From Gammaproteobacteria bacterium (GTDB taxonomy: Bacteria > Pseudomonadota > Gammaproteobacteria > Steroidobacterales > UBA11654), in assembly GCA_029244925.1 (NCBI GenBank), contig JAQWQE010000051.1, positions 1 through 61,809 on the forward strand: a stretch of DNA of 61,809 bases, in the 5' to 3' direction. Shown here piece after piece: positions 1 to 61,809 of the stretch. Both the position numbers and the translations under genes were made by a program. The notes under the pieces were generated by a model. It was not told the DNA's origin. It saw only the letters and a program-made list of their open reading frames with translations, and ran no database searches. How positions within the stretch are numbered: the first letter of the stretch is position 1; the number at the start of each line of letters is the position of its first letter.

Positions 1-1009
1 CATCAGCAATAATAGGCACCCCTTGCTTACCAATTGCTTCATAGACATCTGAGATTGCAGTTATTTGTGGCATACCAACTCCTGCAACAACTCGAGTGGT
101 GCATATTGAACCCGGCCCGATTCCAACTTTCACCGCATTCGCTCCAGCATCAACAAGTGCTTTCGCCGCTTCGCCCGTGACAATGTTTCCAACAATTAAC
201 TCTAAATCTGGGTACTTCTGCTTGGTGGCTAAAACATGATCAATCACGCTTTTTGTGTGTGCATGTGCTGTATCAATAACAATCACATCGACACCGGATT
301 GAGTCAGCATTTCAATTCTATCGTTGGAATCATCACCAATGCCAACAGCAGCTCCCACTAGGAGAGCACCATTTTCATCTTTGGCAGCGAGTGGGTTATC
401 GGTTGCTTTTTGAAAATCCTTAGCCGTTATCATTCCTTTGAGTTTAAAATGATCATCCACCACAAGAACTTTCTCAATTCGATGATGGTGTAAAAGTCTT
501 AAGACTTCTTCTTTATCCTCACCCTCTTTGACTGTAATCAAATCTTCTTTTGGTGTCATCACACTACTGACAAGTGCATCGAGTTGTGTTTCATATCTCA
601 AATCACGGTTGGTTACGATGCCAACGGTTTCATTATTAGCCACCACTGGAACGCCTGATATATTATTCTTCTTGGTAATCTCCAAGACTTCTCTAATGGT
701 TTTATCGGGAGAGATTGTAATTGGGTCTGTAATGATGCCGCTTTCAAATTTTTTGACGCGATTCACCTGAGCTGCTTGATCCTCAACACTCAGATTTTTA
801 TGAATAATACCCAATCCACCTTCTTGGGCTATTGCAATGGCCAATTGAAATTCAGTTACTGTATCCATCCCAGCTGAAACCAGTGGAATATTTAAATTTA
901 TGCGTTGTGTGAGTTGAGAGCTTAAGTCGGTCTCGCGAGGCAGCACTTCCGAGTAGTTCGGTTTGAGCAAAACATCATCGAATGTTAATGCTAGTTTTTC
1001 TTTTGCCAT
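1..1009 (-). CDS. guaB: IMP dehydrogenase (3' end runs off window)
   Basis: Manual translation from ATG 1009: [17 protein letters not shown]...[13 protein letters not shown]...[12 protein letters not shown] pair, [30 protein letters not shown]; GGAG SD; divergent from xseA. Confidence 0.97.
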
Positions 1010-1041
1010 TTGACACTCCATGCACTATGGATTTTGTCAAA
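1009..1041 (-). promoter_or_regulatory. Hairpin covering the guaB SD and start codon
   Basis: Minus strand TTTGACA-AAA-TCCAT-AGTGC-ATGGA-G-TGTCAAA(TG); the 3' arm contains GGAG and the A of ATG. Confidence 0.55.
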
Positions 1042-1044
1042 AGC

Positions 1045-1072
1045 ATTCTACACATCAATGAGAATTTGTAAA
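1045..1072 (-). promoter_or_regulatory. Putative sigma70 promoter of guaB
   Basis: Minus strand TTTACA-16 nt-TAGAAT, with the -10 about 35 nt upstream of the guaB ATG. Confidence 0.5.
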
Positions 1073-1113
1073 CCTCCCGATGGATAGTTTTGTATAATTC
1101 AATAATACAAGTT

Positions 1114-2469
1114 ATGAATGAAGACGATCAAAAATATGTTTTTACTGTTTCCGAACTGAATCAAGAAGTCGGTCAACTGTTGGCGTCCAATTTCGGAGTC
1201 ATCTGGATAGAAGGCGAAGTCTCCAACTACATGAGATCGGCTGCAGGTCATTCCTACTTTTCTTTGAAAGATGAAAAATCCAATATTCGTTGCGCTATGT
1301 TTCGACAACAAAGTGCCTCCATTTCTTTTTCCATGGAAGATGGACAAAAGATAATTGCCAGAGCGAAAGTTGGACTCTATCAAGCCAGAGGTGATTATCA
1401 ACTAATCATCGAATACGCCGAAGAAGCTGGAGAAGGTCTGCTTCGTCAACAATTTGAAACTCTGAAGAAGAAACTTGATGCTGAGGGTTTATTTGATCCT
1501 GCCAAGAAAAAAGCACTCCCTTATATCCCAAAAAACATTGGTCTTATCACGTCTTCATCGGGTGCTGCTGTTCAGGATATCTTTAATACCATTAATAGGA
1601 GATACAATAACTGCAATCTTATTGTTTACCCAACGTTGGTCCAAGGGCAAACAGCAACACAACAAATATGCAATGCCATCAGAACTGCTAATGAACGTTT
1701 GGACTGCAGTGTTTTGATCATTGCTCGAGGAGGCGGTTCATTGGAAGACCTATGGTGCTTTAATGAGGAAAGCGTTGCTCGAGAGATTTACAATTCATCC
1801 ATCCCTATTATCTCTGGCATTGGTCATGAGACTGACCTGACTATAGCTGACATGGTTTCTGATTATAGGGCACCTACGCCCACAGGAGCAGCAGAAATTG
1901 TTCTCCCTGAAAAACATGAAATCATTAATGATCTGAAAGATTTAACCAAGCAAATGAATCAATCCATAAGTTATGCAATGCTGGGTCTAAAAAATCAACT
2001 GATCCAAAAACATTCCAATTTGCAACAAAAACATCCTGCCAGTCAGTTGCAGCAATTCAATCAACGTCTGGATCAACTGTCTCAAAGCATGAGTTTTATT
2101 TCAAAAAATTATCTTGAAAGATTAAAGAATCAATTGCATCAAAGAATCACTGAAATACAAAGCATGAATACTGTAAATAATATCCATGATTTAAGCCATC
2201 AATTGGATAGTATTACGGTCAATCTTTTAAGTTCCATCCAATACAATAAGAGCAACAAAGAACAAAGTCTTTCCATTGCATTAGCAAAGCTTGATGGTGC
2301 TTCCCCGCTTAATGCCTTGTCGAGAGGTTATGCATTTGTAAGTGATACCGAGACAAAAAAGAGCATCAAAAGCATTGCTGATATTTCCATTGGCTCTGTT
2401 GTTCAAACTCAATTGAAAGATGGTATTTTTGAATCAAAAGTATCCAATTTAAAAAAGGGAAGAAAATAA
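1114..2469 (+). CDS. xseA: Exodeoxyribonuclease VII large subunit
   Basis: TVSELN..WIEGEVSN..GHSYFSLKD OB fold; ARGGGSLEDLW; GIGHETD; RAPTPTGAAE. Start set at ATG 1114. Confidence 0.96.
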   Translation: MNEDDQKYVFTVSELNQEVGQLLASNFGVIWIEGEVSNYMRSAAGHSYFSLKDEKSNIRCAMFRQQSASISFSMEDGQKIIARAKVGLYQARGDYQLIIEYAEEAGEGLLRQQFETLKKKLDAEGLFDPAKKKALPYIPKNIGLITSSSGAAVQDIFNTINRRYNNCNLIVYPTLVQGQTATQQICNAIRTANERLDCSVLIIARGGGSLEDLWCFNEESVAREIYNSSIPIISGIGHETDLTIADMVSDYRAPTPTGAAEIVLPEKHEIINDLKDLTKQMNQSISYAMLGLKNQLIQKHSNLQQKHPASQLQQFNQRLDQLSQSMSFISKNYLERLKNQLHQRITEIQSMNTVNNIHDLSHQLDSITVNLLSSIQYNKSNKEQSLSIALAKLDGASPLNALSRGYAFVSDTETKKSIKSIADISIGSVVQTQLKDGIFESKVSNLKKGRK

Positions 2470-3870
2470 TTACTTATTTTTCTTTCTCAGGCGAATAATT
2501 CTTTTTCTCTTTTTCCACTGTCTAAAATTGAGCTTATTCTTCTTCTCAGCATAAGGATTTGAACTGTCTTTAAAAATCAAACGAATGGGTGACCCCCAAA
2601 AAGAAAAATAGTCTCTGATTCTATTTTCAAGAAATTTTTTATAATTGTCTCTCAACTTCTTTGTCTGCGTGCCATAAATTATAAACATGGGGGGCTGGCT
2701 TCCCGCTTGATGAGCGTACTTTAATTTTATCCTCCTACCTTGATTGTATGGCGGTGGATCGGATTCAACCATGTCTTCAATTAATTTGGTTATTTTAGAC
2801 GTTGGCACTGTTTTTAAAGAAACATCAGCAGCATCAATAGCCGATTTAAGAACGAGGGTAATGTTCTCTTTGGTCAAAGCAGAAACGTTATTAACATCCA
2901 CAAAATTAACAAATTTTAATTTACGTCTTATTTGTTTGTCTATATTTTCCATTTGGTATTCTGTCAAAGCATCAAGTTTATTTACAGCAATGGTTAAAGC
3001 TCTTTCATTTTTTAGGACCAATCCAATTAAAGAAATATCCTGATCGGTGATGCCTTCCATTCCATCGATTAGAACAATAACTGAATCTGATAATTCAACG
3101 GCCTGTAAAGCTTTAACAATACTGAATTTTTCAATATCCAAATCAATATTTTTTCTTCTTCGGATGCCGGCTGTATCAATTAAAACAAGCTCTCTCTGTT
3201 TGTATTTGAAATCAACATAAATAGTGTCACGGGTGGTTCCTGGTTTGTTTTGAGTGAGTAAGCGATTCTCTTTGATCAAGCTATTAATAAAAGTAGATTT
3301 ACCAACATTAGGTCTCCCAATTAAAGCAATTGAAGTGGTTTCGTCTGGTAATTCAAGAAACTCATTCTCTGCCAAATCTTCATCTAGAAAAAGAACTGCT
3401 TTCTCTATTAATGCTTCACATTGATCGCCTCTAATTGCTGATACTTTTATTATTTCCTTAAAACCAAATTTAAGAAAGTCAGTGTCAATTGCATCTTCAG
3501 GAATGCCTTCTGTTTTATTGACGACAACGATAATGGGTTTATTTTCTTTTCTTAAGCTTCTAGCAATTTCAAGGTCATTGCTTACAAGACCCTCTCTCCC
3601 ATCAACCACAAATAAAATTAAATCCGATTCTTGTATCGCCAGTAATGTTTGTTCTTGAATGACATTGGATAAATCTCCATGGTCGTGTACCAAACCACCG
3701 GTATCAATTAAAATGGATTGAAATCTTTCACTTTTGAGATAGCCGTATATACGATCACGAGTCAGGCCTTCAAAATCTGCTACTAACGCATCTTTTGTGC
3801 CTGATAGACGATTAAAAAGTGTTGATTTGCCGACATTGGGTCGACCAACTATTGCTATGACTGGAAGCAT
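2470..3870 (-). CDS. der: Ribosome biogenesis GTPase Der/EngA
   Basis: Two G domains (GRPNVGKST twice; DTGG/DTAG; NKTE/NKLD) plus KH-like C-terminus. Confidence 0.97.
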   Translation of the reverse strand: MLPVIAIVGRPNVGKSTLFNRLSGTKDALVADFEGLTRDRIYGYLKSERFQSILIDTGGLVHDHGDLSNVIQEQTLLAIQESDLILFVVDGREGLVSNDLEIARSLRKENKPIIVVVNKTEGIPEDAIDTDFLKFGFKEIIKVSAIRGDQCEALIEKAVLFLDEDLAENEFLELPDETTSIALIGRPNVGKSTFINSLIKENRLLTQNKPGTTRDTIYVDFKYKQRELVLIDTAGIRRRKNIDLDIEKFSIVKALQAVELSDSVIVLIDGMEGITDQDISLIGLVLKNERALTIAVNKLDALTEYQMENIDKQIRRKLKFVNFVDVNNVSALTKENITLVLKSAIDAADVSLKTVPTSKITKLIEDMVESDPPPYNQGRRIKLKYAHQAGSQPPMFIIYGTQTKKLRDNYKKFLENRIRDYFSFWGSPIRLIFKDSSNPYAEKKNKLNFRQWKKRKRIIRLRKKNK

Positions 3871-3887
3871 TTCTCAACCTCCGCATA

Positions 3888-5093
3888 CTAGGAACTATTT
3901 GAAAGAGTAAGAATGGAAATCAAATCGCCATCGTCAGTCAAAACATAGATAGTCCTATCTAATATCAAAGGAGTTGAAGTAATTTTTGAGGAGCCAACAC
4001 TAATTCTTTGTTGCGTTTCTCCTGTTTTCTTATCCAGCCAGTGAATGTAGCCTTCTAGGTCACCAATGATTAAAGAATTTTCTAATAAGGCTGGTGCAGA
4101 AGGATATCGATTTAATAAATTCTCTTTCTTCCATATCTCACGACCTGTAAAACGTGACAAGGCCATCACAGAACCATCTGCCTGTGACACATATATATCA
4201 TCGTCATCCGTTGCTATACCAGAATAAATTGAGGCTTCTATCAACCAAATTAGATTGCCAGATTCTAAAGCCATGCCCCCCAATGCTCCTTGATAACTTC
4301 CTGCATAAACTTCACTGCCTTGAATCACTAGAGGTGCATCTATGTCTGTAATTTTCTCAATTTCTGTTCGACCACCAGGAGGGGTCAACATTGTTTCCCA
4401 TAAGAGCATGCCGTCATTGATATCGTAAGCACTGACTTTACCATCATCGAAACCACTCAAAACTGCATTAGCAAAACTAACAGGTCCTGTTGTGCCTCTG
4501 AGACTCAATTTAGGTACTTTATGATTGACTGTCCATAATGTACCTCCATCTTCTATCGATAAAGCGGTTAGATTGCCATCCACAGTTCTGATGAATATTT
4601 GATTGCCCTTGATCGATGCTGGTGCAAGTATTTCACTGCTGACATTGACAGACCATAGCAACTCTCCTGTCAGTGAATCAACAGCAATCAATTCGCCATT
4701 GCTGGTTCCAAGAACAAGAATTCCATCTTTGTATGCAGGGCCCGACGTGAATGTTAAATCAAAATTATTTTTCCAAATTTTTCTACCGTTTTTAGCATTT
4801 AAAGCAGTTACATTCCCATCAAAACTAGCAGCATAGATAGTCTCTCCATCGGTACTTGGGCTCAATCGAATACCCAAACCCTCATGGCTTTTTCCAATTG
4901 ATGCTCTCCACTGCTTTTTAACAGTTATGGTTTCTTTAAATTCAATGAGTTCAGCGGGTAATAATGAAGTGTCTTCATCGTCACCACCAAAATATGAGCA
5001 CCCTTGTATCATCGCAATTGCAATAAAGACACTAATAGTTCTAGTGGCACAAACACTTCTAAATAAAATGGTTTTAAAGAAATCCTGACTCAT
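3888..5093 (-). CDS. bamB: OM assembly lipoprotein BamB
   Basis: Lipobox IQGC, PQQ-like propeller repeats, LSLRG and RTEIEKITDID motifs; between yfgM and der. Confidence 0.93.
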   Translation of the reverse strand: MSQDFFKTILFRSVCATRTISVFIAIAMIQGCSYFGGDDEDTSLLPAELIEFKETITVKKQWRASIGKSHEGLGIRLSPSTDGETIYAASFDGNVTALNAKNGRKIWKNNFDLTFTSGPAYKDGILVLGTSNGELIAVDSLTGELLWSVNVSSEILAPASIKGNQIFIRTVDGNLTALSIEDGGTLWTVNHKVPKLSLRGTTGPVSFANAVLSGFDDGKVSAYDINDGMLLWETMLTPPGGRTEIEKITDIDAPLVIQGSEVYAGSYQGALGGMALESGNLIWLIEASIYSGIATDDDDIYVSQADGSVMALSRFTGREIWKKENLLNRYPSAPALLENSLIIGDLEGYIHWLDKKTGETQQRISVGSSKITSTPLILDRTIYVLTDDGDLISILTLSNSS

Positions 5094-5755
5094 GATTCAT
5101 CCGCTGTTTCGGTGTCATCATTGGTGCCCATTTCGCTGGCTTTCATTTTGACAAAATCATATTCAAAGTTTCCAGGCGTCATCATCTCCAGAGCTTTTTC
5201 ATACGCCATTTGAGCATCCTCTGTTTCCCCTTGAAGAGAATAAATATCGCCTTTAATGGACTCGTATTTTGGTTGGTATGATTGTGATATCTCATCCACA
5301 GAAAGCAATAAAGCCATTGCTTCAGTTAATTTACTTTGTTCAACTAAAATACGAGAAATTCTAAGTCTAGCAATGTGTTTCATTGAGTCATCTGAGGAGT
5401 TTTCCAATAAAAATTCCAATTGCACAATAGCATTATCATAATCCACTGAATCCATATAGAGTTTCGCCATGGCGAAATGACTTTGGTCTTGATAAGGAGT
5501 ATTAGCAAAATTATTATCCATTTCTTGCAACAGTGTTTGCGCTTGAGAGAGGCGTTGCTGTTTGACTGAGAATTCTATTTCTGAAAAAAGTCTCGATGCA
5601 TTCTCAGCTTTTTTTAATTGGCTGTTTTGAAAAGACTGCATTCCAAGAGTACCGCCAATGCCAATAGCAATAAAAGCTAAAATAGATAACCCATTATCTT
5701 TGAGCCATTTTTTAACTACTTCTGCTTGCTGTTGATCTGTTAAATTATTGTCCAT
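5090..5755 (-). CDS. yfgM: YfgM family TPR membrane protein
   Basis: QQQAEVVKKWLKDNG plus TM helix, IARLRISRIL, KGDIY; conserved position. Confidence 0.9.
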   Translation of the reverse strand: MDNNLTDQQQAEVVKKWLKDNGLSILAFIAIGIGGTLGMQSFQNSQLKKAENASRLFSEIEFSVKQQRLSQAQTLLQEMDNNFANTPYQDQSHFAMAKLYMDSVDYDNAIVQLEFLLENSSDDSMKHIARLRISRILVEQSKLTEAMALLLSVDEISQSYQPKYESIKGDIYSLQGETEDAQMAYEKALEMMTPGNFEYDFVKMKASEMGTNDDTETADES

Positions 5756-5770
5756 TTCTTGTACCCAAAA

Positions 5771-7039
5771 TTATAAATACTGTTTAATTTCTTCCAGAAC
5801 CTTAGCTTCATCAACGCTTTTTTGTTCTGCATCTGATTTCATTGATTTTATTGAAACAGTTCCCGATTCTATTTCTTCCTCACCTATAATCAATGCCAAA
5901 TCCGATCCAGATTTATCAGCTCTTTTGAATTGCTGTTTAAAACTGCCTCCATCCATATTCATAACCACGCTAATGCCATTGCCCAGATCTCTAATTTTTT
6001 CCGATAAAACTAAAGCCTGATTCTGAGCTTCCTTGCCTACAGCCACAATATAGATTTTGGGTTGCTTATTCTGAGGGTTTTCATTGGATACTGCAACTAA
6101 TTCAGTTAAACGCTCTACCCCTATGGCACAACCAATTGCAGGAATATCTTGGCCTCCTAATTCTTTAACCAAGCCATCGTATCGACCGCCTCCACAAACC
6201 GTTGCTTGTGAACCCAATTGATCCGTTGTCCATTCAAAAACCGTTTTGGTGTAATAATCTAAACCTCTGACTAATTTATCATTCAAAATAAAAGGTATGC
6301 CGTTGGATGTTAAAGCGTCTTTCAGTATTTCAAAATGTTCACTTGATTCGTTATCAAGAAAATCCAACATTTTTGGTGCTGCCTCTATAATGGATTGAAG
6401 ATCGGGATTCTTACTATCCAAGATCCTCATAGGATTTTTCTCCAATCTATGTAGTGAATCTTCATCAAGGATGGCTCTATGATCGGAAAAGTAATTCTGT
6501 AACTCAGTCCTGTATTTTTTTCTCGAAACAGGCATTCCTAACGAATTGATCTCAAGTTGTAAATGGTCTACTTTCAATAGTTTCCAAATTCTTGCCGTCA
6601 TCAAAATAATCTCAGCGTCAATTTCCGGACCTTGGAAGCCAAAAGCTTCCATATTGATTTGATGAAATTGTCGATACCTTCCTTTCTGAGGCCTTTCATA
6701 GCGATACATAGGACCCATGGACCATAATTTTGGGGTTTGATTATAGAAGAGGCTATGCTCTATGCCTGCTCTGACGATTCCAGCAGTGGCTTCAGGCCTC
6801 AAAGAAAGAGATTGATCTTTACGGTCTTTAAACGAATACATTTCCTTTGCAACTACATCGGTATTTTCTCCAATAGTCCTATGAAATAGTTCACTCCTCT
6901 CCACAATAGGGGTTCTTATTTCTTTAAATGCATACGCATTAAAAACACCCTTTACAATCCCCTCAACTGCCTGCCATTTCTCAAGTACCTCAGGTAAAAG
7001 AACCTGCATTCCCCTTATGGATTTTACTTTTTCACTCAA
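5771..7039 (-). CDS. hisS: Histidine-tRNA ligase
   Basis: SIRGM, LRPEATAG, RYERPQKGRYRQFHQ, LVRGLDYY, GGGRYDGL. Start moved to TTG 7039 behind AAGGAAG. Confidence 0.97.
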   Translation of the reverse strand: MSEKVKSIRGMQVLLPEVLEKWQAVEGIVKGVFNAYAFKEIRTPIVERSELFHRTIGENTDVVAKEMYSFKDRKDQSLSLRPEATAGIVRAGIEHSLFYNQTPKLWSMGPMYRYERPQKGRYRQFHQINMEAFGFQGPEIDAEIILMTARIWKLLKVDHLQLEINSLGMPVSRKKYRTELQNYFSDHRAILDEDSLHRLEKNPMRILDSKNPDLQSIIEAAPKMLDFLDNESSEHFEILKDALTSNGIPFILNDKLVRGLDYYTKTVFEWTTDQLGSQATVCGGGRYDGLVKELGGQDIPAIGCAIGVERLTELVAVSNENPQNKQPKIYIVAVGKEAQNQALVLSEKIRDLGNGISVVMNMDGGSFKQQFKRADKSGSDLALIIGEEEIESGTVSIKSMKSDAEQKSVDEAKVLEEIKQYL

Positions 7040-7067
7040 TACAACTTCCTTAATTTTATGAATAAAA

Positions 7068-7187
7068 TTAATTATGTGAAACAAGCATTCCTGCAACAGT
7101 GACTAGTAACAACACTAGCCCTACTCCTGCAATAATCCTCAAAGCAACCATATGCTCAACTGTTTTTGAATTAGAATCTTCTGACAT
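7068..7187 (-). CDS. 39-aa single-TM microprotein paralogous to the RodZ C-terminal helix
   Basis: MSEDSNSKTVEHMVALRIIAGVGLVLLLVTVAGMLVSHN*; strong SD AAAGGAG; aligns without gaps to the upstream ORF end EHLVALRIIAILSLILLSVTVAGMYVSPN. Confidence 0.8.
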   Translation of the reverse strand: MSEDSNSKTVEHMVALRIIAGVGLVLLLVTVAGMLVSHN

Positions 7188-7214
7188 TTTTTACTCCTTT
7201 TTTATGCGATTAAT

Positions 7215-7610
7215 TTAGTTAGGAGAAACATACATGCCTGCAACGGTGACTGATAATAAGATCAAACTTAATATAGCAATAATCCTTAGTGCAACCAGAT
7301 GTTCTTTAATTTTAGGTAATACAATTTTTACTTCCTCCAATTCTAACTGATTTGCCAGCAGATCAATCAACTCAGCTGAATCCAAACCCAGTAGTTTTGA
7401 ATAATTTCTAATATAACCTTTTATATATACATTTCCCCCAAGTTTCTTGAAAATATCATTTTCAAGATCTTCAACAATGTCAGGATCTGAGAAAAGTTTT
7501 GTAGCAACTTGTTCTATCGTTAATTTGCTTTTTATTCTAGCCTCTTTGAGTAAAGTACCAACGCTAGGTAATTGCTCATCGCTTGTTAGATTAATAGTAG
7601 ATTCCTTCAT
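7215..7610 (-). CDS. rodZ: RodZ-like protein (HTH plus TM, no periplasmic domain)
   Basis: GTLLKEAR...EQVATKL...VYIKGYIRNYSKLLGLD HTH, C-terminal TM helix, canonical position after rlmN. Confidence 0.8.
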   Translation of the reverse strand: MKESTINLTSDEQLPSVGTLLKEARIKSKLTIEQVATKLFSDPDIVEDLENDIFKKLGGNVYIKGYIRNYSKLLGLDSAELIDLLANQLELEEVKIVLPKIKEHLVALRIIAILSLILLSVTVAGMYVSPN

Positions 7611-7616
7611 TTCATC

Positions 7617-8726
7617 CTAATTCAATGGTCTTTTGAGTTTCTGTCTTAAAGATTTCTTAGCTAAATTATTAACGAGACCAGACAATTGGCCACAAGCCGC
7701 CTGTATATCGTCGCCTCTCGTTTTTCTTGTTATGGTCATTATCCCAGATTCTATAAGTATATTCCTGAATTCATTTATTTTGTCTCGCGTTGAACATTCG
7801 TAACTAACCCCTGGAAAACTGTTAAAAGGTATTAAATTGACTTTGGCCGGCTTATTTTTCAGTAACTTTGCCAATTCAAGTGCATGACTTTTAGAATCAT
7901 TAACCCCTTTAAGCATCGTGTACTCAAACGTAACAGTTCTCAGATTCCGTTTTTTAGCATAAAGCCAACAAGCATCTAATAATTCATCAATTGGATGCTT
8001 ACGGTTGATTGGAACCAACTCATCCCTTAATGCATCATTAGGAGCATGCAGTGATACTGCTAAAGCCACATTGACCTGTTCTGATAATTTAATTAATTGG
8101 GGAACTAAACCAGAAGTACTCACAGTAATTCGTCTTCTAGAAATATTAAAACCATTGGGATGATTGAGAGTTTTAATTGCTTTTATTGTTTCAGTGTAAT
8201 TAGCAAGAGGTTCACCCATCCCCATAAAAACAACGTTGGTAACAAGATCATCGCGCTTGAAACGTTTTTTTAAATCTTGTTTGGCAACCAACACTTGGCC
8301 AATAATCTCACTCGTTGACAAATTTCGATTGAAGCCCTGATGCCCAGTAGCACAAAATGGACAATCAATAAGACATCCAATCTGACTGGAAATACAAAGT
8401 GTTCCTCGATTTTCTTCAGGAATATAAACTGTCTCTATAACTTGGGACTTATCCTTGGGTATCAACCATTTACAAGTTCCATCCTTGGATTGCTCTAATG
8501 TGGATGGTTGATCAAAACTGAGTGTACAATTTTCTTCTAAATAATCTCTGAGTGAGTTATTAAAGTTAGTCATCAATTGAAAATCATAAATGCCCAGATC
8601 GTAAACCCAACTCATTAATTGCTTGGCTCTAAATTTTTTTTGGTCTATGCCTTCAAAAAAATCAGACAGATCATCGATTGGTGATCCTAATAAATTGTTT
8701 AACTCAGGAGGCAAGGAAGAAATCAA
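7617..8726 (-). CDS. rlmN: Radical SAM RNA methyltransferase RlmN
   Basis: TLCISSQIGCLIDCPFC, FMGMGEPL, LAVSLHA, DIQAACGQL. Confidence 0.96.
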   Translation of the reverse strand: MISSLPPELNNLLGSPIDDLSDFFEGIDQKKFRAKQLMSWVYDLGIYDFQLMTNFNNSLRDYLEENCTLSFDQPSTLEQSKDGTCKWLIPKDKSQVIETVYIPEENRGTLCISSQIGCLIDCPFCATGHQGFNRNLSTSEIIGQVLVAKQDLKKRFKRDDLVTNVVFMGMGEPLANYTETIKAIKTLNHPNGFNISRRRITVSTSGLVPQLIKLSEQVNVALAVSLHAPNDALRDELVPINRKHPIDELLDACWLYAKKRNLRTVTFEYTMLKGVNDSKSHALELAKLLKNKPAKVNLIPFNSFPGVSYECSTRDKINEFRNILIESGIMTITRKTRGDDIQAACGQLSGLVNNLAKKSLRQKLKRPLN

Positions 8727-9125
8727 TTAGCCAAAAAAGAATTCAATCTCTTCTTTAGCCGTGTCTGTTCCATCCGAACCGTGAACAGTATTTACTTCGA
8801 TGCTTTCAGCAAAATCCTTTCTAATGGTTCCTTCATCGGCTTCATCAGGATTGGTAGCACCCATTAACTGACGATTTAAAGCTACGGCATTATCGCCTTC
8901 AAGAACTTGAACCATGACAGGACCAGAAATCATATAAGACACAAGATCATCATAAAAAGGCCTTTCTTTATGGACCGCATAAAATCCTTCTGCTTGCTCA
9001 GTAGAGAGATGGATCATTTGAGCTTTTATAATCTTTAATCCAGCTTGTTCAAAACGTTTATAGATTTCCCCAATAATATTTTTTTTGACTCCATCGGGTT
9101 TGATAATTGAAAGTGTTTTTTCCAT
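8727..9125 (-). CDS. ndk: Nucleoside diphosphate kinase
   Basis: [36 protein letters not shown]. Confidence 0.97.
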
Positions 9126-9145
9126 AACTGAATCCTTTATTTAAT

Positions 9146-9469
9146 TTATATACTAAAGCTTTCACCGCAACCACATTCACCTGTGGCATTGGGGTTTTTG
9201 AATTTAAAAACTTGATTTAAACCTTCGTCAATAAAGTCAATTTCAGTTCCTTTTATAAAAGGCATGGATTCATTATCTATCAGGATTGAGACTTGAGAAA
9301 CGTTATAAACCTTATCCATATCATTGATTTCAGAAGCGTAGTCGAGCACATAAGAATACCCGTTGCATCCTGTAGACTTCACACTAATTCTCAATCCCAA
9401 TGCATCGGGATTATTCGATAAGTTCTTTTTGAACCTTTTCATCGCATTGTCTGTAATTGTAATGTCCAT
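9146..9469 (-). CDS. iscA: A-type Fe-S carrier IscA
   Basis: TGCNGYSY, FKFKNPN, CGCGESF. Confidence 0.93.
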   Translation of the reverse strand: MDITITDNAMKRFKKNLSNNPDALGLRISVKSTGCNGYSYVLDYASEINDMDKVYNVSQVSILIDNESMPFIKGTEIDFIDEGLNQVFKFKNPNATGECGCGESFSI

Positions 9470-9838
9470 CTATTTACCTCTGTTTATCTGCTTTATACAG
9501 TTTTTTAGAGCATCTTCCAATAAAAAAAGCCTATCTTTTTTATTTATTGGTAATTCTAGTGTTTTTTCAATATTAAAATCTTGAATCTCTGCTGCTTCCA
9601 ATAAAGTCTTATTTTTAATTCTCTCAATATAAAATGCAGTAATAGCAATCATGAATGGACATCCAGATACATTATATTTTGCTTCAATTATTCGGTCTTC
9701 TTTTAAGTTTAGGTATAACTTAACAAAATCACCATTCACTTGAATAGCAACACCAGTATGATAATTTATATCGGCATGATCTGATGCAATATAAACAGAG
9801 TTGTTGTCACTAAAATATTGCCTTAATAAACTTTCCAT
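9470..9838 (-). CDS. Degenerate IscU/NifU-N family protein
   Basis: GDFVKL..AKYNVSGCP..KTLLEA..LELPINK..EDALK matches the IscU pattern between iscS and iscA; two of three ligand Cys are absent. Confidence 0.8.
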   Translation of the reverse strand: MESLLRQYFSDNNSVYIASDHADINYHTGVAIQVNGDFVKLYLNLKEDRIIEAKYNVSGCPFMIAITAFYIERIKNKTLLEAAEIQDFNIEKTLELPINKKDRLFLLEDALKNCIKQINRGK

Positions 9839-9840
9839 GG

Positions 9841-10998
9841 TTATTGTCCCCTGATCATCTTTAAATGCGTGACAATTTTTACAAGCGATTCAGCTGCGAT
9901 GGAAACTTCATTCATTGTTGTGTACCTTCCAAAACTAATTCGTATGGTTCCTCTAATTTCTTCTTGACTTAAACCCATCGACTTCAAGACATGTGAAGGT
10001 TCATCGCTATCAGAAGTGCACGCTGAACCTTTTGATAATGCTATTGTATTCATGCCAAAAATAATACTTTCAGAATCTAAGTCAGGCAGGCATACACTTA
10101 TGATTCCAGGAAATGTTGAAACTTCATCGGTATTAACAACTGCATCTTTAATATGAGAAATTGATTTCAAAAACAATGCTCTGCATTTCCTAATATGATT
10201 CAGGTCATTATTCATATGCTGCTTAGCCAACCTGAATGCAGCAGCCATTCCTATAATCTGATGGGTAGGAAGCGTGCCTGGTCTGATTCCTCGTTCTTGA
10301 CCTCCTCCTTTTATAATTGGTGCTATACGACCCATCGTTTTGCCATTGATATAGAGTGCGCCAATCCCTTTAGGACCATAAATTTTATGGGATGCCAATG
10401 ACATCAAGTCCACTTTAAGATTGTCTACATCAATGGGAATTTTTCCAATGCTTTGTGCTGCATCAACATGAAAAATAACATTCTTTTTTCTGCAGATTGC
10501 ACCAATGGACTCTATATCATTCAAAACACCTGTTTCATTATTGATGTGCATCAAGCTAACCATCAACGAATCTTTATTAAGAGTTTTCTCTAATTCATTC
10601 AAATCTATTTCTCCATTTTTTTTTGGGGACAAAAATAGAACTCTTAATCCTTTTTTTTCAAGTGTTTTAAAAGGTTCTATAACTGATTTATGTTCAGTCA
10701 TTGATGTAATGATGTTGCCTGATTTATTTTTCAAATTGAATTCATAAGAGCCAAATATTGCCAAATTATTTGCTTCTGTGGCCCCAGATGTCCAAATAAT
10801 TTCTCGTTGATCTGCATTGATTAGGTTGGCTACATCCTTTCTACAATCTTCAATTAACTCATATGCATTTTTTCCATATTCATGGTCAACTGATGAAGGA
10901 TTTCCAAAATCATTATTGCTTATAGCGCTAACCATTTCAGCAACGACCTCATTTGCAAGAGGTGTTGATGATGCATAATCAAGATAAATTGACTTCAT
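9841..10998 (-). CDS. iscS: Cysteine desulfurase, group I
   Basis: IYLDYASSTP, TSGATEANN, HVDAAQ, SHKIYGPKG (PLP Lys), GSACTS. Confidence 0.92.
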   Translation of the reverse strand: MKSIYLDYASSTPLANEVVAEMVSAISNNDFGNPSSVDHEYGKNAYELIEDCRKDVANLINADQREIIWTSGATEANNLAIFGSYEFNLKNKSGNIITSMTEHKSVIEPFKTLEKKGLRVLFLSPKKNGEIDLNELEKTLNKDSLMVSLMHINNETGVLNDIESIGAICRKKNVIFHVDAAQSIGKIPIDVDNLKVDLMSLASHKIYGPKGIGALYINGKTMGRIAPIIKGGGQERGIRPGTLPTHQIIGMAAAFRLAKQHMNNDLNHIRKCRALFLKSISHIKDAVVNTDEVSTFPGIISVCLPDLDSESIIFGMNTIALSKGSACTSDSDEPSHVLKSMGLSQEEIRGTIRISFGRYTTMNEVSIAAESLVKIVTHLKMIRGQ

Positions 10999-11717
10999 GG
11001 TTTTTTGTTACTCGTTGATTGAAAAGAAGCTAAGATGCCTCTCATAATATTCATTTCATTCTCATCCAATTCAGCTCGATTAAACAAAACTCTTAGCCTT
11101 CGCATTAATTTTCTAGGATTTCTTGGATTCAAAAAACCAGTTTCAAGCAAGACATCGTTCAAATGACTATAAAAAAGTTCCATTTCCTCATTGGAAGCTA
11201 AATCCCTATCCATCACTCTTTCTTTCATAGTCTTATCATTTATTCTTAATTCATAAGCTATGACCTGAACTGCGGCAGCTAAATTTAATGAAGAATAAGA
11301 TTCGCTAGATGGAATTTCAATAAGATGATTACAGCAATCAATCTCACTGTTTGTAAGACCTGTTTTCTCGGGGCCAAAAAGAATCGCTACATTCTGTTTT
11401 TCTGCTTTTTCATTTACCTTTGTTGCAAACTCTCTAACCGTTGAAGATGGAACGCTAATTCTTCTGCCTCTAACTGTAGTTCCTACAATAAATCCGCAAT
11501 CACTAATGGCTTCTTGCAGATTAGGAAAAATCTCGGCATTAATTAAAACATCAAGAGCACCTGATGACCTTGCTCTGGATTCAGGATGTGGATGCTCTTG
11601 CTTGGGTTGCACTAGAGCCAGCCTAGAAAAACCCATGGTTGCAATAGCTCTTGCTGCAGCTCCTATATTTCCAGGATGCGAAGGTTGGAAAAGGACGAAT
11701 TTAATATTTTTTTTCAT
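10995..11717 (-). CDS. trmJ: tRNA 32 2'-O-methyltransferase (SPOUT)
   Basis: PSHPGNIGAAARA, FGPEKTGL, SSLNLAAAVQ, EMNIMRGIL; divergent from suhB. Confidence 0.92.
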   Translation of the reverse strand: MKKNIKFVLFQPSHPGNIGAAARAIATMGFSRLALVQPKQEHPHPESRARSSGALDVLINAEIFPNLQEAISDCGFIVGTTVRGRRISVPSSTVREFATKVNEKAEKQNVAILFGPEKTGLTNSEIDCCNHLIEIPSSESYSSLNLAAAVQVIAYELRINDKTMKERVMDRDLASNEEMELFYSHLNDVLLETGFLNPRNPRKLMRRLRVLFNRAELDENEMNIMRGILASFQSTSNKKP

Positions 11718-11820
11718 CTGTTATTTAAATGATCTCTTACAAAGTCAAACAATTAGTTAGAAAGTTTTGTTATTCTACACATTATTCATTTCCTTAATTA
11801 ATGTAACAAGGGATTTTATC

Positions 11821-12630
11821 ATGCAAGGTTTACTAAATACTGCAGTCCAAGCAGCCAGAAAAGCAGGCGATATCGCTCAGTCTAATTTCAATCGAATTGA
11901 TGCGAATGATATTAAAACTAAAGCTTACAATGAATTCTTTACCTACGTTGATGAAGAAGCAGAGAAAGCTATAAAAGAGATTATTCAATCCAGATACCCC
12001 GATCATGATATTCTTGCCGAGGAAAGTGGCTACCATAATAATAATTCAGATTATTTATGGATTATAGATCCAATTGATGGAACCACAAACTACATTCATT
12101 CATTTCCAGTTTACTGTGTGTCTATTGCTCTAAAAATTAAAGGCAGATTGGAAGTGGCTGTTATATATGACCCTTCCAGACAAGAACTTTTCTCAGCAAT
12201 TAGAGGTGCGGGAAGTCAATTGGATGGCAGGAAAATTAGGGTCAGTAAACAAACTCTACTTGAGGGTTCTCTACTTGGAACTGGCTTCCCTTATCGGGAT
12301 CAAGAAGATTGGCTGGAAGTTTATCTGGACATCTTTTCAGATTTTACAAAAAAAGTAGGTGCCATCAGAAGACCTGGCTCTGCTGCGCTTGATCTCGCTT
12401 ATGTTGCATCAGGAAGATACGATGGATTCTGGGAATTCGGACTTCAACCATGGGACATTGCAGCAGGAATCTTATTGGTTCAAGAAGCTGGAGGGATTGT
12501 TAAAAATCTAATACCTAATCAAGATGTATTAGAGACGGGTAGCATCATTACTGGCAATCCTAAAATCTTTGAATTGATGAATGAAGTTATAAAAAAATAC
12601 GATCACAGGTTGATAGAATTATATTCTTAA
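11821..12630 (+). CDS. suhB: Inositol monophosphatase family SuhB
   Basis: WIIDPIDGTTNY, GSAALDLAYVA, WDIAAG; start at ATG 11821. Confidence 0.94.
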   Translation: MQGLLNTAVQAARKAGDIAQSNFNRIDANDIKTKAYNEFFTYVDEEAEKAIKEIIQSRYPDHDILAEESGYHNNNSDYLWIIDPIDGTTNYIHSFPVYCVSIALKIKGRLEVAVIYDPSRQELFSAIRGAGSQLDGRKIRVSKQTLLEGSLLGTGFPYRDQEDWLEVYLDIFSDFTKKVGAIRRPGSAALDLAYVASGRYDGFWEFGLQPWDIAAGILLVQEAGGIVKNLIPNQDVLETGSIITGNPKIFELMNEVIKKYDHRLIELYS

Positions 12631-12640
12631 TGAATGACAT

Positions 12641-13561
12641 CTAAGGCATTCCATCATCAACTTCTTCTTTCTTTGTCACGATTAAATCAGTGGTTGAAAC
12701 ATTGAGATATAAAACTGAAGGGGATGCTACAAAAATTGATGAATAGGTTCCAATAAGAACACCTATAATTAAAGCAAGTGAGAAACCCTCTAAAGATTTC
12801 CCGCCTATAAAATACAACGCAAACAAAACCAACAAAGTTGTTCCACTGGTTATGATGGTTCTACTGATCGTTTGTGTAATAGAAGTATTGAGTATATCGA
12901 TGGTTTCAGTATTTCTCATGGCTCTAAAATTCTCTCTAATACGATCAAATATTACTATCGTATCATTAAGAGAGTAACCAACAACTGCGAGTATTGCTGC
13001 CAAAACAGCTAGATCAAAAGAAAGTTGAAAGATAGAGAAAACACCCAGTGTAATAAGCACATCATGAACCAAAGCTATGACAGCGCCAATGGAGAATTTC
13101 CACTGAAATCTAGCCATGATATAAATCATAATCAAAATCAATGCAAAGATCATCGCTAAACCGCCATCCTCTGTTAACTCTTTACCAACTTGAGGACTGA
13201 CAAATTCTGAACCTCTTAGTTGCACTGAATTGGTAGATGAATTTAGACTATCTAGAATTTGCTTGCCCACGACCTTATTATCAAGATTCTCTCTTGGTAG
13301 AATTCTAATCATGAGATCTCTGGATGAACCAAAATTCTGAACAATCGCATCAGAATAACCAGCGTCTTCAAGGTTTGCTCTTACTTCTACTATGGACGGA
13401 GGCTCGTCATAAGCAACTTCAACTAAAAATCCTCCTGTAAAATCAATGCCTGGATTCAAACCCCTAAAGACCAGTGACGTTATGGATACAAGCATTAGAA
13501 TAATAGACAAACAAGTTGTTATATAACGAATGGATAGAAAATTTATCTTTTTCATGCTCAA
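12641..13561 (-). CDS. secF: Protein translocase subunit SecF
   Basis: GIDFTGG, HDVLITLG, GYSLNDTIVIFDRIRE. Confidence 0.97.
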   Translation of the reverse strand: MSMKKINFLSIRYITTCLSIILMLVSITSLVFRGLNPGIDFTGGFLVEVAYDEPPSIVEVRANLEDAGYSDAIVQNFGSSRDLMIRILPRENLDNKVVGKQILDSLNSSTNSVQLRGSEFVSPQVGKELTEDGGLAMIFALILIMIYIMARFQWKFSIGAVIALVHDVLITLGVFSIFQLSFDLAVLAAILAVVGYSLNDTIVIFDRIRENFRAMRNTETIDILNTSITQTISRTIITSGTTLLVLFALYFIGGKSLEGFSLALIIGVLIGTYSSIFVASPSVLYLNVSTTDLIVTKKEEVDDGMP

Positions 13562-13564
13562 CTT

Positions 13565-15409
13565 TTATATCCTGAGTTTTTTAATGGTTCTTTGACCATA
13601 AACAATATTAACGACGGCCCTTGAAGCAAGTATTGCTGTAAACAAAGAGGTGATAATTCCTATTGAAAGCGTCACTGCAAAACCTTTAATTGGACCTGTA
13701 CCAAAAGTAAATAAAACTAATGCGGCAATCAGTGTTGTCACATTAGCATCAGTAATGGTGGCAAAAGCCTTTTGATAACCTGCGGTGATACTGGCTTGAG
13801 GTGAGTTACCATTTCTGATCTCTTCCCTTATTCTCTCAAAGATCAGGACATTAGCATCAACAGCCATGCCGACCGTTAGAACGATACCCGCAATTCCAGG
13901 AAGGGTTAGAGAAGCTTGCAATAGCGATAGTATTCCAACGATTAAAACTAAATTGATCAATAACCCAAAGTTAGCAATCAGACCAAACCCTTTATAATAA
14001 AAAGCCATGAAAAAAATCACGACCGCCAACCCTATTAAGATTGCATTAAAGCCTTTATTAATATTATCTTGCCCCAAACTTGGACCAACGGTTTTTTCTT
14101 CAACTTTAAATATTGGTGCTGCCAAAGCTCCAGCTCTTAATAAAATTGAAAGATCCTTAGCTTCATAGACTGAAACGCCTGTGATTTCAAATTGACTACT
14201 AAAGACTCCTCTAATGGTTGCAATATTAATGACTTCTTTTTCTAAGACAGCACTATTCACCAACACTCCATTTTCTTCTTTCGTTTCCTGCCTTTGCTGG
14301 ATAAAAAGCACAGCCATAGGCTTATTTAAATTCCTCTTTGTCGTTTCAAGCATTGATTTTGATCCCTTGCTGTCGAGTCTGATAGAAACAGCAGGCCTTC
14401 CTTGTGAAAAATTCTGAGATGCATCAACAAGTTGATTCCCAGTAACTATGGCTTTCTTTTTCAAAAGAACAGGATTTCCAGATCGCTCATAGAATAAATC
14501 ACAACCAATAGGTGCCCTTCCCTTTTCTTCCGCTTCAAATGCATTTTCATTTTCGCAAACAAGTCTGAATTCAAGTGTTGCAGTAGCCCCAAGTATCCTT
14601 TCAGCTTGGGTCGGGTCTTGAACCCCTGGAAGCTGAACAATGATTCGATCCAAACCTTGTCTTTGCACTATAGGTTCAGCAACACCAAGCTCATTGACTC
14701 TGTTTCTCATAGTTAGAATATTCTGTTGAATAGCAAAATCTCTCCTCTCTTTGAGCTGATCCTCAGTCATTTCTACAATCATAGATGTGATAGATGCATT
14801 AGATGAATTTGTCACTCTCAATAAATTATCTACATCTCTAATAGTTCTTCTTGTGGCCGTATAATCCTCTGGATTGGACAATTCAATCCGAATTCTATTC
14901 CCTTCTTTTTTAATGTTTCTTCTGATCCTTTGATCAATTAATGATTTATTAATATCGGTGACATATTGATTAATCCTTTGATCAATTGCCGCATCCAGAT
15001 CAACTTCAAACTTGAAGTAAACACCCCCTCTTAAATCAAGACCCAGGCTCATTGGATTTAAATCAAGTTTATTTATCCAATTGGGTGTCCTGGGAGCAAA
15101 AGCTAATGCCACCGTTGCCACCCTATTAAGATATGAACGAATGGAATCGCTTGCATTGATTTGACTTTCAACATCACTAAATCGAATCAAAAGTTGATTA
15201 TTTTTAGTATTGATAGAACTAAAGGATTTTTCTTTTTCATCGAGATAAGCTTTAATATCTTCAATTTCAGATTCAGTGAAGCCAACTCCATTCTCTTTAG
15301 CAACTATTAAGGCTGGGTCTTCGCCATAAAAATTTGGAATGGCCAATAATAATCCTGCTAAAACAATAGCCATTACCAAAAGATTTTTCCAAAGAGGATA
15401 TTGATTCAT
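13565..15409 (-). CDS. secD: Protein translocase subunit SecD
   Basis: LGLDLRGG, RNRVNELGVAEP, GMAVDANVLIFERIREE. Confidence 0.97.
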   Translation of the reverse strand: MNQYPLWKNLLVMAIVLAGLLLAIPNFYGEDPALIVAKENGVGFTESEIEDIKAYLDEKEKSFSSINTKNNQLLIRFSDVESQINASDSIRSYLNRVATVALAFAPRTPNWINKLDLNPMSLGLDLRGGVYFKFEVDLDAAIDQRINQYVTDINKSLIDQRIRRNIKKEGNRIRIELSNPEDYTATRRTIRDVDNLLRVTNSSNASITSMIVEMTEDQLKERRDFAIQQNILTMRNRVNELGVAEPIVQRQGLDRIIVQLPGVQDPTQAERILGATATLEFRLVCENENAFEAEEKGRAPIGCDLFYERSGNPVLLKKKAIVTGNQLVDASQNFSQGRPAVSIRLDSKGSKSMLETTKRNLNKPMAVLFIQQRQETKEENGVLVNSAVLEKEVINIATIRGVFSSQFEITGVSVYEAKDLSILLRAGALAAPIFKVEEKTVGPSLGQDNINKGFNAILIGLAVVIFFMAFYYKGFGLIANFGLLINLVLIVGILSLLQASLTLPGIAGIVLTVGMAVDANVLIFERIREEIRNGNSPQASITAGYQKAFATITDANVTTLIAALVLFTFGTGPIKGFAVTLSIGIITSLFTAILASRAVVNIVYGQRTIKKLRI

Positions 15410-15416
15410 AAAGAAA

Positions 15417-15737
15417 TTAACCTTTTTTAATGGTTCCTTTTGGCATCAGAGAACCGATTGTAGTTCTTTGTACCTTGACTTTAACGCCTTCAGATATTTC
15501 CAACTGAAGGTATTGATCACCAATCTCAACAATTTTACCCAACAGTCCTCCAGCAGTAACAACTTCATTTCCTAACTCTAATGTAGAAATCATTTCTTGA
15601 TGTTCTTTTTGTTTTTTTGACTGAGGTCTAATCAGTAAAAAATAGAAAACAACAAATATAATAATCAATGGGAGAAAACTCAAAAAAGGGTCTCCTGATG
15701 TAGAGCTTGTTTGTGCCCAAGCATTTTCTATAAACAT
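15417..15737 (-). CDS. yajC: Preprotein translocase YajC
   Basis: FYFLLIRPQ, GNEVVTAGGLLG; start at ATG 15737. Confidence 0.95.
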   Translation of the reverse strand: MFIENAWAQTSSTSGDPFLSFLPLIIIFVVFYFLLIRPQSKKQKEHQEMISTLELGNEVVTAGGLLGKIVEIGDQYLQLEISEGVKVKVQRTTIGSLMPKGTIKKG

Positions 15738-15784
15738 TTCACTTTCCTTCCAAAAATAATGTTGCAATTATGACATAGAAATAA

Positions 15785-16894
<1,110 letters not shown>

Positions 16895-16898
16895 TTAA

Positions 16899-17915
16899 TT
16901 ACACATCCTTTCTTTCCAAAAACATAGCATCGCCATAACTAAAGAATCGATAGCGATTCTCCACAGCATGCCTATAGGCACTTAGAATTTCATCTCTACC
17001 AGAGAATGCTGCCACCAACATCATTAAAGAAGATTCTGGTAGATGAAAATTGGTAATCATAGCATCGACTACTTTAAATCGAAAACCAGGGTATATAAAA
17101 ATGTCTGTATAACCATTGGTGGGAGCAATGTTAGTCAAGCCAACTGTTTCTAGAGCTCTTGTGGCTGTTGTACCTACCGCAATAACTCGCCCACCCTGTT
17201 TTCGTGCATTTTGAATTTGATTGCAGAGTGTTTGATCAATACTGAAATACTCTTTATGCAGTTTTTTAATTTTCAACTGCTCTGATCTTAGAGGCATAAA
17301 TGTCCCTGCACCAATATGCAATGTAATTTCTCCTATATCCACATTCATTTGATTGATTTCATTTAATAATTCCCCAGTGAAATGAAGCCCTGCTGTTGGT
17401 GCCGCAACAGCTCCTAGTTTTGAGGCATAAACCGTTTGATATCTTTTTTCATCTGCAGGCTTGGCCTCTCTTTTTATATAAGGAGGTAATGGAACACTAG
17501 CAAAGTTTAATAAAGTTTTTTCTACTGACTCTGGAAACTCTACGATATAGAAATCATCGTCTTTGGATGCAATGCAAATCTCTATGTTGTTATTTAAATG
17601 GAGTGAAGATCCAACTTTTAGATTCCTGCTTGATTTAATTTGAACTAAAGCATGATTATGATCGATAATTCTCTCCAGTAATATTTCTGTTTTTCCCCCT
17701 GATTCTTTAACTCCCTTCATCCTGGAAGGAATAACTTTAGTGTTATTTATCACCAACAAATCATTTTCACAAAGTATGTTTGATAAATCAGAAAATACTC
17801 TATCCTCAAAACTGTTTGATCGAACACACAATAACTTACTATCACTTCTTTTTTCAGTAGGTGTTTGAGCGATGAGCTCTTTAGGTAACTCATAATAGTA
17901 ATCTGATGTTTTCAT
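16899..17915 (-). CDS. queA: SAM:tRNA ribosyltransferase-isomerase
   Basis: PLPPYIKR, AVAAPTAGLHF, TNFHLP, YRFFSYGDAM. Confidence 0.97.
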   Translation of the reverse strand: MKTSDYYYELPKELIAQTPTEKRSDSKLLCVRSNSFEDRVFSDLSNILCENDLLVINNTKVIPSRMKGVKESGGKTEILLERIIDHNHALVQIKSSRNLKVGSSLHLNNNIEICIASKDDDFYIVEFPESVEKTLLNFASVPLPPYIKREAKPADEKRYQTVYASKLGAVAAPTAGLHFTGELLNEINQMNVDIGEITLHIGAGTFMPLRSEQLKIKKLHKEYFSIDQTLCNQIQNARKQGGRVIAVGTTATRALETVGLTNIAPTNGYTDIFIYPGFRFKVVDAMITNFHLPESSLMMLVAAFSGRDEILSAYRHAVENRYRFFSYGDAMFLERKDV

Positions 17916-17972
17916 AGGATCATTTTACTAGATTAAAAAATGATCACATTGAGTAATTATCACTAAAGTTTA

Positions 17973-18001
17973 TGGACTGGGTGTGTGTCTCATTGTATTC
18001 T
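17973..18001 (+). promoter_or_regulatory. Putative sigma70 promoter for tRNA-Leu
   Basis: TGGACT-17 nt-TATTCT ending 12 nt before the tRNA 5' end. Confidence 0.35.
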
Positions 18002-18013
18002 TCTTAAATATTA

Positions 18014-18097
18014 GCCGGGGTGGCGGAATTGGTAGACGCGTCGGATTCAAAATCCGGTGGGGTTAAACCCGTGAGAGTTCGAGTCTCTCTCCCGGCA
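18014..18097 (+). tRNA. tRNA-Leu(CAA)
   Basis: Acceptor GCCGGGG/TCCCGGC-A, D loop AATTGGTAGA, anticodon arm TCGGA-TTCAAAA-TCCGG, long variable arm, T arm GAGAG-TTCGAGT-CTCTC; CCA not encoded. Confidence 0.96.
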
Positions 18098-18113
18098 GTA
18101 AAAAAAGGATTTT

Positions 18114-18638
18114 ATGAAATTTTGTAGTCAATGTGGACAAGGGATTAGGCTAGAAATACCTCAAAATGATAGTAAATTGAGGTATGTTTGCACTGGTTGC
18201 CATTTCATTCATTATGAAAATCCAAAAATTGTCGTAGGAACGATTCCAATATTTAATGATCAGGTTCTGTTGTGCTTGAGAGCTATCGAACCCAGGAGTA
18301 ATTATTGGACATTGCCAGCTGGATTTCTCGAAAATGGAGAAGGTATAGCAGATGGTGCTATTAGGGAAACACAAGAAGAGGCGATGATCACCCCGAATAT
18401 AGGGCCGCTACTTTCTATTATAGATGTTGTTCATGCCAATCAAGTGCATATTTTTTTTAGAGCAACATTGGATAATTTACAATTCTCACCAGGAATCGAG
18501 TCGTTAGATGTAAAACTGTTTACACTATCTGATATTCCATGGGAGCAAATTGCTTTTGAAACAGTTAGAATGACATTGAAAGCTCAAATAGAAAAAGAAA
18601 ACAATGACTTTAATCCAATATACAAAACAATAGATTAG
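18114..18638 (+). CDS. NUDIX hydrolase with N-terminal Zn ribbon
   Basis: FCSQCG...CTGC..HYENPK; Nudix box AGFLENGE...RETQEEA. Confidence 0.9.
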   Translation: MKFCSQCGQGIRLEIPQNDSKLRYVCTGCHFIHYENPKIVVGTIPIFNDQVLLCLRAIEPRSNYWTLPAGFLENGEGIADGAIRETQEEAMITPNIGPLLSIIDVVHANQVHIFFRATLDNLQFSPGIESLDVKLFTLSDIPWEQIAFETVRMTLKAQIEKENNDFNPIYKTID

Positions 18639-18682
18639 AGATTTTTGATCAGACAATTTATTTTAAAAAGGTGTGAAATAAA

Positions 18683-19006
18683 ATGACATTTTTAGTGGGA
18701 GAAAATTGCATTAAATGCAAATTAGGTGACTGCGTTGAAGTCTGTCCTGTCGATTGCTTCCATGAGGGTCCTAATATGCTTGTCATTAATCCAGATGAAT
18801 GCATAGACTGTGCCTTATGTGAGCCTGAATGCCCTGTAGATGCAATTTTTGCAGATGATGAAATACCTGATGGACAAGAAAATTTTCTAGAAATTAATCA
18901 AGAATTATGTGAAGTATGGCCTGTTATTTCTCATGCTCCGACTCCTCCTGATGATGCTGATGAATGGCGGGAAGTGAAGAATAAGCTTCAATATCTTGAG
19001 AAATAA
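18683..19006 (+). CDS. fdxA: 7Fe ferredoxin (Azotobacter FdI type)
   Basis: [18 protein letters not shown] and [12 protein letters not shown], with acidic C-terminal extension. Confidence 0.93.
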
Positions 19007-19747
19007 TTAAAATTGAGAATCTAATTGAGCCTTCAGGGATTCTGCTTCCATGTAACCCACGATCATTTCTCCCGAATCAGTTATCATTGTTGGTGTGCCT
19101 CGAACATTAAATTCCAATCCAGTCCTATAATGAGTGTTCACTGGATCATCTAAACAGTTCTGTGATGTAAGCGATGTTCCTTTTTTTGCTCGTGTCATGG
19201 CTTTCAATCTATCATCACTGCACCACACTTGTTTGGCTTTATCCCAGCTCTCTGTATCGGGTCCAGTTCTTGGGAAGAACAGATATCGGACTCTAATGCC
19301 TTGATCCATGACTTGCTTGATCTGATTGTGAAATTTTCTACAATAACCACAATCGATATCGGTAAAAATAGTCACAGTGTGATCAAAATTATCAGGTGTA
19401 AAAATAACCATTGATTGCTCATCAATTTGCTTTAATAAATTAACTCTCGATTCAGCTCTTAATCCTTCTGTTAAGTTTTCACTGGTTTCCATGTCATAAA
19501 TATCGCCTCTCAAGATATACTTTCCATCTTTTGAGACATAACCCACACTCGTACCAATGGAGACTGAATATATTCCTGGTATTTCAGATTCCAACACAGT
19601 TGCCTCAGGCATAATCATAGAAAGCTCTTCAACAACTCCTATGCTTGATGATGTATTTCCATTATTTTCCTCAACTTCACCAGAAGAGAGGTCACTAAGA
19701 AAAGTGAGTGCAAAAAGTAATAAACTAATTTTTATAGAATTCTTCAT
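19007..19747 (-). CDS. dsbC: Disulfide isomerase DsbC
   Basis: Signal peptide, FTDIDCGYC, FPR, GTP cis-Pro loop; downstream of xerD. Confidence 0.92.
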   Translation of the reverse strand: MKNSIKISLLLFALTFLSDLSSGEVEENNGNTSSSIGVVEELSMIMPEATVLESEIPGIYSVSIGTSVGYVSKDGKYILRGDIYDMETSENLTEGLRAESRVNLLKQIDEQSMVIFTPDNFDHTVTIFTDIDCGYCRKFHNQIKQVMDQGIRVRYLFFPRTGPDTESWDKAKQVWCSDDRLKAMTRAKKGTSLTSQNCLDDPVNTHYRTGLEFNVRGTPTMITDSGEMIVGYMEAESLKAQLDSQF

Positions 19748-19768
19748 ATCATAAGTATTGTAGAATAT

Positions 19769-20683
19769 TTATCCTCTTGGGTGATGTTTTTCATGCAAAT
19801 CTTTGAGTCTAGCTTGTGCTATATGAGTATAAATTTGAGTTGTGGATAAATCACTATGACCTAAAAGCATTTGAACAACTCTAAGATCTGCACCGTGATT
19901 AATTAAATGTGTTGCAAAAGCATGTCTGAGTGTATGGGGTGACAAATGAACCTCAATATCTGCCTTTTTAGAATATTTTTTTATCATCTGCCAAAATGCC
20001 TGCCTGGACATTGCATCAGAAGTTTTTGTAGGAAATAAATAATCTGTTTGTCGATCGCCAATGATCTCATGGAATGCTGTATCCAGATATTTTTTTAACC
20101 ATCTTTGAGAAATAGTACCTATGGGAACTAATCTTTCTTTATCTCCTTTACCAACAACTCTAATAAAGCCTTGATTTAAGTTCAGTTGATTTTTCTTTAA
20201 TTTTACTAACTCTGTTACACGCAAACCAGTGGCGTAAAGTAATTCCAACATAGTTCTATCCCTGCATCCCAAGGGTTTTTTAGCTATAGGCGCCTTAATC
20301 AACCTAAGCACTTGTTCTTCAGAGATTATTTGCGGTAAGGATCTACCTATTTTTGGCATAGATACTTTCTCTGTAGGATTGCTGACAATTAACTCTTGAT
20401 GAAAAAGATACCCATAAAATCGTCTAAATGAAGATAGCATTCTTGCAGAAGACCTTGAGCTTGAACCATTTTTTGCTCTTTCAGAAATATAATCCAATAG
20501 GTCTGCTCTAGAAATATTAATTAAAGTAAAGCCTTTCTTGATAGTCCAATTCTCTAGCCCACTTAAATCGGAACGATAAGCATCCAATGTTGCTTTTGAT
20601 AATCCTTGTTCTAACCAAATTGAATCAATAAAATTATCAATAGTGATTTTAGATTGAAAATCTTCTTTACTCATTTTTTTCAT
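19769..20683 (-). CDS. xerD: Tyrosine recombinase XerD
   Basis: LYATGLRVTEL, GKGDKER, SPHTLRHAFATH, LLGHSDLSTTQIYTH, HHPRG end. Confidence 0.96.
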   Translation of the reverse strand: MKKMSKEDFQSKITIDNFIDSIWLEQGLSKATLDAYRSDLSGLENWTIKKGFTLINISRADLLDYISERAKNGSSSRSSARMLSSFRRFYGYLFHQELIVSNPTEKVSMPKIGRSLPQIISEEQVLRLIKAPIAKKPLGCRDRTMLELLYATGLRVTELVKLKKNQLNLNQGFIRVVGKGDKERLVPIGTISQRWLKKYLDTAFHEIIGDRQTDYLFPTKTSDAMSRQAFWQMIKKYSKKADIEVHLSPHTLRHAFATHLINHGADLRVVQMLLGHSDLSTTQIYTHIAQARLKDLHEKHHPRG

Positions 20684-20694
20684 GGTATTAGAGT

Positions 20695-21459
20695 ATGTAT
20701 CATATATTTATATTAATAAATAAACTGATGAAAAGTCTTTCTTTATATATATTTGGCTCTTGGGCCTGGTTTGTCTTTACAATTATTACTTTAGGAATGA
20801 TTGTTTGCTTTCCATTTACTAGAAATTTTGAATCAACTAGAAATTTAGCTAAAAAATCTTGCACCTTGATTATTAAGTTATTAAAACTGAATCTAATTGT
20901 CGAAGGAGAAGAGCATTTATTAGATAGACCCACAATTGTTGTTGCCAATCATGCAAGTTATGCCGACCCTATGATTCTTGCAGCCGCATTGCCTTCTAAC
21001 TTTGCGTATGTTGCTAAAAAAGAGCTGGGCCATATTCCCTTTGCTGAATATGTGTTAAGTAAGTTGGGGACTCATTTAGTTGATCGGGTGAACCCTAGAA
21101 AAGGTGCCGAAGATTTCAAAAAAATTATGGCTAGTAATAAATTATCAGACTCAATTATTTTTTTTCCTGAAGCTACATTCCTTAAAGATGAAGGATTATT
21201 AAAATTTAAAAAAGGGGCTTTTTTAACCGCCATTAAGAATGATGTCCCTGTTATACCCATTACTATTTCAGGAAGTCGTGAATTTCTAAGATCGGAGAGT
21301 TGGCTTCCGAAAAAAGTTACTTTGGTGATTTCTATATCACCACCTATTGAAACAAAAGACAGAAATATTACTGCTGATGAGATTTCCATGCAATCAAGAG
21401 AAATGATACTAAGCAAACTGGATGAACCAGACTTAAATCATAAGTCTTTTAAAGGTTAA
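20695..21459 (+). CDS. Lysophospholipid acyltransferase (PlsC family)
   Basis: NHASYAD, VAKKEL, FFPEAT, FKKGAF; true start may be ATG 20728. Confidence 0.87.
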   Translation: MYHIFILINKLMKSLSLYIFGSWAWFVFTIITLGMIVCFPFTRNFESTRNLAKKSCTLIIKLLKLNLIVEGEEHLLDRPTIVVANHASYADPMILAAALPSNFAYVAKKELGHIPFAEYVLSKLGTHLVDRVNPRKGAEDFKKIMASNKLSDSIIFFPEATFLKDEGLLKFKKGAFLTAIKNDVPVIPITISGSREFLRSESWLPKKVTLVISISPPIETKDRNITADEISMQSREMILSKLDEPDLNHKSFKG

Positions 21460-22757
21460 TCGGATACCTCCACCCTATCTGATACATAATCCAGCCAAGC
21501 CTCTGCATTTCTTTTATTTGTATCCGTTCCAAGCTCAACAGCTTTAGTAAAAGACTCTACAGCCTCTTGATACTCATTTAATTCTGTATGCGCCATGCCT
21601 CTTAAAATATAAACATCCCCAATATTCTCAAGATTAAGATCTTTCAATGCTTGGGTTGTTGCCAACTTTATTCCATCCCAATCACCTTTCTCATTTAAAA
21701 GCATAGCTTTCTGAATATAAAGCTTGCCCTCATTAGTCAGTGAAGCCAAAACATCTATCACAGAAATTGCTTGATCAAATTCTCTAGCAGCTGTCCAAGC
21801 TCCTAAAAGTAACCTGAGATTATCCTCATCTGTATCGATTAAACCGGTATTCATATTTTTTTCGATTATTACAGCCGCCTGATAAGGTATTTCAAGATAC
21901 AAACTTAATCTTGCAAGATTCTCTATGGATTCTTTTTTGCTTAATGCATCATTTTTATAACCCAAACTTAAGGCCGCCAATGCATCAGTGTCTTTTTGCA
22001 TTTCCATATAAGCTCCAGCCATTGTTTCCCAATATTTCTCTTTTTCTGGCCAATACGTTGAGAGTGACTTTACAACATTGATGGCCTCTTCAAATCGTTG
22101 ATTTAAAAATAAAATAGCCACTTCAAGTTGCAACCAACTTTCTTTAGGTTTTAAGGATTTTTTATTCGCTATATGAATATAAGGAAGCGCTTCTAATGGT
22201 TCGCCTTTTTGAAAATAGGCTATGCCCATCATTATATATGATTCAGCTGCTGGATCAGCTTCATGCTTATAAAACCTCATCAGAGAATCAACAGCTAAAT
22301 CCCATTTTTCTTGTGAGCCGTAAAGGCTGGCAAGGTTAAAAACTGTACTTTGTTGCTGAGAAGAAGAAAGCCTATTTAGGTCCACACATTTTTTAAATGC
22401 ATCAATCGCAGCATCAGTATCATTTCTATTAACATGCACAAAGCCCATAAACTGATAAATAACAGCCTTCTCATAGACTGATAAATTCCAATCCAACATA
22501 ATTTCTAAATTTTTCAAAGCACCATCGTAATCTGAATCTCCGAAACGATCTGCTACACCTTCCAATTTATAATTAACATTACGGGACATCTGCTGCCCTG
22601 AATCAGGTCTTACAGAGACCACTCTGTCTTCCCTAAGGGGATGGTATAGCTCCAATTCTTGGGAAAGTAAATCAACTGAGAAAAAAGAAAGTAAAATAAA
22701 TAAAAATAATGCTGTCCTATTTCCAGGTAGTGAAATCACTTTATGTAACCTATGCAT
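21456..22757 (-). CDS. Exported TPR protein of TonB system (TtpD-like)
   Basis: Signal-like N-terminus, many TPR helices, LARLSLYLEIPYQAA, AEAWLDY end; directly after tonB. Confidence 0.78.
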   Translation of the reverse strand: MHRLHKVISLPGNRTALFLFILLSFFSVDLLSQELELYHPLREDRVVSVRPDSGQQMSRNVNYKLEGVADRFGDSDYDGALKNLEIMLDWNLSVYEKAVIYQFMGFVHVNRNDTDAAIDAFKKCVDLNRLSSSQQQSTVFNLASLYGSQEKWDLAVDSLMRFYKHEADPAAESYIMMGIAYFQKGEPLEALPYIHIANKKSLKPKESWLQLEVAILFLNQRFEEAINVVKSLSTYWPEKEKYWETMAGAYMEMQKDTDALAALSLGYKNDALSKKESIENLARLSLYLEIPYQAAVIIEKNMNTGLIDTDEDNLRLLLGAWTAAREFDQAISVIDVLASLTNEGKLYIQKAMLLNEKGDWDGIKLATTQALKDLNLENIGDVYILRGMAHTELNEYQEAVESFTKAVELGTDTNKRNAEAWLDYVSDRVEVSD

Positions 22758-23403
22758 TGATTTTAAATTCGAGAGTTTGAACGGCTTTTCTTTCAACAGG
22801 AACGCCATTAATAATTCTAGGCTTAAATTTCCATTTCAGTACCGCTCTAATAACATTCCTATCAAACATTCTTTTAGGTACAGATTCAATAATTGAGGCA
22901 CCTCTTACACTTCCATCAGAAGCAATAGTAACCTCAACAACAACATATCCCTCAATACCCTTAGCTAAAGCCTCTCTTGGCCACTGAGGATCAATTCTTA
23001 CGATTGGAAGTACATCGCCTTCAGCTAATGGATTGCCCTGCCAGTTGCCTAAAAAAGGTCCCCCTCCAGCAATGGTTGGTAAATCTATATTAGGAATCTC
23101 TATTTTAATTTTATTAACAGTTGGTTTTGCTTGTTTTTCAACAATCAGCTTGGGCGGTGGTGGTGGCTCTTTTGGCGGTGTAGGTTTTTTTGGTTTTACT
23201 CTATCTTTAAAACTTAGATTTTCATCGTCTTTAATTCTAATGAATTCCATGATTTGTCCTTCATTAGAAGCTCTGTAATCTTGTTCTCCAGAATCAATTA
23301 AAGCTTGCATCAAAAAAAATAGAGATAAAGAGATAATAACACCTAATATCATTGCAGATAGATATCTCATTTCAGGCTTAAACGTTAATGAAAGTGTATT
23401 CAT
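22750..23403 (-). CDS. tonB: Energy transducer TonB
   Basis: TM anchor, KPKKPTPPKEPPPPP spacer, PQWPREA..GIEGYV..WKFKP C-domain. Confidence 0.93.
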   Translation of the reverse strand: MNTLSLTFKPEMRYLSAMILGVIISLSLFFLMQALIDSGEQDYRASNEGQIMEFIRIKDDENLSFKDRVKPKKPTPPKEPPPPPKLIVEKQAKPTVNKIKIEIPNIDLPTIAGGGPFLGNWQGNPLAEGDVLPIVRIDPQWPREALAKGIEGYVVVEVTIASDGSVRGASIIESVPKRMFDRNVIRAVLKWKFKPRIINGVPVERKAVQTLEFKINA

Positions 23404-23408
23404 GAATT

Positions 23409-23810
23409 CTATTTTTCCTGTGCAGAAATAGAAACCTTAGCTATTCCGCTTAATCTTATCTGGTCCATAATGTCTATAACTATGCCTGTAGAAGCTAGTT
23501 CATCAGCAACAATTACAACACTGCTTTCAGGATTTTCTGCGTGAGCGGCTTCCATAAGAATTCTTACTGTTTGCAATTCAATAGGATTCTTATTCATCCA
23601 AATTTGATCATTAGGTGATATGGCTATAAGAATATTCCCTAATTCTGATCTGGAAGCGGTTTCAGCTTCTGGTCTATTGGGATCTATTCCTGTTTCTTTA
23701 ATAAAAGAAGTAGTTACAATAAAAAAGATTAGCATAATAAACACTATATCCATCATAGGTGTAATGTTTATTTCGCTATCCTCTTCTTCTCTTTTTCTTC
23801 TTCTTAACAT
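23409..23810 (-). CDS. exbD: ExbD (copy 2)
   Basis: INITPMMDIVFIMLIFFIVT. Confidence 0.92.
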   Translation of the reverse strand: MLRRRKREEEDSEINITPMMDIVFIMLIFFIVTTSFIKETGIDPNRPEAETASRSELGNILIAISPNDQIWMNKNPIELQTVRILMEAAHAENPESSVVIVADELASTGIVIDIMDQIRLSGIAKVSISAQEK

Positions 23811-23813
23811 GAT

Positions 23814-24215
23814 TTATTTTTGTGCTGCTAGTGAAACATTCGAAGCACCTGCTAACCTAGATTGGTCGATTACTTTAACTAAAAAACCAGCATCGGCATC
23901 TCTATCAGAAACAACCACTACAGAAGCTTGAGGTTTAAGTGCTAGATTTGTCTCAATATTTGCTCTCACTGCATCCAAGTTAACCAAACGATCTTGAACA
24001 AAAACTTCGCCTTCAGCTGATATACGAACAGAAATGACATCTGATTTCTTTTGTTCCTTAATTGGAGATTTGGTTGGTCTATTAACATCAATAGAAATTT
24101 CTTTAACAAAAGAGGTGGTAACTATAAAAAAAATGAGCATGATAAACACAATATCCAACATAGGAGTTATATTGATCTCACTTTCATCGGATTTCTTTTT
24201 GAATCGTCTTCTCAT
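23814..24215 (-). CDS. exbD: ExbD (copy 1)
   Basis: INITPMLDIVFIMLIFFIVT. Confidence 0.92.
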   Translation of the reverse strand: MRRRFKKKSDESEINITPMLDIVFIMLIFFIVTTSFVKEISIDVNRPTKSPIKEQKKSDVISVRISAEGEVFVQDRLVNLDAVRANIETNLALKPQASVVVVSDRDADAGFLVKVIDQSRLAGASNVSLAAQK

Positions 24216-24220
24216 ATTTT

Positions 24221-24841
24221 CTATTCCATCATTAAATGATCAGCCACTTTGTCGATCTCATCATCAGCTTTTCTTTTTAGTATATTAGCGATATATAAGC
24301 CCGATATAGCTGCCACCAAACCTGCCATAGTTGGAATCGTTGCCTGTGATACACCACTTGCCATTAATCTGGCATTTCCTGTACCAAAAAATGTCATCAC
24401 ATCAAACACTTTTATCATTCCTACAACGGTTCCAAGCAAGCCAAGTAAGGGTAGGATCTGCATCATTGTTTCAATAGTCAGGATGAATCTTTTTGAATTT
24501 ATTGATAATTCAGAAATCATTTGGTCTCTAATTTTTTTTGAGTACCAATCAATCGCTGGATTCATTTTATTCCATTCATCAGTAGTATTTTTTATACTCG
24601 AAGGTAGAACATAATAAAAAAACCAAAAACGTTCTATGATTAATGTCCACATGATTATAGTCACTAACAAAATACCCCATAAAACAGGTCCACCTGCTTC
24701 AAAAAAAGTTCTGATATCATCAAAAACAGAAATAAATATAATTAGGAGTAGAGCACTGATAAAAAATAATAAAAACCAGACCTCTTTACCTTTAAGGTAT
24801 TGCTGTGTTTTATATATCAGGGGATGTTTCATCAAACTCAT
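24221..24841 (-). CDS. exbB: ExbB/TolQ/MotA proton channel, short
   Basis: PLLGLLGTVVGMI, GVSQATIPTMAGL. Confidence 0.9.
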   Translation of the reverse strand: MSLMKHPLIYKTQQYLKGKEVWFLLFFISALLLIIFISVFDDIRTFFEAGGPVLWGILLVTIIMWTLIIERFWFFYYVLPSSIKNTTDEWNKMNPAIDWYSKKIRDQMISELSINSKRFILTIETMMQILPLLGLLGTVVGMIKVFDVMTFFGTGNARLMASGVSQATIPTMAGLVAAISGLYIANILKRKADDEIDKVADHLMME

Positions 24842-24850
24842 GATATGAAA

Positions 24851-26248
24851 TTACTTTTTAGTAGCATTTCTCGCGATTAAACCAGCGCTTTGTTCCTCAA
24901 GAATTTCGATCAAAGAGCCACTCCAACTCGTTAAAATGCTATGAAGAAAGACTAAGGGTATTGCAACTATCAACCCAAGCATTGTTGTGACTAAAGCTTG
25001 AGATATTCCACCAGCCATTAATTTGGGGTCTCCAGTACCAAAAAGTGTCAGCGCTTGGAAGGTTAAAATCATTCCTGTTACAGTACCTAATAAACCTAAC
25101 AAGGGAGCAACTGCAGCAAAAACTTTAATAATACTATGATACTTTTCTAACTTAGGAACCTCTTTCAATATCGCTTCGTCTACTTTCAATTCAAGTGATT
25201 CAATATTAATACCTTCATTCTTATCGTAAACAGATAAAATTCTTCCCAAAGCATTGTCTTGAGAAATACTCTCATTTGAAAGCTGGCGATCTATTGCCTC
25301 ACCTTCTTGTTTAAGAATCTTAAATCGCCAAACAGATAATGCTAAACCTATAAGCCCAATTAAAATAATAAAATATCCAACCGGTCCACCTGAACTAATT
25401 CTCTCACTAAGTCCCGGTGCCTGAATTAATAATCCAAGGATTTGCCCTCGACTAGGGTCAACAGCCATTGTTACAAAGCCCTCATCTGCATCAAATAAAT
25501 CATCTGCCATAGATCTGTATCTTCTTGCAGGTTGCCTAGCTAGAACTTGTAAGGTTTGTGTTTCTGGTACAAATTTCAAAAAGAAATCTTCAGTAATAGC
25601 ATTGAAGACTCCCACTCTAACAATTTCAGCATCAGATATAGATCCTCCAGGTAGGACAACTTGGCCATCAAAACGATCAACTCTTCCTGATTGAGTCATT
25701 TCTTCAAGCATAGACACGATTAAGGTCTTCATTTGATCAATTGAAGGTAATCCTTTATTTTCAACCAATTGTGTCAGAGATTCTTCTCGCTTAGGGAACT
25801 GGAGTGAGACTATTGAATTCTTAACTGTGGCTATAACTTCACCAGTAACTTGCCTAAAGACTCCAAAAAGCTCACCAAAGTTTCCAATACGAATTCTGAG
25901 TGTATCTCCAATTTCTTCAAGAGTTTTTTCATTATCTTCAAATTCTTTTTGCAACCTTACACTTCGATCTTCTTGATCTTGAAGTCTTTTCTTAGCATCT
26001 TTAAGTAGTGATTCTTGTTGATCTCTTGCCTCAATAAATTTTCTTTCTCTTTCGGTGTTTTCAATGCTGGTTTGAATACTATTGTTACGAGTTATTTCAA
26101 GCAATTTCTGCATTGTTTCAATGTTTCTCAGTTTCTCCAAAATGATAGGATCAATAACAACTTCCTTTTCCTCTTGAGCCACCAATTGCATATTAAAAGC
26201 CATCAAGACTACTAAAATAGATACATATTTTATTTTAAAGATTTTCAT
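24851..26248 (-). CDS. Large ExbB-family protein with periplasmic N-domain (TtpC-like)
   Basis: Signal peptide, coiled coil, GELFGVFRQ, VRVGVFN, DPSRG, then APLLGLLGTVTGMI..GGISQALVTT. Confidence 0.87.
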   Translation of the reverse strand: MKIFKIKYVSILVVLMAFNMQLVAQEEKEVVIDPIILEKLRNIETMQKLLEITRNNSIQTSIENTERERKFIEARDQQESLLKDAKKRLQDQEDRSVRLQKEFEDNEKTLEEIGDTLRIRIGNFGELFGVFRQVTGEVIATVKNSIVSLQFPKREESLTQLVENKGLPSIDQMKTLIVSMLEEMTQSGRVDRFDGQVVLPGGSISDAEIVRVGVFNAITEDFFLKFVPETQTLQVLARQPARRYRSMADDLFDADEGFVTMAVDPSRGQILGLLIQAPGLSERISSGGPVGYFIILIGLIGLALSVWRFKILKQEGEAIDRQLSNESISQDNALGRILSVYDKNEGINIESLELKVDEAILKEVPKLEKYHSIIKVFAAVAPLLGLLGTVTGMILTFQALTLFGTGDPKLMAGGISQALVTTMLGLIVAIPLVFLHSILTSWSGSLIEILEEQSAGLIARNATKK

Positions 26249-27069
26249 CTAACTACACCAGGAGCTTCAATAGGAAGTTCGATAAGATCAGGAGTCACTT
26301 GTTTTTTTGCAATTTTTAAGCCTTGCTTAACATAATCTGTATATTTTCTAGGAAGATCTTCCCATTCTTGTAACTCTTTATTCCAAAACCCAGTTTCTTC
26401 TTGATCTGGTGTTTGATAGGTAAGTGAAGTCCTACCTATTCTCAAGAAATCCACTTGTCTATTCTCGCCATCAATTTCAAGAAATCCAATATAGGCTTCA
26501 ATATCAGATCCATAACTAGTCTCAATCTGATAAGCATCCATGATTTGTCTGTATTTTTCAGAAACTGTGATATCAGACTGATCCATAATAATTCTCAGTC
26601 TAGCAATTCTTTGCTTTCTTTCATCTAATAGAAATGGAATATCCAGATCGATAAACTTATCAAGAGTATCAATACTCTCCAACATTAAGGGGACAATGCC
26701 TCTTTCTATAATTGCAAAATCAATCAATTGTTGATTAATGTCTTTGATTTGAAATTCCTGATCTGTAATCAATCTTTCAACGTATTCATTGTATGCAATA
26801 AGTCGATCAATCTGTTGCAAGACCAACCGATACTCGCCTAGCAATTCTTGTGTTTGATTAGATAGATTAGAAATCTTAACTTGTGATTGTTGTGAATCTT
26901 GTGATGTAGTGCTTTGAACTACAAGACTATCGCCCAATATATCAATTGGATTAGGCAATATTATTTCTTCTTGATTGTCAGACTGAGAATACGATGTAGC
27001 TCCTATAAAAAGGACTACAGTGGCTATAAGATATACATAGCTTTTCTTTTTTATTTTTTCAAGCATCAC
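26245..27069 (-). CDS. DUF3450 family protein (TtpB-like)
   Basis: Signal peptide, coiled coil, DIPFLLDER, EKYRQIMDAYQIE, VDFLRIGR; first gene of the TonB cluster. Confidence 0.83.
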   Translation of the reverse strand: MMLEKIKKKSYVYLIATVVLFIGATSYSQSDNQEEIILPNPIDILGDSLVVQSTTSQDSQQSQVKISNLSNQTQELLGEYRLVLQQIDRLIAYNEYVERLITDQEFQIKDINQQLIDFAIIERGIVPLMLESIDTLDKFIDLDIPFLLDERKQRIARLRIIMDQSDITVSEKYRQIMDAYQIETSYGSDIEAYIGFLEIDGENRQVDFLRIGRTSLTYQTPDQEETGFWNKELQEWEDLPRKYTDYVKQGLKIAKKQVTPDLIELPIEAPGVVR

Positions 27070-27102
27070 AATATTTTCAACCCAAAGAGTTAATCTTATT
27101 AA

Positions 27103-27192
27103 TCACAAGAGCACTCCACTAGTGCAACTTATCAGAAAGAAGGCACCAATTAAAGTTTCTAGGGAAGACTGTATATGATTATTTGCATCCAT
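27103..27192 (-). CDS. Possible 29-aa small protein or leader ORF
   Basis: MDANNHIQSSLETLIGAFFLISCTSGVLL*, with SD-like GGTGA upstream; fills most of the ETF-QO/DUF3450 gap. Confidence 0.3.
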   Translation of the reverse strand: MDANNHIQSSLETLIGAFFLISCTSGVLL

Positions 27193-27207
27193 TAAATCAC
27201 CAATAAA

Positions 27208-28848
27208 CTACATATTACTGTAGTTTGGACCTCCCCCACCCTCTGGTGTTATCCAGTCTATATTTTGACTCGGGTCTTTGATATCACAAGTCTTACAATG
27301 CACACAATTCTGAGCATTAATCTGGAATAATTTTTCACCTTCTTTTTCAACAATCTCATAAACACCAGCAGGGCAATATCGTTGTGCGGGCTCATCATAA
27401 AGTGGAAGATTTTTCTTTATAGGAATGGAAGCATCTTTTAATATTAAGTGGCAAGGCTGATCTTCCTCATGATTCGTACTTGATAAGAATACTGATGATA
27501 ATTTATCAAAAGATAATACTCCATCTGGCTTTCTGTAATCTATTCTTGACATTGTATCTGCATTCTTTAGACATGCATGATCAGGTGTCATATGATGCAA
27601 GGTAAATGGAAGCCTACCTCTGAATATCAGTTGATCTATGCCAGCAAATAAGACACCAATTTTAGTTCCAAATTGATGTATTAAGGGTAAAAAATTTCTG
27701 GCTTTAAAAAGCTCTTTTTCCACCCAAGAGGACTTAAATTGTTTCTCATAGTCTTCTAAGTCTTTCATTGGTGATTCTTTCGTAATCTCTTGAAAAATAC
27801 TTTCAGCGGCTATCATTCCTGATTTCATAGCTGTATGAGTGCCTTTGATTCTAGGAAAATTAAGTGTACCAGCATTATCGCCTACGATTAAGCCTCCTGG
27901 AAAGCTCATCTTAGGTCTTGACTGATGACCGCCTTTTATTAAGGCTCTTGCACCATAAGATACTCTTGCCCCCCCTTCCAAGTAAGTCTTGATTGATTGT
28001 TGATGCTTCCATTGCTGAAACTCTTCATAAGGACTAATGTGAGGATTTTCATAGTCGAGAGGTACAATATACCCTATGAAAACTTGGTTGTTCTCAGCAT
28101 GATAAAAATAAGAGCCTGACAAGGTATCACTTTGAGCTGGCCAACCCATCGTATGCATAACTAAACCTTCTTGATGCAATGATGGATCAATATCCCATAC
28201 TTCTTTGAATCCAATGCCATAGTGTTGGGGATCTGAATCTTGGTCTAAGTTAAACTTTTGAATAAGTTGCTTCCCTAAATGCCCGCGACAACCCTCCGAC
28301 AGAATAGTATAAGTGGCTTTTAAATCAATGCCTGGCTCATAACTGTCTTTATTAACTTTATTCTTATCAATTCCCATATCACCAGTGGTTACCCCTATAA
28401 CAATATCATTCTCATAGATAATTTCTGACGCTGTAAACCCAGTAAAAATATCGACTCCCAGGCCTTCAGCATATTCTCCTAGCCATCGGCATAGGTTACC
28501 CAAACTAATAATATAATTTCCATGATTATTAAATGTAGGAGCTAATAGAAGTGGGACTGAAATGGATGATTTTTCATTAAGAAAATATCTCACTTCATCT
28601 TTTACAACGGATGTCTTTATTGGGGTATCTTGTTCTTTCCAATCTGGTATCAATTCATTTAATGCCTTAGGATCAAATACATTTCCTGAAAGTATGTGAG
28701 CCCCAACCTCAGAACCTTTCTCTATCACACAAATATTAAGTTCTTTTGATTGATTGTTGGCTAACTGTTTCAATCGAATGGCTGCAGAGAGTCCTGAAGG
28801 ACCAGCACCAACAATAACTACATCGTATTCCATCGATTCACGTTCCAC
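27208..28848 (-). CDS. Electron transfer flavoprotein-ubiquinone oxidoreductase
   Basis: DVVIVGAGPSG, EKGSEVGAHILSG, RYCPAGVYE, NCVHCKTCDIKDP, PEGGGGPNY. Confidence 0.96.
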   Translation of the reverse strand: MERESMEYDVVIVGAGPSGLSAAIRLKQLANNQSKELNICVIEKGSEVGAHILSGNVFDPKALNELIPDWKEQDTPIKTSVVKDEVRYFLNEKSSISVPLLLAPTFNNHGNYIISLGNLCRWLGEYAEGLGVDIFTGFTASEIIYENDIVIGVTTGDMGIDKNKVNKDSYEPGIDLKATYTILSEGCRGHLGKQLIQKFNLDQDSDPQHYGIGFKEVWDIDPSLHQEGLVMHTMGWPAQSDTLSGSYFYHAENNQVFIGYIVPLDYENPHISPYEEFQQWKHQQSIKTYLEGGARVSYGARALIKGGHQSRPKMSFPGGLIVGDNAGTLNFPRIKGTHTAMKSGMIAAESIFQEITKESPMKDLEDYEKQFKSSWVEKELFKARNFLPLIHQFGTKIGVLFAGIDQLIFRGRLPFTLHHMTPDHACLKNADTMSRIDYRKPDGVLSFDKLSSVFLSSTNHEEDQPCHLILKDASIPIKKNLPLYDEPAQRYCPAGVYEIVEKEGEKLFQINAQNCVHCKTCDIKDPSQNIDWITPEGGGGPNYSNM

Positions 28849-28868
28849 TCAAAGCTCCTAAAATAATT

Positions 28869-28894
28869 GGTAATATTGCAGTATGAATATTACC
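28869..28894. promoter_or_regulatory. Perfect 9-bp inverted repeat (operator or leader hairpin)
   Basis: GGTAATATT-GCAGTATG-AATATTACC, 20 nt upstream of the ETF-QO start. Confidence 0.4.
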
Positions 28895-29034
28895 GTATTA
28901 CGATTATAAATACTATTTAGTGAGGGATTATAAGCTATTTTTATAGTTCCAAATGAAAGATTAATTACATACAAAACCATATAACCTATAATGCTATGAG
29001 TATTTTTATAAAATAAAAAAATATAGGTTCATTT

Positions 29035-29781
29035 ATGGCTGGAAAACTCATACTCTGTAGGCATGGTCAAAGCGAATGGAATTTATCAAATCGCTTCACT
29101 GGCTGGGAAGATGTAGACTTAACTGAGAAAGGTGAAAAAGAAGCAAAGGATGCAGGTCTTAACCTAGCTAAAGAGAATATTTCATTTGATGTTGCATATA
29201 CATCGCTTTTAAAAAGAGCTACAAGGACTCTATTTATAATTCTTGAAGAAATGAATCTTACATGGATTCCTGTTACCAATGCATGGGAATTGAATGAGAG
29301 ACATTATGGTGCCCTACAAGGTCTTAATAAATCTGAAGTCGCAAAAGAATATGGAGAAGATCAAGTACAGATTTGGCGAAGAAGTTATGACATCCCTCCT
29401 CCTATGATTGAAGATGATGACCCAAATCACCCTCGTTTGGATAACAAATACCATGGAATAGATAATGTGCCATGCGGTGAAAGCTTAAAAGACACGCTCA
29501 GTCGAGTTCGACCTTATTGGCAAGACATTATTGTACCCTCTCTACTAGGGAATCAAGACACACTCGTTGTAGCTCATGGTAATAGTTTGAGATCTTTAAT
29601 TAAAATGATTGATGACATTAATAATGAAGATATTGTCGAGTTGAATATTCCAACAGGAATACCATTGTTATATGAATTTAATGAAAATCTAAAGCCAGTA
29701 TCAAAAAGATTCATTGGGAATCAAGAAATAATCGAAAAAGCTACTAAAATGGTTGCCAATCAAGGAATGGTTAAAGAATGA
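29035..29781 (+). CDS. gpmA: 2,3-BPG-dependent phosphoglycerate mutase
   Basis: RHGQSEWN..RFTGW, LNERHYGALQG, WRRSYD, AHGNSLR. Confidence 0.96.
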   Translation: MAGKLILCRHGQSEWNLSNRFTGWEDVDLTEKGEKEAKDAGLNLAKENISFDVAYTSLLKRATRTLFIILEEMNLTWIPVTNAWELNERHYGALQGLNKSEVAKEYGEDQVQIWRRSYDIPPPMIEDDDPNHPRLDNKYHGIDNVPCGESLKDTLSRVRPYWQDIIVPSLLGNQDTLVVAHGNSLRSLIKMIDDINNEDIVELNIPTGIPLLYEFNENLKPVSKRFIGNQEIIEKATKMVANQGMVKE

Positions 29782-30296
29782 TTTATAGTATTGATAAAAA
29801 TACACCAAAATATGATGCCTCAAATTTTATAGCTGAGAATGCAACAATCATTGGTAAAGTAAATCTAAATAGTGATGTCAGCATATGGTTCAATGTGGTT
29901 ATACGTGGCGATAATGACCCTATTAATGTTGATCAAGGAACTAATATACAAGATGGGTCTATATTGCATACTGATATTGGAGCTCCATTAACTATAGGGA
30001 AAAATGTAACTATAGGGCACAAAGTAATGTTGCATGGATGCAGTATTTCAGATAATTGTCTAATAGGAATTAATAGCACTATCCTAAATCATGCAAAGAT
30101 TGGGAAAAATTCAATTGTTGGTGCCAATTCTTTGATTACTGAGAATAAAAGCTTTCCAGAAAATTCACTGATTATGGGATCGCCTGCTAAAGTTATAAGA
30201 GCTTTGGATAAAAAAGAAATTAAAATGATTCAGTATTCTGCTGAACATTATGTGGAGAATGGAAAACGATTTATCAAATCCCTCAAGTCCGTCTAA
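29778..30296 (+). CDS. Gamma carbonic anhydrase family protein
   Basis: Hexapeptide repeats, IRGD, TNIQDG, LHTD, GHKVMLHGC. Confidence 0.92.
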   Translation: MIYSIDKNTPKYDASNFIAENATIIGKVNLNSDVSIWFNVVIRGDNDPINVDQGTNIQDGSILHTDIGAPLTIGKNVTIGHKVMLHGCSISDNCLIGINSTILNHAKIGKNSIVGANSLITENKSFPENSLIMGSPAKVIRALDKKEIKMIQYSAEHYVENGKRFIKSLKSV

Positions 30297-31164
30297 TTCT
30301 CATTAGACCTTCTTGAGACATCGAGGCAATTAAGGTTCCATCTCTAGAAAATATCTGAGCTCTTGCAAAACCTCTGGCACCTATGGATCTAGGACTCTCA
30401 TAGGCAAATAACATCCATTGATCAACCAGTGAAGTCTTATGAAACCACATCGCATGATCCAAGCTCGCCATTTGGAATTTATTTTGCATTAAATTGGTTC
30501 CATGAGGAAGAATCGCTGTTGTCAATAAATCGTAATCAGAAACATAAGCGAGTAAAGCTTGATGCATGACAATGTCATTTGGTATATCGCCCTTTGCTCT
30601 TATCCAGCTATGTTTGATAGGTTCTGTAGTTTCATTTAATAGAAAATGAGGTGTCTCAACTGGCTTAACTTCAAAAGGCCTTTCACGAGTTAACATTCTT
30701 CTAATCCTTAAAGGAAGTTTTTCTACCCATTCAGGCTTAATGAGATTAATTAAGTCATCAAGTTCTTCGGGTGGAGCAACATCGGGCATATCAAATTGAT
30801 GCTCAAGACCTTCTTCTGGCACTTGAAAAGATGCGGTCATATTAAATATTTGTTCTCCATGTTGCACCGCGATCACCCTTCTATTGGAGAAGCTACCTCC
30901 ATCACGAGCTCGATCAACTTCGTAGACAATGGGTGCCTCAAAGTCTCCTCTTCTCAAAAAATAAGCATGCAAAGAATGAACGTTTCTTTCTTCCACAGTT
31001 CTGCTAGCTGCCATCAATGCTTGACCAAGCACTTGTCCTCCAAAAACCTGAGGACTACCAATGTCCTGGCTCTCGCCTCTAAAAATATTTTTCTCAATAT
31101 TTTCTAAATCAAGCAAACTCACCAATCGCTCAATCGATGTGTCTAGGGTATTATCTTGATTCAT
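30283..31164 (-). CDS. tesB: Acyl-CoA thioesterase II
   Basis: QVFGGQVLGQAL, HSLHAYFLR, RDGGSF, ASLDHAMWFH, QEGLMR; start 31164 coupled to the upstream stop (TAATG). Confidence 0.94.
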   Translation of the reverse strand: MNQDNTLDTSIERLVSLLDLENIEKNIFRGESQDIGSPQVFGGQVLGQALMAASRTVEERNVHSLHAYFLRRGDFEAPIVYEVDRARDGGSFSNRRVIAVQHGEQIFNMTASFQVPEEGLEHQFDMPDVAPPEELDDLINLIKPEWVEKLPLRIRRMLTRERPFEVKPVETPHFLLNETTEPIKHSWIRAKGDIPNDIVMHQALLAYVSDYDLLTTAILPHGTNLMQNKFQMASLDHAMWFHKTSLVDQWMLFAYESPRSIGARGFARAQIFSRDGTLIASMSQEGLMRIRRT

Positions 31165-31628
31165 TAGGATTTCAAATAATAAAAAGAAACTGTCTCTGCA
31201 ATGCAAGCAGGTTTAGTTTGACCTTCTATTTCAACAGTTGTTTGACCAATCACTTGAATAGCCTCTGATCTTTTTCTTGTCATCTTGATAGTAGCACGGG
31301 CTCTGATTTTGCTTTCCACTTGAACCATATTCATAAAACGGACCTTATTGACTCCATAATTTATAGCGTTTTTAAGATTGCTAAATGCAATAAAGTCTGC
31401 AGTCATTGCAGGAATCATTGCCAGTGTTAGATAGCCATGAGCTATAGTTTTACCATCAGGCATTTCTTGCTTGGCCCTTTCAACATCTGTATGAATCCAT
31501 TGATGATCATTAGTGGATTCAGCAAATTGATTGATTTGTTCTTGAGTTACCTGATACCACTTAGAAATACCAATTTCCTCACCCTCTAGTGCTTTCAAAT
31601 CTTCAAATTTTTCTATCGAATGAGTCAT
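31164..31628 (-). CDS. MaoC family dehydratase
   Basis: FAESTNDHQWIHTD, TIAHGYLTL, NYGVNKVRF. Confidence 0.9.
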   Translation of the reverse strand: MTHSIEKFEDLKALEGEEIGISKWYQVTQEQINQFAESTNDHQWIHTDVERAKQEMPDGKTIAHGYLTLAMIPAMTADFIAFSNLKNAINYGVNKVRFMNMVQVESKIRARATIKMTRKRSEAIQVIGQTTVEIEGQTKPACIAETVSFYYLKS

Positions 31629-31635
31629 ATATTGA

Positions 31636-32226
31636 TTAAGCTTTAACCGGTCCAATATTATTTAAAAACTCCATTCTGGTTGCTTCAACGCTTCTGAAGT
31701 TACCTAACATCATGCTGGTCACCATATCCACACCTTTCTTATTAACTCCTCGAGTAGTCATACAAGCATGTCGGGCAACAACCACAACACCAACTCCTTT
31801 AGGTTGCAAAGAATCATTAATGCATCTAGCTATCTGTGCTGTCATTTTTTCTTGCACTTGGAAACGTTTGGCATAGGCATCCACAACTCTGGCTAATTTA
31901 CTAATGCCAACAACTTTCTTATTAGGCAAATAGGCCACATAAGCTTTGCCTGTAATCATGGCAATATGATGCTCACAATGGGACGTAAACTCAATACCTC
32001 TCAAGGTGACCATTTCATCGTAATCCTCAACTTCTTCAAAAGTTCTTTGCATGAACTCATCAGGCTCTTCATTGTATCCACTAAACCAGTCTTTATAGGC
32101 TTTAGCTACTCTTTTAGGAGTATCAAGCAAGCCTTCACGGTTGGGGTCATCTCCTGCCCATTCAATTAATGTCTTAACAGCTGCCTCTGCATCTTCTTTT
32201 GAAGGACTGTTTTTAATTTCACTCAT
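31636..32226 (-). CDS. folE: GTP cyclohydrolase I
   Basis: [33 protein letters not shown]. Confidence 0.96.
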
Positions 32227-32307
32227 TTTATTCCTCTAAAAATTTATAATTTATAGAATTATGGAAACCATCCTCTCATAGTCGAAGTACAATTTCACTC
32301 AAATCCT

Positions 32308-32862
32308 TTATGGATAGTTCGTATTAATTAGTGATTTTGGATTCTCAGGTTTTATCAAAAGAGTATCCATTAGCATCAGAGTATCTCTCGGACTATTGTT
32401 TTGAATCAATCTATTATCATTGGACACAGTTTTAAAAAATAATGGTTCATAGATGGAACAAAGAGGCTCAGGCAGTCCGTCTTTTGGACTGATAAACAGT
32501 GTTGCCACTTTTTCTTTATTTCTATTCTGAATTAACTGGTCAATGGTTTCTGTATCAAGATAAGGCATGTCACAAGCCACAATCAGCCAAGCAATATCTG
32601 GATAAGAATTAAAAGCAGATAAAATACCTGCCATTGGTCCCGAGTTTTGATTTTGATCAACGATCAATTTAAATTCAGCTCTTTTCGCCTCTTCTTTCTG
32701 ATCCGCCCTTACAGAGACAAACACTTCTTGCAATGAATGTTTCAATAAATCATAGATTTTTTCCAAAGCTGTTTGATTGCCATCAGATATGAGAGCCTTA
32801 TCTCTTCCCATTCTTTTGCTATATCCACCTGTTAGAATTAGTCCATGGATCTTTGTTTCCAT
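32308..32862 (-). CDS. mobA: Molybdenum cofactor guanylyltransferase-like
   Basis: GLILTGGYSKRMGRDKA, GPMAGI, ACDMP, PEPLCSIY; follows moaC. Confidence 0.85.
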   Translation of the reverse strand: METKIHGLILTGGYSKRMGRDKALISDGNQTALEKIYDLLKHSLQEVFVSVRADQKEEAKRAEFKLIVDQNQNSGPMAGILSAFNSYPDIAWLIVACDMPYLDTETIDQLIQNRNKEKVATLFISPKDGLPEPLCSIYEPLFFKTVSNDNRLIQNNSPRDTLMLMDTLLIKPENPKSLINTNYP

Positions 32863-32872
32863 AATGATCTGA

Positions 32873-33337
32873 TTAACCAATATCTCTTTTTCCACCAGAT
32901 TTCTGCTCCAAAGCTACATCTGTAATCACAATTTCATGAGAAAGTGATTTACACATATCATAAATTGTAAGAGCAGCCACACTAGCACCGGTCAAAGCTT
33001 CCATTTCAACTCCTGTTTTATGTTCTATGCTGACCTTACAATTGATTATCAAATCTCCAGCTTGATTAGTATTAATTTCAATCTTGCAAGAATCCAAACT
33101 CAAAGGATGGCAAAAAGGAATGAGTTCATGTGTTTTTTTTGCTGCCATCGTTCCTGCCACTATGGCTGTATCAATCACTGGGCCTTTCTTAGTAATCAGT
33201 TCGCCATCAGAAAATATTTCCTTTACTTCTTTTGGCAACTGAACTCTTGCTGATGCAGTTGCTATTCTCAGGGTCACTTTTTTATCTGATATATCGACCA
33301 TAGTAGGTCTATTCTTTTTATCCACATGGGTAATCAT
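32873..33337 (-). CDS. moaC: Cyclic pyranopterin monophosphate synthase
   Basis: MVDISDK, LIPFCHP, TGVEMEAL, IYDMCK, KSGGK. Confidence 0.96.
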   Translation of the reverse strand: MITHVDKKNRPTMVDISDKKVTLRIATASARVQLPKEVKEIFSDGELITKKGPVIDTAIVAGTMAAKKTHELIPFCHPLSLDSCKIEINTNQAGDLIINCKVSIEHKTGVEMEALTGASVAALTIYDMCKSLSHEIVITDVALEQKSGGKRDIG

Positions 33338-33485
33338 TTCATTAATCTCAACGGATTCATTTAAATAAATCTTATTATAGCAATAATGTCATAACTGAAA
33401 CCTTAATCATGAAGTTATTTATTATCTAGAACGAGTATTTACTATATTTAGTTTATAATGCTTACAGATAATCATTGGGAATTCC

Positions 33486-34895
33486 ATGGGATCAACTTTA
33501 TTTGAAAAGATTTGGGATCAACATTCGATCTGTGACTTGGGTGATGGCAACGAATTAATTTATATTGATAGAATATTTCTTCACGAACGTACAGGAAGTA
33601 TTGCTCTTAAAAGCTTAGAAGAAAGAAAGGTGCCTATAAGAAATCCTAATCAAGTTTTTGCAACCATAGACCATATTGTTGATACATTTCCAGGTAGAGG
33701 TGATAAGACACTTATGCCTAGTGGGTCAGATTTCATTAGATCTTTAAGAGCTTCAGTTAAAGGAACTAAAATCCATTTTTTTGATATTGATGACCCAAAT
33801 CAAGGAATAGTTCATGTTGTCTCACCAGAACAAGGAATTGCACTACCAGGCATCACCTATATCTGTCCTGACTCTCACACATGCAGTCTGGGAGCACTTG
33901 GAACACTTGCTTGGGGAGTTGGTTCTACAGAGTGTGAACATGCTTTAGCAACAAATACTCTGATAAAGAAAAAACCAAAACTTATGAAGATCATGGTTGA
34001 TGGAATTTTACCATTAGGGGTAACTTCGAAAGACATAATACTCCACTTAATCTCGCAACATGGTGCAGATGGGGCCAAAGACCATGCAATAGAATTTATG
34101 GGATCAGTAGTTGAAAATCTAGAGATTGAATCGAGACTAACACTTTGCAATATGGCAGTTGAATTTGGAGCAACTACTGGGATTATTGCTCCTGATAATA
34201 AAACAATTAGTTATCTTGAAGGAAAAGCATTCTCACCAGAAGAAGATTTTAATAAAGCTAAACATTATTGGTCTGAATTAAAGACCGATCAAGATGCAAT
34301 ATTTGACAAAACAATCACCATTGACTGCAGTAACATCACGCCCTATGTAACGTGGGGTACCAATCCACAACAAGCAATACCAATAAGTCATTCGATACCC
34401 TTTGTGGACCAAATTAAAAATAAGAATGAAAAAGAATCGATGATTAGGGCGCTAGAATATATGGGTTTGGAGCAAGGTCAGAGCATCAACAATCAGAAAA
34501 TTGATGCCGCATTTATTGGTTCGTGTACAAATAGTAGAATTAGTGACTTAAGATCTGCAGCTAAAATCTTAAAAGATAAAAAAATAGCAGATAATATAAG
34601 AGCAATATGCGTGCCAGGATCTTCACAAGTTAAAAAACAAGCTGAGGAAGAAGGACTCGATAGGATCTTTAAATCAGCAGGATTTGAATGGAGGGAATCT
34701 GGTTGTTCGATGTGTTTTTTTGCTGGCGGTGAAAGTTTTGGTGAAAATCAGCGGGTCATCTCAACCACAAATAGAAATTTTGAAAATAGACAAGGTAAAT
34801 CAACAAGGACTCATCTTGCTTCCCCCATGACAGTAGCAGCATCAGCTATTGCTGGAAAAATATCGGATGCAAAAAGCATTGGCATAGAACAATGA
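33486..34895 (+). CDS. LeuC-family [4Fe-4S] hydratase/isomerase large subunit, atypical
   Basis: TLFEKIW, DSHT, FIGSCTNSR, GCSMC, NRNFENRQG; several substrate-site motifs diverge from canonical LeuC. Confidence 0.88.
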   Translation: MGSTLFEKIWDQHSICDLGDGNELIYIDRIFLHERTGSIALKSLEERKVPIRNPNQVFATIDHIVDTFPGRGDKTLMPSGSDFIRSLRASVKGTKIHFFDIDDPNQGIVHVVSPEQGIALPGITYICPDSHTCSLGALGTLAWGVGSTECEHALATNTLIKKKPKLMKIMVDGILPLGVTSKDIILHLISQHGADGAKDHAIEFMGSVVENLEIESRLTLCNMAVEFGATTGIIAPDNKTISYLEGKAFSPEEDFNKAKHYWSELKTDQDAIFDKTITIDCSNITPYVTWGTNPQQAIPISHSIPFVDQIKNKNEKESMIRALEYMGLEQGQSINNQKIDAAFIGSCTNSRISDLRSAAKILKDKKIADNIRAICVPGSSQVKKQAEEEGLDRIFKSAGFEWRESGCSMCFFAGGESFGENQRVISTTNRNFENRQGKSTRTHLASPMTVAASAIAGKISDAKSIGIEQ

Positions 34896-35515
34896 AATCA
34901 TTTAAAACCTTCTCTGGAATTGCAGCACCCTTGATTAGAGTCAATATAGACACGGATGCTATCATCCCTAGTCGTGAAATAAAAACGGTCTCAAAGAAAG
35001 GACTGAGTGGAGGTCTGTTTGCTGAATGGCGATATCTTTCATTAGAATCTAGGAAAGAAAATCCTGATTTTATACTCAATCAAGATCCTTTCAAAAAAGC
35101 ATCCATTCTTGTCACAGGAAATAACTTTGGTTGTGGGTCATCTAGAGAACATGCGGTTTGGGCTCTTAGTGAATGGGGCATAAGAGCAATCATAGCTCCA
35201 AGCTATGGAAGCATTTTCTATAGCAATTGCATTAAGAATGGAATTCTCCCAATAGTAATGGATGGGAGGGTAATTTCTTCAATGTCTGAATTCATAAAAG
35301 ACAATCCAGAAGAAAATCGACTTACAGTTAATCTCATTAAGAATGAGGTTTCTTACTCAAATGAAGTCATTGAAACCTTTGTCATTCAAAAACAAGACAA
35401 AGAATTTCTAATAAATGGACTGGATCAAATTGAACAAACTCTCCAGAAAAATTCAATAATCAGTGAATTTGAAACATTGCATAAAAAAACCAACCCTTGG
35501 TTGAATGCCTCATAG
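34892..35515 (+). CDS. LeuD-family small subunit
   Basis: NIDTDAIIP, NFGCGSSREHAVWAL, IFYSNCIKNGILP; 4-nt overlap with the large subunit. Confidence 0.88.
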   Translation: MKSFKTFSGIAAPLIRVNIDTDAIIPSREIKTVSKKGLSGGLFAEWRYLSLESRKENPDFILNQDPFKKASILVTGNNFGCGSSREHAVWALSEWGIRAIIAPSYGSIFYSNCIKNGILPIVMDGRVISSMSEFIKDNPEENRLTVNLIKNEVSYSNEVIETFVIQKQDKEFLINGLDQIEQTLQKNSIISEFETLHKKTNPWLNAS

Positions 35516-35550
35516 AAATCTACTGTATAAAGAATAAAGCCTTACTTTCT

Positions 35551-37758
35551 TTAAATAATTGATTGATTGTTGTTTCTCCTGACACCGACTAAGGATGGTT
35601 TAGGTGGATCATTGGCTTTCTTTGAAGGCCAATTTGAACCTATGGGTACTCTTCTTATTTGTTTGAATTCTTTACCGTCAGTTGTCTTAATTAAAAACTC
35701 CCTTTCTTCATAGGCCATATTTTTTCTAGTTCCATTAAACAGCCCTGGATGTTGTGGTGTAAGAAACAATGTTTTATGATCTCCGCTAAATTCAAGTCCA
35801 CAAAGCTCTGATTCTGAAGGACCAATAGCAAAAGGAATGGACAGCCCTATAAATTTACCAGACCTTGGTATGAGCCAGGCACTATTGTTGCCATATATTC
35901 CCCGAAGATTACTATTGGAGATATTGCTTCTGTTTTCAACCGTTTGATTTAATTTGTCGCTACCAACGTCCGTAATCATCCATAAATTTCCTTTTCCATC
36001 AATTTCAAGGTTATCGGGGTTTGCCCAACCGGATTTATCATCGGATGGTTCTCCCCCCATCAATAAGGTTTCCCAAGTAAAAGTTAATGCTGATGGCGAA
36101 GCATTAGTGTCTCTAATTTTTACTATTTGTCCTGGTTGATATGGATCCAAATCTCCACTATTACCAAAGATCTCTTTATTTGGACTGTCGCTCGAACTTA
36201 CATCAATTGCAGTAAAAGCAAAATAAAGTTCGCCACTCACATTATCAAACTCGCAATCCTCTGGCCTTGGACAACTCGTTGCACCAATTGCATTGGCTGC
36301 AAAATGGGCATCAATTAGAATCGCTCCTTGAATTTGTTCTTCATTCTCTCCACTATAAAGATCACCAAGTGTTGGTCCTAAATCAACATAATCATTCTCT
36401 AGAGTCTTATTGTCTTCATATGTTTTAACTCCACCTAGTTTTCGATCTGGTTGTGGCATAGAAACAATGGAGCCAATAACCTCGGATGGCAAAACAGGAT
36501 TGATATTTGTTGATGATGAAAGTGGTATCCATTTACCAGTTCCATCTGAATTAAATTTTGCTGCATACAATATGCCAGCTTCTAAAAGTTTAGAATTTAA
36601 TTTAGATTTTGGATCAGGGGTACTCTCTTCACTGATGAACTTATAAATATGACCGCCTTTTCTATCACACCCTGAGTACACAGCTATTGGCATATCCTCC
36701 TTTGCATTTACTGCAAATGCTTCATGAAAATATCGACCCAACATAGTGTGCTTAGTGCCAAAATCTTCTTTATCATTTGGATCCACTTCAACAGCCCAGC
36801 CATACTTATTGCCTGCCAGACCTAATATATTTCCAAAACCATTACCCATACTGGGTACAAAAGGCACAGAATTGGGAGGAAATGATGTGCCATCGCTTCT
36901 AACAGGTTCGGGCGTATGGCTTGCATAGTATTCCTCAGCGCTTAAAACAGTACCCCAAGGTGTAGTGGTGCCCGAACAATTCCAGTAACTTCCAAGACAC
37001 TTGTCCCCTAATCCATCTTCAAAGCCTTGCTTATTTTTCTTAATAAAAACAGAACGAGCAGGTCCAGTTGACTTCGATCTTTTTTCAGGGTCATTGATTG
37101 CTCCAGCAATGGATATTCGCCTATCTTTATCAGAATAGGTTCTGATCCAATCACCATTTTTCTTCTTTTTGATTGAAATAACTGATATTCCCATATCTTC
37201 AACAGCTTCCATAATAATATCTTTTATTTTATCTTTATCTGGATTGCTATTATCGATAGCCGAAAAATCAGAAATATAACCACCTTTTATATTTTTCAAA
37301 ACTTCATCGGGTAATTCATATTTCATCACCTTTGGGAAAGTTTCCAGATACGTCTTGAAGTTATCAAAATCTACACACTCATGATTAATAACTAAATAAG
37401 CTTCATCTTTGCCAGTCTCAACCAATCCAATATGATCATTATTGAACCCGTAACGAGAATCTCCAACTGGGTCTCCCCAAGAAGCAATGACATTATAAGT
37501 GAACCCCTCAGGTAGAATGAGATCATCTTCAATCTCATAAAAGGCATAAGATTCTAATTGCTCTTTAGGCTCTAAGCCAAAAGTAATGTGTGGAATAGAT
37601 AACTTTAATGGTTTCCAAGAATATTTTTTAATTAAAGCAAGCAGTATTTCACTGGCTTTCTCATTCATAGAATGAGTAAAAGCTAAGCCTGATGATGCCA
37701 ATGCTATGCCACCACCAAAAAATTTTATAAATTTTCTCCGATCAAATAGTGAATTCAT
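35551..37758 (-). CDS. phoX: Tat-exported alkaline phosphatase PhoX
   Basis: DRRKFIK Tat motif; NNDH, NHE, NCSG, TPWGTVLSAEE, KYGW, GRYFHE, RPED, NPDN, QHPG. Confidence 0.9.
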   Translation of the reverse strand: MNSLFDRRKFIKFFGGGIALASSGLAFTHSMNEKASEILLALIKKYSWKPLKLSIPHITFGLEPKEQLESYAFYEIEDDLILPEGFTYNVIASWGDPVGDSRYGFNNDHIGLVETGKDEAYLVINHECVDFDNFKTYLETFPKVMKYELPDEVLKNIKGGYISDFSAIDNSNPDKDKIKDIIMEAVEDMGISVISIKKKKNGDWIRTYSDKDRRISIAGAINDPEKRSKSTGPARSVFIKKNKQGFEDGLGDKCLGSYWNCSGTTTPWGTVLSAEEYYASHTPEPVRSDGTSFPPNSVPFVPSMGNGFGNILGLAGNKYGWAVEVDPNDKEDFGTKHTMLGRYFHEAFAVNAKEDMPIAVYSGCDRKGGHIYKFISEESTPDPKSKLNSKLLEAGILYAAKFNSDGTGKWIPLSSSTNINPVLPSEVIGSIVSMPQPDRKLGGVKTYEDNKTLENDYVDLGPTLGDLYSGENEEQIQGAILIDAHFAANAIGATSCPRPEDCEFDNVSGELYFAFTAIDVSSSDSPNKEIFGNSGDLDPYQPGQIVKIRDTNASPSALTFTWETLLMGGEPSDDKSGWANPDNLEIDGKGNLWMITDVGSDKLNQTVENRSNISNSNLRGIYGNNSAWLIPRSGKFIGLSIPFAIGPSESELCGLEFSGDHKTLFLTPQHPGLFNGTRKNMAYEEREFLIKTTDGKEFKQIRRVPIGSNWPSKKANDPPKPSLVGVRRNNNQSII

Positions 37759-37900
37759 GAAGTAATAGTTTTTATTATTTTGAGATAATTATTTCGTTGA
37801 GTTATTTTTTTTGGTTTTAAGAAATGTATTAGAATTAATTATTATTCTTTTTCTTCAAGCCAGAGATAGAATATCATATTACAACAATAATTAAGGGTGC

Positions 37901-38851
37901 ATGATGTCACAGATAGATATATTAATAAGCGAAGTTGGACCAAGAGATGGGCTACAAAGTATAGAAAGCATTATGTCCACTCAAGATAAAAAGAATTGGA
38001 TCCAAGCGGAAGCAAAAGCAGGCGTTCGAGAAATTGAAGTTGGTTCTTTTGTACCAGCAAAATTATTGCCTCAAATGGCTGACACAGCAGATCTAGTTCG
38101 CTATGCAAAAACAATTCCTAATTTAACTGTAGCGGCATTGGTGCCTAATTTTATAGGCGCAAAAAATGCAATTGATGCTGGTGTTGATAAAATGTGCCTT
38201 CCTCTGTCAGTCAGTGAAACGCACAGTAAGGCAAATCTTAAAAAAAATCACAGCCAAGTTCTAGAAGAAGTGAAAATTATTAGTCAATACATAAAAACCT
38301 TAGATGAGAATGACAGACCTGAATTTGAGGGTAATCTTTCAACAGCTTTTGGATGCACCCTTGAAGGCAAGGTCTCGGAAAAAGCTGTGCTCAGTTTGGG
38401 TGTAAAAATGATGGAATTGGGATGCAATGAAGTGGGTCTATCGGACACAACTGGCTATGCTAATCCTGCACAAATCAAGAGGCTTATTCGATTGCTTAAA
38501 AAAGAAGTTGGCAATGAAAATCTTACAAGTGTTCACTTGCATAATACTCGAGGATTGGGACTAGCCAATGCTCTTGCTGCACTAGATGAAGGTATTACTA
38601 CATTGGATTCTTCTCTAGGAGGAATTGGAGGTTGTCCCTTTGCACCGGGTGCCAGTGGTAATATTGTTACAGAAGATTTAGTCTTCATGTTGGAGGCAAT
38701 GGGTATCAATACAGGTATAGATATTGAAGCCCTGCTTGCAGTAAATCAAATGGTAAAAAAAGCACTCCCAAATGAAGAATTATATGGATTCACCATTGAT
38801 TCAGGCCTGCCTAAAGGCTATGCAGACGGTGGATGGGGTTTAACTGACTGA
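37901..38851 (+). CDS. HMG-CoA lyase family (DRE-TIM metallolyase)
   Basis: EVGPRDGLQ, AFGC, LSDTTG, HLHNTRG, GGIGGCPFAPGASGN. Confidence 0.9.
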   Translation: MMSQIDILISEVGPRDGLQSIESIMSTQDKKNWIQAEAKAGVREIEVGSFVPAKLLPQMADTADLVRYAKTIPNLTVAALVPNFIGAKNAIDAGVDKMCLPLSVSETHSKANLKKNHSQVLEEVKIISQYIKTLDENDRPEFEGNLSTAFGCTLEGKVSEKAVLSLGVKMMELGCNEVGLSDTTGYANPAQIKRLIRLLKKEVGNENLTSVHLHNTRGLGLANALAALDEGITTLDSSLGGIGGCPFAPGASGNIVTEDLVFMLEAMGINTGIDIEALLAVNQMVKKALPNEELYGFTIDSGLPKGYADGGWGLTD

Positions 38852-38856
38852 ATAAA

Positions 38857-39906
38857 TTAAAATTTATACTTAAAGTCTAATAAAGCTTTCTGATAATCAA
38901 TTTCCATCTTCTTTTTATTATCAAACCAAGAAAAATCTAAAATTACTTTTTTTGATAAAGGGTAACTAATAATCATTTGATGCCCCTTATGACCAGCTCC
39001 ACCACCACCAAAAGTAGAATCCACTAAAGCGCCAAATACTGCATTCTTCTCAACGTCTTTGTATAAATAAGTTACTTTCCAAAGTTGATTAAAATTGAGC
39101 CTAATGCCAGCCTGAAATCCTCTCTCATGATCCTCAGCATCTTTGTTATTAACCATATCTATAAAAAATAAAGTAGGAATTGATCGGGTACCAATTGTTG
39201 CTTTTATTTCTGCGGAAATATTCGTGATGTTAAAATTGTTTAAATAATTACCATTAGCATCTATCGGATTTCCAAAAATCTTACCATTCCAAGTTATCTC
39301 TGAGGCAGGCCTACCTTTAATTTTATCGAATTTATATTGTGCGAGAGCTACCTTAAAAGAGGTTGTATTATTAAAAGAGTTAGACAATCCAATTTGAAAT
39401 CCATCAATGGATACTGATTCAGATGATTTCTTGTCATAAGAGAAAACGCCTAATGTTGAAAAGTACATACCTTTTTTAAATTGATAAACCATACCTTCAG
39501 GATTAAAGTCTCCATCGAAGATAACCTGACTTTTATTCGATCTAAAAAATGGATTTGATTGCTTCCCGATAACCAATTTTGAATTTTGATCAATAGCATA
39601 ATCAATATAGAATTGATCCATGCCAATATCACTCAAAGAAAAATCATGGCCAAGTGTTTGATTCGCGGATGTTGAATTCTCTTCAGCGGTAGCAAGCCTA
39701 ATTTTTATTTCCAGTTTCTCAGTTGGTTTATACTCCGCACCGAGCCTGACTCTAATCCTATTTTGCCTTCGTTTAGTGCCTTTACTCTCATCATCTGTAT
39801 ATTCATAACGATAACGAAAATCATAATTTACCTTAACTGTGTTTTGCTCTGCAGAAACATTGAAGAAGATGAGAGTTGTGATTGCAGCAACTAAGAGTTG
39901 TTTCAT
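38857..39906 (-). CDS. Putative outer-membrane porin (Porin_5-like)
   Basis: Signal peptide, DFRYRYE..RIRVRLG..IRLAT..SANQTL, FDGDFNPEG, C-terminal YKF beta signal. Confidence 0.8.
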   Translation of the reverse strand: MKQLLVAAITTLIFFNVSAEQNTVKVNYDFRYRYEYTDDESKGTKRRQNRIRVRLGAEYKPTEKLEIKIRLATAEENSTSANQTLGHDFSLSDIGMDQFYIDYAIDQNSKLVIGKQSNPFFRSNKSQVIFDGDFNPEGMVYQFKKGMYFSTLGVFSYDKKSSESVSIDGFQIGLSNSFNNTTSFKVALAQYKFDKIKGRPASEITWNGKIFGNPIDANGNYLNNFNITNISAEIKATIGTRSIPTLFFIDMVNNKDAEDHERGFQAGIRLNFNQLWKVTYLYKDVEKNAVFGALVDSTFGGGGAGHKGHQMIISYPLSKKVILDFSWFDNKKKMEIDYQKALLDFKYKF

Positions 39907-39950
39907 ATATCTACCTACAAGATATTTTCCAAATAATTGTTTACTTTACC

Positions 39951-41222
39951 TTACTGTCCAAAAAATCCTTTCAGAGCAAAAAAGAAAAGAATTGAAAGTC
40001 CAGCACCCACCGGTAATGTCACAATCCATGAAAGAATAATTTTCCCCACTACGCCTAAATTAATTGCACCTATTCCTCGAGCCAAACCAACACCTAGTAC
40101 TGCTCCAACTAGTGTATGAGTAGTTGATATTGGGAGACCAGTACCTGAAGCTATGACAACAGTTCCAGCAGCAGCTAATTCAGCTGCAAAACCTCTGCTT
40201 GGAGTAAGTTCAGTAATAGATCTTCCAACGGTCATCATGACTCTGTATCCCAGCATACCCAAACCCAAAACAATACCAGTAGCTCCAACTATTAAAATCC
40301 ATCCTGGTACTATTGATTTAGCAGCAACTTCTCCACCACTATCTATCACAGAGAATATAGCTGCTAATGGGCCAATTGCATTAGCTACATCATTGGAACC
40401 ATGAGCAAAAGCCATTGCACAAGCAGTGAAGATCATCAAGACGGCAAATATTCGTTCAACACCATCAAACATTGCTCCATTTTTTTCTTTTTTAGTATCA
40501 TCAATTTTTTGTAATAAGAGTGTCCCCATTAAACAAATAATGAGTGCAAAAACAAGAGACCAGGCAATGCTTTGTGAAGTTGAGAAGCTCAAGCCAACAT
40601 GCTTAAGCCCTTTGAGGAAAGTAACCATAGACACAACAAAACCTGCAAGGAACATGTACATTGGTACATACTTCTTAGCACTCATAAAAGGATCTTCTGT
40701 TTGTAGAATTAACTTTTTAACACTAGTAAACAATAGAAAAGATATCGTTCCCGCCATAATCGGTGACACCACCCAACTTGCAACGATGGATGCTACTTTT
40801 GGCCATTGCACTACATCGAATCCAATTCCAACAACTGCGAATCCAACTATCGCACCGACAATAGAGTGAGTCGTTGAAACCGGCCAACCAAAATAGGAAG
40901 CAATCAAGAGCCATATGCCGGCTGCCAATAAAGATGCAATCATACCAAAAACCAAAAGCTCTGGGGTTTGACTGATTACACCTGAATCAATTATGCCTTT
41001 TCTGATGGTTGATGTAACCTCACCACCAGCAAGATAGGCGCCTGCAAATTCAAAGATACAAGCAATTAAAACCGCTTGCGTTACAGTCAATGCCCTTGCA
41101 CCAACCGATGTGCCCATTGCATTTGCAACATCATTTGCTCCAATGCCCCAGGCCATAAAAAAGCCACAAAAACAGCCCATAATTAGTAAAACTTGACCAT
41201 AATCTGCTATAACATCAATCAT
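39951..41222 (-). CDS. PiT family inorganic phosphate transporter
   Basis: GANDVANAMGTSVG and HGSNDVANAIGP signatures; PVSTTH/PISTTH. Confidence 0.95.
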   Translation of the reverse strand: MIDVIADYGQVLLIMGCFCGFFMAWGIGANDVANAMGTSVGARALTVTQAVLIACIFEFAGAYLAGGEVTSTIRKGIIDSGVISQTPELLVFGMIASLLAAGIWLLIASYFGWPVSTTHSIVGAIVGFAVVGIGFDVVQWPKVASIVASWVVSPIMAGTISFLLFTSVKKLILQTEDPFMSAKKYVPMYMFLAGFVVSMVTFLKGLKHVGLSFSTSQSIAWSLVFALIICLMGTLLLQKIDDTKKEKNGAMFDGVERIFAVLMIFTACAMAFAHGSNDVANAIGPLAAIFSVIDSGGEVAAKSIVPGWILIVGATGIVLGLGMLGYRVMMTVGRSITELTPSRGFAAELAAAGTVVIASGTGLPISTTHTLVGAVLGVGLARGIGAINLGVVGKIILSWIVTLPVGAGLSILFFFALKGFFGQ

Positions 41223-41238
41223 TTCTTATTCCTTATAA

Positions 41239-41916
41239 CTATTTAGATACCAATCTTATTAATACATGCCCAACCGTTTGAGAAATATCAGCCAGCGAAC
41301 CAATCTTATTAATCACATCATATAAGAACATCACATCCACAGGCGGGTATTCCTTCTCTACTTTAAAAAATTCTGTTCTTAAGGCTATTTCCAATTCATC
41401 ATTCTCTTTTTCAATGTGTTCCAACTCTGCAACAATGTCTCCAAGCAAAGATGCATCGGATGCACTGAAGCCGGTCCTTTGCATTTGATCTACTTTTTTT
41501 ACTGCATTGGAAGCTTGATTAGCAGCTTTAATAGCGGCATTAGTGCAATTAATAAAACCTTGTTTAATTTCTTCTGGAATCATCATTTGACGTCCAATCA
41601 TAACCCCTGAAATATCTTTCGCGGCATTGGGTATTCCATCCATAGTAAAAACTAGGTCCAGAAGATCTTGCCTTGAAACACTCATGAAAAGTGATTTAGG
41701 AAGATTGTTACGAATATTATTCTTTATATCATCAGCTTGATTTTCCAATGAAACAATTTCCTTTCTAGACGCTCTAGCAGCTCGCCAGTCATTCTTAGAG
41801 ACCGCTTTTATAAATTTCTGTAGTTCTTTACTGGCTCTATTGCCAATTTTCATATGCTCCTGTAAACCAGAGAATGGAGACTCCGCGAGCATTCCTAAGA
41901 AAGTATCATTACCCAT
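41239..41916 (-). CDS. DUF47/TIGR00153 PhoU-like PiT accessory protein
   Basis: SPFSGLQEH, ENQADDIK..LPKSLF, PVDVMFLY..IGSLAD; upstream of PiT. Confidence 0.9.
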   Translation of the reverse strand: MGNDTFLGMLAESPFSGLQEHMKIGNRASKELQKFIKAVSKNDWRAARASRKEIVSLENQADDIKNNIRNNLPKSLFMSVSRQDLLDLVFTMDGIPNAAKDISGVMIGRQMMIPEEIKQGFINCTNAAIKAANQASNAVKKVDQMQRTGFSASDASLLGDIVAELEHIEKENDELEIALRTEFFKVEKEYPPVDVMFLYDVINKIGSLADISQTVGHVLIRLVSK

Positions 41917-41972
41917 TTTTTTACCTCATTTGTATGATTAAGTTACCGTTTTATTAAAATTCATAATTTCTT

Positions 41973-42443
41973 TTATTCAGTTGTTTCTTTATAAAGATAA
42001 GCCAATAAGTCACTTCGGTCATTTTTATTTTTCATTCCAGAAAAAATCATTTTATTGCCTGGTATCAATTCGTAGGGTTTTTCTAACCAACGATCAAGGT
42101 TATTAACATCCCATATAAGATTTGAATTTGTTAGTGCTGTCGAATAAATAAAGCCATCACTTTTTGCTGCCTTAGAATTAAAAACTCCAAAGAGATTAGG
42201 CCCTATCTTGTGAGGTTCATTTTGTTTAAGTGAATGACAGGCTCTGCATTGAAAATAAAGCTTTCTTCCTCTTTCAGCATCCCCAGTAGTAAGAGCTATT
42301 TCAGATTCGGGGTTTAAAAATAATTTTTCTGTTTCTTGATTGTTGGCTTCATCCATTTTTTGATCGCAACCGATACAGATTACAACCATAAGAATTACTA
42401 ATTTTTTAGTAGAAGCTATCAAGATACAAGAACCCCTCAACAA
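41973..42443 (-). CDS. Class I cytochrome c (c2-like), probable lipoprotein
   Basis: CRACH, KIGPNLFGV, PGNKMIF (axial Met); hydrophobic N-terminus ending CIGC. Confidence 0.9.
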   Translation of the reverse strand: MLRGSCILIASTKKLVILMVVICIGCDQKMDEANNQETEKLFLNPESEIALTTGDAERGRKLYFQCRACHSLKQNEPHKIGPNLFGVFNSKAAKSDGFIYSTALTNSNLIWDVNNLDRWLEKPYELIPGNKMIFSGMKNKNDRSDLLAYLYKETTE

Positions 42444-42486
42444 TTAAATTTTATCCATCAATTATATCAATATTTTTGTTGGTTAA

Positions 42487-43350
42487 TTATTCATATTCCA
42501 CAGGCCCACTATCCTCATTCATATTAAAAGATGAAAGTTCAGAATGTTCATTCATCATTCTTGAGTAATAATCACTAGGTAGTTGATCTATAGTATCTAA
42601 TTTCACACCTGAGGCATGCCACAAAGTATGTCCCTCAATATCACTCATGTCCATCCATGGCAACCATGGCATAAGAATAGTGGCTGTAAACAAACTAGAA
42701 AGAGAAGTAACGCTTTGATCCAAAAATTCATCTAATGGTGCAAACATGGTTAATCGCTGCAACCGAGGTTCCGATAATCCAGGTGGGTATGCAGTTTGAT
42801 TGTGCATCCAAACTGTTTTGGGGCCAAAAGTCCAATCTAAGATAAGAGGTTTATCCGGCATCTGATCAATGAAAGATGTAGGCCTTGCTCCCATTGAAGA
42901 TATATTCAATCCTCTACCTAAACTGGCTTTTCTAATATTCGGTAGAACTTGGTTCACTTTCCCAGTAAATGGATTTTCATACTCACGAATCATTTCATTG
43001 GAATCAATATCTCTAAAAAAAGTTAGCATATTCCCAAGAATTTCATACGAACCATCTTCTTTTGAAACCACCTTGTAGCTCTCCATGCCTTCAATATTAA
43101 CCATCGGTATTGGTTGTTCTGAGCCCTTCTGAGCATAAAGGGTACCGTTATAGTGCCATGGTGTTTGATCTATTTCACCTATATTGGATTGCATTCTCAT
43201 TAAGTTGATTAAATTGTTAAGCGGCAAATTTAAATCTGGAACATTCTTAGGAATCGCTCCATTCATGGCACCTGATGATTGATTGCTCGCCAACAAAGTT
43301 GCTGCGCCCAACCCTAATAAAAAATCACGCCTTAGAATTTTTTCTGACAT
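42487..43350 (-). CDS. Tat-exported DUF1838-like protein
   Basis: LRRDFLL Tat motif; NIEGME, FFRD..YENPFTG, PWLPWMDM..G motifs recalled for DUF1838. Confidence 0.72.
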   Translation of the reverse strand: MSEKILRRDFLLGLGAATLLASNQSSGAMNGAIPKNVPDLNLPLNNLINLMRMQSNIGEIDQTPWHYNGTLYAQKGSEQPIPMVNIEGMESYKVVSKEDGSYEILGNMLTFFRDIDSNEMIREYENPFTGKVNQVLPNIRKASLGRGLNISSMGARPTSFIDQMPDKPLILDWTFGPKTVWMHNQTAYPPGLSEPRLQRLTMFAPLDEFLDQSVTSLSSLFTATILMPWLPWMDMSDIEGHTLWHASGVKLDTIDQLPSDYYSRMMNEHSELSSFNMNEDSGPVEYE

Positions 43351-43365
43351 ATTTTCCCTTTGTAT

Positions 43366-45168
43366 TTATCTTGATTCTATATGTTCAATGACTTTATCTG
43401 CAAGAAATTCTGCAACTAATTGATGGTCTTCTTCGACTCTCCACATAGACCAAGTCCCATTATATTGTGACTGAGTTGGTTCTGTTTGACTTGGGGATCC
43501 CATTGTTGGATCGTAACCCAAGTGTCCAAAATGTGAAACATCAAAAGCCAATGAAGGATCTAGATCATTTCTTTTTTGATCCAATGCTGTTTGTCGCTGT
43601 GGTGGGTAAGGTTGATCGTTTTGACACCCTCCCATTTCAAAGCAGCAAGCTTCTGTTACTGATGGATCTTGCATACTCTTGCATACAGGATTAACCCAAA
43701 CACCCCAATAATCTGCAAATGGATGTCCAATTTTGGGATAGGTTTTAAAATCCAACACATTGATTTTAATCCAATTCATATAACCAATTTCTTTAGCGAT
43801 TTGATTGGGAACTTCAACTAAGTTCAAAACTGAATTTTCCATAATTTGAGGGAAGACAACAACGATATGATTCACATTATTTTTTCTTAATTGATCCAAT
43901 GCCTCCCAATATCGATACCCCCACTCTCCCTTTGGTCTCTCATTATCTGAATCGTAAAGAATGTTATAGCCAAGATTTTCACCCCTCATTTCTCTTGATC
44001 TCTCGATTGATGAGGAAGTTGATCTCCCTACTTTTATCTTTTCATTTTTCACCATATCTCCAAACCAACCACCCAATATATTTTTCGATTCCATTTCAGG
44101 GTATTTTTTGAGCAATTGTTTTTTAATATTCTTATTTAAAATCAATGTGTCATTTATTTTTGGATCAAACACTTCATTCAATGAAAGAATTCCATGATTA
44201 ATCATCAATACACCAGTATTCTCGATTGGAACCTCACTGTTGAGCTCCAATTCAATACCTTTGATGTGAAAGTCTGCCAAGCGAATATCTCTGATCACAG
44301 GATTGGGGTTATCCTTATAATTAACCAACGGGTTTGAAATGGGTTCTCCCAATGATCGAGTCCAGTTTTTAGGCTCTGTAGGAAAAGAATTCAACATAAG
44401 TTCATTTGGATCGTTTACCCATTCTAGTGAAATAGAAGTTTTATTTGTTTTATTAAATTTCTCTATAATTTTCTTTGCTTCAATAAAAACATCGAATGTT
44501 TTTGAGAATCTTGCGCCTGCTGTAGTTAAGTCAATCATAATCATTCGATCAATGTCGAGCTTAAGCAGTCTTTCAACAGGACCATCAACATTGTAACGAT
44601 CCGCTTCACAAGCATTCCAAGATGGATCGCCTGCGCCACAATAATTAAGCCTTACATCATTACCAATCTTTGAGTAATAAAGATTTCTTGGATTCACTAA
44701 TTCATATATATCAGGACTGATCCAAGTCATTTTATCCACAATAAAGTCAACGCCCATATTTTTTTCTTTATCTTGAAGTGACAGAGCTAATTGTTCTGTG
44801 AGAATTCTTTTTGATTCAGGGTAAGGATCAACACCACCAATACGTTCAAATTCAAAAGAATATTTACCTAATTCTTTAGGTGCATTTCCTGCTTTAAGAA
44901 TTTGAGACCAATATTCTGGATTCCATATTATTTGATTGTAAACCGGACTATTCTGATCGTATGAGAAAATCTGCATGGTGGATTCCCAAGTTTCTTTTTC
45001 TCCAAATGTTTCAAAACCACCATGGGAAACTACTAAAACTCCTATTCGTTCTCCTTTAATGGAATGATTTATTTGATCGCTATATTCAGAACAACCAGAA
45101 ATAAAAAAAATTAGGCTAATAGGGATTATAAACTTTAATTTGAGTGCAACTCTCGCCTTTAAGATCAC
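43366..45168 (-). CDS. Lipoprotein with ferrochelatase/class II chelatase-like fold
   Basis: Lipobox ISGC; GVLVVSHG, ERIGGVDP (cf. IGGxSP), GVLMINHG, HIVVVFPQIMENSVLNLVEV. Confidence 0.6.
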   Translation of the reverse strand: MILKARVALKLKFIIPISLIFFISGCSEYSDQINHSIKGERIGVLVVSHGGFETFGEKETWESTMQIFSYDQNSPVYNQIIWNPEYWSQILKAGNAPKELGKYSFEFERIGGVDPYPESKRILTEQLALSLQDKEKNMGVDFIVDKMTWISPDIYELVNPRNLYYSKIGNDVRLNYCGAGDPSWNACEADRYNVDGPVERLLKLDIDRMIMIDLTTAGARFSKTFDVFIEAKKIIEKFNKTNKTSISLEWVNDPNELMLNSFPTEPKNWTRSLGEPISNPLVNYKDNPNPVIRDIRLADFHIKGIELELNSEVPIENTGVLMINHGILSLNEVFDPKINDTLILNKNIKKQLLKKYPEMESKNILGGWFGDMVKNEKIKVGRSTSSSIERSREMRGENLGYNILYDSDNERPKGEWGYRYWEALDQLRKNNVNHIVVVFPQIMENSVLNLVEVPNQIAKEIGYMNWIKINVLDFKTYPKIGHPFADYWGVWVNPVCKSMQDPSVTEACCFEMGGCQNDQPYPPQRQTALDQKRNDLDPSLAFDVSHFGHLGYDPTMGSPSQTEPTQSQYNGTWSMWRVEEDHQLVAEFLADKVIEHIESR

Positions 45169-46736
45169 AAGCCAAGTGCTCCTGGATTCATTATGTTATT
45201 GGGGTCTAAAGATTTTTTAATATCCTGCAAGGCTTTAGCAGCCTCAGCTTGTCTCCCATTCTGATACGGATAGCTTTTTCCAACCTGAAAATGAACAGCA
45301 CCTAGACTTGAATAGATTTCTTGTACTCTAGTTTTCAGTTCAACAATCAAAGCTCTTCCTGCTGGATTTGCATCATGAGTGGGTAACGTGTCCAAATAAT
45401 CTTGATCCAAATAGGTTTTATGATAAATCGATCGATCGTCTTTCCAATAAAGAGCAACCTCATATAAAAAAGCATGGGTGGAGTAAGTGACAAACATAGT
45501 GCCTGCTTCAACTGAATGTTCTTCCATCGCCTCTTTCTTTTCTGCATAGAGTTCTTCTATACGGTCGTGCATTTTTTGCATTTTAGAAAATGGTAATAAG
45601 CCATGCATGGGAACCCAACGCTCGCCTTGCGGTCCCAAGATTGGATGCAAAGGCATAAAAGGCATCGCGCCCATAACAGTTGGAATTGTATTAGCAATCT
45701 CTGTTCCAAAGGGACTGATTACTTTTCTGGTTTGAGCAAGTTTGCTTTTAACTTCTGCCGTACTATAACCTTCAGCAACAAAATGTGCTGAGTAATCAAA
45801 CCCGGTTAAAAATCTCTTTCCTGCTAATGCCATTTTTATCAATTGAATAATTGCTTCAAGAGGGTTTCTAGCTGTTTTTAATACTGCAAAAGCTGCTCTG
45901 ATTGAATCCATAAATGTTACTTTACCTAATTGGCCGCGTTGTAATTTTGGATCCAAGCCCCAATTACTTGATATTGATTGCTCACGAGCGACAGCCGCCA
46001 TTCCCTGACTCATAGAGTTATAATTCTTAAACCCAAAAGAACAAGTAAGCGTGTGTGATGGCAACTTAATTAATCTCATGGTTATCTTGGCTTTGACTCC
46101 TAATGCGCCTGCATCTCCTGAGAATATACCTGTCAAATCAGGACCATAATTTCTAAAAAACTGAGAGCTATTCTCCATTGATGACGATCCAGTTTTGATC
46201 ATTTGACCATTGGCCAAAACAACTTCATAACACAAAATAGACTCCGCAGAACCGCCATAAATACCTGATCCCATACTCACACTATTTTGTGATGTAGAGC
46301 CGCCAATGGTTGCCTTCAATCCAGAAAATGGACCCCAGAATGGTGTTCTTAGGTTCTTCTCAGCCAAAGTCGCTGCCATTTCAGCCCAAGTAACACCCGC
46401 CTCCACAGTGACAAACATATCTTCTTCATTAATTTCCACAATCTTATTCAATCTAGAGGTATCAATAATAATGGAGTTTGGGTCTGTAGGAAGATAAGCA
46501 TCGGTGTAAGAAGCACCACCTCCTCTGGTCACAATTGAAACCCCCAAACCTGAAGCTATTCTAACTGTTTCTTGAAGCTCGCCTATATTCCCTGGTTGAA
46601 CAATTGCTATTGGGATCTCAAAAGAACGGTAGACATCCATCGAATAAAATTCAAGTGAATGATCATCAGTCAGAACATAATGTTCACCTATAGCCGCTTT
46701 AAGCACCTTAATAACATCTTCTCTGTCTTCACTCAT
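45165..46736 (-). CDS. FAD-binding oxidoreductase (VAO/PCMH, D-LDH/GlcD superfamily)
   Basis: VQPG, RGGGASYT, VEAGVTW, ATIGG, GALGV, LDPNNIMNPG. Confidence 0.9.
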   Translation of the reverse strand: MSEDREDVIKVLKAAIGEHYVLTDDHSLEFYSMDVYRSFEIPIAIVQPGNIGELQETVRIASGLGVSIVTRGGGASYTDAYLPTDPNSIIIDTSRLNKIVEINEEDMFVTVEAGVTWAEMAATLAEKNLRTPFWGPFSGLKATIGGSTSQNSVSMGSGIYGGSAESILCYEVVLANGQMIKTGSSSMENSSQFFRNYGPDLTGIFSGDAGALGVKAKITMRLIKLPSHTLTCSFGFKNYNSMSQGMAAVAREQSISSNWGLDPKLQRGQLGKVTFMDSIRAAFAVLKTARNPLEAIIQLIKMALAGKRFLTGFDYSAHFVAEGYSTAEVKSKLAQTRKVISPFGTEIANTIPTVMGAMPFMPLHPILGPQGERWVPMHGLLPFSKMQKMHDRIEELYAEKKEAMEEHSVEAGTMFVTYSTHAFLYEVALYWKDDRSIYHKTYLDQDYLDTLPTHDANPAGRALIVELKTRVQEIYSSLGAVHFQVGKSYPYQNGRQAEAAKALQDIKKSLDPNNIMNPGALGL

Positions 46737-46752
46737 TCCTTATTTTCTCCTA

Positions 46753-48423
46753 TTAATCAATGGACCACATAGATTTATCATCAGGTAAAAACTCTATCGT
46801 GGAATTTTCTAACAATAGATTCATCTTCTCGGCATAGTTCTCTTTCCCATTGCCTATCCAACTAAAAATTGTAATTTCTGTTTTAATATTTGCTAGATCG
46901 GGTTGAATATCATATCCGATAAGATCCTTTGCAACTAGCTTTAATGCTTCACCAGATTTTAAGGCATCGACTGTTCTTTCATGAACTAAACTGGGGTCAA
47001 TATCGGGTTCTCTTTTTAAGGCATTAGATTCTTTTGCCTGATGCCATGGGAAAAATAATTCACTATCACGAATAAAATACCAGGCCTTCAATAAATGTTC
47101 TCCAAAAACAGATGGAGATAAATCAGGTGCATAATGCTCTGAAAAATCTTCTCGTTCTTCTTTGTTCAGGCACCAAGGTTCTATCAACAGCAATCTTTTA
47201 ACATTCAAATCTGTGTGCTGACTCAATAAGAGAGCAATTGAACTTGATACACCTAATGAGGCGATCTCTATATTCTTTATTTCAATTGCTTTTAAAGCCT
47301 CAACAATCATTTGCATTATAGACTGAGGTGAATAATTAGTAAGATGAGTGGGTCCTGTCTCGCCATGTCCTGGAAGATCAATGAAGATTTTTCTATACTT
47401 TGGATTAAATCTATCACTCATATGAATCATGCTTTTTGACGATTGAGAGAAATCATGCAAAACCAACATAATTTCATCTGTTTCATCTCCATCGCTATAA
47501 TAAAACAATGGTCCTTTTGAAGTCTGGACAAAATTCTTCCTACCAACATTCATGCTGCTATCATCTTGATTCAGAGGACTATTGGATTCATTGGAAAATT
47601 GTTTAAAAATTTCTCTTGCTCTATCTTCCAGTGAAGGAGTGTCTGGTAATAGCTCAATTGTTACACTTTTTGATAGTTGCTTTAATCGTTTTGGGTGCTC
47701 TGCGATTGGGTCTCCTGCATAATTGAGCAGAAAGGTAGGGGTATTAATTTCTTGGATTCGCTCTCTGGAAGGATACATGAATGCTGCTTGATATGCGGTT
47801 TGAGATTTTCCAGTCGATCGCAATAGATCCAAGACATAAGGTTGAATGAATTTAGGATCAGGTAAATCAATATTCAATCTCACTTCTTTTTCTTTTTGAA
47901 ACCAAGGAAAGAAGATTAATTGTTCTCTGATGCGAGCCCATACCCAAGGTAAATGAGTGCCTTCTGGTGTTGGGGTAAACCACTGGGTATAATGTCGAAG
48001 AATTTTTTCTTCTTCATCTGGCTCTAGAACCACAAGTCCATTCACAACCACTGCATTGCAAAGATCAGGGTAGAGCCTAGCCATTTCTGCTGCAATAATA
48101 GCTCCAGTATGAAAGCCATAAATGCAAATTTGGTCCAAACCTAGGGCATCAGTAAATTCTTTTAGAGCTTCTGCATACAAAGTTATATCTGGTGTCAGAG
48201 TTTCAATATAATCGGATAAACCAAAGCCAGGTGTATCGGGTGCAATCACGGTAAAATCATTGGCAAAATCTTCAATAATTGTGGCTTTTTCAGCGGAAGA
48301 AGTTGGACTTTGATGCAACAACAATAGAACTGGGCCTGCTCCAGAAATACGATAATGAACTTGTCGAGAGTCTAGATTGACGAAACGTCTTTGAATGGAT
48401 ATATTTTCAATAAGCTGATACAT
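46753..48423 (-). CDS. Tandem alpha/beta hydrolase-fold protein, non-canonical
   Basis: LLLLHQSP..APDTPGFGLSD..YGFHTGA and LVLHDF..IDLPGHG; repeated W-x2-IR-x4-FFPW motif. Confidence 0.82.
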   Translation of the reverse strand: MYQLIENISIQRRFVNLDSRQVHYRISGAGPVLLLLHQSPTSSAEKATIIEDFANDFTVIAPDTPGFGLSDYIETLTPDITLYAEALKEFTDALGLDQICIYGFHTGAIIAAEMARLYPDLCNAVVVNGLVVLEPDEEEKILRHYTQWFTPTPEGTHLPWVWARIREQLIFFPWFQKEKEVRLNIDLPDPKFIQPYVLDLLRSTGKSQTAYQAAFMYPSRERIQEINTPTFLLNYAGDPIAEHPKRLKQLSKSVTIELLPDTPSLEDRAREIFKQFSNESNSPLNQDDSSMNVGRKNFVQTSKGPLFYYSDGDETDEIMLVLHDFSQSSKSMIHMSDRFNPKYRKIFIDLPGHGETGPTHLTNYSPQSIMQMIVEALKAIEIKNIEIASLGVSSSIALLLSQHTDLNVKRLLLIEPWCLNKEEREDFSEHYAPDLSPSVFGEHLLKAWYFIRDSELFFPWHQAKESNALKREPDIDPSLVHERTVDALKSGEALKLVAKDLIGYDIQPDLANIKTEITIFSWIGNGKENYAEKMNLLLENSTIEFLPDDKSMWSID

Positions 48424-48465
48424 GTTATCCTTTTATTATAACTCACTTATAGAGAAAGAAAGAAT

Positions 48466-49101
48466 ATGGCTATTATCCATAAATCCTTCCCAGTAGGGCC
48501 ATTGCAGTGCAATTGTACCATCATTGGTGATACTGAAACTCATAAAGGTTACGTTATAGATCCTGGTGGAGATCCAGAACTTATTATGCAATCCATTGCT
48601 GTAATGAATTTATCCATTGAAGGCATTTTTCACACCCATGCACACTTTGATCATTTTCTAGCCTCAGCTGAGATTAAAGAAAAAACTGGAGCCTCTATTC
48701 ATTTACACGACTCCGATCGATTTCTCTGGGATACCTTAGAAATGCAATGCAAATACTTCAATATTGAATACAAACCAACCCCTGCTCCTGACTTTAAAAT
48801 AGAAGATGGTGAAGAAATGAAATACTGCTCAGGCACCTGTATCCATACTCCTGGACATACGCCTGGGTCAGTCAGTTTCTATTTTGAAAAAGAATTACTT
48901 TTAGTCTCAGGGGATACTCTGTTTCAAGGTTCTATTGGAAGGACAGATCTTCCGGGTGGAGATTTCAACCAACTCAAAAAATCCATCCAAAAAAAAATTT
49001 ACTCTTTGGATGGACAAACCATTGTCATCCCCGGTCATGGACCTAACACATCGATTGGACATGAAATCGAATCAAATCTTTACGTACGATACAACAGTTG
49101 A
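48466..49101 (+). CDS. MBL-fold metallohydrolase (glyoxalase II-like)
   Basis: IDPG, THAHFDH, HTPGHTPG, SGDTLF, IGRTD, PGHG. Confidence 0.9.
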   Translation: MAIIHKSFPVGPLQCNCTIIGDTETHKGYVIDPGGDPELIMQSIAVMNLSIEGIFHTHAHFDHFLASAEIKEKTGASIHLHDSDRFLWDTLEMQCKYFNIEYKPTPAPDFKIEDGEEMKYCSGTCIHTPGHTPGSVSFYFEKELLLVSGDTLFQGSIGRTDLPGGDFNQLKKSIQKKIYSLDGQTIVIPGHGPNTSIGHEIESNLYVRYNS

Positions 49102-49112
49102 TTGATGCTTTG

Positions 49113-50396
49113 ATGAAAATAAGATTCATATTTCTCTCCCTTTTGATTACAGCTTGTGGTGGTGGAGGCGGCTCTTCAGATAATTCTACAAGCACCGCTA
49201 AGATTGCACCCAGAATTACCAATTTAAGCAAAAATTACGAGGTTTATGAAAATCAAAATGCTGCTTTTACCGTGACAGCAACTGATCCTGATTCTACTAG
49301 TCTCACTTATTCAATATCAGGCACTGATGCTTCCCAATTCAGCATTGGATCCGCAACAGGTCAGGTGATGTTTTCTAATAATCCTGATTTTGAGAACCCA
49401 AATGATGATAACGAGGATAACCAATATCAATTCTCAGTCGCTGTCAGTGATGGATCTCTAAATGACACTGAAGACTTTACAGTTAGCATTTTGGATGATT
49501 ATTCTGACAACCCAGATTCTGATCCAGAATGCAGTGTTTATATTATTGAAGGCGATATTGCGATCCCCAATACCGAGCTATGCACAATGTTCAGAGGTGG
49601 ATTGCTTCGAGAATTTATTATCTATGTGCCTCAGTCCTATGCCTCACAAACCTCTCCCCTCCCCTTACTGTTTAGCTTGCATGGTTACACCAGTAGAGCT
49701 GAGTGGAATTATAACTACACCGGTTTTCAAGATGTGGCTGATAACAATGGATTTATTGCGGTCTATCCTCAAGGCTCTGTATTCTCATCAACAGGAGAAA
49801 CTCATTGGAATGTAGGAGGATGGACAACAGGAAGCGGCACTGACGATATTGATTTTCTGAATAGCCTGATTGATTATCTTCCACTTAATTATTCAATTGA
49901 TCTGAATCGTGTATATTCAACTGGTATGTCAAATGGGGGTTTTATGAGCTATCACCTGGCGTGTAATTTAAGCACTAAGATTGCCGCTATTGCCTCAGTC
50001 ACAGGATCCATGACAAACAAAACTTATAATGATTGTGATCCAAAGCACCCAACTCCAGTCCTGCAAATTCATGGGAAACTGGATGGGACTGTTCCATATG
50101 CTGGGAATGCTGACATGAAACCTATTGAAGAGGTGATGAATTATTGGGTGAATTATAACGGTTGCAATCTCACACCTACCCAAACTCAAATAGAAGATGC
50201 TAATGGCGATGGTTATGGCGGCACCCTCACCCAGTATATTAATTGTCTAAATACTGTTGGCGTAGAGTTGTACTTACTTGATGCCGTCGGTCACGAATGG
50301 CCAGCGATAAATGATGATGATGATTATGACATTCACTCGGCTGATGTGATCTGGGATTTTTTATCCAAATACAATATTGATGGTCTAATACAATAA
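49113..50396 (+). CDS. Lipoprotein with cadherin-like domain and PHB-depolymerase/LpqC-type esterase
   Basis: Lipobox ITAC, G/S linker, ATDPD..PDFENP..VSDG cadherin motifs; SLHG, GMSNGG, HGKLD, GHEWP triad. Confidence 0.85.
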   Translation: MKIRFIFLSLLITACGGGGGSSDNSTSTAKIAPRITNLSKNYEVYENQNAAFTVTATDPDSTSLTYSISGTDASQFSIGSATGQVMFSNNPDFENPNDDNEDNQYQFSVAVSDGSLNDTEDFTVSILDDYSDNPDSDPECSVYIIEGDIAIPNTELCTMFRGGLLREFIIYVPQSYASQTSPLPLLFSLHGYTSRAEWNYNYTGFQDVADNNGFIAVYPQGSVFSSTGETHWNVGGWTTGSGTDDIDFLNSLIDYLPLNYSIDLNRVYSTGMSNGGFMSYHLACNLSTKIAAIASVTGSMTNKTYNDCDPKHPTPVLQIHGKLDGTVPYAGNADMKPIEEVMNYWVNYNGCNLTPTQTQIEDANGDGYGGTLTQYINCLNTVGVELYLLDAVGHEWPAINDDDDYDIHSADVIWDFLSKYNIDGLIQ

Positions 50397-50397
50397 A

Positions 50398-50868
50398 CTA
50401 GTTTTCTAATCTAAACGTTGCTTTAATAATCCTTTCATTGTCTTCATTATCTAGAAGAACAGTGCCAAGATTAGAGTTTAATATTTGAGAACTTTCCTTT
50501 ATAAACTGACCTGCTTGCAAGAGATCATCTGCACTGAAGACAATCATCATTACTTGATTATCCATTCTGCTGTATTTATAGTCAATGTTGTTGGTATCAG
50601 CAGATTCTATTAATTCTACTTCAATGCTAGTCAAATCTTTCTTAGATATTTCACTTCTTGATGAATTAATAATCATTAATGCTGAATCTTTTACATACTC
50701 ATAATTACTCTTAGCAATTTGATACCGCTTCGAAGCCATAGTTGTACTAGAGATTATCCCATTTACAAAACCTCCCAATATCAATAGAAATAAGAGAATA
50801 AACAATGCAAGCATTAGGCGTCTCTCCCTTTCGCTTCGTTCATTGATAAATTTTATTAAATCATTCAT
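50398..50868 (-). CDS. gspM: T2SS GspM-like
   Basis: RSERERRLM plus TM helix; last gene of the gsp run. Confidence 0.7.
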   Translation of the reverse strand: MNDLIKFINERSERERRLMLALFILLFLLILGGFVNGIISSTTMASKRYQIAKSNYEYVKDSALMIINSSRSEISKKDLTSIEVELIESADTNNIDYKYSRMDNQVMMIVFSADDLLQAGQFIKESSQILNSNLGTVLLDNEDNERIIKATFRLEN

Positions 50869-52036
50869 CGTTGTAAATCAGTTTAATTGTTCCATTGATG
50901 TTTCCATCAAAGTTATTAATGTCTTCATCAATAATTTGAACTTCTATGGATTGAATCAATTTCATAAAAATGCCGTACTTCAAGGAAGATACATTTTTAA
51001 AATTTAATTCTATAGTTGAGGAGTCAACATTCACTCTCATAGTATTGATTAAATCCAGATCAATTCTATCCAAGACCTTAAAGATATCCAGATTCGTTAT
51101 CACTACAGTGGGTCTTATTTTTGAAGTTTTGATAACCTGGTCAATTTGTAATTTAGGATTAATCACCCTTTTTGTATTGGGGTTAATGGATTGAAATATT
51201 TCAAGAGTTGCCTCATTATATTGATTCTCATATAACTTCATAAAGTAGATATTAAGATTGGGCAAAACAAAGAGTGCTAAAAGCGACCCAATTGAAACTA
51301 TTTTTTCTAATCTGGAAATACTCAAGCGATTCAGAATGTTCTTTATAGAAAACTGATACCTAAAAAGATTGGGTATTTCTGAAAGTTTTAAACCCATTAT
51401 GTTCCGATGCAACTCCTCCAGTGAGACAGACTCAAAGACAGGCTTTTTAACAATATTCTTTACAAATGGTTCATCCGATATGTTGATGAATATTGACCTT
51501 AAAGCAGTTCTGTCTTGATTTAAAATTGAAATGTATTGCTTTAGATTCGAATAATTTGATGAATGACCTGTGCCATCTTCAAATGCAACAATAAGACGAT
51601 GATTTATTTCTAGAATCGACTCAGAAACGTAGAAATGATTTAGATAATGCTCTGGGAGTATAATAGAAGTGCATCCCAATGCATTTATTTTTTTATTGAA
51701 TTTATTAATCGTGCTTTTATTTACCAAATGAACTAGGGATTTTTCATGATGATAGAAGAATTGATTGTCTGAGATATTATTGACAATAATATCGTCATGT
51801 TCTGAAAAAAATCTTGCTTTAAATTGCTCCATCGTTTCATTTTCATTTCTTGATATTGAAAAGCTATGGACCAAATAAGACGGTATGAAGAAATACAATG
51901 TACTGTTGCCTTCTATGTATTGATCAACATCTGTGAATGAAACTCTAGAATTACTAATCAATTGAGATTCAATGTATTCATACAAGTCTATTTCTTGTGT
52001 ATTCTCAGAGAGATGTATGCAATATGTTTTCATCAT
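50861..52036 (-). CDS. gspL: T2SS GspL-like (divergent)
   Basis: Cytoplasmic domain with ILPEH, PNL before the TM, RVINPKLQI after it; position. Confidence 0.72.
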   Translation of the reverse strand: MMKTYCIHLSENTQEIDLYEYIESQLISNSRVSFTDVDQYIEGNSTLYFFIPSYLVHSFSISRNENETMEQFKARFFSEHDDIIVNNISDNQFFYHHEKSLVHLVNKSTINKFNKKINALGCTSIILPEHYLNHFYVSESILEINHRLIVAFEDGTGHSSNYSNLKQYISILNQDRTALRSIFINISDEPFVKNIVKKPVFESVSLEELHRNIMGLKLSEIPNLFRYQFSIKNILNRLSISRLEKIVSIGSLLALFVLPNLNIYFMKLYENQYNEATLEIFQSINPNTKRVINPKLQIDQVIKTSKIRPTVVITNLDIFKVLDRIDLDLINTMRVNVDSSTIELNFKNVSSLKYGIFMKLIQSIEVQIIDEDINNFDGNINGTIKLIYNDE

Positions 52037-52048
52037 AATTTAATCAGT

Positions 52049-53008
52049 CTATATCCCATTATAAGATCGAAAAATAATGGAAACCTTATTATTATTATAA
52101 TTCATTAGGGTTTGTGAAGTTGCATTGAAATCGGCATAACTGACTACAGTATCAAGAAACAATAATTGGCTATTAAAACTAATTGGAATGTTTAAATTAT
52201 CAAAATTGATATTAGGATATTCACTTTTAAGATCTGAAATCGATTTAAACCCACTGAGTGGTATTGCATTGAGAATTTCTTCAGACTCACTTAGACTCAG
52301 ATCTGGTATTGCAGATGCCAATAGAAAAATATTATCAGCCTCTAAAAAATTAATATTAATTGAGTATTGATCTAGATGTGGAATCACACAAAAATGCTCT
52401 TTGATAATGCTCCAATCAAAGTATGCACTGGCAGGTAAATTTTTAATCTCGGATAAATGATAAAAATATCTCTTGGAAGTAAACTGCTTTGAATCGCTCA
52501 TTGGGCCAATATAAAAATAATCTTCTAGACCATTTGACCTCGGCTCATTATCAATATCAATCCAATCAATGATTTGATCAGTTAAAGCATCTATGGCACT
52601 TGCGTCATAATCCAATAACTTCAGATATCGTTCAAAAGCATTGATAGCCTTCTGATTAAGAATATATTTTTCTTTTCTGAAATCAAGCAAAGCATTGATA
52701 TTAAAGCAATTAGAGGCATCCTTTAGTGTTGCCTGAAGCGTTCCTTTTTCCAATTCAAGATTGATAGGATCACTGAACAGTGTCTGATTTTTTGCAGTAT
52801 GCACTCTATTGAGACGAAAGTGTTTTTTTATTTCTTTAATGGCTAATGTCTCAACATTAGCCATGTATTGAATAGCATCATTTTGAAAATCCACATACCC
52901 TTCTCTTTTAGAAGAAAGAAAATAGTACTTCCCAATAGAAACACTAATCACAGACAACATTAAAACAATCAATAAGACTGATATAAGAACAATGCCCTTA
53001 CTATTCAT
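52049..53008 (-). CDS. gspK: T2SS minor pseudopilin GspK
   Basis: MNSKG|IVLISVL, DASNCFNIN, IIDWID, ININ; start 53008. Confidence 0.88.
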   Translation of the reverse strand: MNSKGIVLISVLLIVLMLSVISVSIGKYYFLSSKREGYVDFQNDAIQYMANVETLAIKEIKKHFRLNRVHTAKNQTLFSDPINLELEKGTLQATLKDASNCFNINALLDFRKEKYILNQKAINAFERYLKLLDYDASAIDALTDQIIDWIDIDNEPRSNGLEDYFYIGPMSDSKQFTSKRYFYHLSEIKNLPASAYFDWSIIKEHFCVIPHLDQYSININFLEADNIFLLASAIPDLSLSESEEILNAIPLSGFKSISDLKSEYPNINFDNLNIPISFNSQLLFLDTVVSYADFNATSQTLMNYNNNKVSIIFRSYNGI

Positions 53009-53612
53009 AAACATTTTCAATATTGGGAGACACAATCCATTCCAATGATTTGTTATTCGATGACAAATTGATTCTGACCAAACGAGGTATTTTTCTAGAT
53101 GTAATGGCATCCTTGGGCCAATAATCACTCCAATCATTGCCATCTGAAAAACTCAGATTTAATTCATCAAAATTCTCGAACAATATGGACTCAAAATAAT
53201 CTTCTTCCATATAAGGATTATCAGAAAAATATTGTCTTCGATAAAAAGAATCGTTTTCGTGAAAATACTCAATTCTCTTAACCAATGAATTTTGTAATGT
53301 CCCAGTCTCTACAAGTGAACTAAAAATCATATTGTTTGAACCCTCTATGGATAGAAATGTTGCATCATAATCTTCACCATAAAAACTTCTCATTGGAACA
53401 TTCAATGACTGCCTGAGATCTCTTCGAATAATGCTTGAGGCAAGATTAAATTTTTTAACCTCATCCAATGATTGGAATGTTGATTCTCTTATAGTCAGAG
53501 ATGATTGCAGGATATTGGTTGAGACAAGAGTGATGATGGTAATAATAATTACCGAAATTAACACCTCAATCAGAGTGAATCCTTGGGTATGTTTTTGCTC
53601 ATCTTTTTTCAA
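53001..53612 (-). CDS. gspJ: T2SS minor pseudopilin GspJ
   Basis: QG|FTLIEVL, RRDLRQ, WSDYWP..PRLVRI; probable TTG start at 53612. Confidence 0.85.
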   Translation of the reverse strand: MKKDEQKHTQGFTLIEVLISVIIITIITLVSTNILQSSLTIRESTFQSLDEVKKFNLASSIIRRDLRQSLNVPMRSFYGEDYDATFLSIEGSNNMIFSSLVETGTLQNSLVKRIEYFHENDSFYRRQYFSDNPYMEEDYFESILFENFDELNLSFSDGNDWSDYWPKDAITSRKIPRLVRINLSSNNKSLEWIVSPNIENVYE

Positions 53613-53979
53613 TAAAACCCTCTCTGATAAATATTGTTTGTTGGCTTTTTGCATTCTTAATCTCAATGGAATACTGAAAAAATTCCTTTGATATGGACTG
53701 TGTCTCTTCTTCCCATAACCAATCTTTTCCATTCATATTAATCACTCCTCTCCTTGGTCCATCCATCAAAGGGGGTTCTATAGTATTCATTAATGCAACC
53801 CTGTTATTTGCCACTTCCCTTGCTATCACTCTCTCAGTAAGCTGCAAAGAAGACAATGAGGTTGACGTAATAAATTGATAAACTGCAATTACCGAGATGC
53901 TCAAAATGAGAAGAGCCACAGCAACTTCAAGAAGACTAAAGCCTTCAGATTTTTTTAATTTCTTTTGTAATCTTGCCAT
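53599..53979 (-). CDS. gspI: T2SS minor pseudopilin GspI
   Basis: EG|FSLLEV, VANNRVA, GKDWLW. Confidence 0.85.
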   Translation of the reverse strand: MARLQKKLKKSEGFSLLEVAVALLILSISVIAVYQFITSTSLSSLQLTERVIAREVANNRVALMNTIEPPLMDGPRRGVINMNGKDWLWEEETQSISKEFFQYSIEIKNAKSQQTIFIREGFIEKR

Positions 53980-54454
53980 TCTGGCTGATGTATATTTCAA
54001 TCATAAAATTACCATCTTCGATATAAATAATAGCCCCTGAATTTTCTCCCGATGGATAAAATGTTATTAATGGATACTCTGAAAGATCATCCTCCAAAAC
54101 AATGCGTCTACCGTTTGCTTTTCGTATCATAATTTCATCGTTCACACTGGCTTGAATTAAACTGAATTCATCTATGAATATTTCGTCCATCAATTCTTCA
54201 CTCTGATTAATGGCATAGAATTTACTTCCATTGCTGCTTGCAAACCATTGAATGCTTTTGCCCCTAATGATACTTTCCTCTGAAAGAACTTTAAAATTAC
54301 TCTCGATTGGGTTTTCTTTTACTTTTATAAGATTTAAAATGGAGGTATTCAAAAAAACATAAGTGGAAGTCACTCCTATAATGCATAGCACCATAAGAAG
54401 TTCTATCAGGGTGAAACCAAGTCTATTTTTTTTGCCAATTACCAAGATCTGCAT
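53945..54454 (-). CDS. gspH: T2SS minor pseudopilin GspH-like
   Basis: LG|FTLIELL, ITFYPSGE; position between gspG and gspI. Confidence 0.78.
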   Translation of the reverse strand: MQILVIGKKNRLGFTLIELLMVLCIIGVTSTYVFLNTSILNLIKVKENPIESNFKVLSEESIIRGKSIQWFASSNGSKFYAINQSEELMDEIFIDEFSLIQASVNDEIMIRKANGRRIVLEDDLSEYPLITFYPSGENSGAIIYIEDGNFMIEIYISQNGKITKEIKKI

Positions 54455-54857
54455 TCTCTCCTTCTCCACCCTCTATGCCATCCGCCCCATAACTGAAAAG
54501 ATCATATTTACCATATTGACCAGGGATTAAATAAAGATATTCATTGCCCCATGGATCCTCAGGAACATAGCCTGACAAATAGCCATCTTCTGGATAAAGA
54601 TTTGAATTCCTAATATCAAGGGGAGGTTTTATTAAGGCCTCTAATCCTTGATCTATAGTGGGATAAGCAACATGTTGGAATCTATATGTCTCTAAACCTT
54701 TTTCTATCTGTGATATATCGGCTCTTACTTTTTCATAGTAAGCTCGTTGCAAAAAAGGAGCCACATTAACAGCAACAATCGTCGTCAATATTCCAAGAAT
54801 AATAATCACAGCCATTAATTCAATCAATGTAAATCCTTTATTATATTGTTTCATCAT
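54423..54857 (-). CDS. gspG: T2SS major pseudopilin GspG
   Basis: KG|FTLIELM, YPTIDQGLEAL, PEDPWGNEY, SYGADGIEGGEGENAD. Confidence 0.95.
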   Translation of the reverse strand: MMKQYNKGFTLIELMAVIIILGILTTIVAVNVAPFLQRAYYEKVRADISQIEKGLETYRFQHVAYPTIDQGLEALIKPPLDIRNSNLYPEDGYLSGYVPEDPWGNEYLYLIPGQYGKYDLFSYGADGIEGGEGENADLGNWQKK

Positions 54858-56053
54858 TAAGATATAGCTATAGCATTCATTTGCATTATTGGTATTAAAA
54901 TTGCTAGTACAACCAGCAAGATAAAGCCGCCCATAATAATTATTACAGCGGGCTCTAATATGGATAATACCATAGAACGACTGGTTTCAATCTCAGACTT
55001 CATAAATTGAGACACTTTATTGAACATTTTAGTTAAATTTCCAGACATATACCCACTGGATACTAGTTGTATAAAAAGGTCTGGAAAAATCTTTGTCTTT
55101 TGAAGTGATGATACAAAATCTTTTCCTTCTGAAACTTCTTTGTTAGCAATGCCAATGATCTCTTTTAGGTAAAGATTATTAAACACCTTAGAGGCTTCTT
55201 CCATAGAAAGATCAAGGTTAATACCTGAATTCAGCAATAGATATATTGTGCTTGAGAAACGCTCCAGTTCTGCTTTCAAAATAAAATCACCAACAATAGG
55301 AATGGATAAGAATCGTCTATGCAATAGAACTAATTTTTTTGGTTGTGATTTGATGCGTTTATAGAAAAAAAGCAGGGCAAAGAATCCCATTATCATAAGA
55401 ATAAGAATCAAAGGCATGTTATTAGAAATGGATAATAATGTTCTTGTAAGTAATGGTAATTCTACCCCTGCCCTTATAAATTGACCCACTACTTGTGGCA
55501 TAACAAATGCTAATAATGCTGTGATTACAGCCAGTGAAAAAACTATTAAAATTATTGGATATGTTAGTGCTGATATGACTTTTTGCCTAATACTTTCAGC
55601 TTCTTCCAAGTAGTTTGATAAATTATCAAACATTAATGACAATTTGCCCGAAGCGTCTCCTGCTGTTATTAAGGCGGTATAGGTATTAGAAAAAATGGTT
55701 GGATAATTCATCATGGCCTGCCCCAGCCTTTTTCCTTGTATAACTTGATCCCTAATATCAAATAGGACATTTGCTAGCTTCCTATCGCTTAATTGATCTG
55801 CTGTAATTTCTATTGCTTTATCAAGAGAAATATCTGAATCAAGCAATGTTGCAAGTTGTCTGGTAGCAATGGAAAGTGTTTTTGATTTAATTTTAATTCT
55901 TTTTGAAAATTTTTTTGATGTTTTAAATACTTCGATTGGAGTTAAATTAAGATTTTTAATCAATCTCCTAGCTTCCCTTTCAGAAGCAGCATTGATAAAC
56001 CCATCTTTCTTTTTACCAATGGAGTCAAAAGCAATAAAGTTAAATGCTGGCAT
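54857..56053 (-). CDS. gspF: T2SS platform protein GspF
   Basis: MPAFNFIA, TRQLATLL, ALTYP, LPLLTR, LEP, AILIPI. Confidence 0.92.
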   Translation of the reverse strand: MPAFNFIAFDSIGKKKDGFINAASEREARRLIKNLNLTPIEVFKTSKKFSKRIKIKSKTLSIATRQLATLLDSDISLDKAIEITADQLSDRKLANVLFDIRDQVIQGKRLGQAMMNYPTIFSNTYTALITAGDASGKLSLMFDNLSNYLEEAESIRQKVISALTYPIILIVFSLAVITALLAFVMPQVVGQFIRAGVELPLLTRTLLSISNNMPLILILMIMGFFALLFFYKRIKSQPKKLVLLHRRFLSIPIVGDFILKAELERFSSTIYLLLNSGINLDLSMEEASKVFNNLYLKEIIGIANKEVSEGKDFVSSLQKTKIFPDLFIQLVSSGYMSGNLTKMFNKVSQFMKSEIETSRSMVLSILEPAVIIIMGGFILLVVLAILIPIMQMNAIAIS

Positions 56054-57512
56054 CTTCTTTTTGCGTTCTAATTCTGAGTAATTCTGCAGAAGAAGTGAGT
56101 CCATTAATAATGAGTTTCTTTGCTAGCTGATCAATAGGCTGAGTATCACTAAAAGCATACTTGCTAATCTCTTGTTCGGAAGCAGATTCATGAATCATAT
56201 TTTTTAATTCTGAATCTATTTGAATTGATTCAGCAATAGCAACTCGACCAAAATAACCAGTACCATCGCATTGATCACAACCTGTGGGAACATAAACAAT
56301 AGTATTGTCTTCAAGCTCAAAATTCTTTGCTATCCCTATGGTCAATTTCTCAGTGGTTTTGCAATTATTACAAAGCCTTCTAATCAGCCTTTGTGAGATG
56401 ATGGTCTTCAGACTTGAGGCCAATAAAAAAGACTCAATACCCATATCCCTCAATCTAGTTATCGCTCCTACAGCACTATTAGTATGAACTGTGGACAATA
56501 CTAAATGACCTGTTAAGCTTGCTTGAATAGCAATTCTTGCAGTTTCATCATCGCGAACTTCTCCGACCATGACTACATCTGGATCCTGCCTTAGCATTGA
56601 TCGCAATCCAACTGCGAAGTTATATCCTGTTTTAAGATTTACTTGTGTTTGGCCTATTCCTTTAAGCGTATACTCAATAGGATCTTCAACAGTTAAGATA
56701 TTCTGTGATGAGTCACTCAAATGCCTTAAGCCAGCATACAAAGTAGTTGTCTTTCCTGAACCAGTTGGCCCTGTGACTAGAATAATACCTTCCGATGCTT
56801 TGAGTGTAGATTTATAATTTTTAAGTGTGTTTTTATCTAAACCCAAATCCTCAATATTAATTTGTGCCGATTGCTTATCAAGTAGCCTTAGAACAATTCT
56901 CTCACCATAGGATGAAGGTAGGGTTGAGACCCTGACATCAACATTCTTGGTCCCCATAGATAAAGAAACCCGTCCATCTTGAGGCAATCTCCTTTCAGAA
57001 ATATCCAACCTTGAAATAATTTTCAATCTGGAAATAATTAAAGGTGCAATTCTTGCATCTTGTGATAATATTTCTTGAAGTATTCCATCAATGCGATAAC
57101 GAATCACAAATTGATTCTCGTATGGTTCAAAATGTATATCTGAAGCTCTTTTTTTTATTGCTTGACTGATTACTCCATTGATCAACTTAATAATAGGGGC
57201 ATCATTATTGCCACTGAGTAAATCCTCGGTAGGAGCTATACTGTTTGCAAAAGACTTAAGATCAAAACTATCGTTTAGTTCATCAGGAGAAAATATTGAA
57301 TCCTGATCCGTCGAGTAAGTCTTTGTTAGTAGGGCATTAAAGAACTCAGAATCACAAATGTGTATTTCAAAGTCCCTTTCCAAATATCTGACAAGCTCAT
57401 AATAGTTATGAGGCGATATCTTATTTTGAGAAAATATTTTGCAGTCTTTACCTTCTTCTAAAGCAATTATATTGCTGATTTTTACAAAGTCATATGGTAG
57501 TAAACTATTCAT
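56040..57512 (-). CDS. gspE: T2SS ATPase GspE
   Basis: ASDIHFEP, RLPQDGR, GPTGSGKTTTLY, LRQDPD, TGHLVLSTVH, CNNC/CDQC. Confidence 0.95.
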   Translation of the reverse strand: MNSLLPYDFVKISNIIALEEGKDCKIFSQNKISPHNYYELVRYLERDFEIHICDSEFFNALLTKTYSTDQDSIFSPDELNDSFDLKSFANSIAPTEDLLSGNNDAPIIKLINGVISQAIKKRASDIHFEPYENQFVIRYRIDGILQEILSQDARIAPLIISRLKIISRLDISERRLPQDGRVSLSMGTKNVDVRVSTLPSSYGERIVLRLLDKQSAQINIEDLGLDKNTLKNYKSTLKASEGIILVTGPTGSGKTTTLYAGLRHLSDSSQNILTVEDPIEYTLKGIGQTQVNLKTGYNFAVGLRSMLRQDPDVVMVGEVRDDETARIAIQASLTGHLVLSTVHTNSAVGAITRLRDMGIESFLLASSLKTIISQRLIRRLCNNCKTTEKLTIGIAKNFELEDNTIVYVPTGCDQCDGTGYFGRVAIAESIQIDSELKNMIHESASEQEISKYAFSDTQPIDQLAKKLIINGLTSSAELLRIRTQKEDASI

Positions 57513-57539
57513 TCAAATCAATTAGATTATCAAGAATAA

Positions 57540-59414
57540 CTATTCTTCTTGATTAGTTGTTATATTAGTGAGATCGATAATTTTTTCTCGTTCTGAGTTA
57601 AACATTCCCTCAGCTTTAATAAAATTATACTTCTCAAGAGAAATTTGGTTTACGGTATTGGAATCTGCCAATATTGTTGGCCTTAAAAAAACAATGAGAT
57701 TTCTTCTCACTATTTTTTTTGCAGTGCTTCTAAATAACCTTCCCAGAAGTGGTATTTTACCAAGCACTGGGACACTACTGACTGTCTCTTGAATATCGTC
57801 ATCAATCAAACCGCCTAAGACAATCACTTGATTATTGTCTACTAATACTTTGGTTTCTATTGTTCTTTTATTGGTTATTAAATCAATAGCACCTGAAATA
57901 GATCCAGCCACTCCTGAGACTTCTTGCTTTATATCTAAGATCACAGAATTACCTTCATTAATTTGAGGTGTGATTGACAATTTAATCCCTACCTCTTGGC
58001 GTGTAGTTGTTCTGAAGGGATTCATATTATTAGAACCTAAACTTTCTCCCGTTGTAATGGGTATCTCTTGGCCAATTACAAGATTGGCTGGCTCATTATC
58101 CATTGCAATAATCGAAGGAGTTGAAAGGATATTTGAGTCCTGATCTTTAGCAATCGCATTGATAATACCTATGAAACTATCACCATTTTTATCAATATCA
58201 CCAAAACCTGCAACCAGACCTTGTGTATTCAATAGTGAGGTTGTTGCTAAACTACTGAGTGTTGCATTATTTCCCTCTTCCACAGCATTTCCAGCAATCG
58301 CTAATAAATCAGGAGTTTGACTGCCAGGAAATCTTGTCACACCAATTGGAATACTATCGCCATCGGATTTAGAGAAAATTGTTTCAACTCCTAAATTCTT
58401 TGCCGCAGACTCTGATAGCTCAACGATAATAGCCTCAACCAAAACTTGAGCTCTTCTAATATCAATTTTTGCTACTAAATTTCTGATTAGATCCATATTG
58501 GAATTTTCAGAGGATACAATAAGAGAGTTAGTCTTATCATGAAACGTAACGACAGGTTTTTCTAAGTCTGATTCAGTAGTAAAACCTGAAGAAATTGTAT
58601 TGATAATGGCAGCAACTTCATCGGCTTTAGCATACTTAAGATAAATAACAGCAACGGATCCATCACTCTTTAAATCCGTATCCAGCATTTTCAATGCTTT
58701 CTCAATATTATTAGTAACATATTGATTGGCTGAAAGAATTATAGAATTAGATTGAGTAAATGGAATTGCAATAAAATTATTAACACTTGGATTATTTTGC
58801 AACTTAAGCTTATCTAAAATTCTTACTGCCTCAAACGATGAAAGATTATTAAGCTTAATAATTGAAATTGCAGCAGAATCATTGGCATCTAGTTCATTGA
58901 GTAATGCTTCAATTCGTTCAACATTACTTTTGCGATCAACAAGAAGTATGGAGTTAATCGATGGAATACTAGAAAGATGCGATTGCCTTCCAGTAATTGG
59001 TTTAATCATTGGAAGTATTTCTCCAGCGGACCTATTTTTCAATAAAATAATCTTAGTCATAAATTCAGCATCATTAGATGCTGAGTTGACATCTCTTGTA
59101 GCTTCATTCTCAGGAACGATTCTAACAATATTATTTTCAATAATTGCACTAAATCCATTGACTTGTATTGTTCTTAAAAAAACCTGCCAAACCTGTTCTT
59201 GATCCAACAATGAATCAGAATAGATCGTTACGTTGCCCTTAACTCTCGGATCCAAAATAATAGTTTTCTTAGAAAACTTAGCTATATCTTGAGTGATTTT
59301 TCTAAGATTAACATCATCGTAATTTAACAAGTAACTCTCTTGTGCTATAGCTGAAATAGATAATAAAGCTACAATCAAGACAATAAATATTTTGCTAATG
59401 GATGATGCTTTCAT
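57540..59414 (-). CDS. gspD: T2SS secretin GspD
   Basis: ILDPRVKG N0 domain, DIRRAQVLVEAIIVE, VGQEIP-like motif, VPVLGKIPLLGRLF, FLRPTI. Confidence 0.94.
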   Translation of the reverse strand: MKASSISKIFIVLIVALLSISAIAQESYLLNYDDVNLRKITQDIAKFSKKTIILDPRVKGNVTIYSDSLLDQEQVWQVFLRTIQVNGFSAIIENNIVRIVPENEATRDVNSASNDAEFMTKIILLKNRSAGEILPMIKPITGRQSHLSSIPSINSILLVDRKSNVERIEALLNELDANDSAAISIIKLNNLSSFEAVRILDKLKLQNNPSVNNFIAIPFTQSNSIILSANQYVTNNIEKALKMLDTDLKSDGSVAVIYLKYAKADEVAAIINTISSGFTTESDLEKPVVTFHDKTNSLIVSSENSNMDLIRNLVAKIDIRRAQVLVEAIIVELSESAAKNLGVETIFSKSDGDSIPIGVTRFPGSQTPDLLAIAGNAVEEGNNATLSSLATTSLLNTQGLVAGFGDIDKNGDSFIGIINAIAKDQDSNILSTPSIIAMDNEPANLVIGQEIPITTGESLGSNNMNPFRTTTRQEVGIKLSITPQINEGNSVILDIKQEVSGVAGSISGAIDLITNKRTIETKVLVDNNQVIVLGGLIDDDIQETVSSVPVLGKIPLLGRLFRSTAKKIVRRNLIVFLRPTILADSNTVNQISLEKYNFIKAEGMFNSEREKIIDLTNITTNQEE

Positions 59415-59809
59415 TCGGTTAAGTTATTTTCAATTTGATAGTCTGTACCCAAATAGCTAAAGTTAATATATTTTTTATTAACACTATTGAGTAAATACTT
59501 ATTCTCCAATAAGTCTCCTTTTTGAATAACAAATTCTTGATTGTTTCTTTTAACGATTACAGAAGAATTTAAGCCCATATTACCTAATCTAAAACCTACA
59601 AGTTCATAATCGAAATTAGAATCAGATGAGGTATCTATTTGCGAATTTGAAACTTCCATATTTGAAAGCTCAGTTGGGTTAATTCTAGTCAAATCTATAG
59701 CTGATATATTGGGGTATATCATAAAATTATTTATCGTGATTACAATCATAATGACTGCAAAAAATGAAAGTGAAATAATTATAATTTTCTTGGTTTTAAT
59801 GATGTCCAT
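59411..59809 (-). CDS. gspC: GspC-like (TM plus HR domain, no PDZ)
   Basis: TM helix, YELVG..SSVIV..GDLL; directly upstream of gspD. Confidence 0.62.
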   Translation of the reverse strand: MDIIKTKKIIIISLSFFAVIMIVITINNFMIYPNISAIDLTRINPTELSNMEVSNSQIDTSSDSNFDYELVGFRLGNMGLNSSVIVKRNNQEFVIQKGDLLENKYLLNSVNKKYINFSYLGTDYQIENNLTE

Positions 59810-59901
59810 AAAATTCTAACTTGGTGACAAAAAGAAATCTTTAAAACTAGTATTACAACTTTTTTGTATTAATGGTAGGAATATCAATTTAAGTTTCATT
59901 G

Positions 59902-60660
59902 TTATTGCAAGATGAAAAGCCTGAAGATCAGATAATAGGTTATAGTAGCAAAAGCCAATCCAGTTCCAAGGGGTATTTTTCTTCCAGATTTTCTTTTATT
60001 AAGGGCAAATAATAAAAGTGAAACAGAGGAGCCAATTAGTAAAATAGGGCCCAAAGAAAATAATCCAAAAATACTGCCACACCCTGCAAATAGAAGAAAA
60101 TCTCCCCCTCCAATACCTCGCTCCTTTTTTAACCAATAAAATACAGTATTAATAAGCCATAAAGAACCATAACCAATTACTATGCCTAGAATTGATTCCT
60201 CAAATGAAGTGAAATAATTAAAGCCATAATTAAGGACTAAGCCAGTAATTATTAGTAAGGCATTGAGTGAAATAGATAATAAGAAATGCTTATAATCTAA
60301 AACCATTTGAGTATAGAGAATGGAAAATAAAATGAAAACAATAATGCTATTTATACCTATTGGTACACCAAATAGTATGATTACCATAATCAATAAATGA
60401 ATAGCCTCATTTAAGAGATATGAAATCTCTATCTTTTCTTTACAAAAACCACATTTCCCCTTCAAGTGAATGTAACTAACAATCGGAATCAACATAAATG
60501 GTTTTAAACGACTCTTGCACTTAGGACAAAATGATCTTGGCTTGAATAAATTAAGATCCTGATTACTGATAATCAATGGGAATCTATAAATAAAACTATT
60601 AACAAAACTTCCAATAGATAAAGCAAATAAACAGAGTAGAATTGATAACTCTAAATTCAT
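59902..60660 (-). CDS. Prepilin peptidase GspO/PilD
   Basis: GSFVN..RFP, RSFCPKC, KGKCGFC, LDY and GGGDF catalytic Asp residues. Confidence 0.9.
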   Translation of the reverse strand: MNLELSILLCLFALSIGSFVNSFIYRFPLIISNQDLNLFKPRSFCPKCKSRLKPFMLIPIVSYIHLKGKCGFCKEKIEISYLLNEAIHLLIMVIILFGVPIGINSIIVFILFSILYTQMVLDYKHFLLSISLNALLIITGLVLNYGFNYFTSFEESILGIVIGYGSLWLINTVFYWLKKERGIGGGDFLLFAGCGSIFGLFSLGPILLIGSSVSLLLFALNKRKSGRKIPLGTGLAFATITYYLIFRLFILQ

Positions 60661-60713
60661 TCTTGCTCTAGTGATTGCATAACAAAGTCTTAATTATTTT
60701 ATAATTTTTTTAT

Positions 60714-61550
60714 TCAAATTATTCTCTTTGGATAGGAGTAAATATTAAATCGTTTTGAGTTCAGAAAACCAACCAGTGTGATGTCATATTCCCAAGCAGC
60801 CTCAATTGCTAAACTGGAAGGCGCACCAATTGCAACTATCAAAGGGATGCCTGCTAACGCTGATTTATGGACTAACTCAAAACTAGTTCTACCACTCAGC
60901 ATTAAACCAAAACTAGAAAGTGGTAATGTATTTTCATTTAACTGCTTGCCAATTAATTTGTCCAATGCATTGTGACGACCCACATCTTCAAATAAAGTGA
61001 GTATCTCTCCCTTAACATTGAAAAGAGCCGATGCATGAAGTCCACCAGTGATACCAAATGCATCTTGCTTTTGCCTTAGGTTCTTAGGGAGCTGTCTTAA
61101 AACAGACTCGTCAATTGCTAGATTACTCGAATTTCTATTAATCGACTGTATCTTAGAGATACCTTCCACCATTGAGCTGCCACAAATACCACAGGATGAA
61201 TTAATATAAAAATTTCGAATCTTATCTGGATCCAATTTTATAGACTCATTGAGCTCAATCAATATAGTATTATCTCGATTGGAATCATTATCCAATCTAT
61301 CATTTCTAGATACCTCGATAATATCATTTTTATTACAGATGACCCCTTCAGAGAATAAAAACCCCATTGCTAACTCAAAATCATTACCAGGGGTTCTCAT
61401 GGTGATAGCAATGTTTTTATTGGACCTTGATGCAGTGGGGCCATAGCAAAGACTAAATTCTAGTGGCTCCTCAATAGCAACCTCATCCGATATTTCTTGA
61501 GTAACACCTTCAGTATTTTTATGAATAGTAGTACGAATTGATTTTTTCAA
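60714..61550 (-). CDS. fdhD: Formate dehydrogenase accessory sulfurtransferase
   Basis: EEPL, TMRTPG..ELAMGFLFSEG, SSCGICG, TGGLHA, EDVGRHNALDKLIG. Confidence 0.94.
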   Translation of the reverse strand: MKKSIRTTIHKNTEGVTQEISDEVAIEEPLEFSLCYGPTASRSNKNIAITMRTPGNDFELAMGFLFSEGVICNKNDIIEVSRNDRLDNDSNRDNTILIELNESIKLDPDKIRNFYINSSCGICGSSMVEGISKIQSINRNSSNLAIDESVLRQLPKNLRQKQDAFGITGGLHASALFNVKGEILTLFEDVGRHNALDKLIGKQLNENTLPLSSFGLMLSGRTSFELVHKSALAGIPLIVAIGAPSSLAIEAAWEYDITLVGFLNSKRFNIYSYPKRII

Positions 61551-61568
61551 AGATTAATAATCCTAACA

Positions 61569-61809
61569 TTAAGCATCAACATCAGGCAACTTATAATCTT
61601 TATATTCTTGCCTCAGTTCAAATTTCTGAATCTTGCCAGTTGCTGTGTGAGGAAGTGTATCCACAAAAACCACATCATCAGGTATCCACCATTTAGCAAT
61701 TTTACCTTCATACCAAGCTAGAATTTCCTCTTTTGAGGATTCCTCGCCCTCTTTAAGTTGTACCAATAAGAGTGGCCGCTCTGTCCACTGTGGGTGATAA
61801 ACTCCAATT
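61569..61809 (-). CDS. Acyl-CoA ligase C-terminus (long-chain/DmdB-like), partial
   Basis: Frame open to the window end: IGVYHPQWTERPLL..IAKWWIPDDVVFVDTLPHTATGKIQK. Confidence 0.88.
   Translation of the reverse strand, partial: IGVYHPQWTERPLLLVQLKEGEESSKEEILAWYEGKIAKWWIPDDVVFVDTLPHTATGKIQKFELRQEYKDYKLPDVDA

Follow-up and report, generated by a model that had tools for sequence, protein, structure and literature searches.

An exported protein with a predicted ferrochelatase fold and an altered metal site in Proteobacteria that appear unable to make haem

What does a protein with the landmarks of a ferrochelatase do once it has been exported? The question is raised by a gene at positions 43366..45168 (minus strand) of the window analysed here, a stretch of 61,809 nucleotides of DNA from a marine gammaproteobacterium. 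The gene encodes a protein of 600 amino acids, designated family A, which was assigned as an exported ferrochelatase-fold protein from its ORF, its motifs, a structural model and fold matching, and for which 657 homologues were found at E≤0.001. Its GTG start codon overlaps the TGA stop codon of the upstream gene for an FAD-linked oxidase (GTGA), an arrangement that supports the start call.

Family membership and predicted fold

The best 120 homologues, at 46–98 % identity, were all either unnamed or labelled 'hypothetical', and a wider homologue search (149 representatives) yielded no bridge to any named family. A homologue is also encoded by Oceanicoccus sagamiensis (ARN73128.1 / WP_157117825.1). 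The family A query matched no Pfam or NCBIfam family. Neither the SGR domain (PF12638) nor, at E≤1, the CbiK family profile was found in it by Pfam search, and no ferrochelatase was among the PDB matches obtained by phmmer with the family A protein or with a profile of 65 rows. Three of four homologues tested against the ferrochelatase model PF00762 gave E values of only 0.005–0.14, and the highest score of any homologue was 16.2 bits, the cut-off being 27. Profile–profile comparison with HemH gave an E value of 1.6e–4 for the N-terminal lobe and non-significant values of 0.08–0.3 for pieces of the C-terminal lobe. In the Atlas, family A belongs to an unnamed cluster of 706 members to which ferrochelatase clusters are the nearest (0.84–0.85), a result that serves as a lead only. 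The resemblance to ferrochelatases thus appears weak when judged from sequence by itself. Kinship between families A and B was not detectable (E 0.049), and no published description of family A was found in a literature search that consisted mostly of papers outside subscription.

The structural evidence is considerably clearer. Modelling and conservation analysis were performed with 65 of 121 aligned sequences, kept after near-duplicates and fragments had been removed. The resulting AlphaFold model (pLDDT 92.0, pTM 0.91) has the two α/β lobes, with a cleft between them, that are the hallmark of class II chelatases. The top 40-odd Foldseek matches to this model were all ferrochelatases (best E 9.7e–9), and VIA-align gave Z scores of 23.7–24.2 against Listeria monocytogenes CpfC, with an rmsd of 2.6–2.8 Å and, at Z 24.2, 299 aligned residues covering both lobes; the score against human FECH was about 22. 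Next after the HemH-type proteins came SirB (16.1), FetB (15.1) and periplasmic CbiK (15.1), and the first unrelated fold scored 9.2. The two-domain chelatase fold that the initial annotation of this DNA had expected is therefore borne out by the model, and the predicted structure settles a match that sequence barely sees: family A shares the ferrochelatase fold. It is a real, undescribed family within the class II chelatase superfamily, and it lies outside HemH.

It is apparent that the kinship leaves room for large differences. With the ferrochelatases (CpfC and FECH; PF00762; PDB 9f0f, 1ak1 and 1hrk), family A has the two-lobed fold in common over residues 38–600, but its identity to them is 14–15 %, it falls below the Pfam cut-off, and it has a signal peptide, about 270 extra residues and six invariant Cys residues. 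The superfamily fold is also common to SirB, CbiX and CbiK (PDB 5zt7, 4ccs and 2xwp; Z 12–16). These, however, are cytoplasmic enzymes of siroheme and B12 synthesis that lack the HemH-type helical insertion present in family A. Closest in location are Porphyromonas gingivalis FetB/IhtB (PDB 9b86) and the periplasmic CbiK of Desulfovibrio vulgaris (PDB 2xvx), which are described as exported, haem-binding class II chelatases, the FetB host being a haem auxotroph; they differ from family A in being of the CbiK type, with about 260 amino acids, and in scoring Z 14–15 as against 24 for the HemH type. FetB/IhtB is the second known exported class II chelatase beside that of Desulfovibrio.

A third chelatase-like family in the host genome (contigs C13, C78 and C67) was also considered and set aside; three motifs were seen in one copy, profile tests were non-significant, and one alignment row was probably in the wrong frame.

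Export, cysteines and the metal site

The motifs quoted in the initial annotation are all present in the order given there: GVLVVSHG, FERIGGVDPY, GPVERLLKLDIDRMIMIDL, GVLMINHG and FPQIMENSVLNLVEV, together with ISGC and C-x11-CC-x5-C. His49 lies in GVLVVSHG, His325 in GVLMINHG, Leu448 and Glu452 in FPQIMENSVLNLVEV, and Cys26 in ISGC.

The signal peptide and its lipobox, of which Cys26 is the last residue (45091..45168, minus strand), were recognized from the sequence, from a helix at residues 2–24 of the model and from a survey of the 65 homologues. An ISGC lipobox does follow a hydrophobic signal in the query, as had been noted. Among the homologues, 62 of 65 have a hydrophobic N-terminus, and the remaining three look N-terminally truncated. 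A loose lipobox pattern was found in 51 of 65, and several homologues lack the lipobox Cys, so that export is conserved and lipidation is not obligatory. The supposition that a lipoprotein signal is conserved thus stands for export and fails for lipidation as a fixed trait.

The extra length of family A consists of insertions, two of which carry the six invariant Cys residues. Four of these (C496, C508, C509 and C515; 43624..43683, minus strand) form the C-terminal C-x11-CC-x5-C cluster that had been reported previously; it is present in 65 of 65 homologues, within a large insertion that precedes the final strand, and CC-x5-C also occurs in all nine distant homologues checked. Cys177 and Cys187 (44608..44640, minus strand), in an insertion of the N-terminal lobe, are likewise invariant (65/65) and likely form a disulfide. 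This pair had been overlooked in the initial annotation. For Cys residues of an exported protein, disulfides are favoured over Fe–S centres, on the grounds of export. The six residues would fit three disulfides better than an Fe–S centre and, since they are situated in a Sec-type exported protein, an Fe–S role for the cluster is unlikely.

Residue equivalences to human FECH derive from the profile register and the secondary structure of the model, the E values for the C-terminal lobe being non-significant alone. Positions were anchored in a HemH profile built from the carrier genomes, in which two human variants, M76H and E343D, locate the sites directly. In this register, His49 (45022..45024, minus strand), at the end of strand 1, takes the position of human Met76 (the Met76/Tyr13 position of ferrochelatases), on the face opposite the catalytic His. 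His325 (44194..44196, minus strand), which follows strand 318–324 of the model, is the equivalent of the catalytic human His263, although the register is non-significant alone at this point. Both residues are found in 65 of 65 homologues, as befits the two His motifs first proposed. Leu448 takes the place of the catalytic Glu (human Glu343, in the π-helix), and Glu452, four residues on, is retained and aligns with the next Glu of the human enzyme (43813..43827, minus strand; both 65/65); the Leu-for-Glu exchange that had been read from the sequence accordingly holds throughout the family in the profile register. Ser446, also invariant, aligns with human His341.

In human ferrochelatase, Met76 is opposite His263 and iron enters on the Met76 side, and Glu343 and His341 make His263 a stronger base (PMC9133952). 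Family A would therefore appear, from alignment and model, to keep the acid–base His without its activating Glu and to have gained a His on the metal face. His49 and His325 are predicted to face each other across the porphyrin cleft. About 100 columns of the alignment are invariant at 46–77 % identity, many of them charged, a pattern of conservation that looks enzyme-like.

A site of this kind need not, of course, be catalytic. The human E343K variant is reported to be inactive and to co-purify with porphyrin (PMC9133952), so loss of the Glu may simply yield a binder, and two facing His residues could hold a metal and not release it. Family A might then be a non-catalytic receptor, periplasmic or at the surface, in which a metallo-tetrapyrrole such as haem is clamped between the two His residues and handed on to a haem auxotroph. 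The model is near periplasmic binding proteins (Z 7–9), additional modules that look extracellular are present at either end of distant homologues, and FetB is described as a haem-binding lipoprotein, all of which would suit a receptor. On balance a receptor is considered somewhat less likely than the function favoured below, to which it comes close, for reasons of gene context also given there.

Haem synthesis and tetrapyrrole-related genes in carrier genomes

Two samples of genomes were compared. The carrier sample comprised the genome of the window and 50 of the 80 locus genomes (51 in total, 39 gammaproteobacterial and 12 alphaproteobacterial), and the order-wide control comprised 201 genomes of the host's order. 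The control partly overlaps the 51, so the samples are not independent; nor do counts of carriers represent independent events, because the carriers belong to no more than four or five families. Within the order, family A was found in 54 of 201 genomes and HemE in 140 of 201, with both in five. HemE is thus missing in 49 of 54 carriers and present in 135 of 147 non-carriers of this one order. Among the five genomes with both, the HemE of one carries a Tat-like leader, two have triplicated copies beside FAD reductases, and one has a HemE that looks canonical. Together with the signal-type N-terminus, the absence of HemE from 49 of 54 carriers sets family A apart from the cytoplasmic or inner-face location in haem biosynthesis that is characteristic of ferrochelatases.

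In the carrier sample, full-length HemE was detected in two of 51 genomes, with one weak partial match in addition, and a full HemE was not found in any of the 12 alphaproteobacterial carriers. In the order to which one of the latter belongs, 146 of 150 non-carriers have HemE and the carrier has none. HemB was detected in 28 of 51 carriers. An alternative siroheme route to haem, which might have accounted for the missing HemE, was rejected, since the siroheme decarboxylase family was found in just one of the 51. In a subset of five carriers, made up of the window's genome and four others assembled as single chromosomes, canonical HemF and HemJ were found in no genome and no haem oxygenase exceeded the cut-off, HemS was found in one, and COX1 in all five. 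The host appears to lack the capacity for haem synthesis.

Canonical HemH was matched in 18 of the 51 carriers and not in the other 33. The latter figure, with COX1 in 5/5 carriers tested, could be explained if family A worked in the forward direction, charging scavenged porphyrin with iron or another metal in the periplasm, so that it would take over from HemH and supply cytochrome assembly. The His that SirB and CbiX employ for metal stands at the end of strand 1, which is where His49 lies. A signal-bearing HemF-like family, detected in 23 of 51 carriers (with 17 copies in one) and in none of 29 non-carriers, could form a periplasmic salvage line with the HemE that has a Tat-like leader, and FetB, which is not a HemH, is reported to insert Mn and Co. 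However, the 18 carriers that keep canonical HemH weaken the notion of a replacement, and the Glu on which ferrochelatase turnover depends has been lost in 65 of 65 homologues. Forward chelation is regarded as improbable.

Within the one order, 50 of 54 carriers and 12 of 147 non-carriers have an RCCR-like gene; it was found in none of 14 control genomes, and seven of the 12 non-carriers that have it also lack HemE. The RCCR-like protein of the window's genome scores above the cut-off of PF06405 (E 8.4e–13), and its only PDB match is Arabidopsis RCCR (3agb; E 7.6e–8). A bacterial RCCR-like profile matched 36 of 39 gammaproteobacterial carriers, none of the 12 alphaproteobacterial carriers and none of 29 alphaproteobacterial non-carriers. 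The link of family A with HemE loss therefore holds in both classes and that with the RCCR-like gene does not, which favours the receptor described above, as does a report that known haem acceptors are missing in many environmental haem auxotrophs (PMC11139205). The RCCR-like gene adjoins hemH in eight of the 18 canonical hemH loci of carriers, all from one sponge-associated group, and lies within 10 kb of family A in one of 80 loci (best 80 of 178), where the match is weak.

Other tetrapyrrole-related folds were detected in the same genomes. Bilin-reductase-like genes occur in two of the five carriers of the subset; HemF, bilin reductases and RCCR are reported to share a fold, with related sequences in heterotrophs (PMC10151467). 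Besides family A, many carriers have another exported HemH-like family, about 500 amino acids long and with Asp at the Glu position, which was not found in the window's genome. SGR gave no match in the five carriers, in a search that was silent in the controls too and so does not establish absence. The window's genome encodes four Rieske oxygenases. None of ten Rieske oxygenases tested reached the PaO model (PF08417; best E 0.18, with VanA_C scoring better), and their PDB relatives are generic. The chlorophyllase-like protein of the window's genome scores better as a PAF-AH than as a Chlorophyllase. This small genome (1.58 Mb, 79 % complete) is rich in UbiD decarboxylases, Rieske and flavin oxygenases, amidohydrolases, TonB receptors and MFS carriers, the nearest relatives of which are generic.

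Gene neighbourhood and the dechelatase proposal

Family A is situated in a run of genes on one strand (minus), the order of which is a tandem α/β-hydrolase (46753..48423), the FAD-linked oxidase (PF01565/PF02913; 45165..46736), start–stop coupled to family A, then family A itself, a Tat-type DUF1838 protein (42487..43350) 15 nt downstream, and a single-haem cytochrome c (41973..42443). Coverage of the operon was patchy in contigs from four marine metatranscriptome runs, from which level, strand and a single transcript cannot be read.

Neighbours were surveyed in the best 80 of 178 confirmed loci and the window (81 loci). The families encountered were FAD oxidase (22 loci), α/β-hydrolases (18), exported SDRs (16), MFS carriers (16), Rieske oxygenases (13), cytochrome c (11, close relatives only), a chlorophyllase-like hydrolase (10, of which five are directly downstream of family A), CpcT/CpeT-like (8), nitrilase-like (7) and luciferase-like (7) proteins; HiPIP is directly downstream of family A in five. 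A transporter is not consistently adjacent and neighbours are mostly enzymes, and both observations count against the receptor.

The redox neighbours (FAD oxidase, cytochrome c and HiPIP) bring to mind a different chemistry on a held tetrapyrrole, namely a change to a side chain, opening of chlorin ring E, or a redox relay in which a haem fixed between the two His residues would pass electrons of the FAD oxidase on to cytochrome c or HiPIP. An invariant Arg/Glu cluster at residues 389–397 and the roughly 270 inserted residues, which have no ferrochelatase counterpart, could serve such a function. These neighbours vary by lineage, however, and are missing from many loci, and the FAD oxidase, for which the closest relatives in the PDB are generic enzymes of the GlcD/VAO type, shows no evident signal peptide. 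Chemistry of this sort is given a small chance.

DUF1838 lies within 42 of 80 loci and directly downstream of family A in 29 of 80 (best 80 of 178), the 29 amounting to about three clades. The window's protein, identified by a domain match and a model (pLDDT 87), is a predicted calycin-type β-barrel. Foldseek returned nothing clear with the model, and its best fold matches have middling scores: BFA1 (Z 10.3), the bilin lyase CpeS (9.5), DUF3598 (9.3) and nitrobindin-type barrels (8.7–7.4). All 51 carriers have DUF1838 matches, from four to about 50 each, and none of the 14 control genomes does. Family A, in contrast, is mostly single-copy and very highly conserved, so the many-copy DUF1838 barrels would be more natural carriers of a ligand, a further point against a receptor. 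A predicted complex of family A, its DUF1838 neighbour and haem scored 0.00 and is uninformative either way.

The fold might also have been recruited for a ligand that is not a tetrapyrrole, be it a metal ion, an aromatic compound or an N-heterocycle, the genomic links then reflecting shared ancestry and a general catabolic lifestyle. The closest relatives of most of the expanded enzyme families in carriers are indeed generic, the DUF1838 barrel resembles unrelated cyclases as well, and the two papers on DUF1838 that were found both concern Streptomyces antibiotic gene clusters. Such recruitment leaves unexplained, however, the loss of HemE in two classes and the occurrence of RCCR-like, bilin-reductase-like, HemF-like and second exported HemH-like folds in the same genomes, and it is considered highly improbable. 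Taking all of the tetrapyrrole readings together, family A is very probably a periplasmic tetrapyrrole-handling protein.

The original inference of 'a periplasmic dechelatase or tetrapyrrole-binding protein' is supported, as a putative function, by the loss of HemE, the co-occurrence of the RCCR-like gene and the neighbouring barrel of bilin-lyase/nitrobindin type. Of the specific functions, we tentatively propose, with somewhat less than even confidence, that family A is a periplasmic dechelatase in pigment-scavenging haem auxotrophs. Dechelation is favoured because the site looks like that of a ferrochelatase in reverse, because the hosts carry RCCR-like genes while haem oxygenase and SGR were not found in the five carriers, and because homologues of RCCR and of the SGR dechelatase are reported to be mutually exclusive in prokaryote genomes (10.64898/2026.03.19.712979), RCCR-type genomes being thereby left, in that account, with no known dechelatase. 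The chlorophyllase-like and CpcT/CpeT-like genes near family A, its enzyme-like conservation, and the loss of HemE from hosts in which COX1 was found also speak for it. With no haem oxygenase in five of five carriers and HemS in one, ring opening would need a metal-free substrate, by analogy with the plant route.

Under this proposal, pigment would reach the periplasm via a TonB-dependent receptor and be trimmed by exported esterases. The cleft would shut on the ring, His49 would pull the metal from one face, and His325, lacking strong-base activation since the Glu has been lost, would protonate the pyrrole nitrogens from the opposite face, the net result being ferrochelatase chemistry in reverse. 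The central metal so removed from scavenged tetrapyrroles would be the magnesium of chlorophyll derivatives and possibly the iron of haem, which would allow import and opening of the ring. The phototoxic free base would be held by DUF1838 barrels, imported by MFS carriers, and opened and reduced by a Rieske oxygenase and the RCCR-like reductase. Against a dechelatase are the lack of RCCR-like matches in the 12 alphaproteobacterial carriers and the fact that the Rieske oxygenases are not recognizably PAO, as are the better PAF-AH score of the chlorophyllase-like protein and the rarity of RCCR-like genes near family A. FetB, long called a reverse ferrochelatase, is moreover reported to have shown no reverse activity on haemin and to have inserted Mn and Co instead.

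Known systems resemble the proposed one in part. HmuS, of Bacteroidota, is described as removing metal from a tetrapyrrole, needing a His and serving haem auxotrophs, but it is a CobN-like class I protein and NADH-dependent (PMC12583661). The SGR Mg-dechelatase (PF12638) would catalyse a like reaction and belongs to an unrelated family. The plant PAO/phyllobilin pathway and its proposed 'RCCR-type' prokaryotic counterpart, reported for heterotrophs without SGR, employ an RCCR-like reductase, Rieske oxygenases and hydrolases (10.64898/2026.03.19.712979), whereas the Rieske enzymes here miss the PaO model and the hosts lack HemE. The main text of that preprint contains no mention of ferrochelatase, periplasm, Woeseia, Steroidobacter or Gammaproteobacteria.

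A broader view, which we hold as doubtful, is that unrelated Proteobacteria of marine, sediment, sponge and lake habitats are specialist tetrapyrrole eaters without haem synthesis, that they operate a periplasmic pigment-processing line of rewired haem-pathway folds (two or three families of the ferrochelatase type and proteins like HemF and HemE, all of them exported, with up to about 50 DUF1838 barrels), and that family A is their Mg/Fe-dechelatase of a new class, filling the missing step of the RCCR-type pathway. Chlorophyll output is put at about a billion tonnes per year, and its prokaryotic breakdown is described as barely known (10.64898/2026.03.19.712979). If dechelation is correct, an exported relative of ferrochelatase with a reversed site would fill the missing dechelatase step and make it directly testable, and it would furnish a natural example of a HemH-type fold working backwards. 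Even as a binder, family A would be a new class of haem or pigment receptor of free-living haem auxotrophs. The association also supplies a first functional lead for DUF1838, and the gene profile of carriers suggests supplying haem and pheopigments in the cultivation of uncultured lineages.

The RCCR-like reductase and adjoining hemH genes

A gene for a reductase related to red chlorophyll catabolite reductase (RCCR-like) was found in G000, the non-photosynthetic genome from which the window derives, on contig C10 (3918-4745; corresponding to L163:1453-2280, minus strand), with a small ferredoxin-like ORF situated approximately 2 kb from it. RCCR-like genes are widespread among the gammaproteobacterial carriers of family A, the exported ferrochelatase-fold protein. 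They were also observed in G119, G128, G190, G214, G231 and G245, genomes of a single genus of the order in which neither HemE nor family A was detected. The pigment-scavenging profile may, therefore, extend further than family A itself.

In eight genomes, a canonical hemH immediately adjoins the RCCR-like gene (L084, L085, L087, L088, L089, L092, L094 and L095). All eight lack both HemB and HemE, and the three HemH proteins that were aligned from these pairs are 66-67% identical to an alphaproteobacterial HemH.

Longer homologues of family A and further proteins with ferrochelatase-like features

Several homologues of family A (P0125, P0126, P0127, P0141 and P0145) are longer and possess additional modules, beta-rich C-terminal domains among them. 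In P0127 they include an N-terminal region with several CxxCH motifs. No Pfam match was obtained at E<=1e-5.

A second exported HemH-like family, of approximately 500 aa and with an N-terminal anchor, is represented at L099-L110 (for example, L103:1312-2784, minus strand), in some cases by tandem copies. This family has a His at strand 1 and retains the catalytic His, and the Glu position is occupied by Asp. Three paralogous unknown proteins were also identified (L131:6156-8363, minus strand; G000 contigs C13, C78:3-1835 and C67:12797-13864), whose neighbours include a TonB receptor, an MFS protein and UbiD. The C13 copy begins with a signal-like stretch and shows ferrochelatase-like motifs in which Tyr occupies the position of the catalytic His; profile tests were not significant.

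HemF-like, HemE and DUF1838 proteins

An unnamed family of lipoprotein-type proteins resembling HemF (coproporphyrinogen oxidase) was observed in 23 of 51 carriers, with up to 17 copies per genome (L152:7312-8211, minus strand; G000 contig C58). Atypical HemE proteins are also found in carriers (L119-L120, L130 and L129:9810-11000): two genomes contain three copies, accompanied by genes for FAD reductases, HemD and PNPOx-like proteins, and another encodes a form with a Tat-like leader.

DUF1838, the barrel family with a gene just downstream of family A (window 42487-43350), is expanded in every carrier tested, with 4-50 matches each. The protein encoded in the window carries a Gly-His-x2-Trp-His stretch on the last strand of its predicted barrel; the haem ligand of nitrobindins is situated on the last barrel strand. 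One DUF1838 gene of G000 appears as two ORFs (L132:15549-16417), as does a paralogue of the FAD oxidase encoded next to family A (41% identity; L137:2336-3937), and this state may represent a frameshift or an assembly error in each case.

Other gene runs in the window

A TonB energy system is encoded at window 21456-27069; its components are DUF3450, TonB, a TPR protein and two copies each of ExbB and ExbD. Downstream of family A lies a phosphate-related run (window 35551-41916) that encodes DUF47, a PiT transporter and a Tat-type PhoX phosphatase, together with a putative porin. This run is linked to family A in close relatives only.
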